Below are positions 1-64,000 of a DNA stretch of 64,000 nucleotides, piece by piece. How positions within the stretch are numbered: position 1 is the stretch's first letter; each line of letters opens with the position of its first letter. The DNA comes from Haliotis rufescens (Eukaryota), in NCBI RefSeq assembly GCF_023055435.1, contig NW_025964001.1:39804001-39868000 (forward strand). The letters run 5' to 3'. The position numbers and the translations under genes are program-made. The notes beneath the pieces were generated by a model that ran no database searches, was not told where the DNA came from, and saw only the letters and a program-made list of their open reading frames with translations.

Positions 1-77
1 TCCTCCCACATTAAGCTGACACGCCGCGATATAACTGGAATAACGTTAAAAGCGGCGTAAAACTCAACTCACTCACT
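1..77 (+). mobile_element. SINE family B, 3' fragment cut by the window edge
   Basis: tcctcccacattaagctgacacgccg...gcggcgtaaaac(actc)n matches the 3' part of the full copies at 2120-2396 and 32181-32464. Confidence 0.9.
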
Positions 78-297
78 AGACTCGAACCATGATCAGCGGA
101 TCCTTGCATGGCTAGGGGACGCAAACCTCCTCCCGTGCATCCATGGCCTGTGTGTGTAAACGGTACGACACGCAACGTTCTTGTAGTTGCACTAAATATT
201 GTTATCCCAGTACCTATAGTTAATAATAAATACTAAAAGTTCAGTAGCATGCAGGCCCAATACAAATATGAAGAAACAGACGTGTTAACAGAAAATA

Positions 298-560
298 ACC
301 AGTGAAACATGCGGGTTAGAATAGGTCTTCAGCAACCCATGCTTGCCGTAAAAGGCGACTATGCTGGTTGTAATGGGCGACTAACGGGATCGGGTGGTCA
401 GGCTCGCTGACTTGGTTGATGCATGTCATCGTATCCCGAATGCGTGGATCGGAGCTCATGATGTCAATCACTGGATTGTCTGATCCAGACTCGATTACTT
501 ACATCCGCCGTCATATAGCTTTAATATTGCTGAGTGCGGCGTTAAACAAAAAAATCCCCA
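298..560 (+). mobile_element. Short retroposon family C (non-tRNA structured head)
   Basis: Aligns over its length with the copies at 35385-35640 and 38008-38268; head gggttagaataggtcttcagcaaccc, tail gctgagtgcggcgttaaac. Confidence 0.9.
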
Positions 561-725
561 AAACAACGAAAAAAGCGAGTGAGTTGGTCTCAAGATTCAC
601 TTCGTCGTCATACATCAGAAGAACACACCAACAGATGGCTTGAAATTAACCACCTACATAAGGAATCAAACCCTGTCCTGTTCGGGACAAGCGAACGCTT
701 CCCAACTGCCCTATCAGCATGATGA

Positions 726-935
726 AATTCCGTGCATATCCGGGTTAGAATTGGTCTTCAAGCAACCCATGATTGTAGTAAGAAGCGACTGACGCGATCG
801 GGAGGTCAGGCTCGCTGTCGCCACATTGCGTAGATCGATGCTCATGATGTCAATCACTGGATTAGACTCGATTATTTACAGACCGCCGTCATATTACCAA
901 ACTATTGCTGTGTGCGGCGTTAAAAAATAACCAGC
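726..935 (+). mobile_element. Family C copy with internal deletions
   Basis: Same head and tail motifs; flanked by catgatga direct repeat (718-725 / 936-943), a likely TSD. Confidence 0.85.
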
Positions 936-2119
936 CATGATGAGCCAGTATCTGCAAGATCAGTAACAACGTTAGAAGAGGAACGACTCCAGAAAATTGC
1001 CGCGAGGTGATGAAATCCACCTCCGACTTACGCTATCAGGTCCACTGTCCAAACGAAGACGAGAGTCCTTCATTAGTGATACCTGTCTATTAGATTGGAG
1101 GCGACCTAATCCATTCGATTTCGCCTAAATTAGAAATTATTTCCCCTGAAATATTCTTTAAGCCAGCTCACGAAGCCAAGGATGTAATATAGCGTGAGTG
1201 TGTTATTCAGGTTGACGAAGGTTGCAATGACCTGTTTTGGGCGTAAGGTAAAGTTATGTCCCTTGATGTTTATCTTGCTTGAAAGTAAGTTCTTTCTCCT
1301 GTGCGGTGTTATTCAGGTTTGTCTTCAATCACTTACTCCGCACATTATGCTGAAACGGCGAGGTAAGGCTTCCGGACCTTTGTGCTACATTAGAGGGTTT
1401 CTGTTTCTCACTGGACATGCCGGAATTAAAATATTTGAGTTGAAATCGGATTTAACCTGACCTCGGTCCTCGAAACCTCGAGCCAAGGCAAGCAACGGCG
1501 GACACGTCGCCGTAACTGGGGAATTAGAGAACGAAAAAAAACAGCCACTGTATTCTCAGTGGAAACGGATTGTCATAAAGTTTAACTCCTCCATAAATCG
1601 AGGTCTAGCTTCTCAAATAAATTGTGTTTACGGCGGATGGGTGACAGAGAAGGAAATAAGAATGGGAATACAGTAGGAATCAAAGATCGCAGTCTAAATG
1701 TGATGGAGACGCTGTTTTGACAAATGGAAGCAGTTAAGGCCATTGGAACTGATGTTGTTTTTCACATCTGTCGGTATCGGTATTTTAGCTCTAGACGATG
1801 GAGAAACATAATAGGAATCGCCATCATCTAATTTGTTTCCCCTCAGGCTTGCAACAGATACCAAGGACCATGGCCAATGAGAGCCCCCATGGATGTCACG
1901 TGACGAGTGAGCTGATATCCTTTGCAAGCTCAGCGTCCAAACTCTTACTTTACTATATCTGTTCAATATCTCTCAACATCAGTGCAATTTCATGGATAAT
2001 TGAGCATGATCACATTGGGTATATCAAATATTCTAAACATTCTTAACATTCTTGAAACGATTAACCATAGCTTAAGGATATGGTACTATTCCTACTTACC
2101 TAAAGTTAATGACATCCGC

Positions 2120-2396
2120 GAGGGCACAGATGGCTCACACGTCTAAGGCGCCGCGATTCACTGTGCAGAGTTGCGTCCCATGGCACGCTAGAAACCCATG
2201 ATTGTGAGTTTGAACCCCTGTTCGCCCCGATTATGTTTCTTGGTTTGTCAGCACCATACCCGTCCTCGTGGGTTTCACCGAAGTGGTAAACGTCTGAGAC
2301 CTGCATGACTTCGGGCTTTCCTCCCACATTAAGCTGACAGGCCGTGATATAACTGGAATACTGTTAAAAGTGGCGTTAACCCCAACTCACTCACTA
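2120..2396 (+). mobile_element. SINE family B, full length (tRNA-Leu-like head, V-domain-like body)
   Basis: Box A/B-like motifs; gtgggtttc...ctttcctcccaca resembles the V-SINE domain; (actc)n tail; TSD acatccgc at 2112-2119 / 2397-2404. Confidence 0.9.
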
Positions 2397-2499
2397 ACAT
2401 CCGCCATTAATATCTGGAAACAAGGTTTGCCTGAATGTTCAACCACGACAACGCTACCACACAGTACACAGATAGATAACGGGTTACATACAGAGTACC

Positions 2500-2860
2500 A
2501 GGTTACAACTTCAGAAACCCATGCTTGTCGTAAGGGGCGACTAACGGGATGAGGTGGTCAGGCTCGCTGTCTGGTACGTCATCGCATCCCACTTGCCTAG
2601 ATTGATGCTCACGATGTCAATCATTGGGTTGTCTGCGACAGACTCAATTACTTACGGTGGGGCAGGATAGCTCACCTTTTCGCGAACACCTGGTATCATT
2701 ACTATTTGATAGTGATTCATAAACACATGCTCCTTATGTAGGCGAAATCGTATAATCGACTCTGCTTAATGCAGAATCCCTTTGGGATATGGAAAGGGTT
2801 TTGCCGCTTTATTAACAGACCGCCGCTGGAATGTTGCTGAGAGCGGCACTGAAAACATTA
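2500..2860 (+). mobile_element. Family C copy interrupted by a family E fragment
   Basis: C body to about 2655, unrelated insert about 2656-2810, then C tail acagaccgccgctggaatgttgctgagagcggc. Confidence 0.75.
2656..2775 (+). mobile_element. Dispersed repeat family E (class unknown)
   Basis: gcaggatagctcaccttttcgcgaacacctggtatcat recurs at about 37700-37735 (+) and 59660-59785 (-). Confidence 0.7.
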
Positions 2861-3005
2861 ACAGAGATATAGTACTCCAAATATGTCTATTAACTAACTA
2901 CTTAGTTGATATTATGTGAAATGACAGCCGAAAGAAACTTTACCACTTTAAAATGAAATTGCAAAAATGGAAAAAAGAAAAAATTTAAACTAAATCAAAG
3001 GATAA

Positions 3006-3113
3006 GAACTGACCCAGGCCCTCCAAGAAGAATGGCCACGTATCCCACGTAACGTCATCAGGGGTTTTGCGTGTCTTGAAGCAGGGGGGGGGGGGGGGTA
3101 TACACGCTATTAA
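3006..3113 (+). pseudogene. Tc1-family transposase C-terminal relic
   Basis: Translates ELTQALQEEWPRIPRNVIRGF..ACLEAGG..GYTRY*, matching the typical Tc1 C-terminus (ALQEEWxxIP...ACIxAxGGxTRY*), with an internal deletion and a poly-G expansion. Confidence 0.8.
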
Positions 3114-3515
3114 TGTGACGTGTCATTGTAATATGTAAAATTACTCGCTGTTTGTTGATCCTCGCGACATGACGGTCAACTTCCCTGATGTTCTGCGCAT
3201 GCCTAGTTTGTGTGTTTTAGTGCTGCCGTTTCCATGTTTTCGCCAGCGTGCTCGCAGATTTAGGCCTGTCAGTGGGCTAGACCAATATGTGTACTGATGG
3301 CGTAGATTGGTTGAAGTTCAGCCAACGAGTGGATCAGCGACAGGGATTGGTTGGTTGTATGGCCAGGTAATGCTGCAATTACAGTGATCCAAGGACGCGT
3401 CAAACCAGCGGTGAAGCGTTTAACAACTGATTCTACTTTCAAACGTCCTATCAGTGATTATTAGCCGCTCTTGACAACAAACACGGAGATTGCGATTATG
3501 TTATTATATAGGAAG

Positions 3516-3664
3516 GGTGAGTGAGTATGGTTTTACGCCGCTTTTAGCAATATTCCAGAGGAGGACACTAAATGGAGGAAATGGGCTAAACACATTGTAC
3601 CCATGTACCCGGGTCTTCGGCGTGATGAGCCAACGCTTTAACCTCAAGGCTACCCGACCGCCCC
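3516..3664 (-). mobile_element. SINE family A (tRNA-Asp/Val-like head)
   Basis: Matches 35168-35331; TSD ttattatat(a/g)ggaag at 3501-3515 / 3665-3679 (14/15). Confidence 0.9.
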
Positions 3665-4149
3665 TTATTATATGGGAAGATCACGAAGCGAAAATACGTT
3701 ATCACCAACTCGTTTGAAATATCTTTAAAAAAAGATCCATTAGATTTCTTTGCTCATGGTATAGTCGGAATGGTACAACCGACTCTACTTTTAGCAGATA
3801 TGTCTTATGAATATATAAAAAGTTTTGTCGGTATTTGTTTTCATTTATGAAGCTTATACAGAACAGTTATATGGTGTTACGGGGCAAGATTGCAAAATAC
3901 GAATAAACAAAGAAGTATACTTAACTGATAAACGATAATAATGAAATTATTGTTTAATCATTTATGCTGACGAAATCTTATTCAAACGATCACATTGTAT
4001 AATTCATTGCTTAGATACATTTAGATACGTCACGTGTTTTTTTAGGTTCATAATGTTTGACATGCGTTTTGTTTTCCCCCAATAAAATACATAATTGATG
4101 GCCACAAGACTCGTTATTCTGCTGAGTAAAATGGTGAGTTAAGTTTTAG

Positions 4150-4196
4150 TGTGATTAAATGTCGCGTCTAAGATTATTGCACTTTTAGAGTGCATT

Positions 4197-4239
<43 letters not shown>

Positions 4240-4462
4240 GGACTTATGCCGATATTATTGTGCTGGCTCACTGAAATACCACGCCGCAGTTTTAACAGAA
4301 TATCCCACTCGGACACAGTATACTGACTCTGGGCCGACCAGTCCTTGCCTGAGCTCCTTAATGCAATCTTTTAACGTCTTTTGATATGACGCGGCCGAGG
4401 ATCGAACCCCGGATCTTCCCTCTCCTGGCGGTCGCTCTACCACTAGACCACGGAGACGGTCG
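4150..4462 (-). mobile_element. SINE family D, older copy; left arm of the head-to-head pair
   Basis: tRNA-like head with boxes tggtctagtgg and ggttcgatcc, body gactggtcggcc..gtcagtatactgtg, (CA)n tract and shared 3' tail. Confidence 0.85.
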
Positions 4463-4467
4463 TTAGA

Positions 4468-4830
4468 GGTGAGGTGAGGTGAAATGGGGTTTAACGTCGC
4501 GTCCAAGATTATTGCACTTATATAGCGACGTGCATGTACGTGTGTGTGTGTGTGTTTGTGTGCCTGCTTGTACTAGTCCGGACTGATATCGATTTATAGT
4601 GCTAGCTCACTAAGATACCATGCCGCAGTTTAACATGAATACCCCACTCAGACACAGTATACTGACTCCGAGCCGACCAGTCCTTGCTTTAGCCCCTTAA
4701 TGCCGAGCGCCAGACAGGGTAACAACAAGTACTATCTTTTAACGTCTTTTAGTATGACGCGGTCGGGGATGGAACCCCGGACCTTCCGCTCTCCGGGCGG
4801 ACGCTCTACCACTAGACCACGGAGGCGGTC
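4468..4830 (-). mobile_element. SINE family D, full length (tRNA head, Meta/MESC-like domain, (CA)n, (cctca)n tail)
   Basis: TSD gacgg(t/c)cgttaga at 4455-4467 / 4831-4843; inserted at the 5' end of the previous D copy. Confidence 0.92.
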
Positions 4831-4957
4831 GACGGCCGTTAGAAATATGGAGACGCATAGGTTTAGCTGAACGACAGCGTATTTCCTTTATGATTATATT
4901 CGTTGATGACATACATATGTGCCACATGATGTTTATGAAGTATAACGTGTAACAATG

Positions 4958-5310
4958 AAGACCACATCCGTGGCATAAAGGATAGAGCGTCTTCCCGGAT
5001 AGAGGAAGATCGTGGTTCGAACCCCGGCCGCGCAATACGTTAGACTTGTAAAGATAATGCTTCAATTGTTGTTACCCTGCCTGGCGCTGGGCATTGAGGA
5101 GAAAAGACAAGGACTGATTGACTCGGAGTCAGCTTACTGTATCTAAGTGGGGTACCCATGTCAAACTGCGGCATGATATCTCGGTGGGCTGGTACTTTAA
5201 AACCGGCATGAGTCCGCACACACACGCGCACGCACACGCACACACACACGCACACGCACACACACACCATGCACACTTCTATAGAAGCGCTATAATCTTG
5301 AACAATTTAA
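4958..5310 (+). mobile_element. SINE family D, diverged variant; right arm of the head-to-head pair
   Basis: Variant head gtggcataaaggatagagcg, D body, (CA/CG)n tract and degraded tail. Confidence 0.85.
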
Positions 5311-6099
5311 CAATGAAAATGATAAATTACGTTCTCTCATCTGAAAGCATCAATGGTGTGTGTATCATTTCGTTTGTTATCTCTGTTTATTAATGCTTTA
5401 TTTGAAAAAAGCGAACCCCAAAACAATACGTATCTTGGCTGACCATGCGATACAAATTGCAATAGAATTGTTTAACTTTATACGTAGGTATTAAATATAC
5501 ACACGTCTTTCCTGCTAAAATCCCCTTTTTAAACAATCGTAATGGCCAGTGCTTTGGATATGGCAAGTGACACGAAAGCGTAAATGAAAATGCCAGTGTT
5601 GGTTTTCTGATGGTAAAAGATCTTTCTGATATCTTGACAAACTGTTTTGTCATTAAACAGTTGCTAATTTCAAATCACCAATACGTACCGAGACGACATT
5701 GTGTCTTCATCATTCTGAACAGTACGCTCAAGTAACTGACATCGAATTGTTCTTCAGTTGACTTTCACATACACGGCTATGGGCGTCCTCACTGATTTGA
5801 CTGGCTGGAGTTCTCATTGCCTAATTCCTGGTAACCCTTCTCGATTCCAGCAGAAAAGATTTGATCAAAACAAAGTCATGGTCTTTTCGTCTTTCAAGAA
5901 TGTTTAGACGTTGTTCAGGATGTAATCTTCTCCAAGCGGTGAGTGCTGAAAATGCTCTGGCCTGTCATCACCAGAACCATTACTACAAGGAGAACTGCAC
6001 CACGCTGAGTATAATCAAAACCTGGTTTCACTGAAACAAGCAACAATTGGCTTGATGTACTCAGAACAGGTTGTTACACCGAGATCGTCAGCTTTCTAG

Positions 6100-7850
6100 A
6101 CATATTCAGAGTCTGTTGTTACATCGAAACCAACACTAAACTGAATATATCCAGAACATCTTGTTACATCGAACCCAGCCCTTCCTTGAACATAATCCGA
6201 ACAGTTTTCATCGAGACCAAATTTACATATATCAAGAACAGGATGTTACGCTCGGACCAACACTACACTGGACGTAACCAGAAAGTGTTACATCAAAACC
6301 AACACTACACTGGATATACCCAGTACATGTTACATCGAGACCAATACTACACTGGATATATCCAGAACATGTTACACCGAGACCAACACTACACTGGATA
6401 TACCCAGAACATGTTACACCGAGACCAACACTACACTGGATATATCCAGAACATGTTACATCGAGACCAACACTACACTGGATATACCCAGTACATGTTA
6501 CACCGAGACCAACACTACACTGGATATATCCAGAACATGTTACATCGAGACCAACACTACACTGGATATACCCAGAACATGTTACATCGAGACCAACACT
6601 ACACTGGATATACCCAGTACATGTTACACCGAGACCAACACTACACTGGATATACCCAGAACATGTTACACCGAGACCAACACTACACTGGATATATCCA
6701 GAACATGTTACATCGAGACCAACACTACACTGGATATATCCAGAACATGTTACATCGAGACCAACACTACACTGGATATATCCAGAACATGTTACATCGA
6801 GACCAACACTACACTGGATATATCCAGAACATGTTACATCGAGACCAACACTACACTGGATATACCCAGTACATGTTACATCGAGACCAATACTACACTG
6901 GATATACCCAGAACATGTTGAAACGAGGCCAACACTACACTGGATATATCCAGACAATGTTAAATCGAGACCAACACTACACTGGATATACCCAGAACAT
7001 GTTACATCGAGACCAACACTACACTGGATATATCCAGACAATGTTAAATCGAGCCCAACACTACACTGGATATATCCAGAACATGTTACACCGAGACCAA
7101 CACTACACTGGATCTACCCAGAACATGTTGAAACGAGGCCAACACTACACTGGATATATCCAGACAATGTTAAATCGAGACCAACACTACACGGGATATA
7201 TCCAGAATATATTGCACCAACACCAACACTACACTGGATATACCAAGAACATGTTACACCGAGACCAACACTACACTGGATATATCCAGAACATGTTACA
7301 TCGAGACCAACACTACACTGAATATATCCAGACAATGTTAAATCGAGCCCAACACTACACTGGATATATCCAGAACATGTTACATCGAGACCAACACTAC
7401 ACTGAATATACCCAGAACATGTTGAAACGAGGCCAACACTACACTGGATATATCCAGACAATGTTAAATCGAGACCAACACTACACGGGATATATCCAGA
7501 ATATATTGCACCAACACCAACACTACACTGGATATACCAAGAACATGTTACACCGAGACCAACACTACACTGGATATATCCAGAACATGTTAAATCGAGC
7601 CCAACACTACACTGAATATATCTAGAACATGATGTAACACCGAGCCCAACACTACACTGGATATACCAAGAACATGTTACATCGAGACCAACACTACACT
7701 GAATATATCAAGAACATGATGTAACACCGAGCCCAACACTACACTTGATATACCAAGAACATGTTACATCGAGACCAACACTACACTGGATATATCCAGA
7801 ACATGATGTAACACCGAGCCCAACACTACACTGGATATAGAGAGAACAAG
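6100..7850. repeat. Minisatellite, 42-bp unit, about 38 clear copies
   Basis: Unit gagaccaacactacactggatatatccagaacatgttacatc; explains ORF 6186..7625 (14-aa repeat). Confidence 0.97.
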
Positions 7851-8299
7851 ATGTCCATCAATAGTCTGTTCGTGAAACAACTTCCTCGGTGTTTATCAAA
7901 GAATAAAGAAAATGTGTTTTGTGTTGAGCATAAGCCTCGAGGTTTTAGAAGTCAACGCAAGCGTGCTATAAGGATCTGAAAGGACATTCTTTTACAGAAA
8001 AATCGATATTGCGCAATGTACTGCTAGCATAGAAATGAAACTTTAAACATTGCGTGTGAAGTTATCATCTATGTCCCTTGATACACGTGTACAAGTCACA
8101 TCAGATTCCACATAAATTTTAAACCTTTTAGAATCTGCAAACCACATCTATAACATTCCTGTGTTGGATTACAAATTTACATGACCGCTAGTCTGTGTAT
8201 GCCACGACCGAAAGTCGGCCCTATGAAATACACACATTAATATTTCAAATGATATTTTATCATCAATGCCTTTAAAAGGTTACACTGATACGGTTGCAG

Positions 8300-8800
8300 T
8301 GTCAGAACCCCGATACGTATGGTGTTGTACAGAGAAGGACATTTGACCTTGGTGTTGAGACTAGCAGCGCTCTGTAACTCGACGGGGAAGTGCGTTCATA
8401 TATTCTTAAATTCGACCCAGGGGTTTTAGAAATATCTTTTTCGCTCTCACGGCATGATATCTCCAGGTTTGGAAGCAGATCGCGGTTATACTTGAGTATT
8501 GATAATTGGCCTCGTCCCCGGGTCAAGGCATCGATTGGTCAGATCACGATTGGTCTCCTTGTACAACAGTTTGTTGTAACGTGTGTAGTTGCCATGTAAT
8601 CACACAGGATGGTACTACATTGACTGATGCAACACGCCCGGTTTGTATCATGTCCTGTGGCGGCTTATTGTAAGAAGAACTCGATTTGAGGACATTACTG
8701 GAAGGTTGGGGACGATGAAACACCAGAGGAACAGTGGTCTCCCTTTGACTAAACCAGGCACAGGGGGATGGAGACACCAGTTGTAGGGCCAATATTGACA
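8300..8800 (-). pseudogene. Decayed 3' end of a CR1/L2-group LINE ORF2
   Basis: With frameshifts the minus strand reads ...W.LHTLQQ...LLYK...(W>M)NALP.VELQSAASLNT.K, resembling the WNxLP...AxSLxxFK C-terminus of CR1/L2 RT proteins. Confidence 0.5.
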
Positions 8801-8896
8801 CAATCAACAGTTAATTATGTTGAAATAACAGATATAGGTCCTACAATAGTATAGACATTGGCCGTTGAGGCAGGATACATTCGAGAATTGATTTTA

Positions 8897-9035
8897 NNNN
8901 NNNNNNNNNNNNNNNNNNNNNNNNNNNNNNNNNNNNNNNNNNNNNNNNNNNNNNNNNNNNNNNNNNNNNNNNNNNNNNNNNNNNNNNNNNNNNNNNNNNN
9001 NNNNNNNNNNNNNNNNNNNNNNNNNNNNNNNNNNN
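8897..9035. other. Assembly gap (139 N)
   Basis: Run of N directly abutting the 64-bp array. Confidence 1.
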
Positions 9036-10740
9036 GAACGATGTTGATATCAACATTTACAGGTAGGATATCCACAATGGGCAAGCTAATGACTACAGAG
9101 AGGTGTTAACATCAACATTTACACAGGTAGGATGTCCACACTGGGCAAGCTAATGACTACAGAGAGGTGTTCACATCAACATTTACACAGGTAGGATGTC
9201 CACACTGGGCAAGCTAATGACTACAGAGATGTGTTAACATCAACATTTACACAGGTAGGATATCCACAATGGGCAAGCTAATGACTACAGAGAGGTGTTA
9301 ACATCAACATTTACACAGGTAGGATGTCCACACTGGGCAAGCTAATGGCTACAGAGATGTGTTAACATCAACATTTACACAGGTAGGATGTCCACACTGG
9401 GCAAGCTAATGACTACAGAGATGTGTTAACATCAACATTTACACAGGTAGGATGTTCACACTGGGCAAGCTAATGGCTACAGAGAGGTGTTAACATCAAC
9501 ATTGACACAGGTAGGATGTCCACACTGGGCAAGCTAATGACTACAGAGAGGTGTTAACATCAACATTTACACAGGTAGGATGTCCACACTGGGCAAGCCA
9601 ATGGCTACAGAGAGGTGTTAACATCAACATTGACACAGGTAGGATGTCCACACTGGGCAAGCCAATGGCTACAGAGAGGTGTTAACATCAACATTTACAC
9701 AGGTAGGATGTCCACACTGGGCAAGCCAATGGCTACAGAGAGGTGTTAACATCAACATTTACACAGGTAGGATGTCCACACTGGGCAAGCCAATGGCTAC
9801 AGAGAGGTGTTAACATCAACATTTACACAGGTAGGATGTCCACACTGGGCAAGCCAATGGCTACAGAGAGGTGTTAACATCAACATTTACACAGGTAGGA
9901 TGTCCACACTGGGCAAGCCAATGGCTACAGAGAGGTGTTAACATCAACATTTACACAGGTAGGATGTCCACACTGGGCAAGCTAATGACTACAGAGAGGT
10001 GTTAACATCAACATTTACACAGGAAGGATGTCCACACTGGGCAAGCTAATGACTACAGAGATGTGTTAACATCAACATTTACACAGGTAGGATGTCCTCA
10101 CTGGGCAAGCTAATGACTACAGAGATGTGTTAACATCAACATTTACACAGGTAGGATGTCCACACTGTGCAAGCTAATGACTACAGAGATGTGATAACAT
10201 CAACATTTACACAGGTAGGATGTCCACACTGGGCAAGCTAATGACTACAGAGAGGTGTTAACATCAACATTTACAGGTAGGATGTCCACACTGGGCAAGC
10301 TAATGACTCCAGAGAGGTGTTAACATCAACATTTACACAGGTAGGATATCCACACTGGGCAAGCTAATGGCTACAGAGAGGTGTTAACATCAACATTTAC
10401 ACAGGTAGGATGTCCACACTGGGCAAGCTAATGACTACAGAGATGTGTTAACATCAACATTTACACAGGTAGGATGTCCACACTGGGCAAGCTAATGACT
10501 ACAGACATGTGTTAACATCAACATTTACACAGGTAGGATGTCCACACTGGGCAAGCTAATGACTACAGAGAGGTGTTAACATCAACATTTACAGGTAGGA
10601 TGTCCACACTGGGCAAGCTAATGACTACAGAGAGGTGTTCACATCAACATTTACACAGGTAGGATGTCCACACTGGGAAAGCCAAATACTACATGGAGGT
10701 GTTAACATCAACATTTACACATGTAGGATGTCCACACATC
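9036..10740. repeat. Minisatellite, 64-bp unit, about 26 copies
   Basis: Unit gtgttaacatcaacatttacacaggtaggatgtccacactgggcaagctaatgactacagagag. Confidence 0.98.
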
Positions 10741-10878
10741 TAACACATCCTGATGATGAAATCCGTTGTGTAGACCTGCCTCCCTTAGCTGCGACAGGAT
10801 CTAATGATCATAGGTTCGAATATCAAATTCGGCTCGATCATAACAATCGCACCCCTGCTCGTGGGATTCATAAAAGTG

Positions 10879-11104
10879 CTCCCCGTTAAGATCCGGGTTA
10901 GAATTGGTCCTCAGCAACCCATTCTGGGTGGCCGGGCTCGCCGACTTGGTTGATGCATGTCATCATATCCCAATTGCGTTGATCGATGCTCATGATGTTA
11001 ATCACTGGATTATCTGGTCCAGACTCGGTTATTTAAAGACCGCCGTCATACTGCTGGAATATTGCTGAGTGCGGCGTTAAACGACAAACAAGCAAACAAA
11101 CAGA
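10879..11104 (+). mobile_element. Family C copy nested in an old family B relic (about 10775-11190)
   Basis: TSD cataaaagtg at 10869-10878 / 11105-11114; B-like sequence on both sides (gctcgtggg upstream, ttcctcccatattaagctg downstream). Confidence 0.88.
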
Positions 11105-11587
11105 CATAAAAGTGTATGATTGGTTTTCCTCCCATATTAAGCTGTCACGCCGTGGAAAAACTAAACTATTGTTCAAGATACCCGCTCATCAATTAAGCAG
11201 GACGAATCTTCAACATCGAAGAAATCTTTCTTCTGCTGAAATCCTCACAAATTCCACTGTTATTCGTTAAAAAGAAACTGATTAATTCAAATTTAAAGAT
11301 AGTTAAAACATATTCAAATTCAAAAAACAAATATTTCAATGTTTTAAACAATTTAGTTTTAGGAACTTGTGTTATATTTCTACAGATTTATTGTCACTCT
11401 GAACCGAGCTCGTTGCCCCCATCGATATTGTGCTAGAAGGCCATGACAAACGACGGGAGGTACTTAGAGTGCCCATGTGTAAAGATTATTGAAAACAAAA
11501 CAACCGAATATATATGCGTTTTGTCGCTCTTGAAAGCGTCGAGAGTAATCCCTCTCGTCATTCTTTCCCAACCAGATCATAGATCTT

Positions 11588-12372
11588 GTGATGTGGGTAT
11601 ACGAGCACGGTGTAGGCAGATGTTTGATGTGGGTACACGAGCACGGTGTAGGCAGATGTTTGATGTGGGTATACGAGCACGGTGTAGGCAGATGTTTGAT
11701 GTGGGTACACGAGCACGGTGTAGGCAGATGTTTGATGCCTGTACACGCGGATGGTGGTGTCGGTTGTTTGATGCTAGTACACGAGCATGGTGTAGGCAAA
11801 TGTTTGATGCTAGTGCACGCGGATGGTGATGTCAGTTGTTTGATGCTAGTGCACGAGCATGGTGTAGGCAGATGTTTGATGCTAGTGCACGTGCATGGTG
11901 TAGGCAGATGTTTGATGCTAGTGCACGTGCATGGTGATGTCAGTTGTTTGATGTTAGTACACGAGCATGGTGTAGGCAAATGTTTGAATCTAGTGCACGC
12001 GGATGGTGATGTCAGTTGTTTGATGCTAGTCCACGAGCAGGGTGTTGTCACTTGTTTGATATTAGTGCACGTCCAGGTACTGTCAGTCGTTTGATGCATG
12101 TGCATTAGCAGGTGCTGTCACTTGTTTGATGTTAGTGCACGTCAAGGTGCTGTCACTTGTTTGATATTAGTGCACGTCAAGGTGCTGTCAGTTGTTTGAT
12201 TGTAGTGCACGTGCGGGGGCTGTCAGTTTTTTTATTGTAGTGCACGAGCGGGGTCTGTCAGTTGTTTGATTCTAGTGCACGAGCGGGGGCTGTCAGTTGT
12301 TTGATTCTAGTGCACGAGCAGGGTGTTGTCACATATTTGATTCTATTGCATGTGCAAGGGGCTGTCAGTTGC
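11588..12372. repeat. Minisatellite, 35-36-bp unit with a divergence gradient
   Basis: gatgtgggtatacgagcacggtgtaggcagatgttt drifting to gattctagtgcacgagcgggggctgtcagttgttt. Confidence 0.95.
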
Positions 12373-12589
12373 TGAAACTGTATCTCACTCATTCTCTTAT
12401 AATATTAACTATTACCGATGCTGGTATCTAAACTCGAAATGTCCTTGACGTAACGTCCGTGAGCAGGGAGTGACTGTATCTAACCATATATGTTTAGTGA
12501 CATAATTTGAGAAACTAAATACCATTCTTATGGCGATGTTCTAATTACATTAGACCCAATTTAACCTGTAAATTAAGTTCGACATATCA

Positions 12590-13320
12590 GCCATATTTTA
12601 TGTCCCTATTACCGATGACGTCCCAAACAGAGCTAGAGTTTGATATCACCATTACCGACGCCGTCCCCAACAGAGCTAGAGTTTGTTATCTCCATTATCG
12701 AAAGATCCCCCCCCCCCCCCCCCCCCCCCCCAAACAGGGCTAAAGTTTGATATCTCCTTGATCGACGATGTTACTAACAGAGCTTGCCTTTGATACCCCC
12801 CCCCCCCCCCCCGTGATCTATGACGTCACTAACAGAGCTAGAGTTTGATATATCCATTAACCATGTCGCGACTAAAAGAGCTAGGGTTTGATATATCTAT
12901 TATCGTTGATGTCACTAACAGAACTAGATTGTTTGATAGGCATTACTTAGAAGTTGGCGAATGATAAGGTAGACACAGATTTGACAACGGTATAAGGATC
13001 TATACTGAAACGTCGCTTTCTACAGTATTAAAGAAGTTAATATCCATAAATTGTGTCTACCTTCACAGAGCTAGAGTTTGATATATTTATTATCGATGAT
13101 GTCACTAACAGAACAAGAGTTTGATATATCCATTATCGATGACGTAACTAACAGAGCTAGAGTTTGATATATCTATTATCGATGACGTAACTAACAGAGC
13201 TGGAGTTTGATATATCCATTAAGGATGACGTCACCAACAGAGCTAGAGTTTGTTATCTCCATTATCAATGACGTCAATAACATAGCTAGTGTTTGATATC
13301 TCTGTTATCGATGAAGTCGC
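12590..13320. repeat. Degenerate minisatellite, about 43-bp unit, with poly-C expansions
   Basis: Unit aacagagctagagtttgatatatccattatcgatgacgtcact. Confidence 0.9.
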
Positions 13321-13359
13321 GCAAGTGTAAGTATCACCTTTATCAGTGAATCTGCCATA

Positions 13360-13534
13360 CAGTAAACTACGTTTATAACGAACACGCTTATAACGAACTG
13401 ACCGATATAAAAAACTTATTTTTTAGTCCCGGCCATTTGTTGAATATATGCTGTATATATGCTTATAACGAACTACGGTAATTACGAACTGAACTTAGTG
13501 GTCCCTATGAGTTCGTTATAACCGTAGTTTACTG
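13360..13534. mobile_element. pogo/Tigger-like (Tc1/mariner) MITE
   Basis: TIRs cagtaaactacg(t/g)ttataacgaac / gttcgttataaccgtagtttactg with TA on both sides. Confidence 0.92.
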
Positions 13535-13579
13535 TACTTAGTTTAAGGCATTAACCCTATCGATGAATGCACTAGAAGA

Positions 13580-13800
13580 ACCCACGTGGAGATTCAGGGT
13601 TAGAAGTGTTCTCCAGTAGCCTATATTTAGCGTTAGAGGGACTACGTATTTACCGTTAGAGGCAACTAAATGGATCAGGTGGTCATGCTGGTTGGCTTGG
13701 GTGATTGCATGTCATCGCATCCCGATGGCTTCGGGTGTTGTTCAAGACATCATAATGTCAATCACTTGATTGTCTGGTCCTGACTCATGTGCTTTCAGAT
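13580..13800 (+). mobile_element. Family C, old diverged copy
   Basis: Head tggagattcagggttagaagtgttctccag and body atgtcaatcacttgattgtctggtcc. Confidence 0.75.
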
Positions 13801-14949
13801 TGTGTGTTTAATATCATTATTATCCAACACGTCAATATTTCACATTCTTAACGGTGTTACCGTTAACATAACGGTAATTCCTCTTTTGAATTATATACTT
13901 TGATTATAGTATGTAACAGTTAAGTGAGATTGTTTTTCTAACAAAAACTCAGCGTCACATGTGACGTAGTTACATCCACAACTGGCTCTATCCGGCTATG
14001 TCCGGATAAATCCAGTAGTGCACTCGTTTACAATTGAATCTCCGTGTCTATCAAATCACTTAAGTGATAAGTGACAAGCTAGTTTACACGCTAATCATCT
14101 TTTTTCTTCCATATGTTAATCATTTGTCTTCGCAAGAAATCTGTGACACGGTGCCACAACTGTTTCTCTCTTGCGCGCCGTTTTTCTCGAGTATTAAAAG
14201 CCCATATTTCATAAAATTACTTCCTCGTATCACGTGACAGTTAACTCCTTAAACTTTTCAGAAATCTTTCATCGAAAGAATGTATCCGCGTTTGTCGGGA
14301 AATTAAAAAAAAAGTACAGCTGGAAGACAATAAAAAACTGAAATACTTTTAAAAAGTTGTGTGTTCGAGCCAATCACGAGGCTGGGGACGAAGCGAGCCC
14401 GTCATTCGATGGACGGCTACAGGGCAAATTGTATTCTAGTCCGCAATCAGCTGGCCGAGTGAGGCGGATCGATCGCTGAATCTGACCAGCCTTAGCACGT
14501 GGACACGCAAAAAACAGGATACCGAGGAGGAAAAAACGAAAAGATTTTTGTGATGGGGCTATAGTTGATTAGATCGCGGCAGTGGATATTTGCACATGGT
14601 AACATTTGACAAGTTGTTGGAAAGAGGCGCCGTCCATCGTCAGCCGTAGAGAAAAAATCTCAGACGGCAAATGTCCGCGAGACATTTAAATCATCTGAAA
14701 GTTCAGTGTATCCAAATGTACTTCGCCGATCGAGTGAAAGGGGATTTGAAAAGGAAATTTTTTTACGACGTTGAATAAAAACAGAAAGCAGTTGTTTGCG
14801 ATGCCAAAAGTGATTACGTGAATATTTTTGAGAACTGAAATGGGAAAAGGACTGCTTCTCAGCTTGTCTGTTGATGATAGTGGTATATTTGCAATGTACA
14901 CCATAAGCAGAAAACATTATATCTTTTTGGTCTTTTAGGCGAATTATGT

Positions 14950-17490
14950 AAGATAGATAGATGATGGTAGGCGGAGTATGTGAAAAAAAGATGATGGTAG
15001 GCCGGGTATGTGAGATACAGATGGTGGTAGGCGGGGTATGTGAGATACAGATGAAGGTAGGCGGGGTATATGAGATACAGATGAAGGTAGGCGGTGTATG
15101 TGAGATACAGATGGTGGTAGGCAGGGTATATGAGATACAGATGATGGTAGGCGAGGTATGTGAGATACAGATAAAGGTAGGTGGAGAATGTGAGATACAG
15201 ATGATGGTAGGCAGGGTATATGAGATACAGATGAAGGTAGGTGGAGAATGTGAGATACAGATGAAGATCGGCGGGGTATGTGAGATACAGATAAAGGTAG
15301 GTGGAAAATGTGAGATACAGATGAAGGTCGGCGGGGTATGTGAGATACAGATAAAGGTAGGTGGAAAATGTGAGATACAGATGAAGGTAGGCGGGGTATG
15401 TGAGATACAGATGAAGGTAGGCAGGGTATATGAGATACAGATGATGGTAGGCGAGGTATGTGAGATACAGATAAAGGTAGGTGGAAAATGTGAGATACAG
15501 ATGAAGGTAGGCGGGGTATGTGAGATACAGATGGTGGCAGGCGGGGTATGTGAGATACAGGTGATGGTAGGCGGGGTATGTGAGATACAGATAAAGGTAG
15601 GTGGAGAATGTGAGATACAGATGAAGGTAGGTGGAGAATGTGAGATACAGGTGATGGTAGGCGGGGTATGTGAGATACAGATGAAGATCGGCGGGGTATA
15701 TGAGATACAGATGAAGGTAGGTGGAAAATGTGAGATACAGATGAAGGTAGGCGGGGTATGTGAGATACAGATAAAGGTAGGTGGAAAATGTGAGATACAG
15801 ATGAAGGTAGGCGGGGTATGTGAGATACAGATGGTGTTAGGCAGGGTATATGAGATACAGATGATGGTAGGCGGGGTATGTGAGATACAGATAAAGGTAG
15901 GTGGAGAATGTGAGATACAGATGAAGGTAGGTGGAGAATGTGAGATAAAGATGAAGGTCGGCGGGGTATGTGAGATACAGATGAAGGTCGGCGGAGAATG
16001 TGAGACACAGATAAATGTAGGCGAGGTATGTGAGATACAGATAAAGGTAGGTGGAGTATGTGAGATACAGATAAAGATAGGTGGAGTATGTGCGATACAG
16101 ACGAAGGTAGGTGGAGTATTGAGATACAGATGATGGTAGGCGGGGTATGTGAGATACAGATGAAGGTAGGCGGGGTATGTGAGATACAGATGATGGTAGG
16201 CGGGGTATCTGAGATACAGATGAAGGGGGGCGGTATATGTGAGATTCAGATGATGGTAGGCGGGGTATCTGAGATACAGATGAAGGTGGGAGGAGAATGT
16301 GAGATAAGGATGATGGTAGGAGGAGTATGTGAGATAGGGATGATGGTAGGCTGAGTATGTGAGATATAAATGATCGTAGGCGGGGTATGTGAGATACAGA
16401 GAGTTGTGGGCGTGGTATGTGAGATATAGATGATGGTAGACGGAGTATGTGAGATCCAGATGATGGTAAGCCTGGTATTTGAGATAAAGATGATGGTAGG
16501 CGGAGTATGTGAGATACAGATGGTGGTAGGCGTGGTATGTGAGATAATACGATGGTAGGCGGGGTATGTGGGATACAGATGGTGTGGGCGGAGTATGTGA
16601 GATACAGATGGTGGTAGGCGTGGAATGTGAGATGTAAAAGATGGTAGGCGGAGTATGTGAGATACAGATGAAGGTAGGCGGAGTATATGTGATACTGATG
16701 GCGGAGTATGTCAGATAGGGATGATGGTAGGCTGAGTATGTGAGATATAGATGGTAGTAGGCGGGGTATGTGAGATACAGATGGTGGTGGGTGGGGTATG
16801 TGAGATACAGATGGTGGTTGGTGGGGTATGTGAGATACAGATGGTGGTGGGCGGGGTATGTGAGATATAGATGGTGGTGGGCGGGGTATGTGAGATATAG
16901 ATGGTGGTGGGCGGGGTATGTGAGATACAGATGGTGGTGGGCGGAGTATGTGAGATATAGATGGTGGTAGGCGGGGTATGTGAGATAATACGATGGTAGG
17001 CGGGGTATGTGGGATACAGATGGTGTGGGCGGAGTATGTGAGATACAGATGGTGGTAGGCGTGGAATGTGAGATGTAAAAGATGGTAGGCGGAGTATGTG
17101 AGATACAGATGAAGGTAGGCGGAGTATATGTGATACTGATGGCGGAGTATGTCAGATAGGGATGATGGTAGGCTGAGTATGTGAGATATAGATGGTAGTA
17201 GGCGGGGTATGTGAGATACAGATGGTGGTGGGTGGGGTATGTGAGATACAGATGGTGGTTGGTGGGGTATGTGAGATACAGATGGTGGTGGGCGGGGTAT
17301 GTGAGATATAGATGGTGGTGGGCGGGGTATGTGAGATATAGATGGTGGTGGGCGGGGTATGTGAGATACAGATGGTGGTGGGCGGAGTATGTGAGATATA
17401 GATGGTGGTAGGCGGGGTATGTGAGATACAGATGGTGGTGGGCGGGGTATGTGGGATATAGATGATGGTAGGCGTGGTTTGTGAGATATG
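14950..17490. repeat. Minisatellite, 30-bp unit, about 85 copies, with a 441-bp higher-order duplication
   Basis: Unit gtgagatacagatgaaggtaggcggggtat; block about 16545-16985 repeated 441 bp downstream; explains ORFs in 14660-17509. Confidence 0.98.
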
Positions 17491-18962
17491 AGGCTAGTCG
17501 GTGTGACAATGGAAGTTGGGACTAGTCGGAGGGATAATGCTAGTCTGGGTTAGTCGGTGTTAGTGTACGTTGTGTGTAAACAGGTATTACTACCTTAAGC
17601 CGTAGTGATCCACTAATTTGCTGTGGATAAAAATACCTTTTAACAACTGTTATTTGATAAAAATATTCATTCTTGATAGATTTGATTAAACAGTCAACAA
17701 CATCAGAGAGATTTGTCAACATAGTGATACTATTCTGTCGCCGGGAGCGTCGCATCAGGGGACCTTTGTAAATGATTGACACTGAGCTATGCGTTATTCT
17801 AAAGGTCATATTCCGGCTTGCATAGAGGTCACAGAAACATTTGTCTGAAAATCGCATCTATCAGATTTCTTCACGAGATGAGGCATACGGCGAGAAGCGA
17901 TAGCAGATTATATGCTGAAATTGCATTCAGTGAAAGTGATAAGGGGCATTACGTCTCATATTGACGTTCATCTATATTGAATCACCAACTAACCCAGCAT
18001 GGGCAGATCCTCTTCTGGCCAACTTTATCGACCAGTATAGCCTGTTGGCACCCTCACAAAACCAAGTCTTGGACTAAAAAACTTATCGATTGATTGTCAC
18101 CCTGTCCAGTGCTTTCGGCCTTGCAGAGCCTGATTTGAATTACATCAGCACAACTAGCCACGTCGGTCTACCGCACGCGCACTTCCGGAACTAAGACACT
18201 CGTCTCCCTCGGGGTCAGTACTCGAGATGTCCATCTTTGCATAATTTCAGAATTAATTTACTTCTCTAGAAGGAAGATTTGTGATCGACTAGAATAGCTT
18301 TCCTTCAGGATTACTGATTGACAAAAACATTACGCAACATTTTCTCCGCACTCACACCCTCGATAGATTCGGACCAATATCTCGCGGAGACTGTTTCGTG
18401 GACTTAACGCCGGTCAAAACGACGAGCTTAGGGCAGATTTCTTCCCCATATCGCCATTAGTGTAAAGGCAGTTATCTGTTGAAAACCTTCAAATTCCGCC
18501 GAGTTGCATTAGATGAGATGTGAGATTGTAGAACAGTGCAGAAGGCAGGTCTATTTTCAATTATCTGGCCTTGAATACTGCGTTACAGTAAGAACGTACG
18601 AGGTCACATGTGGTCAATATGTGTTGTGATGACGGGGAGTGTACACATACGAGAGTACAATATACAATTAATGTTTGGACATTCCATTAACAAATTGCGC
18701 GCCATGCACTAAAGTTAGAGAACTTACCGTTACTTCGGAAATTGTCTAACTGGACTGACATATCGACTACTTAAATTAATGAATTAATTTGAATTCGTTA
18801 CAAGTTTTGTCGAGTCTGGAATCTTTGTGGAAAGGGGGAACGAGTCGGACTTATTGGCAGTCCAAGCACATTTGGTTCTAGTCCCTCCAATAGACTTTCT
18901 AGTTCAAATCTTAGGATGTATATCAATTTAAAAGTTGATGATTACCTTCATTATAGAAACAA

Positions 18963-19100
18963 GGGGGCTGTAGTGTAGCCTAGTGGTTAAAGCGTTCGCT
19001 CGTCACGTCGAATGCCGGGTTCGGACCCAACATGGGTACAATGTGTGACGCCGCGATATTACTGTAATAATGCTAAAAGCGGCATAAAACCATACTCACC
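18963..19100 (+). mobile_element. SINE family A, internally deleted
   Basis: tagcctagtggttaaagcgttcgctcgtcacg...gctaaaagcggcataaaaccatactcac. Confidence 0.88.
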
Positions 19101-19937
19101 CATTGAGACACTGTCTCAGGTTCTGAAGTAGTATTAACTACTGATGCAAAATACAGGCCCTAAACGTGGAACACAGTGCCCCTTTAAACATTACTCGGTT
19201 CAGAACACATGCTTGAATGTTCAATAAATCAATCAATTAGGTTCCGGGGCTAGCGAAAATATATCAAGTTTTCATGCCATACTGGCTTCCACGGGAGATA
19301 TCGCTTGAGTGAATTGCAGCAAAATTCTTTGCTGACTATTGTGACGTCATCGATTACCATGTCGTAACTTTTAAATGACATGACTAATCTATCTGCAACT
19401 GAAGCTAGTTAACTGTATTTTGTACACTACAAACGCTAAGTCGGAAGAATAATATTGAATGATACTTAGACTAGCACCCTGTGTTATTTGATATCAAAAC
19501 TCGTCGATAAAATTAAAAAATGGTTAAACTGTTATCGACTCATGTTAATATATTTAATTTACACCCCCCCCCCCCCCCCCCCCCCCAACAAAACACGCGG
19601 ATGTGATTCTCTAGCCACATGCCGATATCAAAACCATTCTGAGACCTTATTGTAGAATTGTCTTAAACGATATATTTAGGTTAAAACGGTAAGGCTAACG
19701 AAAATGAATACGCGGGGAATCGGGCAGAATAGATAGTCAGACTTGTCGCAAGAGCGGAATAACATAAAATCGTGTAGTTGCATTGTGTAAATGCATTGTA
19801 TTGACTCCGTTATATAGCTCGACTATCACTAAATACGGCGTAAAACAACACTCACTCATTCACCTTATTGCGTGTAATAACATTCGGCTAACTAAAATCG
19901 CACATGGCCAAAGCATAGGTTACAACAAACCGGTTCG

Positions 19938-20223
19938 GAGTGAGTGAGTGAGTGAGTGAGTGAGTGAGGTGTCACGCCTCTTTGAACAAGTTATTTCACA
20001 GTGTTTCAAATTGATGCGGGAGCAAAGCTCAAAGTAATGCGTAATGCGGAGTTTAGATTTGTACCAGTGCGATAAAACCCTCGGGCACGGGTATGGTGCT
20101 GAAAAGCCAAGGGTCATACAAAATGGGGAGAATGTGAGATTCGAACCCACTATCATAGCATCCTGGCAAACCTAAGGGACAAAACAAATTACGCCATAGG
20201 CCACTTCGCCATCTGTGTGCCCC
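19938..20223 (-). mobile_element. SINE family B, diverged copy
   Basis: (gagt)n tail, gcacgggtatggtgctga, gattcgaacccac. Confidence 0.8.
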
Positions 20224-21134
20224 ACACGACACAAATAACTTCCGTTGTTCTCTAATAATGTCTGACCTACCACGGTTACCTGTGAGACCACGTACCTTTA
20301 CACTGTTTGAAGTGTGAAATTATCAACAAACTTCGGGTCAAGATTATTTGCTGTCGCTAATCAGAAACAAATCGTAATAAGACAAAGCTTTCATCTCTGT
20401 TGACTATTTATTGACCTCCAACTAGCATCCCTGGGCTAGAAGATGAAGCCTTTCTTCTGGCCTTCTCAAATGATCCAGGTAATGACCAAATAACAACATA
20501 AAAAACTGGACGCTGCCTTTCAAAGTGACCGTTATCTTTGTTCGCAGTCCTCATTAAGCTGTTTTCTCCTTTCGTGCCGTAAGTCAAAAGTTCCAACAAA
20601 AAGCAAACGGACAAAAAGCTTCTTCTATGTTTTGATGGCGGCGAGGCGGTACGAGGTTTTGAGCTATTACTTTCAGAGCCGGGGGACGGAATTGAGGAAT
20701 CACAGAGATTCCATGCTGCTTGGGCCGCAGGTTCTTCAGGCCAGGACGCAGTGAAATTACCAACACAAGCAGTAATTTAAATATGCTTGATATGGAATTA
20801 ATAAAGAAAGTCATCCCACATTGTCAATTCCATGTCCTCGCAATTATTATAAGCCGGTGTCGTTGAAGAGTGGAGATTGCGTGGGGAAGATGTGAGATTC
20901 TGCCAATTAGCAGGAAAATGTCATAGGTTGCCGGACGTAACAGTCCCTTGGAGCGCCTTCACTGTACATGTATGACTGAATGGCGTTATTCTCGGGGTGG
21001 GGATGGAGAAGGAGAAGGGCACTGAATGGGCTGTCACTAGAGGTGATGGACGCTGAAAACAATACTAACTGGATTGCAATAGAACAATATTTACAGGACG
21101 GGAATTGGGGATAAGGTATATAAAACAGCACCAG

Positions 21135-21380
21135 TTGACTGGCATTTAGGTGGGATATTAAGTAAAATACTTACCGGACTGGCATTTGGGTGGGATATTA
21201 AGTAAAATGCTTACCGGACTGGCATTGGGGTGGGATATTAAGTAAAATACTTACCGGACTGGCATTTGGGTGGGATATTAAGTAAAATACTTACCGGACT
21301 GGCATTGGGGTGGGATATTAAGTAAAATACTTACCGGACTGGCATTTGAATGGGATATTAGGATGAATACTAACTGGACT
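21135..21380. repeat. Minisatellite, 40-bp unit, about 6 copies
   Basis: Unit gactggcatttgggtgggatattaagtaaaatacttaccg. Confidence 0.95.
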
Positions 21381-22511
21381 TGATTTCGGATGTGTTTATT
21401 GTAAAACCAATGGAATTGAAACATGGGGCAGAGTGTATATAGAACAATACGTAATAGACAGGCATCTGGTGTATGTGATATAAGCAAAATGCTATCTTTA
21501 CTGGCACCCCATTGGTAGATTTAGAACGAAATGCATAACGTTTGATCTCATAACCTATTTAAAATAGATGATATCGCCAGACGCCATCATCCCGAAGCCG
21601 ATTATTTCAGACGAGGGCTAATTCAAACAAGGAAACAACGACTGTGTGTTGTAACCACACAACTACCCCCACACGCCATATTGTTGATTAGATCACACTA
21701 CAACAATCAGCGCTCTAAGCCATTGGCCTAAATATGTAATAGAGGTGTACATTTTCAAGATGGCGGAAATTATACGCAATGGCGAAGGACTGACGGTGTC
21801 AGGGGGTTCAAATTGCACTAGAATCAAGTGAAGGAGGAAATTGTATGTGTTTATGTCGCTAGGGCCCGCGCGGACATCGTCCGTCCGCCCGTCTGCACCG
21901 CCCTCAAGATGTTTGCCCCCAACGACTTGCCAGTTACCGCCAAAACACAATATCGTCTGCTGGCCGGCACGTGGCGAGAGAGGGTCGGTGTTAAGTGAGT
22001 TATTCAAGTTCACAAGAAATGGCTAAGCTGTTGAAGGAGGCCGCCAGAAGTACTTACGTCCAGCAAAACAGCGCATGAAACCTTTATTTTGCCTCAGTGA
22101 CCGCCAACAGCTTCGTTCATGTGTCCTTGCATTGTTTTGATGCGCGAGGGAGGAACCTGTTTATTCTAGATGCATGGAGACCAAGGTGAAACGCCGTTAT
22201 AGTCTGCAGTAGCATGTTACTGATTCACAAATGCATACACAAGAACAATATTATGAGTGAGTGAGTGGGTTGAGTTTGAACAATATTATGATTATATTAT
22301 GAAATATCAGCTGAAGTTGGGAGGGAAGCCCAAAGGGACGCGGGTCGGAGACGTTTACCGCTTTGGTAAAAGCAACAAGCTGGATTTTGGTGCTGAATAA
22401 CCAAGGGTAACAATAGAAGCGAATCTGGGACGAAAAATATTATTATTATTTTAGATCATGGCGTCCTGCAAAGCTTGATGTGGACTGGAAGAAGACAAGC
22501 CAGTGGTAAAT

Positions 22512-22598
22512 TGATCATTATCATCATCATCATCATCATGCAGCAGCAAGTAGTAAAATGATCATATTCAGCAGCAGCAGTAACGCCAGTGTCAGCAT

Positions 22599-22631
<33 letters not shown>

Positions 22632-22652
22632 CGCCAGTGTCAGCATCAGCAT
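22512..22652. repeat. (CAT)n/(CAG)n compound microsatellite
   Basis: Trinucleotide runs with a duplicated gtaacgccagtgtcagcatcagc. Confidence 0.9.
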
Positions 22653-23164
22653 CTATGAACTACCAAATTAGGGTGCTTCTACCGACAAGTATGGGATACA
22701 AGGCCCGCTGTGTCCAGTGTTCAGACACTGAATATGTTGAAGCTGAGCATTGTGCATACCTTGATGGGACCTACTCAACGTCAAGAGGAGAGTCATTGCT
22801 TTCATGAGAGCCAGTGGTAGTTATTACAGTCCTAACACTATCTGTAAATTATCAATCACAGAAGTAAGCGTTGCGTTTGCAAAGTACCCAGTATCGTGCT
22901 TTTAGTTTTCACTTGAGGGCTGGTCTTAATATTCCAATAACTCCCGGGCTCGTGAACAATAATGGTATAATAGTAAACCAAAGTCCCATGTCTTCAGATG
23001 CAGGCGTCTCCTGATGAATCGAGGCCCAGGACACAGACAAATCAGGTCGTTCTATTCATTATTCACCTGTGTTACGTTGCTCGGGTATTGCAACTCGGTT
23101 GAAACATCATATAGGTAGCTATTGTCATGCAAAATATCAACAACGAGTTACTGGTGGTGGCACA

Positions 23165-26135
23165 ATGAGGCAGTCCCCAGTAGAAGGCTTGTGTAGGTCG
23201 CCAGTAGCAGGCAGTGTCCAATAGAGGGCTTGTGTAGGTCGCCAATGTCAGGCAGTGTCCAGTAGAGGGCTTGTGTAGGTCGCCAGTGTCAGGCAGTGTC
23301 CAGTATAGGGCTTGTGTAGGTCGCCAATGTCACGCAGTGTCCAGTAGAGGGCTTGTGTAGGTCGCCAGTGTCAGGCAGTGTCCAGTATAGGGCTTGTGTA
23401 GGTCGCCAGTGTCACGCGGTGTCCAGTAGAGGGCTTGTGTAGGTCGCCAATGTCAGGCAGTGTCTAGTAGAGGGCTTGTGTAGGTCGCCAGTGTCACGCA
23501 GTGTCCAGTAGAGGGCTTGTGTAGGTCGCCAGTGTCACGCAGTGTCTAGTAGAGGGCTTGTGTAGGTCGCCAGTGTCAGGCAGTGTCCAGTAGAGGGCTT
23601 GTGTAGGTCGCCAGTGTCACGCAGTGTCTAGTAGAGGGCTTGTGTAGGTCGCCAATGTCACGCAGTGTCCAGTAGAGGGCTTGTGTAGGTCGCCAGTGTC
23701 AGGCAGTGTCCAGTAGAGGGCTTGTGTAGGTCGCCAGTGTCACGCAGTGTCTAGTAGAGGGCTTGTGTAGGTCGCCAGTGTCAGGCAGTGTCCAGTAGAG
23801 GGCTTGTGTAGGTCGCCAATGTCACGCAGTGTCCAGTAGAGGGCTTGTGTAGGTCGCCAGTGTCACGCAGTGTCCAGTAGAGGGCTTGTGTAGGTCGCCA
23901 GTGTCACGCAGTGTCTAGTAGAGGGCTTGTGTAGGTCGCCAGTGTCAGGCAGTGTCTAGTAGAGGGCTTGTGTAGGTCGCCAATGTCACGCAGTGTCCAG
24001 TAGAGGGCTTGTGTAGGTCGCCAGTGTCACGCAGTGTCCAGTAGAGGGCTTGTGTAGGTCGCCAGTGTCACGCAGTGTCCAGTAGAGGGCTTGTGTAGGT
24101 CGCCAGTGTCACGCAGTGTCTAGTAGAGGGCTTGTGTAGGTCGCCAATGTCACGCAGTGTCCAGTAGAGGGCTTGTGTAGGTCGCCAGTGTCAGGCAGTG
24201 TCTAGTAGAGGGCTTGTGTAGGTCGCCAGTGTCACGCAGTGTCCAGTAGAGGGCTTGTGTAGGTCGCCAGTGTCACGCAGTGTCTAGTAGAGGGCTTGTG
24301 TAGGTCGCCAATGTCACGCAGTGTCCAGTAGAGGGCTTGTGTAGGTCGCCAGTGTCACGCAGTGTCTAGTAGAGGGCTTGTGTAGGTCGCCAGTGTCACG
24401 CAGTGTCCAGTAGAGGGCTTGTGTAGGTCGCCAGTGTCACGCAGTGTCTAGTAGAGGGCTTGTGTAGGTCGCCAGTGTCACGCAGTGTCCAGTAGAGGGC
24501 TTGTGTAGATCGCCAGTGTCACGCAGTGTCCAGTAGAGGGCTTGTGTAGGTCGCCAGTGTCAGGCAGTGTCCAGTAGAGGGCTTGTGTAGGTCGCCAGTG
24601 TCAGGCAGTGTCCAGTATAGGAAGGTTGCAGAAGGTCGCCGATGTCACGCAGTGTCCAGTAGAAGGCTTGTGTAGGTCGCCAGTGTCAAGCAATGTCCAG
24701 TATAGGAAGGTTGCAGAAGGTCGCCAGTGTCACGCAGTGTCCAGTAGAGGGATTGTGTAGGTCGCAAGTGTCATGCAGTGTCCAGTATGGGAAGGTTAAT
24801 GTAGGTCGGCAGTGTCATGCAGTGTCCAGTATAGGAAGGTTGCAGAAGGTCGCCGATGTCACGCAGTGTCCAGTAGAAGGCTTGTGTAGGTCGCCAGTGT
24901 CAAGCAATGTCCAGTATAGGAAGGTTGCAGAAGGTCGCCAGTGTCAAGCAGTGTCCAGTAGAGGGCTTGTGTAGGTCGCCAGTGTCAAGCAATGTCCAGT
25001 ATAGGAAGGTTGCAGAAGGTCGCCAGTGTCAGGCAGTGTCCAGTATAGGAAGGTTGCAGAAGGTCGCCAGTGTCAAGCAGTGTCCAGTAGAGGGATTGTG
25101 TAGGTCGCCAGTGTCATGCAGTGTCCAGTATGGGAAGGTTAATGTAGGTCGCCAGTGTCATGCAGTGTCCAGTATAGGAAGGCTACAAAAGGTCGCCAGT
25201 GTCAGGCAGTGTCCAGTATGGGAAGGTTAATGTAGGTCGGCAGTGTCAGGCAGTGTCCAGTAGAGGAAGGTTACAAAAGGTCGCCAGTGTCAGGCAGTGT
25301 CCAGTATAGAAAGGCTACAGAAGGTCGCCAGTGTCAGGCAGTGTCCAGTATAGGAAGGCTACAAAAGGTCGCCAGTGTCAGGAAGTGTCCAGTATAGGAA
25401 GGCTACAAAAGGTCGCCAGTGTCAGGCAGTGTCCAGTATAGGAAGGCTACAAAAGGTCGCCAGTGTCAGGAAGTGTCCAGTATAGGAAGGCTACAAAAGG
25501 TCGCCAGTGTCAGGAAGTGTCCAGTATAGGAAGGCTATAAAAGGTCGCCAGTGTCATGCAGTGTCCAGTATAGGAAGGCTACAAAAGGTCGCCAGTGTCA
25601 GGCAGTGTCCAGTATGGGAAGGTTAATGTAGGTCGGCAGTGTCAGGAAGTGTCCAGTAGAGGAAGGCTACAAAAGGTCGCCAGTGTCAGGCAGTGTCCAG
25701 TATAGGAAGGCTACAAAAGGTCGCCAGTGTCATGCAGTGTCCAGTATAGGAAGGCTACAAAAGGTCGCCAGTGTCAGGAAGTGTCCAGTATAGGAAGGCT
25801 ACAAAAGGTCGCCAGTGTCATGCAGTGTCCAGTATAGGAAGGCTACAAAAGGTCGCCAGTGTCAGGCAGTGTCCAGTATAGGAAGGCTACAAAAGGTCGC
25901 CAGTGTCATGCAGTGTCCAGTATAGGAAGGCTACAAAAGGTCGCCAGTGTCAGGCAGTGTCCAGTATAGGAAGGCTACAAAAGGTCGCCAGTGTCAGGAA
26001 GTGTCCAGTATAGGAAGGCTACAAAAGGTCGCCAGTGTCAGGAAGTGTCCAGTATAGGAAGGCTACAAAAGGTCGCCAGTGTCAGGCAGTGTCCAGTAGA
26101 GGAAGGCTACAAAAGGTCGGCAGTGTCAGGCAGTG
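23165..26135. repeat. Compound minisatellite: 41-bp unit (to about 24600), mixed zone, 44-bp unit (from about 25260)
   Basis: gtgtaggtcgccagtgtcacgcagtgtccagtagagggctt and aaggtcgccagtgtcaggcagtgtccagtataggaaggctacaa. Confidence 0.98.
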
Positions 26136-26474
26136 CCCGACAGCGTTAGCCCTCGGTAGTATGTGCAATCAGATATCTTCGGTGAGAAAATAGCCTCCAA
26201 TACCCGCCTCGGTCCCGGAGTCCCTTGTTGGGTAATAAAGTCCAGACGCGAAGAACATCGTAAAAAATATATTGACTTGAAGGAATAATATTGACTAGTA
26301 AAATATTGACTTGAAGGAATAATATTGACTAGTAAAGTATAAAAAACCCAAGAAATATCGAAAAGAATGTGGAATTTCTCTGTCGTCATCATCACAGCGC
26401 ATTTCCTGTTGTCCGCAAATGCGTTATGCACACGCTACACACACGCTATTCGGCGCCTGGAGGTTGGAAACAGT

Positions 26475-26505
<31 letters not shown>

Positions 26506-26844
26506 GCGTGGGGGGGGGGGGGGATCTCCAGGGACAGAAGCATCACTGGGTGGGACGTGGGTGGAGGCAGCAATCCGCAGACAGACGTCGTTAACTTGAC
26601 TTCACCCAAGGGAGGGAGTTGCATATAAAATAGATGGGGGTTAACATAGAAAGAGGCATAAAGGGAACCGGATGAATAAACGTCTATGCTTAGTTAAATT
26701 TGTAAAAAAAAACCCAACAATTTATGGATAAAAATACAAAGCTAAAACACATGACGTCTGTTTTGCTGTGAGGAACGTGACAATGCACGTAGACAAGCGT
26801 ATTACATAATTATCTGTTAACCATTTGGAATCTGGGACCGAATA

Positions 26845-27047
26845 GGTTTGTTTGTTTTGTTTTTTTTGTTTTACGCCGCACTCAACAATATCCACCTATA
26901 TGACGGTGGTCTGTAATTAGACAATCAAGTGATTGATATCATGAGCATCGATCTATGTAATTGGCATACGCTGACATTCATCAATCGCGTCACCGAGCCT
27001 GACCACCCGAATCTCGAAGACCAATGCCAACCCGGATCTTCACGGGT
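26845..27047 (-). mobile_element. Family C copy with deletions
   Basis: (tttg)n tail, gagcctgaccacccga, head cccggatcttcacgggt. Confidence 0.85.
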
Positions 27048-27148
27048 GGTTTTAGTTGTAGTCGATACAGAGGTTGCCATGAAGTTTTGTTATGGTGGAC
27101 ATGTCAGCTGCTATAATAAAACATATATTCCCTCCCTCCCTCCCTCCT

Positions 27149-27340
27149 GAGCGAGTGAGTTGGGCTTTAACGCCACTATGAACAGTATTTTACTTTTTTT
27201 CACGGCGTGTCAGCTTTTCAGGGAGTAAAAGTGATCCAGAGCAGGGTCATAGAGCTGACTAACAAAAATCACAATCAAGGCGATTTTGGATTCGAACCCA
27301 TGAACACCGGATCCTGGTGCCCTACTCCACTTGGCTCCCG
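27149..27340 (-). mobile_element. SINE relic (family B-like tail, tRNA box B remnant)
   Basis: gagtgagttgggctttaacgcc...cacggcgtgtcagctt...ggattcgaaccc. Confidence 0.6.
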
Positions 27341-27604
27341 TTATACACATACACACACACACGGAGGCGCGCCATGATAATGCTAAATGCGGCATAAACA
27401 TGTATTCACTCACTATATTTCTATATTGAAGAAAGGAAGGAACAGTACCGCCAGAAAATATAATCTATAATTCTTAAGGAAGAAAAGATTTCAAACGGAA
27501 GCTCCTTGTAATAATACTGCTTGCCATACCACATGTACCGCCACCGCCACCCCCACACGCTCGTACACCAACCCCTCTCCCCCACCCCATCACATTCACC
27601 ACAC

Positions 27605-27770
27605 TTCTACCCCCCCCCCCCCCCCCATCACCCCCCTCCACACACACACACACACACTAACACACACACACACACAAACACACACACAAACACACACACT
27701 AACACACACACTAACACATACTAACACTAACACCAACACTAACACAATAACACACAACACACACACACGT
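27605..27770. repeat. Poly-C and (CA)n-derived microsatellite
   Basis: Visible low-complexity run. Confidence 0.9.
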
Positions 27771-29407
27771 GTCCAGTAAAATAGCCTAGCCCTTCAATTA
27801 TATATAACTGTAAAAACAACAACGGGACAAATACAACAATGGGGTTAAATAGGGGTTAAACTGGGGTTACACTGCGTAGGTAGCAACTTTAACTCCAAGT
27901 TTTCAGTTTGCCTCAAGTCTAACCTTCCTGCGCTTCCAAGTTCGTCAGCGCCCCCTTGTGGCCAATATCGGCTACTGGATACTGAACACGCTGTGTCTAC
28001 TTGCCACGAAAAAATAATGAAGGACAAGTCTTGAATCCCGGTTGACCGCAAAAAACTAGTTAGTGTTGATTACACTTGGACACGGATGGGAAATAGAAAT
28101 TCCGCACCGAGTTGATTAGCCGAGAGATTTGGCTGACGAATCACGGCGGGGCCGACTCCCGGCCTGGTCAAGGAAGCGGCATGGAAGTGAAAAGTGTCTT
28201 AATCAACCGTCTTACTTGGTAACCTGAATGAAACCACGAGGCCACGTTTGCAAGGGCTCCTTTCGCCGTGTTCTTTTTTTTATTAACAAACTGCTAGAGA
28301 AAAGAAATTGAAGTTGGTCTGGTAGCAAAGTTAATTACTTATTTGCAGACCAAGGCAATCCCTAGGTATTTGTTTCGTGAGACCCCGGTTTCGAGGTTTC
28401 TTAAAGGACAATCCCCCCGGCCCACAATGCAGTGCTGTGAAATCAGGTTTCCGGTGGGAGAGCTAAGACAGGGGATTTCTTTCCCTAATCCGACTACAAC
28501 TCACCAATGGCCTCAAATGTGACCTGAAAGACCAATAGCCCTTTTTAAAAGCCTCCAAATGTAGATTTCTTTTTTAGATTACGGGTTTGTCATCAATTTA
28601 TTATGGCCGTCAATACCAGCGTGGGATCACCCATACAAAGAATGTTCCAAAAGTACATTTTACTTTCAAAACTATCTTTGCTTTAAGTTTCGTAACTGTG
28701 TTTTGTAGAAATCCCCCGCGCCGGGCAATGCAATGAAGAAAACTGATAATCGAGTGTGGTCGAAGGTGCGGTCGTCCTTTGGAGAAGTCAGCTGTTATTG
28801 GTCCTAGCCACAAAAGTGGTAGATTTACTTTGCAATTTAAAGATGTTGCCGTCTTGATGTCACGGAGGATTATAAAAAAACACATGTAACTTGATAGAAT
28901 GGTAGTAATTTGTCACAGACAGTTCAATACAGTGTATGTTGTGGCCATAGAATGTTGGTAAAAGTTGTTTCTAAATCTGGACATAAGTGAATTGCGACGG
29001 GAAAACATCATTTTGTGTCTGTGTGATGCCTGTTGTCGCTGTGAGGAGTTTCGAGATAATATCTTCAAATCCCCTGATAGTCTCACCTTTTCGCGATCAC
29101 TTGGTATCATCGCTATTTGATAGGGCTTCATTAAAAATTCATGCTTTAGATATAGTCGGAGTCGTACAATGTACTCTGCTTTTAGTAGAGAACAGTGATA
29201 CCAGTATATTATAGGCTATTTCGGCTTCGGTGAGTTTTTCGAAGAAATATTTGATAAAACATTAAACTTTTAGCAGAGATTTCTTATGATTATGGAAAAC
29301 GGTTTTGTCGCTTTTAATGAAAAGTTACACACGTGTGAGTCGATCAAAGCTCAGAGAGTAAAAGTGTGACTTAATGTGTGTTTGAGTGACGTAGTGTATG
29401 AGACGCA

Positions 29408-29443
<36 letters not shown>

Positions 29444-29497
29444 CAGTATGTGTGTTAGTTTGAAGTAATGTGTTTAAATGTTAGTTCGTGTGTGCCA

Positions 29498-29990
29498 GTG
29501 TGACGTAATATCTGTGTATTTCAATGTGATGTCATGTATGTGTCAATGTGACGTAATGCATGTGACATTATGACCTAACGTCTGTTAAAGTGTTACGTAA
29601 TATCTGTGTATTTCAATGTGATGTCATGTATGTGTCAATGTGACGTAATGCATGTGACATTATGACCTAACGTCTGTTAAAGTGTGACGTAATATGTGTG
29701 TATTTCAATGTGATGTCATGTATGTGTCAATGTGACGTAATGCATGTGGCAGTATGACCTAAAATCTGTTAAAGTGTGACGTAATATGTGTGTATTTCAA
29801 TGTGATGTCATATATGTGTCAATGTGACGTAATGCATGTGACATTATGAACTAAAGTCTGTTAAAGTGTGACGTAATATGTGTGTATTTCAATGTGATGT
29901 CATGTAAGTGTCAATGTGACGTAATGCATGTGACATTATGACGTAAAGTCTGTTAAAGTGTGACGTAATACGTGTGTCAGTGTGACGTTC
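29498..29990. repeat. 92-bp tandem repeat (about 5 copies) built from four ~23-bp subunits
   Basis: Period 92 (tcaatgtgatgtc at 29521, 29613, 29705); subunits gtgtgacgtaatatgtgtgtcaa-like; follows (TG)n at about 29409-29441. Confidence 0.95.
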
Positions 29991-30678
29991 ACTGAGTGGT
30001 ACAATGTGACGTCATAATGTTCATACAATTGAGTTTGAGTGTACTTTGTATGATTGTGTGTATTATTGATGTTGAAAGTATCTATATCAGTATACGAGTG
30101 TGGAGGAGGTTGTATGAGGAAGCATTGCTGGCGGCTGGGTGTGCACATACTATGTTTTAATGGTAATACTCTGTTGAAGGGTACGTAACTGTGTGTGAAT
30201 TGATCGCAATGGATTGTACCCCCGTCTGTACGTCGATGTAGAGATTTAACACATGTGAATTCACAGCAAGTAAAGAACAACGATTAGCTACATGGAAACA
30301 ATGAATAAATATATAAATGATTGACCACGGCATAATGTGAGTGGTAATTGGGCTGTGTAATTATGTACCGTGCATAACGATTATGCAGATCAAACCTCCA
30401 TGCTATGTGATCGCATGGTACATGTTCCACTGACTGAATTTAAACACGCTTACAGCCACCCTTCCTGTTTAATTCAGCAGTGTTGACGTCAAGATATTGG
30501 CAGTCGGCACGTCGCTCTGAAGCCCAGAAACGTGGACGAGCGGCACGCCTCCTTGTAGATGAGAAACATACCACCGACTGCTTCAGCAACTTTTAATCAG
30601 TACTTGACCATGGGAATCATGTTAAAAACAAGGACAGCTTCCGACACGGGAGTTGATACTGCGGTCAGTTGTAACATC

Positions 30679-30683
30679 AATAA

Positions 30684-30751
<68 letters not shown>

Positions 30752-30768
30752 ATAATAATAATAATAAT
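30679..30768. repeat. (ACT)n(AAT)n compound microsatellite
   Basis: Direct read of the sequence. Confidence 0.98.
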
Positions 30769-31083
30769 CCAGGCCAACAAACCTGATCCTTTTCGATAAA
30801 TCAAATGAAATATTTTATGTCATTGATTTTTCTGTCCCTTTTGACACTAATGTGATTGACAAGATCCAGGAAAAACATGGCAAATATGCGGACTTCGCTT
30901 TCGAAATGTCACACTTGCATCCCAAGTACCAAGTTGTCCGACTCCCCATTGTTCTCGGTGCCCGGGTTTGCTGCCATGAATACAGCCCTTCTGACAATCT
31001 GGGCAATGCTGGGGAGTCTTCACATTCTCCGAAAAGTTCTCGCAATCTCATTTTACCGGGTACTGCTGGGTGAACAGAACTAA
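30767..31083 (+). mobile_element. 5'-truncated R4/Dong-clade non-LTR retrotransposon; restriction-like endonuclease (RLE) fragment
   Basis: With frameshifts reads IQANKPD.LFDKSNEIFYVIDFSVPFDTNVIDKIQEKHGKYADFAFEM...VRLPIVLGA...MLGSLHILRKVL, the PD-x-D...K..KY RLE signature plus the typical R4 C-terminus. Confidence 0.85.
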
Positions 31084-31169
31084 TTTCGTACAAAGTCACT
31101 TGCCTGACCAAGTGTACCGCTAGCTGTGCGATCTGGCAACTCTGCTACCTACAAGAACCTTCTCTTCCT

Positions 31170-31437
31170 GTTTGTTTGTTTATTCATTGTTTAACGCTGC
31201 ACTCAGCAATATTCCAACTATATGACGGCGGTCTGTAAAAAATCAAGACTGGACTAGACAATCCAGTGATTGACATCATGAGCATCGATCTGCGCAATTT
31301 GGATACGATGATATGCATCAACCAAGTCAGCGAGCCTGACCACCCGATCCCGTTAGTCGCCTTTTACGACAAACATAGTCGCCTTTTACGGCAACCATGG
31401 GTTGCTGAAGACCTATTCTACCCCGGATCTTTACGGG
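31170..31437 (-). mobile_element. Family C, full length
   Basis: Reverse complement of the C consensus, with duplicated hairpin module; further C fragments at about 31615-31770 and 31870-31935. Confidence 0.92.
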
Positions 31438-32180
31438 CCACTAATGTTTTATTGGAATGACGAAAGATCACATAGGCATTATAAGTGGTAGGTATGTTTT
31501 ATTGACTGACCCCTATAGGAATCATAAATAGCACTGATGTTTTATTGGTGATGAAGAGGGACCCCATAGGAATTATTAATAGTAGTTATGTTTTATTAGG
31601 GTGAATGAGTGAAAACTTAACGTCGCATACGATGACAAGCATCAAGCCAAGTCAACGAGCCTGAAAACCGGATCCTGCTGGTCGTCTCTTACGACAGGTA
31701 TATATATAGTCGCCTCTTACGATAAGCTTACGTTTGCTGAATATTCTCACCAAATGTTTCCTTGGGCTAGTTACAAACCCTGAAGGCAATATAAATAGTA
31801 GTGAATATAGATACTATCTAGATATTATATAGAGTAGTGATGTTTTATTAGGGATGAAGATAGATCCCATAGTCGCCTTTTTAACGACAAGAATTGGTTG
31901 CTGAAGACCTATTCTACCCCGGATCTTCACGGGTCTCTTTTCCTGTATTGGGGTTAGCGACTGTTAAATTAACAGATCTCGTTTACTTAAATTTATAAAA
32001 CAGCTAGTGAAAATAATAGAGTATCACTGCAACAGAATACCCGCTTTCTGCTTTTAAAATGCATGAAGAAGTGAATATGACTTGATATGAACACCTGGTG
32101 TTATCACTATTTGATAACGAACTACAGACACATGTGTAACTGATATTGTCGGAAACGTACAATGGACTGTTTTTTACAGA

Positions 32181-32464
32181 GTGAGTGAGTGAGTGAGTTG
32201 GGTTTAACGCCGCTTCTAACAGTATTCCAGTCATATCACGGCGTGTCAGCTTAATGTGGGAGGAAAGCCCGAAGTGATGCAGGTCTCAGACGTTTACCAC
32301 TTCGCTGAAACCCACGAGCACGGGTATGGTGCTGACAAACCTAGAAACATAATCGGGGCGAACCGAGATTCGAACCCACAATCATAGGTTTCTGGCGTGC
32401 CCAAGGGACGCACCTCTGCACAGCGAATCGCGGCGCCTTAGACGACTGGGCCACCCGTGCCCCC
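32181..32464 (-). mobile_element. SINE family B, full-length young copy
   Basis: Intact head ggggcacgggtggcccagtcgtctaaggcg, box B ggttcgaatc, (actc)n tail; TSD tg(t/c)tttt(t/g)acaga at 32168-32180 / 32465-32477. Confidence 0.93.
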
Positions 32465-32810
32465 TGCTTTTGACAGATATTTCTTGTGGTTATGGAAATG
32501 TTTTTGTGACTTGTTTTGTTTATCCCAGACACATCAAAGTACGTGACACTAAGACGTGCTTCACACGGTGTCCATACACCCGATGTCTGGAGCGAGTGCA
32601 TTAACCACAAGGCTATCCAGCTGACCCTTTTTTTCAAAATGAAGTGACGGGGGAAATAATTGTGAAACCAACACGATATTCTTTTTACAAAACTGAAGTG
32701 TGTCCCTCCCAGTAGTTGATGCTACGTCACCAAAGCAGGAGATAAATATATGTTTTTCGACTCCCGAGTGATATTGAGTATTAGATACTAGGGGACTTCA
32801 TTTTGAATAG

Positions 32811-32812
<2 letters not shown>

Positions 32813-32875
<63 letters not shown>
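32813..32875. repeat. (TA)n microsatellite
   Basis: Direct read of the sequence. Confidence 0.99.
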
Positions 32876-32877
<2 letters not shown>

Positions 32878-33824
32878 AGAAATGTATTCATATGCGGTAA
32901 AAAGGTAGAAATATTTCCGCGGTCAGATCACTTTACACTAATGACATATCAATCATCAGTCACAATGACTATAGTTTTGAGACGTTCATTATTTTCCTTC
33001 GTGTGACGTCAATGATGTCTAGGTCACAAAACATGTTTTACTAAAATATTTAATCACATTTCGGTATATTAACTCAGAACGTAAGCTCTTTCTAAGCCTA
33101 ATTTCCTATATTAATGATTAAATCCAATAACTATTCATTAAGATTTAATAATGGGTGGTGAATGAGGACAGAGACGTGAATTATGCAGGGTCATTTTGCG
33201 CTAGTTATTTACCCATGTGCCCCACAGATGGGGGTATACAGGCTGGCATTGACAGAATGGTAATTACCTGTCATTCACTCTCATTAGGGGGCGGCTGGGG
33301 ATGGGGGTTGGGGGGTAATGGACAAACTGTCCAAAACAGGAATGGAGAACTCCGATTCTTCGCTCAAGTGTAACAAGCCCATCATGGCACTGTGGACGTT
33401 GCAATTTGGCGAAAAAAAGTCGGTGGCCAAAAGAGTTGATTGCCTGGGGATTAGAACCAATCAATAGTAAGTAAATACTTGTGATTACCCTTCAAGCGGT
33501 TAGGGAGGGTGCGCTCGGGGACGCTTGGGGCTTCCGGTCGAATAAAACATGACCCATTCGGAACATATCGGAAGAGACAAGTGACACACCGTGGTGCTGA
33601 TTGTCATGTTGGGCAACAGTGTTGATGGCTATCGGGGGCTTGTAGATAGACAACAACAGGGTTTGATCTCGCGTCGGTGGAGTCACTTACCGAATTTGAC
33701 ACATTAATTCCGCAATAAAACACCGTGAGTGATTGGAGGGAACCGAGAGTGGGTCAGTTTGATGGAAGTTCTCATTTAGGCCTTAGTCACCATCAGCCTA
33801 CACGAGATGAAGTGTCCAGAAATA

Positions 33825-34530
33825 GCGCTTATTGCAGCATAACTGTTGTCTTGCCGACTTGTTGCGGTTATTGCAGAAGAACTGTTATCTTGCCAACCAA
33901 TTGCGTTTATTGCAGCAGAAATGGTGTCCAATTGTTGCGCTTATTGGGATAGATGTCTTTTCTCCTGGTTATATTGGCGTTGAAAAGTGCAACTGGTTGC
34001 GCCGATTGCATAGGAACTAGTGTGCTTAATAACATCAACACGTGTGCTTATTTTCACAGGAACTATTGTGTTTATTGTTTTGGAACTATTGCGCTTATTG
34101 CATAGGAACTATTGTGTATATTGCTTGGAAATAATTGTGTATATTGCATGGAAACTGGTGTGTTTATCGCATAGAAACTATTGTGTTTTGTGCATAGAAA
34201 CTATTGTGTATAGTGCATGGAAACTATTGAGTATAGTGCATGGAAACTATTGAGTATAGTGCATGGAAACTATTGTGTATATGCATGGAAACTATTGTGT
34301 TTTGTGCATGGAAACTATTGTGTATAGTGCATGGAAACTATTGTGTATAGCGCATGGAAACTATTGAGTATTACTGCATGGAAATTATTGTGCATATTGC
34401 ATGAATATATCGTGTTTATTGCATGAACACCTTTGTGCATATTGCATGGAAATTGTTGTGCAAATTGCATAACGAATATTGTGCACATTGCATAACAACT
34501 ATCGTGATTGTAAAATTGGAACTATTGTAC
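33825..34530. repeat. Degenerate minisatellite, 23-bp core unit
   Basis: Unit gcatggaaactattgtgtatagt, preceded by related ~39-bp degenerate units. Confidence 0.9.
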
Positions 34531-35167
34531 ATTTCCAACTGGTGGGCTTATATGGTTAGAAATATATTTTCTAATAGCTGTTCTGCAAAAGAAAATTGAA
34601 ACGTGTTAGGGTTGCAGACAGACAGAGAGACAGACATCCATTCATACACTATTGCAGTGGGGTATGCTGGTTATAACCTAGCCTTCAGCATTCATAAGTT
34701 TTAAACAAGTTTGTTTTATGAGAGCTGTTGTGCTCCAAACAGGGATTTAACGTGATGAAGTAGAACGTCATTGGTACCGGAAACCATTGACTGTGTTTGG
34801 CATATTCTGTAGAATCACTACTTGGAAGACACAGCGGCAGTGTGTGTTCATTCTTCTTCCTGAAAGTGGTTTATAAAGGCTTATGAACCTACTGGAAGCG
34901 CATTTTAAAGATCCCAATCGTCAGTCGTGCATTGGAAATAATTTATCTATTCATGTCGACGTTTGTGTATAATAATTATGAATAATTTGCTCAAAACATA
35001 GAACTTCTCGCAAGAGCTAGACTCCATAATTCTCCAAGGTTAATCTTCAGTCGCTAATTAAGCCCTGGAAAAACATTATACCCTAAAATGTTTTTAACGC
35101 TGGGTCATTAAGCTTAACATTCGCATTTGGAAGGAGCGACCTCTTCATTTTCTCAAAAGACGTTAAG

Positions 35168-35331
35168 TGAGTGAGTGAGTATGGTTTTACGCCGCTTTTA
35201 GCAATATTCCAGCAATATCACGGCGGGGGACACCAGAAATGGGCTTCACACATTGTACCCATGTCGGGAATCGAACCCGGGTCTTCGGCGTGACGAGCGA
35301 ACGCTTTAACCACTAGGCTACCCGACCGCCC
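35168..35331 (-). mobile_element. SINE family A, full-length young copy
   Basis: Perfect 16-bp TSD ctcaaaagacgttaag at 35152-35167 / 35332-35347; box A tagcctagtgg, box B ggttcgattcc; (actc)n tail. Confidence 0.96.
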
Positions 35332-35384
35332 CTCAAAAGACGTTAAGGGCCATCCGATTCTTTCACATTATTATAGTTAAGCAA

Positions 35385-35640
35385 CGCGTGAAGATCCGGG
35401 GTAGAATAGGTCTTCAGCAACCAATGCTTGCCGTAAAAGGCGACTATGCTTGTCGTAAGAGGCGACTTACCTGATCGGGTGGTCAGGCTCGTTGAGTGAT
35501 ACATGTCATCGCATCCCAATTCCGTAGATCGATGCTCATGATATCAATCACTGGATTGTCTGTTCCAGACTCGATTATTTACAGACCGCCGTCATATAGC
35601 TGGAATATTGCTGAGTGCGGCGTCAAACAACAAACAAACA
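35385..35640 (+). mobile_element. Family C, full length
   Basis: gtgaagatccggggtagaataggtcttcagcaacc...gctgagtgcggcgtcaaac(aaac)n. Confidence 0.93.
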
Positions 35641-35665
35641 GACATACATTTATACAATATTGTCG

Positions 35666-35970
35666 GGTGAGGCGGAATGGGGTTTAAAGTCGCATTGAAG
35701 CTTATTGCACTTATACGCATGCGCATGTGTGTGTGTGGCTGCTTGTACTAGTCCGGACAAATACCGATTTATAGTGCTAGCCCACTGAGATACCATGCCT
35801 CCGTTTAACATGAATACCCCACTCAGAGACAGTATTGTGACTCCGAGCTGACCAGTCCTTGTTTTAGCCCCTAATGCCGAGCGCCAGACAGAATAACAAC
35901 CATTGAGTACTATATTTTTTAAGGCTCTATCCGGACAGACGCTCTATCCTTTATGACACAGAGGTGGTCT
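35666..35970 (-). mobile_element. SINE family D with variant head; arm of the second head-to-head pair
   Basis: D tail and body; head cataaaggatagagcg as in 4958-5310; box B region deleted. Confidence 0.87.
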
Positions 35971-36062
35971 TCATTGTTACACGTTATACTTCATAAACAT
36001 CATGTGGCACATATGTATGTCATCAACGAATATAATAATAAAGCAAAGCGCTCCATATACTA

Positions 36063-36183
36063 ACGAGCGTCTCCGTGGTCTAGTGGTAGAGCGTCTGCCC
36101 GGAGAGCGATACGGAAGGGCCGGGGTTCGATCTCGTGTCATACCAAAATACGTTAAAAGGAGGAAATGTTTTTACCCTGCCTA
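36063..36183 (+). mobile_element. SINE family D, head only; other arm of the second pair
   Basis: cgtctccgtggtctagtggtagagcg...ggggttcgatc...taccctgcct. Confidence 0.85.
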
Positions 36184-37269
36184 ACAATATGAAAGAATCG
36201 TGTCCTTAACTTCTTTTAAGTAGTATATCATGAAAACTTACAACCAAGCCCATCGTCTGGTCACGCCATCTACTACACAGGTTTTTCCCATGGAACCAGA
36301 TCCTAATATGACAACGGAGTCTTTTATGCGACTCTTAAAGAGTGTTATATGAACTAAACTGTGTTGTAACGACCTTTTGATTCGAGGGTGATCTGATTCT
36401 GGATGGAAATGAGCTTCCTGGCGAAATAGCCTGCTATCCCATATTGTTTTCCACCAGCTTATACATCATCCTCAACCTCCATGTCACAACTGCCAGAGCG
36501 CGGGAGGCGGATCTCGCCGCCAGTCCGTCAAGCCGTAGTCTTAATTATAACCGACTGGTCACCAAAGCATCAAAGTTCTTTTCGTTTTTTTCAGCTCTTT
36601 GTTTTAGGAACCAGAGAGGATTTCAGTGCAAGAACCATTTCCCTTTTCTTTGAATCTACAAATAGACGTCAAAGCAATTGTTTCACAAATACATTTAAAG
36701 GCACAAGAGCCGGTACTGTGTTATGGAATACATGCGGTCACCGCTCCCTGACAAGACATAGGATCGGCTAAAACTGAGGACATTTCGTATATAAATACTT
36801 ATATCAAATAAAGACACATGATTACATTCACAATAATGAGATGACTGGGGTTTCCTTTTATAAAGAGACGGTTTTTGATGACTAGGATAGAATGATACTT
36901 ACGTACACAAGAAGATGTGAGTGGTTCTTGTGTAGTTTAAATACCGCGTCTACAAAAAAAGTGATGATGACCCCAGATGTCACCACTGACTGTGACTAGG
37001 CACAGGGTGCTATTTCTACGCTTCAAGGGTATTCTCTACACTTTACGTTAGTTAAAACATGTGTCAAATCTAAATCTGGGCTAGTCCAATTACGTGTTCC
37101 CTGGGAGTCTTACATCAAAGAATCAACTCAATGCCTTGTCATTAAAAAAGCTTTGTTGTTGCAGAATCCTGGCAATAACCGCATGGATTGCTGATTGACA
37201 GAACATCTTCACGTGGATCGTGACGTCATCACAGGAAGATGACCATCGGCTTGTATCGATCCCTGTCAC

Positions 37270-39572
37270 ATGGTGTGTTGTGTATGTGAGATATCGCTCT
37301 TGCCTAAGTGCTTGATTACAAAGGTAGGCTTAATCCAGGTAGGCATGCGTCTTTGATTATGCTTGCAATTTAAGCACGGCCTTTCATCGTCACCGTGTAT
37401 ATCGTTGTCGACATTGATACGGAGGCTGTAGCACATGTCAACGACTCAAATACGGAAGTGACGTATAATGGTTATAACGTTATCATAAAATGTTGTTTAT
37501 AGCCTGTTGTTTATGAAGTTGGGGCACACAAAGATATTAAAGTTACTGCCAGAGCTTGCGAATAATACTTGTCAGATTAATCTTAGAATATTCGTGATTA
37601 GTTACGAAGAAATTTTAAACCATACGTAATATACTTATTTTTTTGTTATGGGATATTCAGAATTAGGTTCACAGAACCACAGAACGGTAAAACAGAACAT
37701 GCTTAACCTTTTCGCGAGCACCTGGTATCATCACAAATTTTCAGTTATCCATTCACCGCTATTTTGCCTTTTACGCTCAATGGAATCTGTTACGGATAAT
37801 CGAGACTAATTATTTCTGGCGTTGGCGTTTTATATTTTACATGGAATTTTCAAGGTAATGTACTTAACACCCGCCAATGACCTGTGTTATTTGCATATGA
37901 TTATTAGGATAGGACTTAGAACACTAATAATGCGTTTGATTCATAAAACATTGCTGTAAACATTGCGTGGTGAATCGTATATGACTTGACCCACATTGTT
38001 GGTGAGTTTTTTTTGTTTTTTTTTTAACGCCGCTCTCAGTAATATTCCAGCTATATGACGGCGGTCTGTAAATAATCGAGTCTGGACCAGACAATCCAGT
38101 GATTGACATCATGAGCATCGATCCACGCAATTGGGATCGATGACATGCATCAACCTGATCAGCGAGCCTGACCACCCGATCCTGTTAGTCGCCTCTTACA
38201 AGTATAGTCGCCTCTAACGACAAGCATGGGTTGCTGAAGACCTATTCTACCCCGGATCTACACGGGTCTGTTGGTGAGTAGTGACATTTAGGAATACATA
38301 TATTACAAGTGATTCCATTGGTAACAAGTATTTTGTTTTGTCGTTTGTTTCCATAAACTTATATATATAGGCTTGTCCATAAGCGGTCTCCTGTTTCCTG
38401 ATTGGCTGACCCCAGAGTGGGCGGGGCTGTGTTCTCTTATTTCGCCGAACGATGGCGCTGATTTCGTATCATTATGATAATCATTACTGATCATTGTGTT
38501 AATCATTAAATAAGTCTGTGAGGTTGATATTGTTGACTTATTCATTTTAAGAAGTGACGTCAGTGGATAGTACTATTGAATAATGTTTGTTGCAGGCTGT
38601 TGTTGGTTGTGTACTCGTAAGTATCTTTATATTAGCGCAATAACCTTGAACGATGTTATAGCGTAAACACGTCAAGTGTATACTGTATGGGTTCCTGCGT
38701 GAGTGAGTGAGTGAGTGAGTGAGTGAGTATGGTTCTACGCAGCTTTTAGAAATATTCCAGCAATATCACAGCGGGGGACACCAAAATGAGCTTCACACAT
38801 TGTACCCATGTGGGGAATCGAACCCGGGTTATCGGAGTGACGATCAAACGCATTAACCACTAGGCTACTCTACCCCACTTTATACTGTACGGGGCACGGG
38901 TGGCCCCGTTGTCTTTGACACTGCAAGTCACTGTGCAGAGTTCCCACATAATATTCGTCTAATAGCGACACATATTGTTCGAAGGTCAAGGAATTGACAA
39001 GGTTTATCTGGATGTTTAAGCAAGGATAAAGATCCGACCCACAGGGATCCAGGGACAGAATAAGTCGTCAGTATACCCGTTAAAAACGTGGAACGCTGCT
39101 CATACTATCATACTATCAAGCACCCCCCCCCCCCATGAACTCCCTTCAACCCATCTTCGAATAAAACGAAGTCGAATATAACGATATAACGAATGTGACT
39201 TAGTTCAAATCAATATGTGGGCGGTCGGATAGCCTAGTGGTTACAGCGTTCGCTCGTCACGTCGAAGACCCGGGTTCGATTCCCCACTTGAGTACAATGT
39301 GTGAAGCCCATTTCTGGTGTCCTACGCCGTGATGTTGCTGGAATATTACTAAAAGCGGCGTAAAACCGTACTCACTCAGTCAAATTAGTACGGATGATGA
39401 AATTTAATCAAAACCAGTTAATTAAATGACCTTGGGTTCTCAATCCTGTTTTTTCTTATTCTAGGGACAGTACATTTGTGAATTATCTCGCATCGTAAAA
39501 TTTGGGGTTGGAACATTATGGCAAGAAGTAGGCATCCCCCATGCGCACCAATTGTACTGCCGTCCTTGTTGA
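37270..39572 (+). CDS. Hypothetical 3-exon 60-aa Cys-rich peptide (37270-37323, 38596-38616, 39465-39572)
   Basis: Consensus-like splice sites picked by eye, all phase 0; no homology recognised; may be chance. Confidence 0.15.
38008..38268 (-). mobile_element. Family C, full length
   Basis: TSD tgttggtgagt at 37997-38007 / 38269-38279. Confidence 0.94.
38699..38878 (-). mobile_element. SINE family A
   Basis: Full-length match to 35168-35331 with a longer (gagt)n tail; a B head fragment follows at about 38890-38945. Confidence 0.9.
39218..39378 (+). mobile_element. SINE family A
   Basis: Full-length match; inverted relative to the copy at 38699-38878. Confidence 0.92.
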
Positions 39573-40956
39573 TATGTGACGTTACACATTCGAGTCAGGA
39601 TTTCTGCTCGGTTTGGCAAATTGAAAAAAAAACAACCGAAAAGGCTCCTGTGACCTCTTCTTACCCGGAATCCCCACAGCGAACGTTGACTTGGGTTCAG
39701 AAGGGTGTCAAATGAAATAGTTTTTGTTATTCAATCGTGTCTCTTAATGACACTAACCTCAACTCTAGAAGAGTACATTAACTCCCGTCGTGTGGTTTGT
39801 GTTCCTTTTAAATGATCTCTTTTATATTTGGAACGTTGTTCCTGGTGCCATAACTGTCTTGGATGATGGAAAATAAAGCGTACAGAGTAGCATATAAACT
39901 GTCGGGTACAAGAAAGCACACACTTGAAGTTCACAGTTCACTCTGCTCATTATTGTGTATTGTGAAACTGCGACACCCATCTCTCTCTCTCCCCCCCCCC
40001 ATGTCTCTTGAGACGCGTCACGTGCACTTGACCTGTTGTAGAACACTCTTCGATGCATGTACAATCGCCTAGATACCCGTATCTTTTAACATCGAATAAC
40101 CATTTATTGTTTGTTTCATTTTTAGCCATCATCAAATCTGGTGTATACTTTCTTTTGCTCGTCAGTATAGTAACGGGTATTGCGTAGTTATAAAATGTAC
40201 CAAGTCACACCTTGAGTATATTGGAAGGCCATGGGCGTCTAGCCATTATGTTGGGTGGACGACCGATTGGTTGATTGAATGAGTGAGTGAGCTAGCTCTA
40301 GTGTGAATGAATGAGAGATTTATTGATTGAGTGAATGAGTGAGCGCTAGTGCGAATGAGTGAGCGACCGATTGAATGATTGAATGAATGAGTGATTTAGC
40401 TCTGGTGTGAGTGAGTGAGCGATCGATCGATTGATTGATTGAATGAATGAGTGATTTAGCTCAAGCGTGAATGAGTGAGCTATCGATTGATTAAATGAGT
40501 GAGTTAGCGCTAGTGTGAATGAGTGAATGATCGATTAAATGAATGTGTTAGTGGTATTGAGTGAGTGATCGATTAAATGAATGTGTTAGTGCTAGTGTGA
40601 TTGAGTGAGTGATCGATTGAGTTAATTAGTGAGTGCTAGTGTGAATGAGTGAACGATCGATTGATTGATTGAATATGTGAATGCTAGTGTGAATGAGTGA
40701 ACGATCGAATGATTGAGTAAATGTATTAGTGATAGTGTGAATGAGTTAGTGATTGATTGAGTAAATGTGTTAGTGCTGGTGTGAATGGGTGAGTGATTGA
40801 TTGAGTGAATGTGTTAGTGCTAGTGTGAATGAGTGATTGAGTAAATGTGTTAGTGCTGGTGTGAATGAGTGAGTGATTGAGTAAATGTGTTTGTGCTGGT
40901 GTGAATGAGTGATTGATTGAGTAAATGTGTTAAAGCTGGTGTGAATTGGTGAGTGA

Positions 40957-41314
40957 GGTGAGGTGAGGTGAAATTGGGTTTAACGTCGCGTCCAAGATTA
41001 TTGCACTTATATAGCGACGTGCATGCACGTGTATGTGTGTGTGTGGCTGCTTGTACTAGTCCGGACTGATGCCGATTTATAGTGCTAGCTCACTGAGATA
41101 CCATGCCGCAGTTTAACATGAATACCCCACTCAGACACAGTATACTGACTCCGAGCCCACCAGTCCTTGTTTTACCCCCTTAATGCCGAGCGCCAGACAG
41201 GGTAACAACAAGTACAATCTTTTTAACGTCTTTTTGTATGACGCGGCCCGGGATCGAACCCTGGACCTTCCGCTCTCCGGGCGGACGCTCTACCACAAGA
41301 CCACGGAGGCGGTC
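40957..41314 (-). mobile_element. SINE family D, full length, inside the minisatellite
   Basis: TSD gaattggtgagtga at 40943-40956 / 41315-41328. Confidence 0.95.
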
Positions 41315-42267
41315 GAATTGGTGAGTGATTGATTGATTGAGTAAATGTATTAGTGCTAGTGTGAATGAGTTAGTGATTGATTGAGTAAATGTGTAAGTGC
41401 TGGTGTGAATGAGTGAGTGATTGAGTAAATGTGTTAGTGCTGGTGTGAATGAGTGATTGAGTAAATGTGTTAGTGCTGGTGTGAATGGGTGAATGAGTGA
41501 TTGAATTAATGTGTTAGTGCTGGTGTGAATGGGTGAGTGATTGATTGATTGAGTAAATGTATGAAATGTTAGTGCTGGTGTGAATGAGTGATTGAGTAAA
41601 TGTGTTAGTGCTGGTGTGAATGAGTGATTGATTGAGTAAATGTGTTAGTGCTGGTGTGAATGAGTGATTGATTGAGTAAATGTGTTAGTGCTGGTTTGAA
41701 TGGGTGAGTGATTGATTGATTGAGTAAATGTATTAGTGCTAGTGTGAATGAGTTAGTGATTGATTGAGTAAATGTGTTAGTGCTGGTGTGAATGAGTGAT
41801 TGATTGAGTAAATGTGTTAGTGCTGGTGTGAATGAGTGATTGAGTAAATGTGTTAGTGCTGGTGTGAATGGGTGATTGAGTAAATGTGTTAGTGCTGGTG
41901 TGAATGAGTGATTGAGTAAATGTGTTAGTGCTGGTGTGAATGAGTGATTGAATAAATGTGTTAGTGCTGGTGTGAATGGGTGAGTGATTGATTGAGTGAA
42001 TGTGTTAGTGCTAGTGTGAATGAGTGATTGAGTAAATGTGTTAGTGCTGGTGTGAATGAGTGAGTGATTGAGTAAATGTGTTTGTGCTGGTGTGAATGAG
42101 TGAGTGATTGATTGAGTGAATGTGTTAGTGCTAGTGTGAATGAGTGAGTGAGTAAATGTGTTAGTGCTGGTGTGAATGAGTGAGTGATTGAGTAAATGTG
42201 TTTGTGCTGGTGTGAATGAGTGATTGATTGAGTAAATGTGTTAAAGCTGGTGTGAATTGGTGAGTGA

Positions 42268-42625
42268 GGTGAGGTGAGGTGAAATTGGGTTTAACGTCGC
42301 GTCCAAGATTATTGCACTTATATAGCGACGTGCATGCACGTGTATGTGTGTGTGTGGCTGCTTGTACTAGTCCGTACTGATGCCGATTTATAGTGCTAGC
42401 TCACTGAGATACCATGCCGCAGTTTAACATGAATACCCCACTCAGACACAGTATACTGACTCCGAGCCCACCAGTCCTTGTTTTACCCCCTTAATGCCGA
42501 GCGCCAGACAGGGTAACAACAAGTACAATCTTTTTAACGTCTTTTTGTATGACGCGGCCCGGGATCGAACCCTGGACCTTCCGCTCTCCGGGCGGACGCT
42601 CTACCACAAGACCACGGAGGCGGTC
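42268..42625 (-). mobile_element. SINE family D, duplicate of 40957-41314
   Basis: Same TSD and flanks, offset 1311 bp; one difference seen (ccggact vs ccgtact). Confidence 0.95.
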
Positions 42626-45105
42626 GAATTGGTGAGTGATTGATTGATTGAGTAAATGTATTAGTGCTAGTGTGAATGAGTTAGTGATTGATTGAGTAAA
42701 TGTGTAAGTGCTGGTGTGAATGGGTGAGTGATTGATTGAGTGAATGTGTTAGTGCTAGTGTGAATGAGTGATTGAGAAAATGTGTTAGTGCTGGTGTGAA
42801 TGAGTGAGTGATTGAGTAAATGTGTTAGTGCTGGTGTGAATGAGTGATTGAGTAAATGTGTTAGTGCTGGTGTGAATGGGTGAATGAGTGATTGAATTAA
42901 TGTGTTAGTGCTGGTGTGAATGGGTGAGTGATTGATTGATTGAGTAAATGTATGAAATGTTAGTGCTGGTGTGAATGAGTGATTGAGTAAATGTGTTAGT
43001 GCTGGTGTGAATGAGTGATTGATTGAATAAATGTGTTAGTGCTGGTGTGAATGAGTGATTGATTGAGTAAATGTGTTAGTGCTGGTTTGAATGGGTGAGT
43101 GATTGATTGATTGAGTAAATGTATTAGTGCTAGTGTGAATGAGTTAGTGATTGATTGAGTAAATGTGTTAGTGCTGGTGTGAATGAGTGATTGATTGAGT
43201 AAATGTGTTAGTGCTGGTGTGAATGAGTGATTGAGTAAATGTGTTAGTGCTGGTGTGAATGGGTGATTGAGTAAATGTGTTAGTGCTGGTGTGAATGAGT
43301 GATTGAGTAAATGTGTTAGTGCTGGTGTGAATGAGTGATTGAATAAATGTGTTAGTGCTGGTGTGAATGGGTGAGTGATTGAGTAAATGTGTTAGTGCTG
43401 GTGTGAATGGGTGATTGAGTAAATGTGTTAGTGCTGGTGTGAATGAGTGATTGAGTAAATGTGTTAGTGCTGGTGTGAATGGGTGAGTGATTGAGTAAAT
43501 GTGTTAGTGCTGGTGTAAATGGGTGAGTGATTGAGTAAATGTGTTAGTGCTGGTGTGAATGAGTGAGTGATTGAATAAATGTGTTAGTGCTGGTGTAAAT
43601 GGGTGAGTGATTGAGTAAATGTGTTAGTGCTGGTGTGAATGGGTGATTGAGTAAATGTGTTAGTGCTGGTGTGAATGAGTGATTGAGTAAATGTGTTAGT
43701 GCTGGTGTGAATGAGTGATTGAGTAAATGTGTTAGTGCTGGTGTGAATGGGTGATTGAGTAAATGTGTTAGTGCTGGTGTGAATGAGTGATTGAGTAAAT
43801 GTGTTAGTGCTGGTGTGAATGAGTGAGTGAGTGAGTAAATGTGTTAGTGCTGGTGTGAATGAGTGAGTGATTGAATAAATGTGTTAGTGCTGGTGTGAAT
43901 GGGTGATTGAGTAAATGTGTTAGTGCTGGTGTGAATAAGTGATTGAGTAAATGTGTTAGTGCTGGTGTGAATGAGTGATTGAGTAAATGTGTTAGTGCTG
44001 GTGTGAATGAGTGATTGAATAAATGTGTTAGTGCTGGTGTGAATGGGTGATTGATTGAGTAAATGTGTAAGTGCTGGTGTGAATGGGTGAGTGATTGATT
44101 GAGTAAATGTATTAGTGCTAGTGTGAATGAGTTAGTGATTGATTGAGTAAATGTGTTAGTGCTGGTGTGAATGGGTGAGTGATTGATTGAGTGAATGTGT
44201 TAGTCCTAGTGTGAATGAGTGATTGATTGAGTAAATGTGTTAGTGCTGATGTGAATGAGTGAGTGATTGATTGAGTAAATGTGTTAGTGCTGGTGTGAAT
44301 GAGTGATTGATTGAGTAAATGTGTTAGTGCTGGTGTGAATGGGTGATTGATTGATTGAGTGAAGGTGTTAGTGCTGGTGTGAATGAGTGAGTGATTGATT
44401 GAGTGAATGTGTTAGTGCTGATGTGAATGTGTGAATGATTGATTGAGTAAATGTGACAGTGCTGGTGTGAATGAGTGATTGATTGAGTAAATGTGTTAGT
44501 GCTGGTGTGAATGAGTGAGTGATTGATTGAGTGAATGTGTTAGTGCTGGTGTGAATGAGTGAGGGATTGATTGAGTGAATGTGTTAGTGCTGGTGTGAAA
44601 GAGTGAGTGATTGGGTTAATGTGTTAGTGCTGGTGTGAATGAGTGAGTGATTGATTGAATAAATGTGTTAGTGCTGGTGAGAATGAGTGAGTGATTGATT
44701 GAGTGAAGGTGTTAGTGCTAGTATGAATGATAGAGTAATTGATTGAGTGAATGTGTTTGTGCTAGTGTGAATGAGTGAGTGATTGATTGAGTGAATGCGC
44801 TAGTGCTAGTGTGAATGAGTGAGTGAATTAGTGAGTGATCGTGTGAATGAGTGAGTGATTGATCGATTAAAGAATACATTAGGTTCACGTTTACCAAAAT
44901 TACGAACATAGAACATATGATACATAATCCATTTTGGAATTCGAACCCGGAATTACGACGTGATAAGCGAACGTTTGAACCATAAGGTTATTCCAAAACC
45001 CACTGATCGGTGCCTCATTCAGTGTCTGCTATCTTGTCCTTTGTATATAAGTTATTATAATATGGGGAGAAATAAAAATATATTTTTTTTAAAGGATACC
45101 ACAAA

Positions 45106-45510
45106 TGAGGTAAGGTGAGGTGAGGTGAGGTGAGGTGAGGTGAGGTGAGGTGAGGTGAGGTGAGATTAATAGGGTTTGACGTCACGTTCAAAACTATTAG
45201 ACTTAAACCGCGACGTTCATGCACGTGTGTGTATGTGTGTGGCTTCTTGTACTAGTCCGGACTAATGCCGATTTTATAGTACCTGACCACTGATATACCA
45301 TGACGCAGTTTAACATGAATACCCCACTCAGACACGGTACACTAACTCCGAGCCGACCAGTCCTTGTTTTATCCCCTAAATGCCTAGTGCCAGGCAGAGT
45401 AACAACAAGTACCACCTTTAACGTCTTTAGGTATGACGCGGCCGGGAATGGAACCCCGGACCTACGGCTCTCCGGGCGCACGCTCTACCACTAGACCACG
45501 GAGGCGGCCC
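45106..45510 (-). mobile_element. SINE family D, full length with a long (cctca)n tail
   Basis: Matches the D consensus; taccaca direct repeat at 45097-45103 / 45511-45517. Confidence 0.93.
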
Positions 45511-46684
45511 TACCACACGGGACAACAGTAGTTACTTAACCCAGCAAGATCTACCCCTTGAATCGAACACACAACGCTGTTGAGGCGAAACATATAACGT
45601 ATTGAGTGTTGGTACCACCAGCTTCGGCAGAACGGAATTCCAGGCAATTAATACATCTCGTTAACATGGTTGCTCTCAGTGAACATTTATTTGCTTTTGA
45701 AATGAACGTGAACGTTGTACGCCTTGTATCTTGTAGCTAGATCCTCGTACAGTCACCCAGTATCCTACAGCCCAGCACGGGGATACTATTTTGGCGAAAT
45801 GTAACTCTGGCATTTGCGTGTTCATCCTTATTATATGCTTATCCTATTTTTAAAAAAATGAAACGAGAAAGTGTTTTTTTCCATCTCAATACATACAACG
45901 GATCGTGGCCTTCAGATTCAGCCTTCCCGTTGGAAATGATTTCTCCTGGATAGTTGATGAATTTCCAATTTCCTACCAGCATCTTTTAAATCCGTGGTGC
46001 ATAGGTTTGTTTTTTTAAAAAAAAGAGGATATATCAGGAAAGGACTCTCTTCAAGGCATCTGAGTGAGGAGGAGTGGCGGTGAAAACAATGCATTATGTA
46101 TCTGAAAGACCTCCCATCCCCCCTAAGTAGCCCCCTTCCCTCCCCCCAGCGCTCTTACGTCAGACAGACTCCGATGTACTGCCAGAATGCAGAGTGCGAG
46201 GACATTTTCCCATTTGACCAGGAAAAAAATTTCGATTCCTCGTGGGCATGGTGGGATTGATTTTATTAGGGTCGAGAAATCCACGGACGATATTGGTCAT
46301 TAGGACCAGTGGTAGTTTTTTAGGCCACTGACCGACAAAGCTGGTGGGGAGCGTGGGTCATTAGCAGTGAGAGGATGAGATCGATGGGTATTACGTCTCA
46401 CTTTCCCATGTAAATGCTGCCTTAGGACGCAGGTCAACTGCCGATTGCAGGCAACCCCGTTAGTCAGTGGAAGATAAACTACACATGTAGCTGCTTCTCG
46501 GCAGATTACTTCGACTACAGCACGGTATGGGTTACATGTGCAATGATTCAGGACGAACAGTGGAATGCGAACTAGTGGATCGAAAAAAATGATTTTATCA
46601 TTGTATAATTGTTTAGTCATATAATAGATTGCAATATTTTGCATAAAATTCGATATTATTATATTATTGCATTCATACTACTTC

Positions 46685-46995
46685 GTCAAAGAACATTCAG
46701 ATTACATGGTTAAGGAACATTCATACTACATGATTAAAGAACATTCAGAACACATGGTCAAAGAACATTTAAACTAAATGATCAAAGAACATTCGGTTCA
46801 CAAAGTCAAAGAAAACTTGGACTACATGGCCAAAGGACATTCAGACTACACGGTAAAACAACGTTTTGGACACACGGTCAAAGAACATTCAGATTATATG
46901 GTGAACGAAAAATTTGATCCAATGATCAAAGACTATTTTGATCTCATGGTCAAAGAGCATTCAGACTACGTGGTCAAAGAACTTAGCATGGTCAT
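46685..46995. repeat. Degenerate minisatellite, 24-bp unit
   Basis: Unit gtcaaagaacattcagactacatg. Confidence 0.9.
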
Positions 46996-49822
46996 CTCAC
47001 TCTGGGAAACACGCCCTTTTCCATCACCCAACTCTGGGAAACACGCCGTATTTCCCCTCCTCACTTTGGGAAACACACCCCAGTTTCCTCACCTCACTCT
47101 GGGAAACACGCCCCTGTTTCCTCACCTCACTCTCGGAAACACGCCCCTGTTTCCTCACCTCACTCTGGGAAACACGCCCCTGTTTCCTCACCTCACTCTG
47201 GGACACATGCTCTATTCCATCACCCCACTCTGGGAAACACGACTATTCCATCACCCCACTCTGGGAAACACGCTCTATTCCATCATCCCACTCTGGGAAA
47301 CACGCCCCTGTTTCCTGACCTCACTCTGGGACACACGCTCTATTCCATCAGCCCACTCTGGGAAACACGCCTATTCCATCACCCCACTCTGGGAAACACG
47401 CCTATTCCATCACCCCATTCTGGGAAACACGCCCCTGTTTCCTCACCCCACTCTGGGACACACGCTCTATTCAATCACCCCACTCTGGGAAACACGCTCT
47501 ATTCCATCACCCCACTCTGGGAAACACGCCCCTGTTTTCCTCACCTCACTCTGGGAAACACGCCGGTGTTCCACCTCACTCTGGGAAACACGCCCCTGTT
47601 TCCTCACCTCACTCTCGGAAACACGCCCCTGTTTCCTCACCTCACTCTGGGAAACTCGCCCCTGTTTCCTCACCTCACTCTGGGACACACGCTCTATTCC
47701 ATCACCCCACTCTGGGAAACACGACTATTCCATCACCCCACTCTGGGAAACACGCTCTATTCCATCATCCCACTCTGGGAAACACGCCTATTCCATCACC
47801 CCACTCTGGGAAACACGCCTATTCCATCACCCCATTCTGGGAAACACGCCCCTGTTTCCTCACCCCACTCTGGGACACACGCTCTATTCCATCACCCCAC
47901 TCTGGGAAACACGCTCTATTCCATCACCCCACTCTGGGAAACACGCCCCTGTTTCCTCACCGCACTCTGAGAAACACGCCCCTGTTTCCTCACCTCACTC
48001 TGGGAAACACGCCTCTGTTTCCTCACCTCACTCTGGGACACACGCCCCTGTTTCCTCACCTCACTCTGGGACACACGCTCTATTCCATCACCCCACTCTG
48101 AGAAACACGCCCCTGTTTCCTCACCTCACTCTGGGAACCACGCCCCTGTTTCCTCACCTCACTCTGGGACACAGGCTCTATTCCATCACCCCACTCTGGG
48201 AAACACGCTCTATTCCATCACCCCACTCTGGGAAACACGCCCCTGTTTCCTCACCTCACTCTGGTACACGCCCCTGTTTCCTCACCTCACTCTGGGACAC
48301 ACGCTCTATTCCATCACCCCACTCTGGGAAACACCCTCTATTCCATCATCCCACTCTGGGAAACACGCCCCTGTTTCCTCATCCCACTCTGGGACACACG
48401 CTCTATTCCATCACCCCACTCTGGGACACACGCTCTATTCCATCACCCCACTCTGGGAAACACGCCCCTGTTTCCTCAAATTACCCATGGAAACACGCCC
48501 CTGTTTCCTCACCTCACTCTGAGAAACACGCCCCTGTTTCCTCACCTCACTCTGGGAAACACGCTCTATTCCATCACCCCACCTTGGAAACTCGCTCTAT
48601 TCCATCACCCCACCTGGGAAACACGCTCTATTCCATCACCCCACTCTGGGACACACGCTCTATTCCATCACCCCATTCTGGGAAACACGCCCCTGTTTCC
48701 TCACCCCACTCTGGGACACACGCTCTATTCCATCACCCCACTCTGGGACACACGCTCTATTCCATCACCCCACTCTGGGAAACACGCCCCTGTTTCCTCA
48801 AATTACCCATGGAAACACGCCCCTGTTTCCTCACCTCACTCTGAGAAACACGCCCCTGTTTCCTCACCTCACTCTGGGAAACACGCTCTATTCCATCACC
48901 CCACCTGGGAAACTCGCTCTATTCCATCACCCCACCTGGGAAACACGCTCTATTCCATCACCCAACTCTGGGACACACGCTCTATTCCATCACCCCACTC
49001 TGGGAAACACGCCCCTGTTTCCTCAAATCACTCTGGGAAACTCGCCCCTGTTTCCTCACCTCACTCTGAGAAACACGCCCCTGTTTCCTCACCTCACTCT
49101 GGGAAACACGCTCTATTCCATCACCCCACCTGGGAAACTCGCTCTATTCCATCACCCCACACTGGGAAACACGCTCTATTCCATCACCCCACTCTGGGAA
49201 ACACGCCTATTCCATCACCCCACACTGCGAAAAACGCCCCTGTTTCCTCACCCCACTCACGGAAACACGCTCTATTCCATCACCCCACTCTGGGAAACAC
49301 GCTCTATTTCATCACCCCACTCTGGGAAACACGCTCTATTCCATCACCCCACTCTGGGAAACACGCCCTATTCCATCACCCCACTCTGAGAAACACGCCC
49401 TATTCCATCACCCCACTCAGGGAAACACGCCCTTTTCCATCACCCCACTCTGAGAAACACGCCCTTTTCCATCACCCCACTCTGGGAAACACGCTCTATT
49501 CCATCACCCTACTCTGGGAAACACGCCCTATTCCATCACCCCACTCTGGGAAACACGCTCTATTCCATCACCCCACCTGGGAAACACGCCCTATTCCATC
49601 ACCCCACTCTGGGAAACACGCCCTATTCCATCACCCCACTCAGGGAAACACGCCCTTTTCCATCACCCCACTCTGAGAAACACGCCCTTTTCCATCACCC
49701 CACCTGGGAAACACGCTCTATTCCATCACCCTACTCTGGGAAACACGCCCTATTCCATCACCCCACTCTGAGAAACACGCCATATTCCCTCACCCCACTC
49801 AGAGAAACATGCCCTTTTCCCC
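46996..49822. repeat. Minisatellite with interspersed 30-33-bp unit variants
   Basis: cactctgggaaacacgcccctgtttcctcacct and cactctgggaaacacgctctattccatcaccc; explains ORF 46778..48844. Confidence 0.97.
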
Positions 49823-49826
49823 CTTC

Positions 49827-49990
49827 AGGGTCGGTCGGGTAGCCTCGTGGTTAAAGCGTTCGCTCGTCACGCCGAAGACCCGGGTCCGATTCCCATATGG
49901 GTACAATGTTGTGAAGCCCATTTCTGGTATCCCCCGCCGTGATTATGCTGGAATATTGAGAAAAGTGACGTAAAACCATACTCACTCACT
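49827..49990 (+). mobile_element. SINE family A between two related arrays
   Basis: Full-length match to the A consensus. Confidence 0.92.
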
Positions 49991-50004
49991 ATTCCCCAGC
50001 ACGG

Positions 50005-52035
50005 GTAACTCACTCGATCCCTCATTCCAGTTAACTCACTCTATCCCTCATTCCAGTTAACTCATTCTATCCCTCATTCCAGTTAACTCACTCTATCCTT
50101 CATTCCAGATAACTCACTCTATCCCTCATTCCAGATAACTCACTCTATCCCTCATTTCAGATAACTTACTCTATCCCTCATTCCAGTTAACTCACTCTAT
50201 CCCCTTATTCCAGATAACTCACTCTATCCCCCATGCCAGTTAACTCACTCTATCCCTCATTCCAGATAACTCACTCTATCCCTCATTCAAGTTAACTCAC
50301 TCTATCCCTCATTCCAGATAACTCACTCTATCCCTCATTCCAGTTAACTCACTCTATCCCTCATTCCAGTTAACTCACTCTATCCCTCATTCCAGTTAAC
50401 TCACTCTATCCCTCATTCCAGATAACTCACCCTATCCCTCATTCCAGTTAACTCACTCTATCCCTCATTCCAGATAACTCACTCTATCCCTCATTCCAGT
50501 TAACTCACTCTATCCCTCATTCCAGTTAACTCACTCTATCCCTCATTCCAGTTAACTCACTCTATCCCTCATTCCAGATAACTCACTCTATCCCTCATTC
50601 CAGATAACTCACCCTATCCCTCATTCCAGTTAACTCACTCTATCCCTCATTCCAGATAACTCACTCCATCCCTCATTCCAGATAACCCACTCTATCCCTC
50701 ATTCCAGATAACTCACTCTATCCCTCATTCCAGATAACTCACTCTATCCCTCATTCTAGTTAACTCACTCTATCCCTCATTCCAGATAACTCACTCTATC
50801 CCTCATTCCAGTTAACTCATTCTATCCCTCATTCCAGATAACTCACTCTATCCCTCATTCCAGATAACTCACTCTATCCCTCATTCCAGTTAACTCACTC
50901 TATCCCTCATTCAAGTTAACTCACTCTATCCCTCATTCAAGTTAACTCACTCTATCCCTCATTCCAAATAACTCACTCTATCCCTCATTCCAGTTAACTC
51001 ACTCTATCCCTCATTCCAGATAACTCACTCTATCCCTCATTCCAGATAACTCACTCTATCCCTCATTCCAGTTAACTCACTCTATCCCTCATTCAAGTTA
51101 ACTCACTCTATCCCTCATTCAAGTTAACTCACTCTATCCCTCATTCCAAATAACTCACTCTATCCCTCATTCCAGTTAACTCACTCTATCCCTCATTCCA
51201 GATAACTCACTCTATCCCTCATTCCAGATAACCGACTCTATCCCTCATTCCAGATAACTCACTCTATCCCTCATTCCAGATAACTCACTCTATCCCTCAT
51301 TCCAGTTAACTCACTCTATCCCTCATTCAAGTTAACTCACTCTATCCCTCATTCCAGTTAACTCACTCTATCCCTCATTCCAGATAACTCACTCTATCCC
51401 TCATTCCAGATAACCGACTCTATCCCTCATTCCAGATAACTCACTCTATCCCTCATTCCAGATAACTCTCTCTATCCCTCATTCCAGATAACTCACTCTA
51501 TCCCTCATTCCAGATAACTCACTCTATCCTTTATTCCAGTTAACTCACTCTATCCCTCATTCAAGTTAACTCACTCTATCCCTCATTCCAGTTAACTCAC
51601 TCTATCCCTCATTCCAAATAACTCACTCTCTCCCTCATTCCAGTTAACTCACTCTATCCCTCATTCTAGATAACTCACTCTATCCCTCATTCCAGTTAAC
51701 TCACTCTATCCCTCATTCCAGTTAACTCACTCTATCCCTCATTCCAGTTAACTCACTCTATCCCTCATTCCAGTTAACTCACTCTATCCCTCATTCCAGT
51801 TAACTCACTCTATCCCTCATTCCAGATAACTCACTCTATCCCTCATTCCAGTTAACTCACTCTATCCCTCATTCCAGTTAACTCACTCTATCCCTCATTC
51901 CAGTTAACTCACTCTATCCCTCATTCCAGTTAACTCACTCTATCCCTCATTCCAGTTAACTCACTCTATCCCTCATTCCAGGTAACTCACTCTATCCTTC
52001 ACCCCACTCCAGGTAACTCAATCGATCCCCCATCC
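50005..52035. repeat. Minisatellite, 26-bp unit, about 77 copies
   Basis: Unit taactcactctatccctcattccag(t/a). Confidence 0.98.
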
Positions 52036-53056
52036 CATTCTTTCCCTCACCCCACGATGAATACACCCTGTTACCAGAGCGTGGTGCGTCCTCTTGCCTC
52101 ACCTTCATACAGCATCCCGTTCACCTTGTCCAGCACTATGTCAATGTACAATGAAAGATGTTATTTTCAGCCGTCCAGACAGCATTTATGTAGTTCATCC
52201 CCAAGCCTCTAACACGGGTCCGTATAGGTATTCACAGTCGGTCTTACCATCCCCTGTTGGAAGAAGTCCTCGTGAGTCTTCAGATGATAAGATTGAAGTC
52301 TAGTTTTTAAAGTACAGAAATGCATCTCTTGATGTAAATCATCTCCTTTCTCACAGCTTTATCCTTCATTAGGCGCTCCATCTTCTGTTATCAAGACGCT
52401 ACAGTTTTAGCGAAAATTATTTTCTTAAATGACATCATCTGGCTACTTTTTTTCTCGTATGTATTTCATCTATCCCTTGCATACATTTATAAAAAGTTAT
52501 TGCAATCCTATGGAGGTTGTCCAGTTGTGTGGTGGACTCACGTAGAGATTAAACTATTCACTGCTCATGCGTTTAGGATGTATCCAGGTCGACGATGTTA
52601 CCTAGCATTTGCTTCCATAACCGCCCGGCATCATCAAAGTCGGCCTCGTTAGTCGTGATTTATTTCTAGCGATAACTATACCATCTTAGACTTTAACAAC
52701 ATAAATCGAACAGTAAAGTGACTTTCCGTCTGAGTTCTCTCTCTCCAAGTGACACCCACATATTCACGGCCTGCCCTGTGTGTAGAAAGGAGCTGGAAAG
52801 TTCAGGACGTGGGTGGGTTTGTAGGCTTGGGGGCGGGGTTGTGAGCGTAGAAATTAGTGTAGTAGCGAAAAGGGGAGTAACGATTCATCGCTGCGTATGG
52901 GTATCTGATAGAACGACACGGTTGATAAGTTCCACGATGTGTGATTGTGGTGTCTTCACTCGACGTACAGCAATACTACAACATGTGGAAGATATCGCAC
53001 AAAACAATATTGCACTCCTATCTTTAATTGACTAATTAAACACGCTATTATATTCC

Positions 53057-53210
53057 GGGGAGGTGGGGTAGCCTAGTGGTTCGTTCGTCGAATAGACCCG
53101 GGTTCGATTCCCGACATGGGTACAATGTGTGAAGCCCATTTTTGGTGTCCCCCTGCCGTGATATTGCTGGAATATTGCTAAAAGCGGCGTAAAACCATAC
53201 TCACTCACTC
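53057..53210 (+). mobile_element. SINE family A
   Basis: A consensus with a small deletion in the tRNA head. Confidence 0.9.
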
Positions 53211-53643
53211 TATTCTATTGAAACAGTGATAGGGGAACGTGAAACTGACTGAGACAATGGCGAAAAGGTCCGTTAGAGGAAGTTCAGTAACTTATTTTTA
53301 TACATCGAGAGGCATATGGTATCGCAGCCATTTTAGCAATTAACATACTAAGTCAGATTTTTACGTACATCTTTAGAGGGATTACCATGTGAGCTACGGA
53401 TGACCCAACCATCGAAATCGAGTTGCATCCTTTAAGGCGTGCTAGCTCCAATGGGTTTAAATCCCAGATTCGACCTGATTATATTCTTGGTTTGTCTGCA
53501 CCACATTCGTCATTGTCATTTCAAAAAATGGTTACAACCCAATCTGTATCAATTGGTCCTTCCGCGATATGAATAAAATATTCATTTTACGCTGCGTTGT
53601 CAGAAATATCAGTGTGACAGTGTGGCGACTCTTCAAGAAGCAA

Positions 53644-53920
53644 GGGGCCGCCTCCGTGGGCTAGTGGTCGAGCGTCCGCCAGGAGAAGGGAAGGTTCGGG
53701 GTTCGATGCCCGGCCACGTCATCTTAAAAGACGTGTCTGGCGCTCGGCATTGGAGATAGAACAAGGACTTGTCGACTCGGAGTCAGTATACTGTCTGAGT
53801 GGGGTGTTCATGTAAAACTGTGGTATGGTATCTTAGTGGGATGGCACTATAAAATCGGCATTAGTCAGGACTATAGTTCAAACAGACACACACACGCACG
53901 CACGCACGCACGTACGCACG

Positions 53921-53961
<41 letters not shown>

Positions 53962-53990
53962 AGACAGCAGCACATATTAGCAGACATATG
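53644..53990 (+). mobile_element. SINE family D, diverged copy
   Basis: Head gcctccgtgggctagtggtcgagcg, body gactcggagtcagtatactgt, (CA)n. Confidence 0.87.
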
Positions 53991-54904
53991 CGACACGGTA
54001 CTGTAAGGTGAGCGGTTGTATGCTGGTGAGATACATGTCATTCTGCAATGGCCGTCAGCACCGCTGATAGCTTACTGGCGATGAAAGATGAGGAATACTT
54101 TGAACTTTGCCGGCCATGTTGAGTATCGCGAGGACTTGACGCACCTTGAGTTAAATTCCCGACTATCTCCGTATCAACTTAGTCTTCCTATTCGTCGTTT
54201 TCAAATCTCCATTTTTGATCAAAGTACAATTTGCAAAAACTTTCCTTTTATGATTAAAAAAACCAGTTTCTTTTACATGTTTTTATTCGACGACTTCTGA
54301 AGAAAGCTGTACATTTGGGAGACGCTAAAAAGTAGGAGATCAAAGCACCGATAGGACTCTAATCCGTGCCAGAGGAAATCCAACTCAGAACCGTCGTTGT
54401 AACGTCGTGGTACTCCTCAATGTCCAAGACGTCATTAGATTCTGGAAACGTTGTAGCTGGACGTTCATCGCTGGTTCCTATCCTCACCCGCCATTGATTA
54501 GCGTCACCCAACGGTCGGCCTTGTTTCGTTGTGAACGGCTGCTAAAAACGCTATGGATTTGTCAGCTTTTCTCTAATCAGCGAGTACAGTGCCTAAGATT
54601 CAGCCAAGAAAGCTTTGTTTATGAAAGAGGGTTGCAATCTTTACCTGGATCAAGCGGCCATTGAGCAACCGACTACGGTCGATGGAAATAAAAATATTTA
54701 ATCGTACCAATTACGGTAATTGAAATATCCTTTAACATGAATACCTCTGTTTGATGTTGTCTTATGTGACATCATTTGGTATGCCCTGAAGGCTGCGCAG
54801 CAGATTGCAGGACACTGACACTAGCAGACCACACAGGGCATGGGAGCAGCGGACGTCAGGAGTCATAACGTAATGATCAGTCGCAAGTTTTTAATGAAGG
54901 TTTT

Positions 54905-55950
54905 AGTTGTGTTGTAGAAGGAGTGTGTTGTAGTGTTGTAGAAGGAGTGAGTGGTAGTGTTGTAGAATGTGTGAGTGGTAGTGTTGTAGAAGGAGTGTGT
55001 TGTAGTGTTGTAGAAGGAGTGAGTGGTAGTGTTGTAGAATGTGTGAGTGGTAGTGTTGTAGAATGAGTGAGTGGTAGTGTTGTAGAATGAGTGAGTCGTG
55101 TTGTAGAAGGAGTGAGTGGTAGTGTTGTAGAATGTGTGAGTGGTAGTGTTGAAGAATGAGTGAGTGGTAGTGTTTTAGAATGAGTGAGTGGTAGTGTTGT
55201 AGAATGAGTGAGTGGTAGTGTTGTAGAATGAGGGAGTGGAAGTGTTGTAGAAGGAGTGAGTGGTAGTGTTGAAGAATGTGTGAGTGGTAGTGTTGTAGAA
55301 GGAGTGAGTGGTAGTGTTGTAGAATGAGTGAGTGGAAGTGTTGTAGAAGGAGTGAGTGGTAGTGTTGAAGAATGTGTGAGTGGTAGTGTTGTAGAAGGAG
55401 TGAGTGGTAGTGTTGTAGAAGGAGTGAGTGGTAGTGTTGTAGAATGTGTGAGTGGTAGTGTTGAGGAATGAGTTAGTGGTAGTGTTGTAGAATGTGTGAG
55501 TGGTAGTGTTGTAGAAGGAGTGAGTGGAGTGTTGTAGAAGGAGTGAGTGGTAGTGTTTTAGAATGTGTGAGTGGTAGTGTTGTAGAAGGAGTGAGTGGTA
55601 GTGTTGTAGAACGAGTGAGTGGTAGTGTTGAAGAATGTGTGAGTGGTAGTGTTGTAGAAAGAGGGAGTGGTAGTGTTGTAGAATGAGTGAGTGGTAGTGT
55701 TGTAGAATGAGTGAGTGGTAGTGTTGTAGAATGTGTGAGTGGTAGTGTTGAGGAATGAGTTAGTGGTAGTGTTGTAGAATGTGTGAGTGGTAGTGTTGTA
55801 GAATGAGTGAGTGGTAGTGCTGTAGAATGTGTGAGTGGTAGTGTTGTTGAATGAGCGAATGCTAGTGTTATAGAATGGTCGAGTGGTAGTTTTGTGAAAT
55901 GAATGAGTGCTGGTGTTGAATAATGAATGAAAGCTACTGTTGTAGAATAG
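54905..55950. repeat. Minisatellite, 24-bp unit
   Basis: Unit gtagtgttgtagaatgagtgagtg. Confidence 0.97.
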
Positions 55951-56863
55951 ATAATTGAAGTATAAATGTATATGTTATATTTGTATGATTTGATATGTAT
56001 CGATGCAGATAACTGAACTATCGGAGATCTGCACCATATGAATAGGTCATTAACCTATAGAATAATAATCTAATGCATATTGCAGTGTCTATACTGATGA
56101 TGAAAGGCTACGTAACGGCGTATATCGAAAGCAGCATAAACATTTAGCGTTAATGCCCCAAATATACTTCTCTAGCTAAAAAGAACACCCTATACTTGCC
56201 TTGAGTGATCCGTTGCTTTGAACATTACCTGCTTGTGAGGCAAATTTAACCGTTATAGAGACGTCGCGAACAATAATAACAATTGTCACTGTGGCATTCG
56301 ATGTTAATGCCAAGGAATCATTATTCTGTAATAAAACGAAAACATCACTAAATATATGTTCAACCTTTCAACTCACAACGTTGCGATATTTCAAGTTTAT
56401 ATTATTATTCAGAAACGATAAACCTGTTATCCCTTTTTAAAACCCCCATCAAATTTCATTTTGTCGTAGCTGCTCAGTTCATTCATCCAGATATACACTT
56501 GATGTCAATAATAATGGATAATAATTTCAATAAAAACAGTCTGGATACTCCGAAAAAGCTTCAAAGGTTGTTCTCGGTTTGCATAACGTTTGATCACCAG
56601 TATACAAGCCACTGAAGGATAAAACCTTAAGCTGGCATTGCTTTTTGCCATGTTTGAATATCAATTATGACCCTGTATTTATTCAGACTGAGTGCTACCG
56701 TTTTAACTCCATAAGTATTGATGTCTCGTTTAAAACGATGCCCCGAGAATATCCTTATCGGGACTATAGTTCAAATATCTCGATATAGCTTGTCCCGAAT
56801 TACAGATAAATAGACACATAGTCAATGGTCCCAAAGTCTTCAGGTTAACTGGGTTTCGTTGTA

Positions 56864-57028
56864 CAGTAAACTACGGTTATAACAAACTAAAAGGGACCAG
56901 TTCGCTATAACCGTCGTTCGTTGTAGGCACATATACAGCCCATATACAGCAAATTGACGGGTCCCCAAAACGGTTCGTTATATCCGTCAGTTCGGTATAA
57001 GCGTGTTCGTTATAAACGTAGTTTATTG
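56864..57028. mobile_element. pogo/Tigger-like MITE, same family as 13360-13534, opposite orientation
   Basis: cagtaaactacggttataac...gttcgttataaacgtagtttattg with TA flanks. Confidence 0.9.
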
Positions 57029-58902
57029 TATATCGATACATTAGAGGTAGTCTTGCTATTAATGTAGTGTTAAGTTTATTTCAATGTGATTATGTAATGT
57101 TAACATGTCTAACTATGTTCTTGCAACAGAATTGTTGTTCCAATAACAACTGAAACTAATGGGAGGAGAGACAAGAGACAGGGACTAGTTGACAGAAAGA
57201 AAACAGGGTTTTCTTCTCCTTTGTCAAAATTACTATTCAAGCTCAAACGTAATGAATGTGCAGTGGTCTCCAGTGGAATCAGTGGCAGTTTCTTTCCAAT
57301 TTGGCAAACACGACAGGTCTGATGTCGTTGAGAGAGGAGCGCATGTCTTTAGGGTATGCAGCAAGATGTCGTAATACAGCTTCCCAGTCCGTCCACCTGT
57401 GCGACCATGTTGTAATAAACTGGTGAAATAGCTCCAGGTCGCTTGCGCTGGACGTCAGTGATCGATAACTTGCGTGCTATAATTGTATCACTCCGCGGTC
57501 AGTTACACGAGATATAGAGATGGTGCAAGGTCAAACAAGCATTAGGACATCAAAGCAGGTTGTCATTGGTCGCGGGAGTGCAGCGAACGGCTCATTGGCA
57601 TGAGCGAAGTTCGACCACTCTCAGAAACCCGGCGCATGCATGTGTAGCCCGAATATACAGGCCTGTCGATTACATAAACCTAAGCACGTGACACGTGGCA
57701 CAATTCATATATCTATGTAAAAGGGCTAATCATATTTGTTTGACATAAATCCTATTCTATTAGTCAGGAGAAAATATATAAATATTAATATTTAGTTTTG
57801 ATCTCATACAATAGATATATACACACGACCACAATGAAAACGTGATTTTTGTGAAAGATTCCGACGAATGGATGTTGGTTAAGGTAATATCTAACGGCTG
57901 CGTTCAAAAGTCAAATTCACATGCTGAGAGCGGAGAGGCCTGGATGTTCGTGCTATGGTCACTGCAGCGTTGAGGCCGCATACAGGAGACTGATTAGACA
58001 CGAACGGGTCAAGTGGGAAGGCACGATACCGAGAGAGAATCGATACACTTGAAAAAACAAACCTCAATTTGTTTAAATTTCCATTTCTAGAAGCACCTTT
58101 AACATTTAAGTCCAGTCTGATTAAAGCCAGACCAGAGTAACGGTCAATATCTAACTGTAGGCGCAGTGCATTCAATCTCACATCTAACCCCATTGATTTC
58201 ACGTCAAAGTCTAACTTTTTATATACATGTCTTAATATGCCTGGTTGCCACCTTTCCACGGCATCAGCCACTGCAGCGGGACTTCACGCTGTCAGAGCTA
58301 CCCCTTTATTTTCAAATCAAACGTATACCTGTTTAAGATCTTTTATTTCACTTCACCAGGCTACGTGTTTTTTGGAGGCAAGAAAATTAAATGCAACAAA
58401 GAATTTACAAGAAGAAATTGCCACGTTCTTTTTAGAAAAATACTTTGTATTCTTTGCGGTGTAGACAAGTTTTTTTTCTTTTCTTTGAGTGCATAGAGAT
58501 GTGCATGTACTGTTAACCGGGGTCTTAACACGGCTTCTCGCTGCCTCCTCTATGTGCACGGAGAGATACACTGGTGCTTGGTCGATGCGTTTAGGTGCGT
58601 TGATGCAGCAGGGTCGATATAAGTCTTAACCTGCTCTTTACCTTTGAAAATATTGATAAGTTTGTAATATTTTATTGACTCGTTTGCAATAGTTTAAAAA
58701 AAATAAAAATGAATTCGGTATTTTTGTGTACACCGTGCAAAGGGGGTCCGTGGCAGAATAGTACCCATTGTGTGGTGGTTAGCTGGCGGCGGATAGTGAA
58801 CAGGTGGGTGGAATGAATGCCATTGGTGATTGTGTGTCACCGTGCCATCACTGATCGCTGTTTATGCCCCCGACACCAGTTTAACTGGCTCCGCCCCAAT
58901 TA

Positions 58903-59130
58903 TTTGTTTGTTTGTTTGTTGTTTAACGCCTCAATATTTCAGCTTAATTACGTCCGTTTGTAAATAATTGGCCTGGACCAGGCAATCAAGTGACCGATAT
59001 CATGAGCATCGATGCAATTGGACATGCATCAACCAAGTCGTCGAGCAAGACCACCCGACTCCTTTAGTCGCCTTTTGCGACAAGCATGAGTTGGGGAAAA
59101 CCAATTCTAACCAAATTCAATCTCCACGTG
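58903..59130 (-). mobile_element. Family C, diverged copy
   Basis: (tttg)n tail, catgagcatcgat, ttagtcgccttttgcgacaagcat; another old C copy lies at about 59212-59460 (+). Confidence 0.82.
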
Positions 59131-59659
59131 GTCCAACACGATAAATCACGTGTCTTGTGACATAGCTGGAATGTCGTTGACTGCAACGAAAAACAACATT
59201 CACTCATAACCCTATGTGGAATCCGGGTTAGAATAGGTCCCCACCAACCTTTGCTTGTAGAGACGACTGGATGGATTGGGTGATCAGTGAGTGGCGTGGT
59301 GAGTGGGGCATTGTACCCGATGGTACAGGTTGTATTGGGAATGTTCTGTTAAATATATTGGTATGATTTATAACTGCAGTCACTGGTTCGACGATTTACA
59401 TGTCGAAGTATTGCAGACTGATGTTTTTAACAAACAAACAAACAAACAAACAAACAAACAGAGTTTAGAGGGACAGTAAGAATTATTTAGAAACTTTTAG
59501 GGGCTTGTTTCTCAGATGGGCCTGTTTGTCAGTATCTCCACTGTGATCTATACTCATTACCATTGCGGTCTTAGCAGCCTAATGTTTTTACATGTTAATA
59601 GTGGATATCGTGCATAAATTAAAATATTTCCATAACCTTAATAATAAAATATCTACTAA

Positions 59660-59785
59660 AAGCAGAATCTATTGTACGATCCCGACTATATCATGAGCAT
59701 GTGTTCATGAATCACTACCAAGTAATGATGACACCAGGTGTTCGCGAAAAGGTGAGCGTATCCTGCTCCACCGGTGCCACCCGTC
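59660..59785 (-). mobile_element. Dispersed repeat family E
   Basis: Reverse complement aligns to 2656-2775 and extends it 5' (gacgggtggcaccggtggagcagg). Confidence 0.7.
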
Positions 59786-60479
59786 ACAAACACATGCAAA
59801 GGAAAGTCAACTGTTCACCTAAAAAAAACAACATGGGGACATAAGGCCCTAGCTGTAACGCCGTATAACAGCAGATTTGTAGCATGTAAGACAAATATAC
59901 CGACATTTGTGAAACATTAGCATATGATCCAAGACGTCGATAAGGAAAGAATTAAAAATGAAAAACGTCAATTCTCAGACTCCATGACATAATTCCATCT
60001 GCTTAAGTGGAATATTTATCTTCAAAGAGAAACCAAACTATTATTTTTTTGAGAAAACTTTTTATGCCGCGGGAGACTTTCAGAGAATTCCTTCGGCAAG
60101 CCGAAAGGGAATTTGACAGTTTGACATGCTAGAATTCACTGTTGTTCCACATGTCAATCACAAAACTCGATTGTCGTGGGACCACGTGACCTAACGTCTG
60201 ATGGAAGCTATTCGTTCGTGCAAGAAGTGTTAGAATGTGCACACTGCGCATGTGCAGTGTGCTTTTGTCCACCATGGTCTTAGACATGATCAGACCATGA
60301 TTGTGTTTCAATCTTTCTAAGTCAGCAAATATGGGAGCGAGATAGGAGTATGTTTGTTGGACATAAAAGGTGACTTTTTATCAAAGCACATGGAACAATC
60401 CTATGTATTAGGAGAATATCTAGAACTGTTGGAAAGGTGGTTCTTGTGGCAGTACAACACAAGTCACGGTGTTGAAAAG

Positions 60480-60915
60480 ACGTGGGGATTTCGGGTAAGG
60501 ATGTAGGTCCCCAGCAACCAAGCTTCTCATAAGAGGCAGGGGGCACGGGTGGCCCAGTCGTCTTAGGCGCCGCGATTCGCTGTGCAGAGTTGGCACGCCA
60601 GAAACCTATGATTGTGGGTTCGAATCCTGATTCGCCCCGATTATGTTTCTAGGTTTGTCAGCACCATACCCGTGCTCGTGGGTTTCACCGAAATGGTAAA
60701 CGTCTGAGACCTGCATCACATCGTGCTTTCCTCTAACATTAAGCTGACGATATACCTTGAATACTGTTAAAAGCGGCGTTAACCCAACTCACTCACTCAC
60801 TCATAAGAGGCGACTAAATGGATCAGGCTCGGTGACTTGGTTGATTCCGTATCACCCTATCGCAGTTGAAAGAACGATGCTCGTGATGTCAATCACTGGA
60901 TTGTCTGCTCCAGAC
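60480..60915 (+). mobile_element. Family C copy interrupted by SINE B and followed by SINE A
   Basis: C head to 60537; resumes at 60800 (aagaggcgactaa...atcactggattgtctg). Confidence 0.82.
60538..60799 (+). mobile_element. SINE family B nested in family C
   Basis: TSD ctcataagaggc at 60526-60537 / 60800-60811. Confidence 0.93.
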
Positions 60916-60919
60916 GCTG

Positions 60920-61083
60920 GCAGAGGTGGGGTAGCCTAGTGGTATAAGCATTCCTTAGTCACGCCGAAGTCCCGGGTTCGATTCCCCATATGGGTACAAT
61001 GTGTGAAGCCCATTTCTGTTGTCCCCCGCCGTGATATTGCTGGAATTTTGCTAAAAGCGGCGTAAAACCATACTCACTCACTC
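60920..61083 (+). mobile_element. SINE family A
   Basis: Full-length match to the A consensus. Confidence 0.9.
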
Positions 61084-61591
61084 GCTGTAAAGTTGCAGTG
61101 GTAACACCTGTTATTCACAAACCAGATACAAATGAAGAGTGTGGGTTACTTCCCCTTAGTTCGTTACATCCGAAATAAATGCACACATTATTCAATCTTC
61201 TGCATCGTTGACCCCGGATTCTTACACAAATGGGAACTACATTTCTTAAAATGTTGTACAGTTCACCTATAAAAAAATATATATTATTGCATTGTGCCTT
61301 GTTCACTTTAAAAAAAATCTTTACCACAGGGACTGTGCAAATCAAGATTTTAATATTCAGTTTACAAGATTAATGGAAACTTGGTAGAAAGTACTTCAAA
61401 ATATTCCATTTAACGGGGTTATATTAATGGATGAGGTCGGCGCTGCCATCACTCGTGTGTATTTGTTTCGCAACACTTCGGAAGATGGTTATTGTTAGGA
61501 GTTTGTTACATTCTACCCATGCCAGTAGATTGATGAGGTTAGTACGATCTAGTAGTTGATGCTCTGGATGATTAGCAGGTAAAACCAACAT

Positions 61592-63945
61592 TTAGTAAAT
61601 CAGATTATTGGGCCGACGGAATATGCACTGACCATAGGGTCTATCGTATGTATTTGTCCCCGTGTGTGGGCATTTATATGTACATGTAGTTGTTTTTGGA
61701 GTTGTACTAGTGGGCGTGTTGGGAGTTGTACTAGTTGGCGTGTTGGGAGTTGTTGTACTAGTGGGCGTGTTGGGAGTTGTACTAGTGGGCGTGTTGGGAG
61801 TTGTTGTACTAGTGGTCGTGTTGGGAGTTGTTGTACTAGTGGGCGTGTTGGGAGTTGTTGTAGTAGTGGGCGTGTTGGGAGTTGTTGTACTAGTGGGCGT
61901 GTTGGGAGTTGTTGTACTAGTGGGCGTGTTGGGAGTTGTTGTACAAGTGGGCGTGTTGGGAGTTGTTGTACTAGTGGGCGTGTTGGGAGTTGTACTAGTG
62001 GGCGTGTTGGGAGTTGTTGTACTAGTGGGCGTGTTGGGGGTTGTTGTGCTAGTGGGCGTGTTGGGAGTTGTTGTATTAGTAGGCGTGTTGGGAGTTGTTG
62101 TACAAGTTGGCGTGTTGGGGGTTGTTGTACTAGTGGGCGTGTTGGGAGTTGTATTAATGGGCGTGTTGGGAGTTGTTGTACTAGTGGGCGTGTTGGGAGT
62201 TGTTGTACTAGTGGGCGTGTTGGGAGTTGTACTAGTGGGCGTGTTGGAAGTTGTACTAGTGGGCGTGTTGGGAGTTGTTGTTTTAGTGGCGTGTTTTGGA
62301 GTTGTTGTGCTAGTGGGCGTGTTGGGAGTTGTTGTATTAGTGGGCGTGTTAGGAGTTGTTACACAAGTTGGCGTGTTGGGAGTTGTTGTACTAGTGGGCG
62401 TGTTGAGAGTTGTTGTACTAGCGGGCGTGTCGGGAGTTGTTGTACCAGTGGGCGTGTTGGGAGTTGTACTAGTGGGCGTGTTGGGGGTTGTTGTACTAGT
62501 GGGCGTGTTGGGGGTTGTTGTGCTAGTGGGCGTGTTGGGAGTTGTTGTATTAGTAGGCGTGTTGGGAGTTGTTGTACAAGTTGGCGTGTTGGGGGTTGTT
62601 GTACTAGTGGGCGTGTTGGGAGTTGTATTAATGGGCGTGTTGGGAGTTGTTGTACTAGTGGGCGTGTTGGGAGTTGTTGTACTAGTGGGCGTGTTGGGAG
62701 TTGTACTAGTGGGCGTGTTGGAAGTTGTACTAGTGGGCGTGTTGGGAGTTGTTGTATTAGTGGCGTGTTTTGGAGTTGTTGTGCTAGTGGGCGTGTTGGG
62801 AGTTGTTGTATTAGTGGGCGTGTTAGGAGTTGTTACACAAGTTGGCGTGTTGGGAGTTGTTGTACTAGTGGGCGTGTTGAGAGTTGTTGTACTAGCGGGC
62901 GTGTCGGGAGTTGTTGTACCAGTGGGCGTGTTGGAAGTTGTTGTGCTAGTAGGCGTGTTGGGAGTTGTTGTGCTAGTGGGCGTGTTGGGAGTTGTTGTAC
63001 CAGTGGGCGTGTTGGAAGTTGTTGTGCTAGTAGGCGTGTTGGGAGTTGTTGTACTAGTGGGCGTGTTGGGAGTTGTTGTACTAGTGGGCGTGTTGGGAGT
63101 TGTTGTGCTAGTGGGCGTGTTGGGAGTTGTTGTGCTAGTAGGCGTGTTGGGAGTTGTTGTACAAGTTGGCGTGTTGGGAGTTGTTGAACTAGTGGGTGTG
63201 TTTGGAGTTGTTGAGCTAGTGGGCGTGTTGGGAGTTGTTGTGCTAGTTGGCGTGTTGGGAGTTGTACTAGAGGGAGTTGTGGGAGTTGTTGTACTAGTGG
63301 GCGTGGTGGGGGTTGTTGTGCTAGTGGGCGTGTTGGGAGTTCTTGTACTAGTGGGCGTGTTGGGAGTTGTAGTACTAGTGGGCGTGTTGGGAGTTGTTGT
63401 ATTAGTAGGTGTGTTGGGAGTTGTTGAACTAGTGGGCGTGTTGGGAGTTGTTGTGCTAGTGGGCGTGTTGGGAGTTGTACTAGAGGGAGTTGTGGGAGTT
63501 GTTGTACTAGTGGGCGTGGTGGGAGTTATATTAGTGGGCGTGGTGGGAGCGATTGTAGTGGGCGTGGTGTCTGTGGTTGCAGTGAGCGTGGTTGCAGTGA
63601 GCGTTGTGGCAGTGATTGTAGTGGGCCTGGTGTCAGTGGATTTAGTGGGCGCGGTGTCAGTAGTTGGCATGGTGGCAGTGGTAGTAGTGGGCGTCGTGGC
63701 TCTGGTTGTAGTGGGCGTTGTGGCAGTGGTTGTAGTGGGCGTGGTTGCAGTGGGCGTTGTGGCAGTGAGTGCAGATGGCGTGGTGGCAATAGTTGTAGTG
63801 GGATTGGTGTCAGTGAATTTAGTGGGTGTGGTGTCAGTGTTTGTAGTGGGCGTGGTGGCTGTGGATTTACTGGGCGTGGTGGCAGTGGTTGTAGTTGGCG
63901 CAGTGACAGTGGTTGTTGTGGGCGTGGTGTCAGTGGTTGTAGAAA
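61592..63945 (-). CDS. Candidate mucin-like Thr/Pro/Ser-rich coding exon
   Basis: Frame stays open for about 780 codons of (STTTPNTPT)n; many unit variants are synonymous third-position changes; no convincing splice acceptor seen before the SINE at 63946. Confidence 0.35.
61690..63940. repeat. Minisatellite, 27/24-bp units, with a 474-bp higher-order duplication
   Basis: Unit gtgggcgtgttgggagttgttgtacta; marker gtattaatgg at 62151 and 62625. Confidence 0.97.
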
Positions 63946-64000
63946 TGAGTGAGTAAGTATCGTTTTACGCCGCTTTAGCAATATTCAAGCAATATCACGG
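63946..64000 (-). mobile_element. SINE family A, 3' end cut by the window edge
   Basis: tgagtgagtaagtatcgttttacgccgctttagcaatattc. Confidence 0.88.

What the first reader, a model, noticed from the sequence alone, without database searches (positions are those of the whole stretch)
4150..5310. Head-to-head SINE pair with a spacer core identical at a second locus 31 kb away
Seen: two family D SINEs point away from each other across a ~115-bp spacer, and the same arrangement occurs inverted at 35666-36183. The 73 bp at 4893-4965 are the exact reverse complement of 35964-36036, while the corresponding heads and bodies differ by eye by roughly 10-20% plus indels. At 10% divergence, 73 consecutive identities have probability 0.9^73, about 5e-4. 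Both loci use the same unusual head variant (cataaaggatagagcg) on the same side. Inference: head-spacer-head is a unit that spreads or is homogenised on its own. It could be a composite mobile element, a bidirectional Pol III upstream element under constraint, or a cassette moved by recombination or conversion using SINE arms as homology.
Basis: partly seen in the sequence, partly recalled or inferred. Interest (0 to 1): 0.8.

Follow-up and report, generated by a model that had tools for sequence, protein, structure and literature searches.

The report
One-off SINE-flanked patch copied nearby
A roughly 260-base piece of abalone DNA (two SINE heads and the unique DNA between them) was copied once to a site 31 kb away, and its central 73 bases were probably re-matched later by gene conversion; it is an ordinary local rearrangement, not a new mobile element.

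Summary
The 73-mer match is exact, but the spacer occurs only twice in the 1.33-Gb genome, both times in this window. It is therefore not a repeat family.

Much of the identity contrast comes from comparing parts that are not counterparts:
- At locus 1, the "left SINE" next to the spacer (4467-4830) is a young nested insertion with a 12-bp target-site duplication. The true old partner is 4133-4461.
- At locus 2, the right-hand body (35924-35662) is a different, younger Haliotis MESC SINE copy. It shares almost no private changes with the locus-1 body.

The shared tract is about 260 bp: roughly 120 nt of the left SINE, the spacer, and 45 nt of the rare head variant. Locus 1 keeps both original flanks, so it is the donor. 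At locus 2 the tract is fused to a 5'-truncated SINE, and a 7-bp direct repeat brackets the whole.

Independent reads confirm locus 2, and two related taxa carry it too.

Within the tract, the non-73-mer sites differ by about 11% while the 73-mer differs by 0 (P about 4e-4). A second, younger layer is therefore real. It is most likely a short gene-conversion patch; constraint or chance are less likely.

Interest is low.

The parts
4133..4461 (-). Locus 1, SINE #1: an old Haliotis MESC-type SINE. The tail is at the low coordinate, the internal (GT)n runs about 4199-4238, and the tRNA-like head is at about 4370-4461. This is the true ancestral left arm. Its first ~120 nt (sense numbering) are the source of the locus-2 left arm.
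   Evidence: BLAST to family copies gives 76%. The alignment with SINE #2 excised is. Its private head changes are unique in the genome.
4467..4830 (-). Locus 1, SINE #2: a young full-length MESC SINE nested at the 5' end of SINE #1. It is absent from locus 2 and is not part of the shared unit.
   Evidence: It is 95-97% identical to 40 scored genome copies, out of 5927 first-look candidates. Its target-site duplication lies at 4455-4466 and 4831-4842.
4455..4466 (.). Left copy of the 12-bp target-site duplication of SINE #2 (GACGGTCGTTAG). The right copy is at 4831-4842 (GACGGCCGTTAG).
   Evidence: The usual family duplication is 11-14 bp.
4843..4959 (.). Locus 1 unique spacer. Together with 4462-4466 it makes about 122 bp before the SINE #2 insertion. 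It contains a 25-nt stretch (about 4856-4880) that is absent at locus 2.
   Evidence: It occurs only twice in the genome.
4893..4965 (+). The 73-mer that is identical at both loci. It is 33% GC with 2 CpG. It consists of 67 nt of spacer plus the first 6 nt of the right SINE head.
4960..5303 (+). Locus 1, right SINE (loc1R): an old MESC SINE. The rare head variant is at 4960-5004, and the body runs on coherently from it. It is the donor of the variant head.
   Evidence: Its best genome matches are only 78-80%. About 20% of comparable sites differ from the family majority.
36184..36190 (-). Candidate 5' target-site duplication ATATTGT, abutting the locus-2 composite. Its partner is at 35654-35660.
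   Evidence: In random position pairs from the window, a match of 7 or more occurs with empirical P = 0.008. It is shorter than the family norm of 11-14 bp.
36065..36183 (+). Locus 2, left arm (loc2L): the first ~120 nt of a MESC SINE, lacking its body and tail. It is sense on the + strand and so points away from the spacer. It is read as a copy of SINE #1's 5' part: 89% identical, with 2 indels.
   Evidence: A 3' truncation is not what normal SINE insertion produces.
35970..36064 (-). Locus 2 spacer copy (95 nt). It overlaps the 73-mer at 35964-36036.
   Evidence: An independent-sample contig covers 35872-36094 with 0 differences.
35925..35969 (-). Locus 2 copy of the rare head variant, first 45 nt only. 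It ends at ...GGATAGAG, and the B-box region is missing.
   Evidence: Five derived states are shared with locus 1, against 3 private ones.
35662..35924 (-). Locus 2 right-hand body and tail: a separate, younger, 5'-truncated MESC SINE of the 'TAATT' sub-type. It starts near SINE position 88 and has a complete 3' tail. It is not a copy of the locus-1 body.
   Evidence: It is 92% identical to many genome copies. Family alignments all end at 35666. Only 6 derived states are shared with the locus-1 body, against 65 private ones (Fisher P = 9e-4 versus the head). The CAAT-type insertion is a subfamily trait with 282 copies.

Best explanation
Locus 1 is the original.

Two old Haliotis MESC SINEs happened to insert head to head around about 122 bp of unique DNA. 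A young SINE later nested at the junction.

Once, before three related abalone taxa split, about 260 bp of this locus was copied in inverted orientation to a site 31 kb away. The copied piece comprised the first ~120 nt of the left SINE, the spacer, and the first 45 nt of the right SINE's rare head.

At the new site it is fused, out of register, to the 5' end of a 5'-truncated, unrelated MESC SINE. The whole 522-bp composite is bracketed by a 7-bp direct repeat.

Inferred mechanism of the copy: during insertion of that SINE, or during repair of the break made for it, DNA synthesis switched template by microhomology to the nearby locus 1 (its DNA or a local transcript). It then returned to the target site.

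The two copies then diverged by about 11%. Later, a short non-allelic gene-conversion tract of at most 73 bp re-matched the centre of the spacer. That gives the perfect 73-mer.

Nothing here spreads. The unit is a two-copy local duplicate.

What is shown: the copy number, the donor and recipient polarity, the chimeric make-up, the nested insertion, and the two-layer identity. What is inferred: the template-switch mechanism and the conversion event.
For: Copy number:
- Only two copies exist genome-wide.

Chimeric structure and polarity:
- No collinear homology lies outside 4370-5004 versus 36183-35925.
- SINE #2 is a young nested insertion with a 12-bp target-site duplication.
- The locus-2 body is 92% identical to many copies, while the locus-1 body is at most 80% identical to anything.
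- Polarised sites: the head has 5 shared-derived and 3 private states; the body has 6 shared and 65 private (P = 9e-4).
- At locus 1 both SINEs continue coherently beyond the tract. At locus 2 neither does. Locus 1 is therefore the donor.

Mode of insertion:
- A 7-bp direct repeat abuts both ends of the locus-2 composite (empirical P = 0.008).
- The locus-2-lineage changes in the tract (about 8.5%) are similar to the body's distance from the family majority (about 10%). This fits arrival together.
- Two copies lying 31 kb apart in 1.33 Gb (chance about 5e-5) points to a local template.

Reality and age of locus 2:
- Contigs from an independent sample of the same organism match 35872-36094 and 36080-37100 with 0 differences.
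- Organisms B and C, 2.4-3% diverged in the unique flank, also carry the composite.

Second layer:
- There are 17 substitutions in 153 aligned sites outside the 73-mer (non-CpG sites 10.7%, CpG sites 12.9%) and none inside it (P = 4e-4).
Against: - The direct repeat is only 7 bp, against the usual 11-14 bp for this family. It was also sought after the fact.
- The left arms share only 1 derived state. It cannot be proved that loc2L is copied from SINE #1 rather than being an independent fragment.
- SINE #1 now lacks about 34 bp that loc2L retains, so a later deletion at locus 1 is required.
- Gene conversion between 260-bp repeats that were about 90% identical is expected to be inefficient.
- The 73-mer also seems unchanged in taxa B and C. 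The difference table was truncated, so this is uncertain. If true, it would fit constraint slightly better than a single old conversion.
- The pattern was chosen for follow-up because of the long run, so the P values are optimistic.
Confidence: 0.55

Rival explanations
1. Purifying selection keeps the 73-bp core unchanged in both copies. It would then be, for example, a cis-regulatory module or an unrecognised small RNA, and there was no conversion event.
For: - There are 0 differences in 73 bp against about 11% in the rest of the tract, with sharp edges.
- No differences were listed inside the 73-mer for the related taxa B and C (that table was truncated).
- The core contains E-box-like motifs (CATATG, CACATG, ACGTG). 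This was seen by eye only.
Against: - Neither strand folds better than shuffled controls (z = -0.6 and +0.25).
- There is no Rfam hit.
- No small-RNA reads fall on it.
- No splice signals sit at its edges, and stop codons lie in five of six frames.
- A freshly pasted second copy next to a decapitated SINE would have to be constrained as strongly as the original.
- Only two copies exist, and no homologue is known elsewhere.
Confidence: 0.13
2. There was a single copy event and nothing more. The substitution-free 73 bp is a chance gap in randomly placed changes, noticed only because the scan looks for long identical runs.
For: - If all tract sites are pooled, the probability of a run of 73 or more is 0.009-0.024. 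That is not extreme for a scan of many windows.
- The ascertainment bias is real.
Against: When the 73-mer is compared with the rest of the tract, P is about 4e-4 even with CpG sites set aside. Mismatches are dense right at both edges, with 5 in the adjoining 19 nt.
Confidence: 0.15
3. Locus 2 already had its own head-to-head SINE pair, and a conversion event used both SINE heads as homology arms to paste in the locus-1 spacer.
For: - The left arms share only 1 derived state, and SINE #1's private head changes are absent from loc2L.
- The first 34 nt of the left heads are nearly identical, as in any two family members.
Against: - loc2L is a 3'-truncated fragment, which normal SINE insertion does not produce.
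- The right junction is out of register by about 43 nt rather than homologous.
- The 7-bp repeat bracketing the whole composite would be a coincidence (P = 0.008).
- Even the minimal pasted tract is heterogeneous: 6 substitutions in 47 nt against 0 in 73.
Confidence: 0.07
4. Head-spacer-head is a composite mobile element or repeat family that spreads as a unit.
For: The same arrangement occurs twice in one window.
Against: - The genome holds exactly two copies of the spacer, of the 73-mer, and of a 36-nt core searched with up to 3 mismatches.
- The two 'units' do not share their outer parts.
Confidence: 0.02
5. An assembly or polishing artefact created one of the two copies.
For: The region is extremely repeat-rich, with many minisatellite arrays.
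Against: - Contigs from an independent sample reproduce locus 2 with its locus-specific flanks at 0 differences.
- Two other taxa carry it as well.
- One contig of organism C matches 35925-36036 with exactly 5 differences and no gaps. That equals the number of differences between the two loci over that span, so it is inferred to be the locus-1 version.
Confidence: 0.02

Closest known systems
Haliotis MESC SINEs (Matetovici et al. 2016, PMC4758252)
   Same: The features match the published description: a tRNA-derived head, an expanding internal (CA)n microsatellite, a terminal (CACCT)n repeat, and target-site duplications. All four SINE pieces at the two loci belong to this family.
   Different: Nothing new about the family itself. 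The rare head variant GCATAAAGGATAGAGCG occurs in only 3 exact copies. The window copies were not aligned to the published consensus.
Chimeric retrocopies made by LINE reverse-transcriptase template switching (for example U6/L1 chimeras, PMC4476161; tripartite chimeras in Magnaporthe, PMC2104539; L1 recombination with diverse RNAs, bioRxiv 10.1101/2025.02.02.635956)
   Same: The 3' part is a retroelement with an intact 3' end. Foreign sequence is fused to its truncated 5' end with no homology at the junction. One direct repeat brackets the whole.
   Different: Here the foreign part comes from only 31 kb away, which RNA-level chimeras do not predict. It is non-genic DNA containing an antisense SINE. 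The direct repeat is short, at 7 bp. No transcript of the donor has been shown.
Chimeric L1 insertions and local rearrangements in which the nascent cDNA or broken target invades a nearby genomic repeat (Gilbert et al. 2002 and Symer et al. 2002, Cell 110; cited from my own knowledge, not read here). Also microhomology-mediated template switching (FoSTeS/MMBIR) producing short inverted templated insertions.
   Same: A nearby, inverted template; a short copied tract; microhomology-type junctions; association with a retroelement insertion site.
   Different: No deletion or inversion of the intervening 31 kb can be shown. The mechanism is inferred from structure alone.
Non-allelic (interlocus) gene conversion between nearby inverted paralogues
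   Same: A short patch of perfect identity with sharp edges sits inside older, roughly 11% diverged paralogous sequence. The copies lie close together on one chromosome.
   Different: The homologous tract is only about 260 bp and was about 90% identical, which makes it a poor substrate. Concerted evolution across species has not been demonstrated.

Membership tests
Haliotis MESC SINE family | tRNA-derived head with A and B promoter boxes | tested here: inconclusive
   The head of SINE #2 gives a sub-threshold Rfam tRNA hit (24.7 bits against a gathering score of 29). ARAGORN calls no tRNA. Box-like motifs (TAGTGGTAGAGCG, GGTTCGATCC) are visible in the alignment.
Haliotis MESC SINE family | Internal (CA)n microsatellite and terminal (CACCT)n repeat | tested here: met
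   Both are seen in the window copies and in 29 or more genome copies. This matches the description in PMC4758252.
Haliotis MESC SINE family | MESC central domain matching the published consensus | not tested
Composite or compound mobile element family | Many copies with the same internal structure at unrelated loci | tested here: not met
   Exactly two copies of the spacer exist in 1.33 Gb.
Segmental (simple local) duplication | Homology continues into unique flanking DNA on both sides | tested here: not met
   Homology stops at 36183 and at about 35925. No collinear matches exist between the two neighbourhoods.
Inversion-breakpoint duplication (staggered-break model) | Each copy keeps only one of the original flanks | tested here: not met
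   Locus 1 keeps both original continuations: the body of SINE #1 on the left and the old body of loc1R on the right. Locus 2 keeps neither.
Template-switch chimeric retrocopy | 3' module is a retroelement with an intact 3' end, and a foreign 5' module is fused to its truncated 5' end | tested here: met
   Family alignments run to the tail end at 35666. The junction ...GGATAGAG|CCTTAAAA... skips about 43 nt of SINE.
Template-switch chimeric retrocopy | One target-site duplication brackets the whole chimera | tested here: inconclusive
   ATATTGT abuts both ends (P = 0.008). It is shorter than the family's usual 11-14 bp.
Template-switch chimeric retrocopy | The 5' module derives from an expressed RNA | not tested
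   No RNA run holding the region was found. The only RNA data laid were small-RNA reads on locus 2.
Interlocus gene-conversion tract | A patch significantly more similar than the surrounding paralogous sequence | tested here: met
   0 of 73 sites differ inside the patch, against 17 of 153 outside it. P = 4e-4 using non-CpG sites only.
Interlocus gene-conversion tract | Paralogues within a species share changes that orthologues lack (concerted evolution) | not testable with these tools
   Only locus 2 could be laid on reads of other taxa, and the difference table was truncated.

The most novel reading that the evidence does not exclude
The 73-bp core is kept identical for a reason tied to its position. 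It would be the loop between two inverted SINE heads. Such hairpin-prone inverted SINE pairs might break preferentially in the loop and be repaired from the paralogue, giving loop-directed recurrent conversion. Alternatively, the core might be a small functional element conserved in both copies and across abalone species.
Probability: 0.12. Interest if true: 0.5.

Novelty: new member of a known kind. Interest (0 to 1): 0.2.

Why it matters
It matters mainly as a caution. In SINE-dense genomes, nested insertions and chimeric copies make unrelated SINE parts look like the "diverged arms" of a unit. That inflates the apparent contrast with a shared spacer.

What remains is a small, datable example in an abalone of a templated 260-bp patch copied from a nearby locus at a SINE insertion site, followed by a probable short conversion tract. 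It is useful for anyone studying SINE-associated repair or concerted evolution in molluscs, but it is not a new kind of element.

Tried and rejected
- Composite repeat family. Rejected by three genome-wide searches.
- Simple 5' transduction, meaning a read-through transcript of locus 1 retroposed whole. Rejected because the locus-2 body is not the locus-1 body.
- CpG decay as the cause of faster divergence in the SINE-derived parts. Rejected: non-CpG sites differ by 10.7% and CpG sites by 12.9%.
- The shared 'CAAT' insertion as proof that the right bodies are paralogous. Rejected: it is a subfamily trait with 282 copies against 3 in the control.
- SINE #1's head changes as subfamily markers. 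Not so: that combination is unique in the genome, so the changes cannot be timed.
- A larger eroded inverted duplication. No collinear hits were found.
- Staggered-break inversion. Rejected on flank logic, because locus 1 keeps both original flanks.
- Structured RNA, tRNA or an Rfam family in the spacer. Nothing was found.
- Coding exon. Stops lie in five of six frames, no splice signals sit at the edges, and the long ORFs in the window have no Pfam hit.
- The third copy of the head variant (C9, L005). It is an ordinary SINE with unrelated upstream DNA.
- Earlier notes of the scan. There were none for this place.

Not done:
- A family majority state was computed inside a script for polarising changes. 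It was not printed.

Full report
**1. Observation**

Window 4893-4965 is the exact reverse complement of 35964-36036. The run cannot be extended by a single base on either side.

Both loci have SINE heads pointing away from each other. Both carry the odd A-box region CATAAAGGATAGAGCG on the same side.

**2. What the SINEs are**

The elements have four features:
- a tRNA-like head
- an internal (CA)n tract
- a 3' tail ending in (CACCT)n
- target-site duplications of mostly 11-14 bp

This is the published description of Haliotis MESC SINEs (PMC4758252). The family is abundant, with 5927 first-look candidates for one copy.

**3. Copy number**

Three genome-wide searches each find exactly two places in the 1.33-Gb assembly:
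- the 73-mer
- the 133-bp spacer at a loose E-value
- a 36-nt core with up to 3 mismatches

Both places are in this window. The unit is not a repeat family.

The head variant is rare. Its 19-mer occurs three times: at the two loci and in one ordinary SINE on contig C9 whose upstream DNA is unrelated. One-mismatch matches to the 16-mer are at control level.

**4. Anatomy of locus 1**

The SINE that touches the spacer on the left (4467-4830) is 95-97% identical to many genome copies. It is flanked by GACGGTCGTTAG (4455-4466) and GACGGCCGTTAG (4831-4842). It is a young insertion nested at the 5' end of an older SINE (4133-4461), and locus 2 lacks it.

Removing it restores the ancestral locus: old SINE #1 (minus strand), about 122 bp of unique DNA, then old SINE loc1R (4960-5303, plus strand).

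**5. Anatomy of locus 2 (read on the minus strand)**

| Coordinates | Content |
|---|---|
| 36190-36184 | ATATTGT |
| 36183-36065 | first ~120 nt of a SINE in antisense, with no body or tail |
| 36064-35970 | spacer |
| 35969-35925 | first 45 nt of the variant head |
| 35924-35662 | SINE body and complete tail, starting near SINE position 88 |
| 35660-35654 | ATATTGT again |

**6. The right-hand bodies are not counterparts**

- The locus-2 body is 92% identical to dozens of genome copies. All family alignments end at its tail.
- The locus-1 right SINE has no relative closer than 78-80%.

I polarised changes against the majority state of 71 family copies. The majority was computed in a script and not printed.
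- Variant head: 5 shared-derived states against 3 private ones.
- Body: 6 shared against 65 private (Fisher P = 9e-4).

The one eye-catching shared feature in the body is a CAAT-type insertion. It is a subfamily trait with 282 copies, against 3 in the control.

**7. Polarity**

At locus 1 both SINEs continue coherently beyond the shared tract. The heavily diverged variant head (about 25% from the family) belongs with the equally old locus-1 body, not with the roughly 10% diverged locus-2 body. At locus 2 neither side continues.

Locus 1 is the donor and locus 2 the recipient. This also rules out a staggered-break inversion, which would leave each copy with only one original flank.

No other collinear homology links the two neighbourhoods.

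**8. How the copy was made (inferred)**

Points that fit a chimeric insertion made at the moment the younger SINE integrated:
- The foreign 260 bp sits on the 5' end of a 5'-truncated SINE.
- The junction is out of register.
- A 7-bp repeat abuts both ends of the 522-bp composite. Random position pairs in the window give a match of 7 or more in 0.8% of trials.
- Locus-2-lineage change in the tract (about 8.5%) is similar to the body's distance from the family majority (about 10%).

Chimeras made by LINE reverse-transcriptase template switching are well known (PMC4476161, PMC2104539, bioRxiv 10.1101/2025.02.02.635956).

However, a donor only 31 kb away in 1.33 Gb (chance about 5e-5) argues for a local template. 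I therefore favour a switch by the nascent strand, or by the broken target, to the nearby locus by microhomology. The 7-bp repeat is shorter than the family's usual 11-14 bp, and I looked for it after the fact.

Whether the left arm at locus 2 is copied from SINE #1 cannot be proved. The two arms are 89% identical but share only one derived state. SINE #1's private changes are unique in the genome and cannot be timed. SINE #1 has also since lost about 34 bp that locus 2 retains.

**9. Reality and age**

Contigs from an independent sample of the same organism (X2) match 35872-36094 and 36080-37100 without a single difference.

Organisms B and C differ by 3.0% and 2.4% in the unique flank, and both also carry the composite.

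One contig of organism C matches 35925-36036 with exactly 5 differences and no gaps. That is the number of differences between the two loci over that span, so I infer it is the locus-1 version.

At 36044, organisms B and C have the locus-1 state. That difference therefore arose recently in organism A.

The copy predates the split of these taxa.

**10. The identity contrast after correction**

Identity within the truly shared tract:

| Segment | Identity |
|---|---|
| Left arm | 89% |
| Left part of spacer | 91%, plus a 25-nt indel and two 1-nt indels |
| 73-mer | 100% |
| Variant head | 87% |

Outside the 73-mer there are 17 substitutions in 153 aligned sites. Non-CpG sites differ by 10.7% and CpG sites by 12.9%, so CpG decay is not the cause. 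The chance of no change at the 69 non-CpG sites of the 73-mer is 4e-4.

Pooling all tract sites gives P = 0.009-0.024 for such a run.

A second, younger layer of identity therefore exists. The most economical reading is a short non-allelic gene-conversion tract between the two nearby inverted copies.

The alternatives are constraint on the core, or chance sharpened by the way the finding was selected. Against constraint:
- no fold better than shuffles
- no Rfam or tRNA hit
- no small-RNA reads on the spacer in a miRNA-seq run
- no exon features

In favour of constraint, no difference inside the core was listed for taxa B and C. That table was truncated, so this is weak.

**11. Verdict**

The head-spacer-head "unit" is a two-copy local duplicate with a chimeric origin and a probable conversion patch. 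It is not a mobile or self-homogenising element and shows no sign of being a Pol III control region. It is a new example of known processes.

**12. Limits**

- No further genome loci could be fetched.
- Concerted evolution across species could not be tested.
- The N run at 8897-9035 was left alone.

Noticed in passing
window 6117-7839, 9042-10737, 11601-12371, 14959-17488, 23168-26102, 41321-44826, 46998-49820, 50006-52001, 54909-55948, 61701-63942 and others: The window is packed with at least a dozen unrelated minisatellite arrays, with periods of 22-92 bp and lengths up to 3.5 kb. The long ORFs that run through them have no Pfam hit. This looks like a recombination-prone, gene-poor region.
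   Followed up: partly
window 40955-41316 and 42266-42627: Two MESC SINE copies lie 1311 bp apart inside the 40-44-bp array. They are 93.5% and 93.2% identical to SINE #2 and nearly the same as each other. The SINE seems to have been duplicated along with array units.
   Followed up: no
G000:C557:2231236-2231387, 2243546-2243697, 2255856-2256007 (L079, L078, L077): Three equally scoring MESC SINE hits lie exactly 12,310 bp apart. This suggests a tandem repeat of about 12.3 kb that contains the SINE.
   Followed up: no
L019-L047 (genome copies of the young MESC subfamily): Target-site duplications are mostly 11-14 bp. Many begin with C, CT or CCT, so they overlap the (CACCT)n tail. This hints at microhomology between the tail and the target at priming.
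   Followed up: partly
L069 (G000:C1:57565657-57565819): A 5'-truncated MESC SINE has the duplication ATAGTACTCAAT, which mimics the SINE's own internal ATAGTACTT. This is an example of microhomology at the 5' junction of a truncated insertion.
   Followed up: no
window 3511-3665, 35171-35333, 38719-38883, 39219-39378, 49827-49995 and others: A second, unrelated tRNA-headed SINE family (head GGGGCGGTCGGGTAGCCTAGTGGTTAAAGCG...) and a further repeat (305-553, 31187-31432, 35391-35634, 38016-38257) are interleaved with the MESC copies.
   Followed up: no
L005 (G000:C9:241015-241033): This is the third genomic copy of the rare head variant GCATAAAGGATAGAGCGTCT, in an otherwise ordinary old MESC SINE. 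A very small old sub-lineage may have carried this A-box change.
   Followed up: partly
window 8897-9035: A run of 139 N (gap or masked).
   Followed up: no
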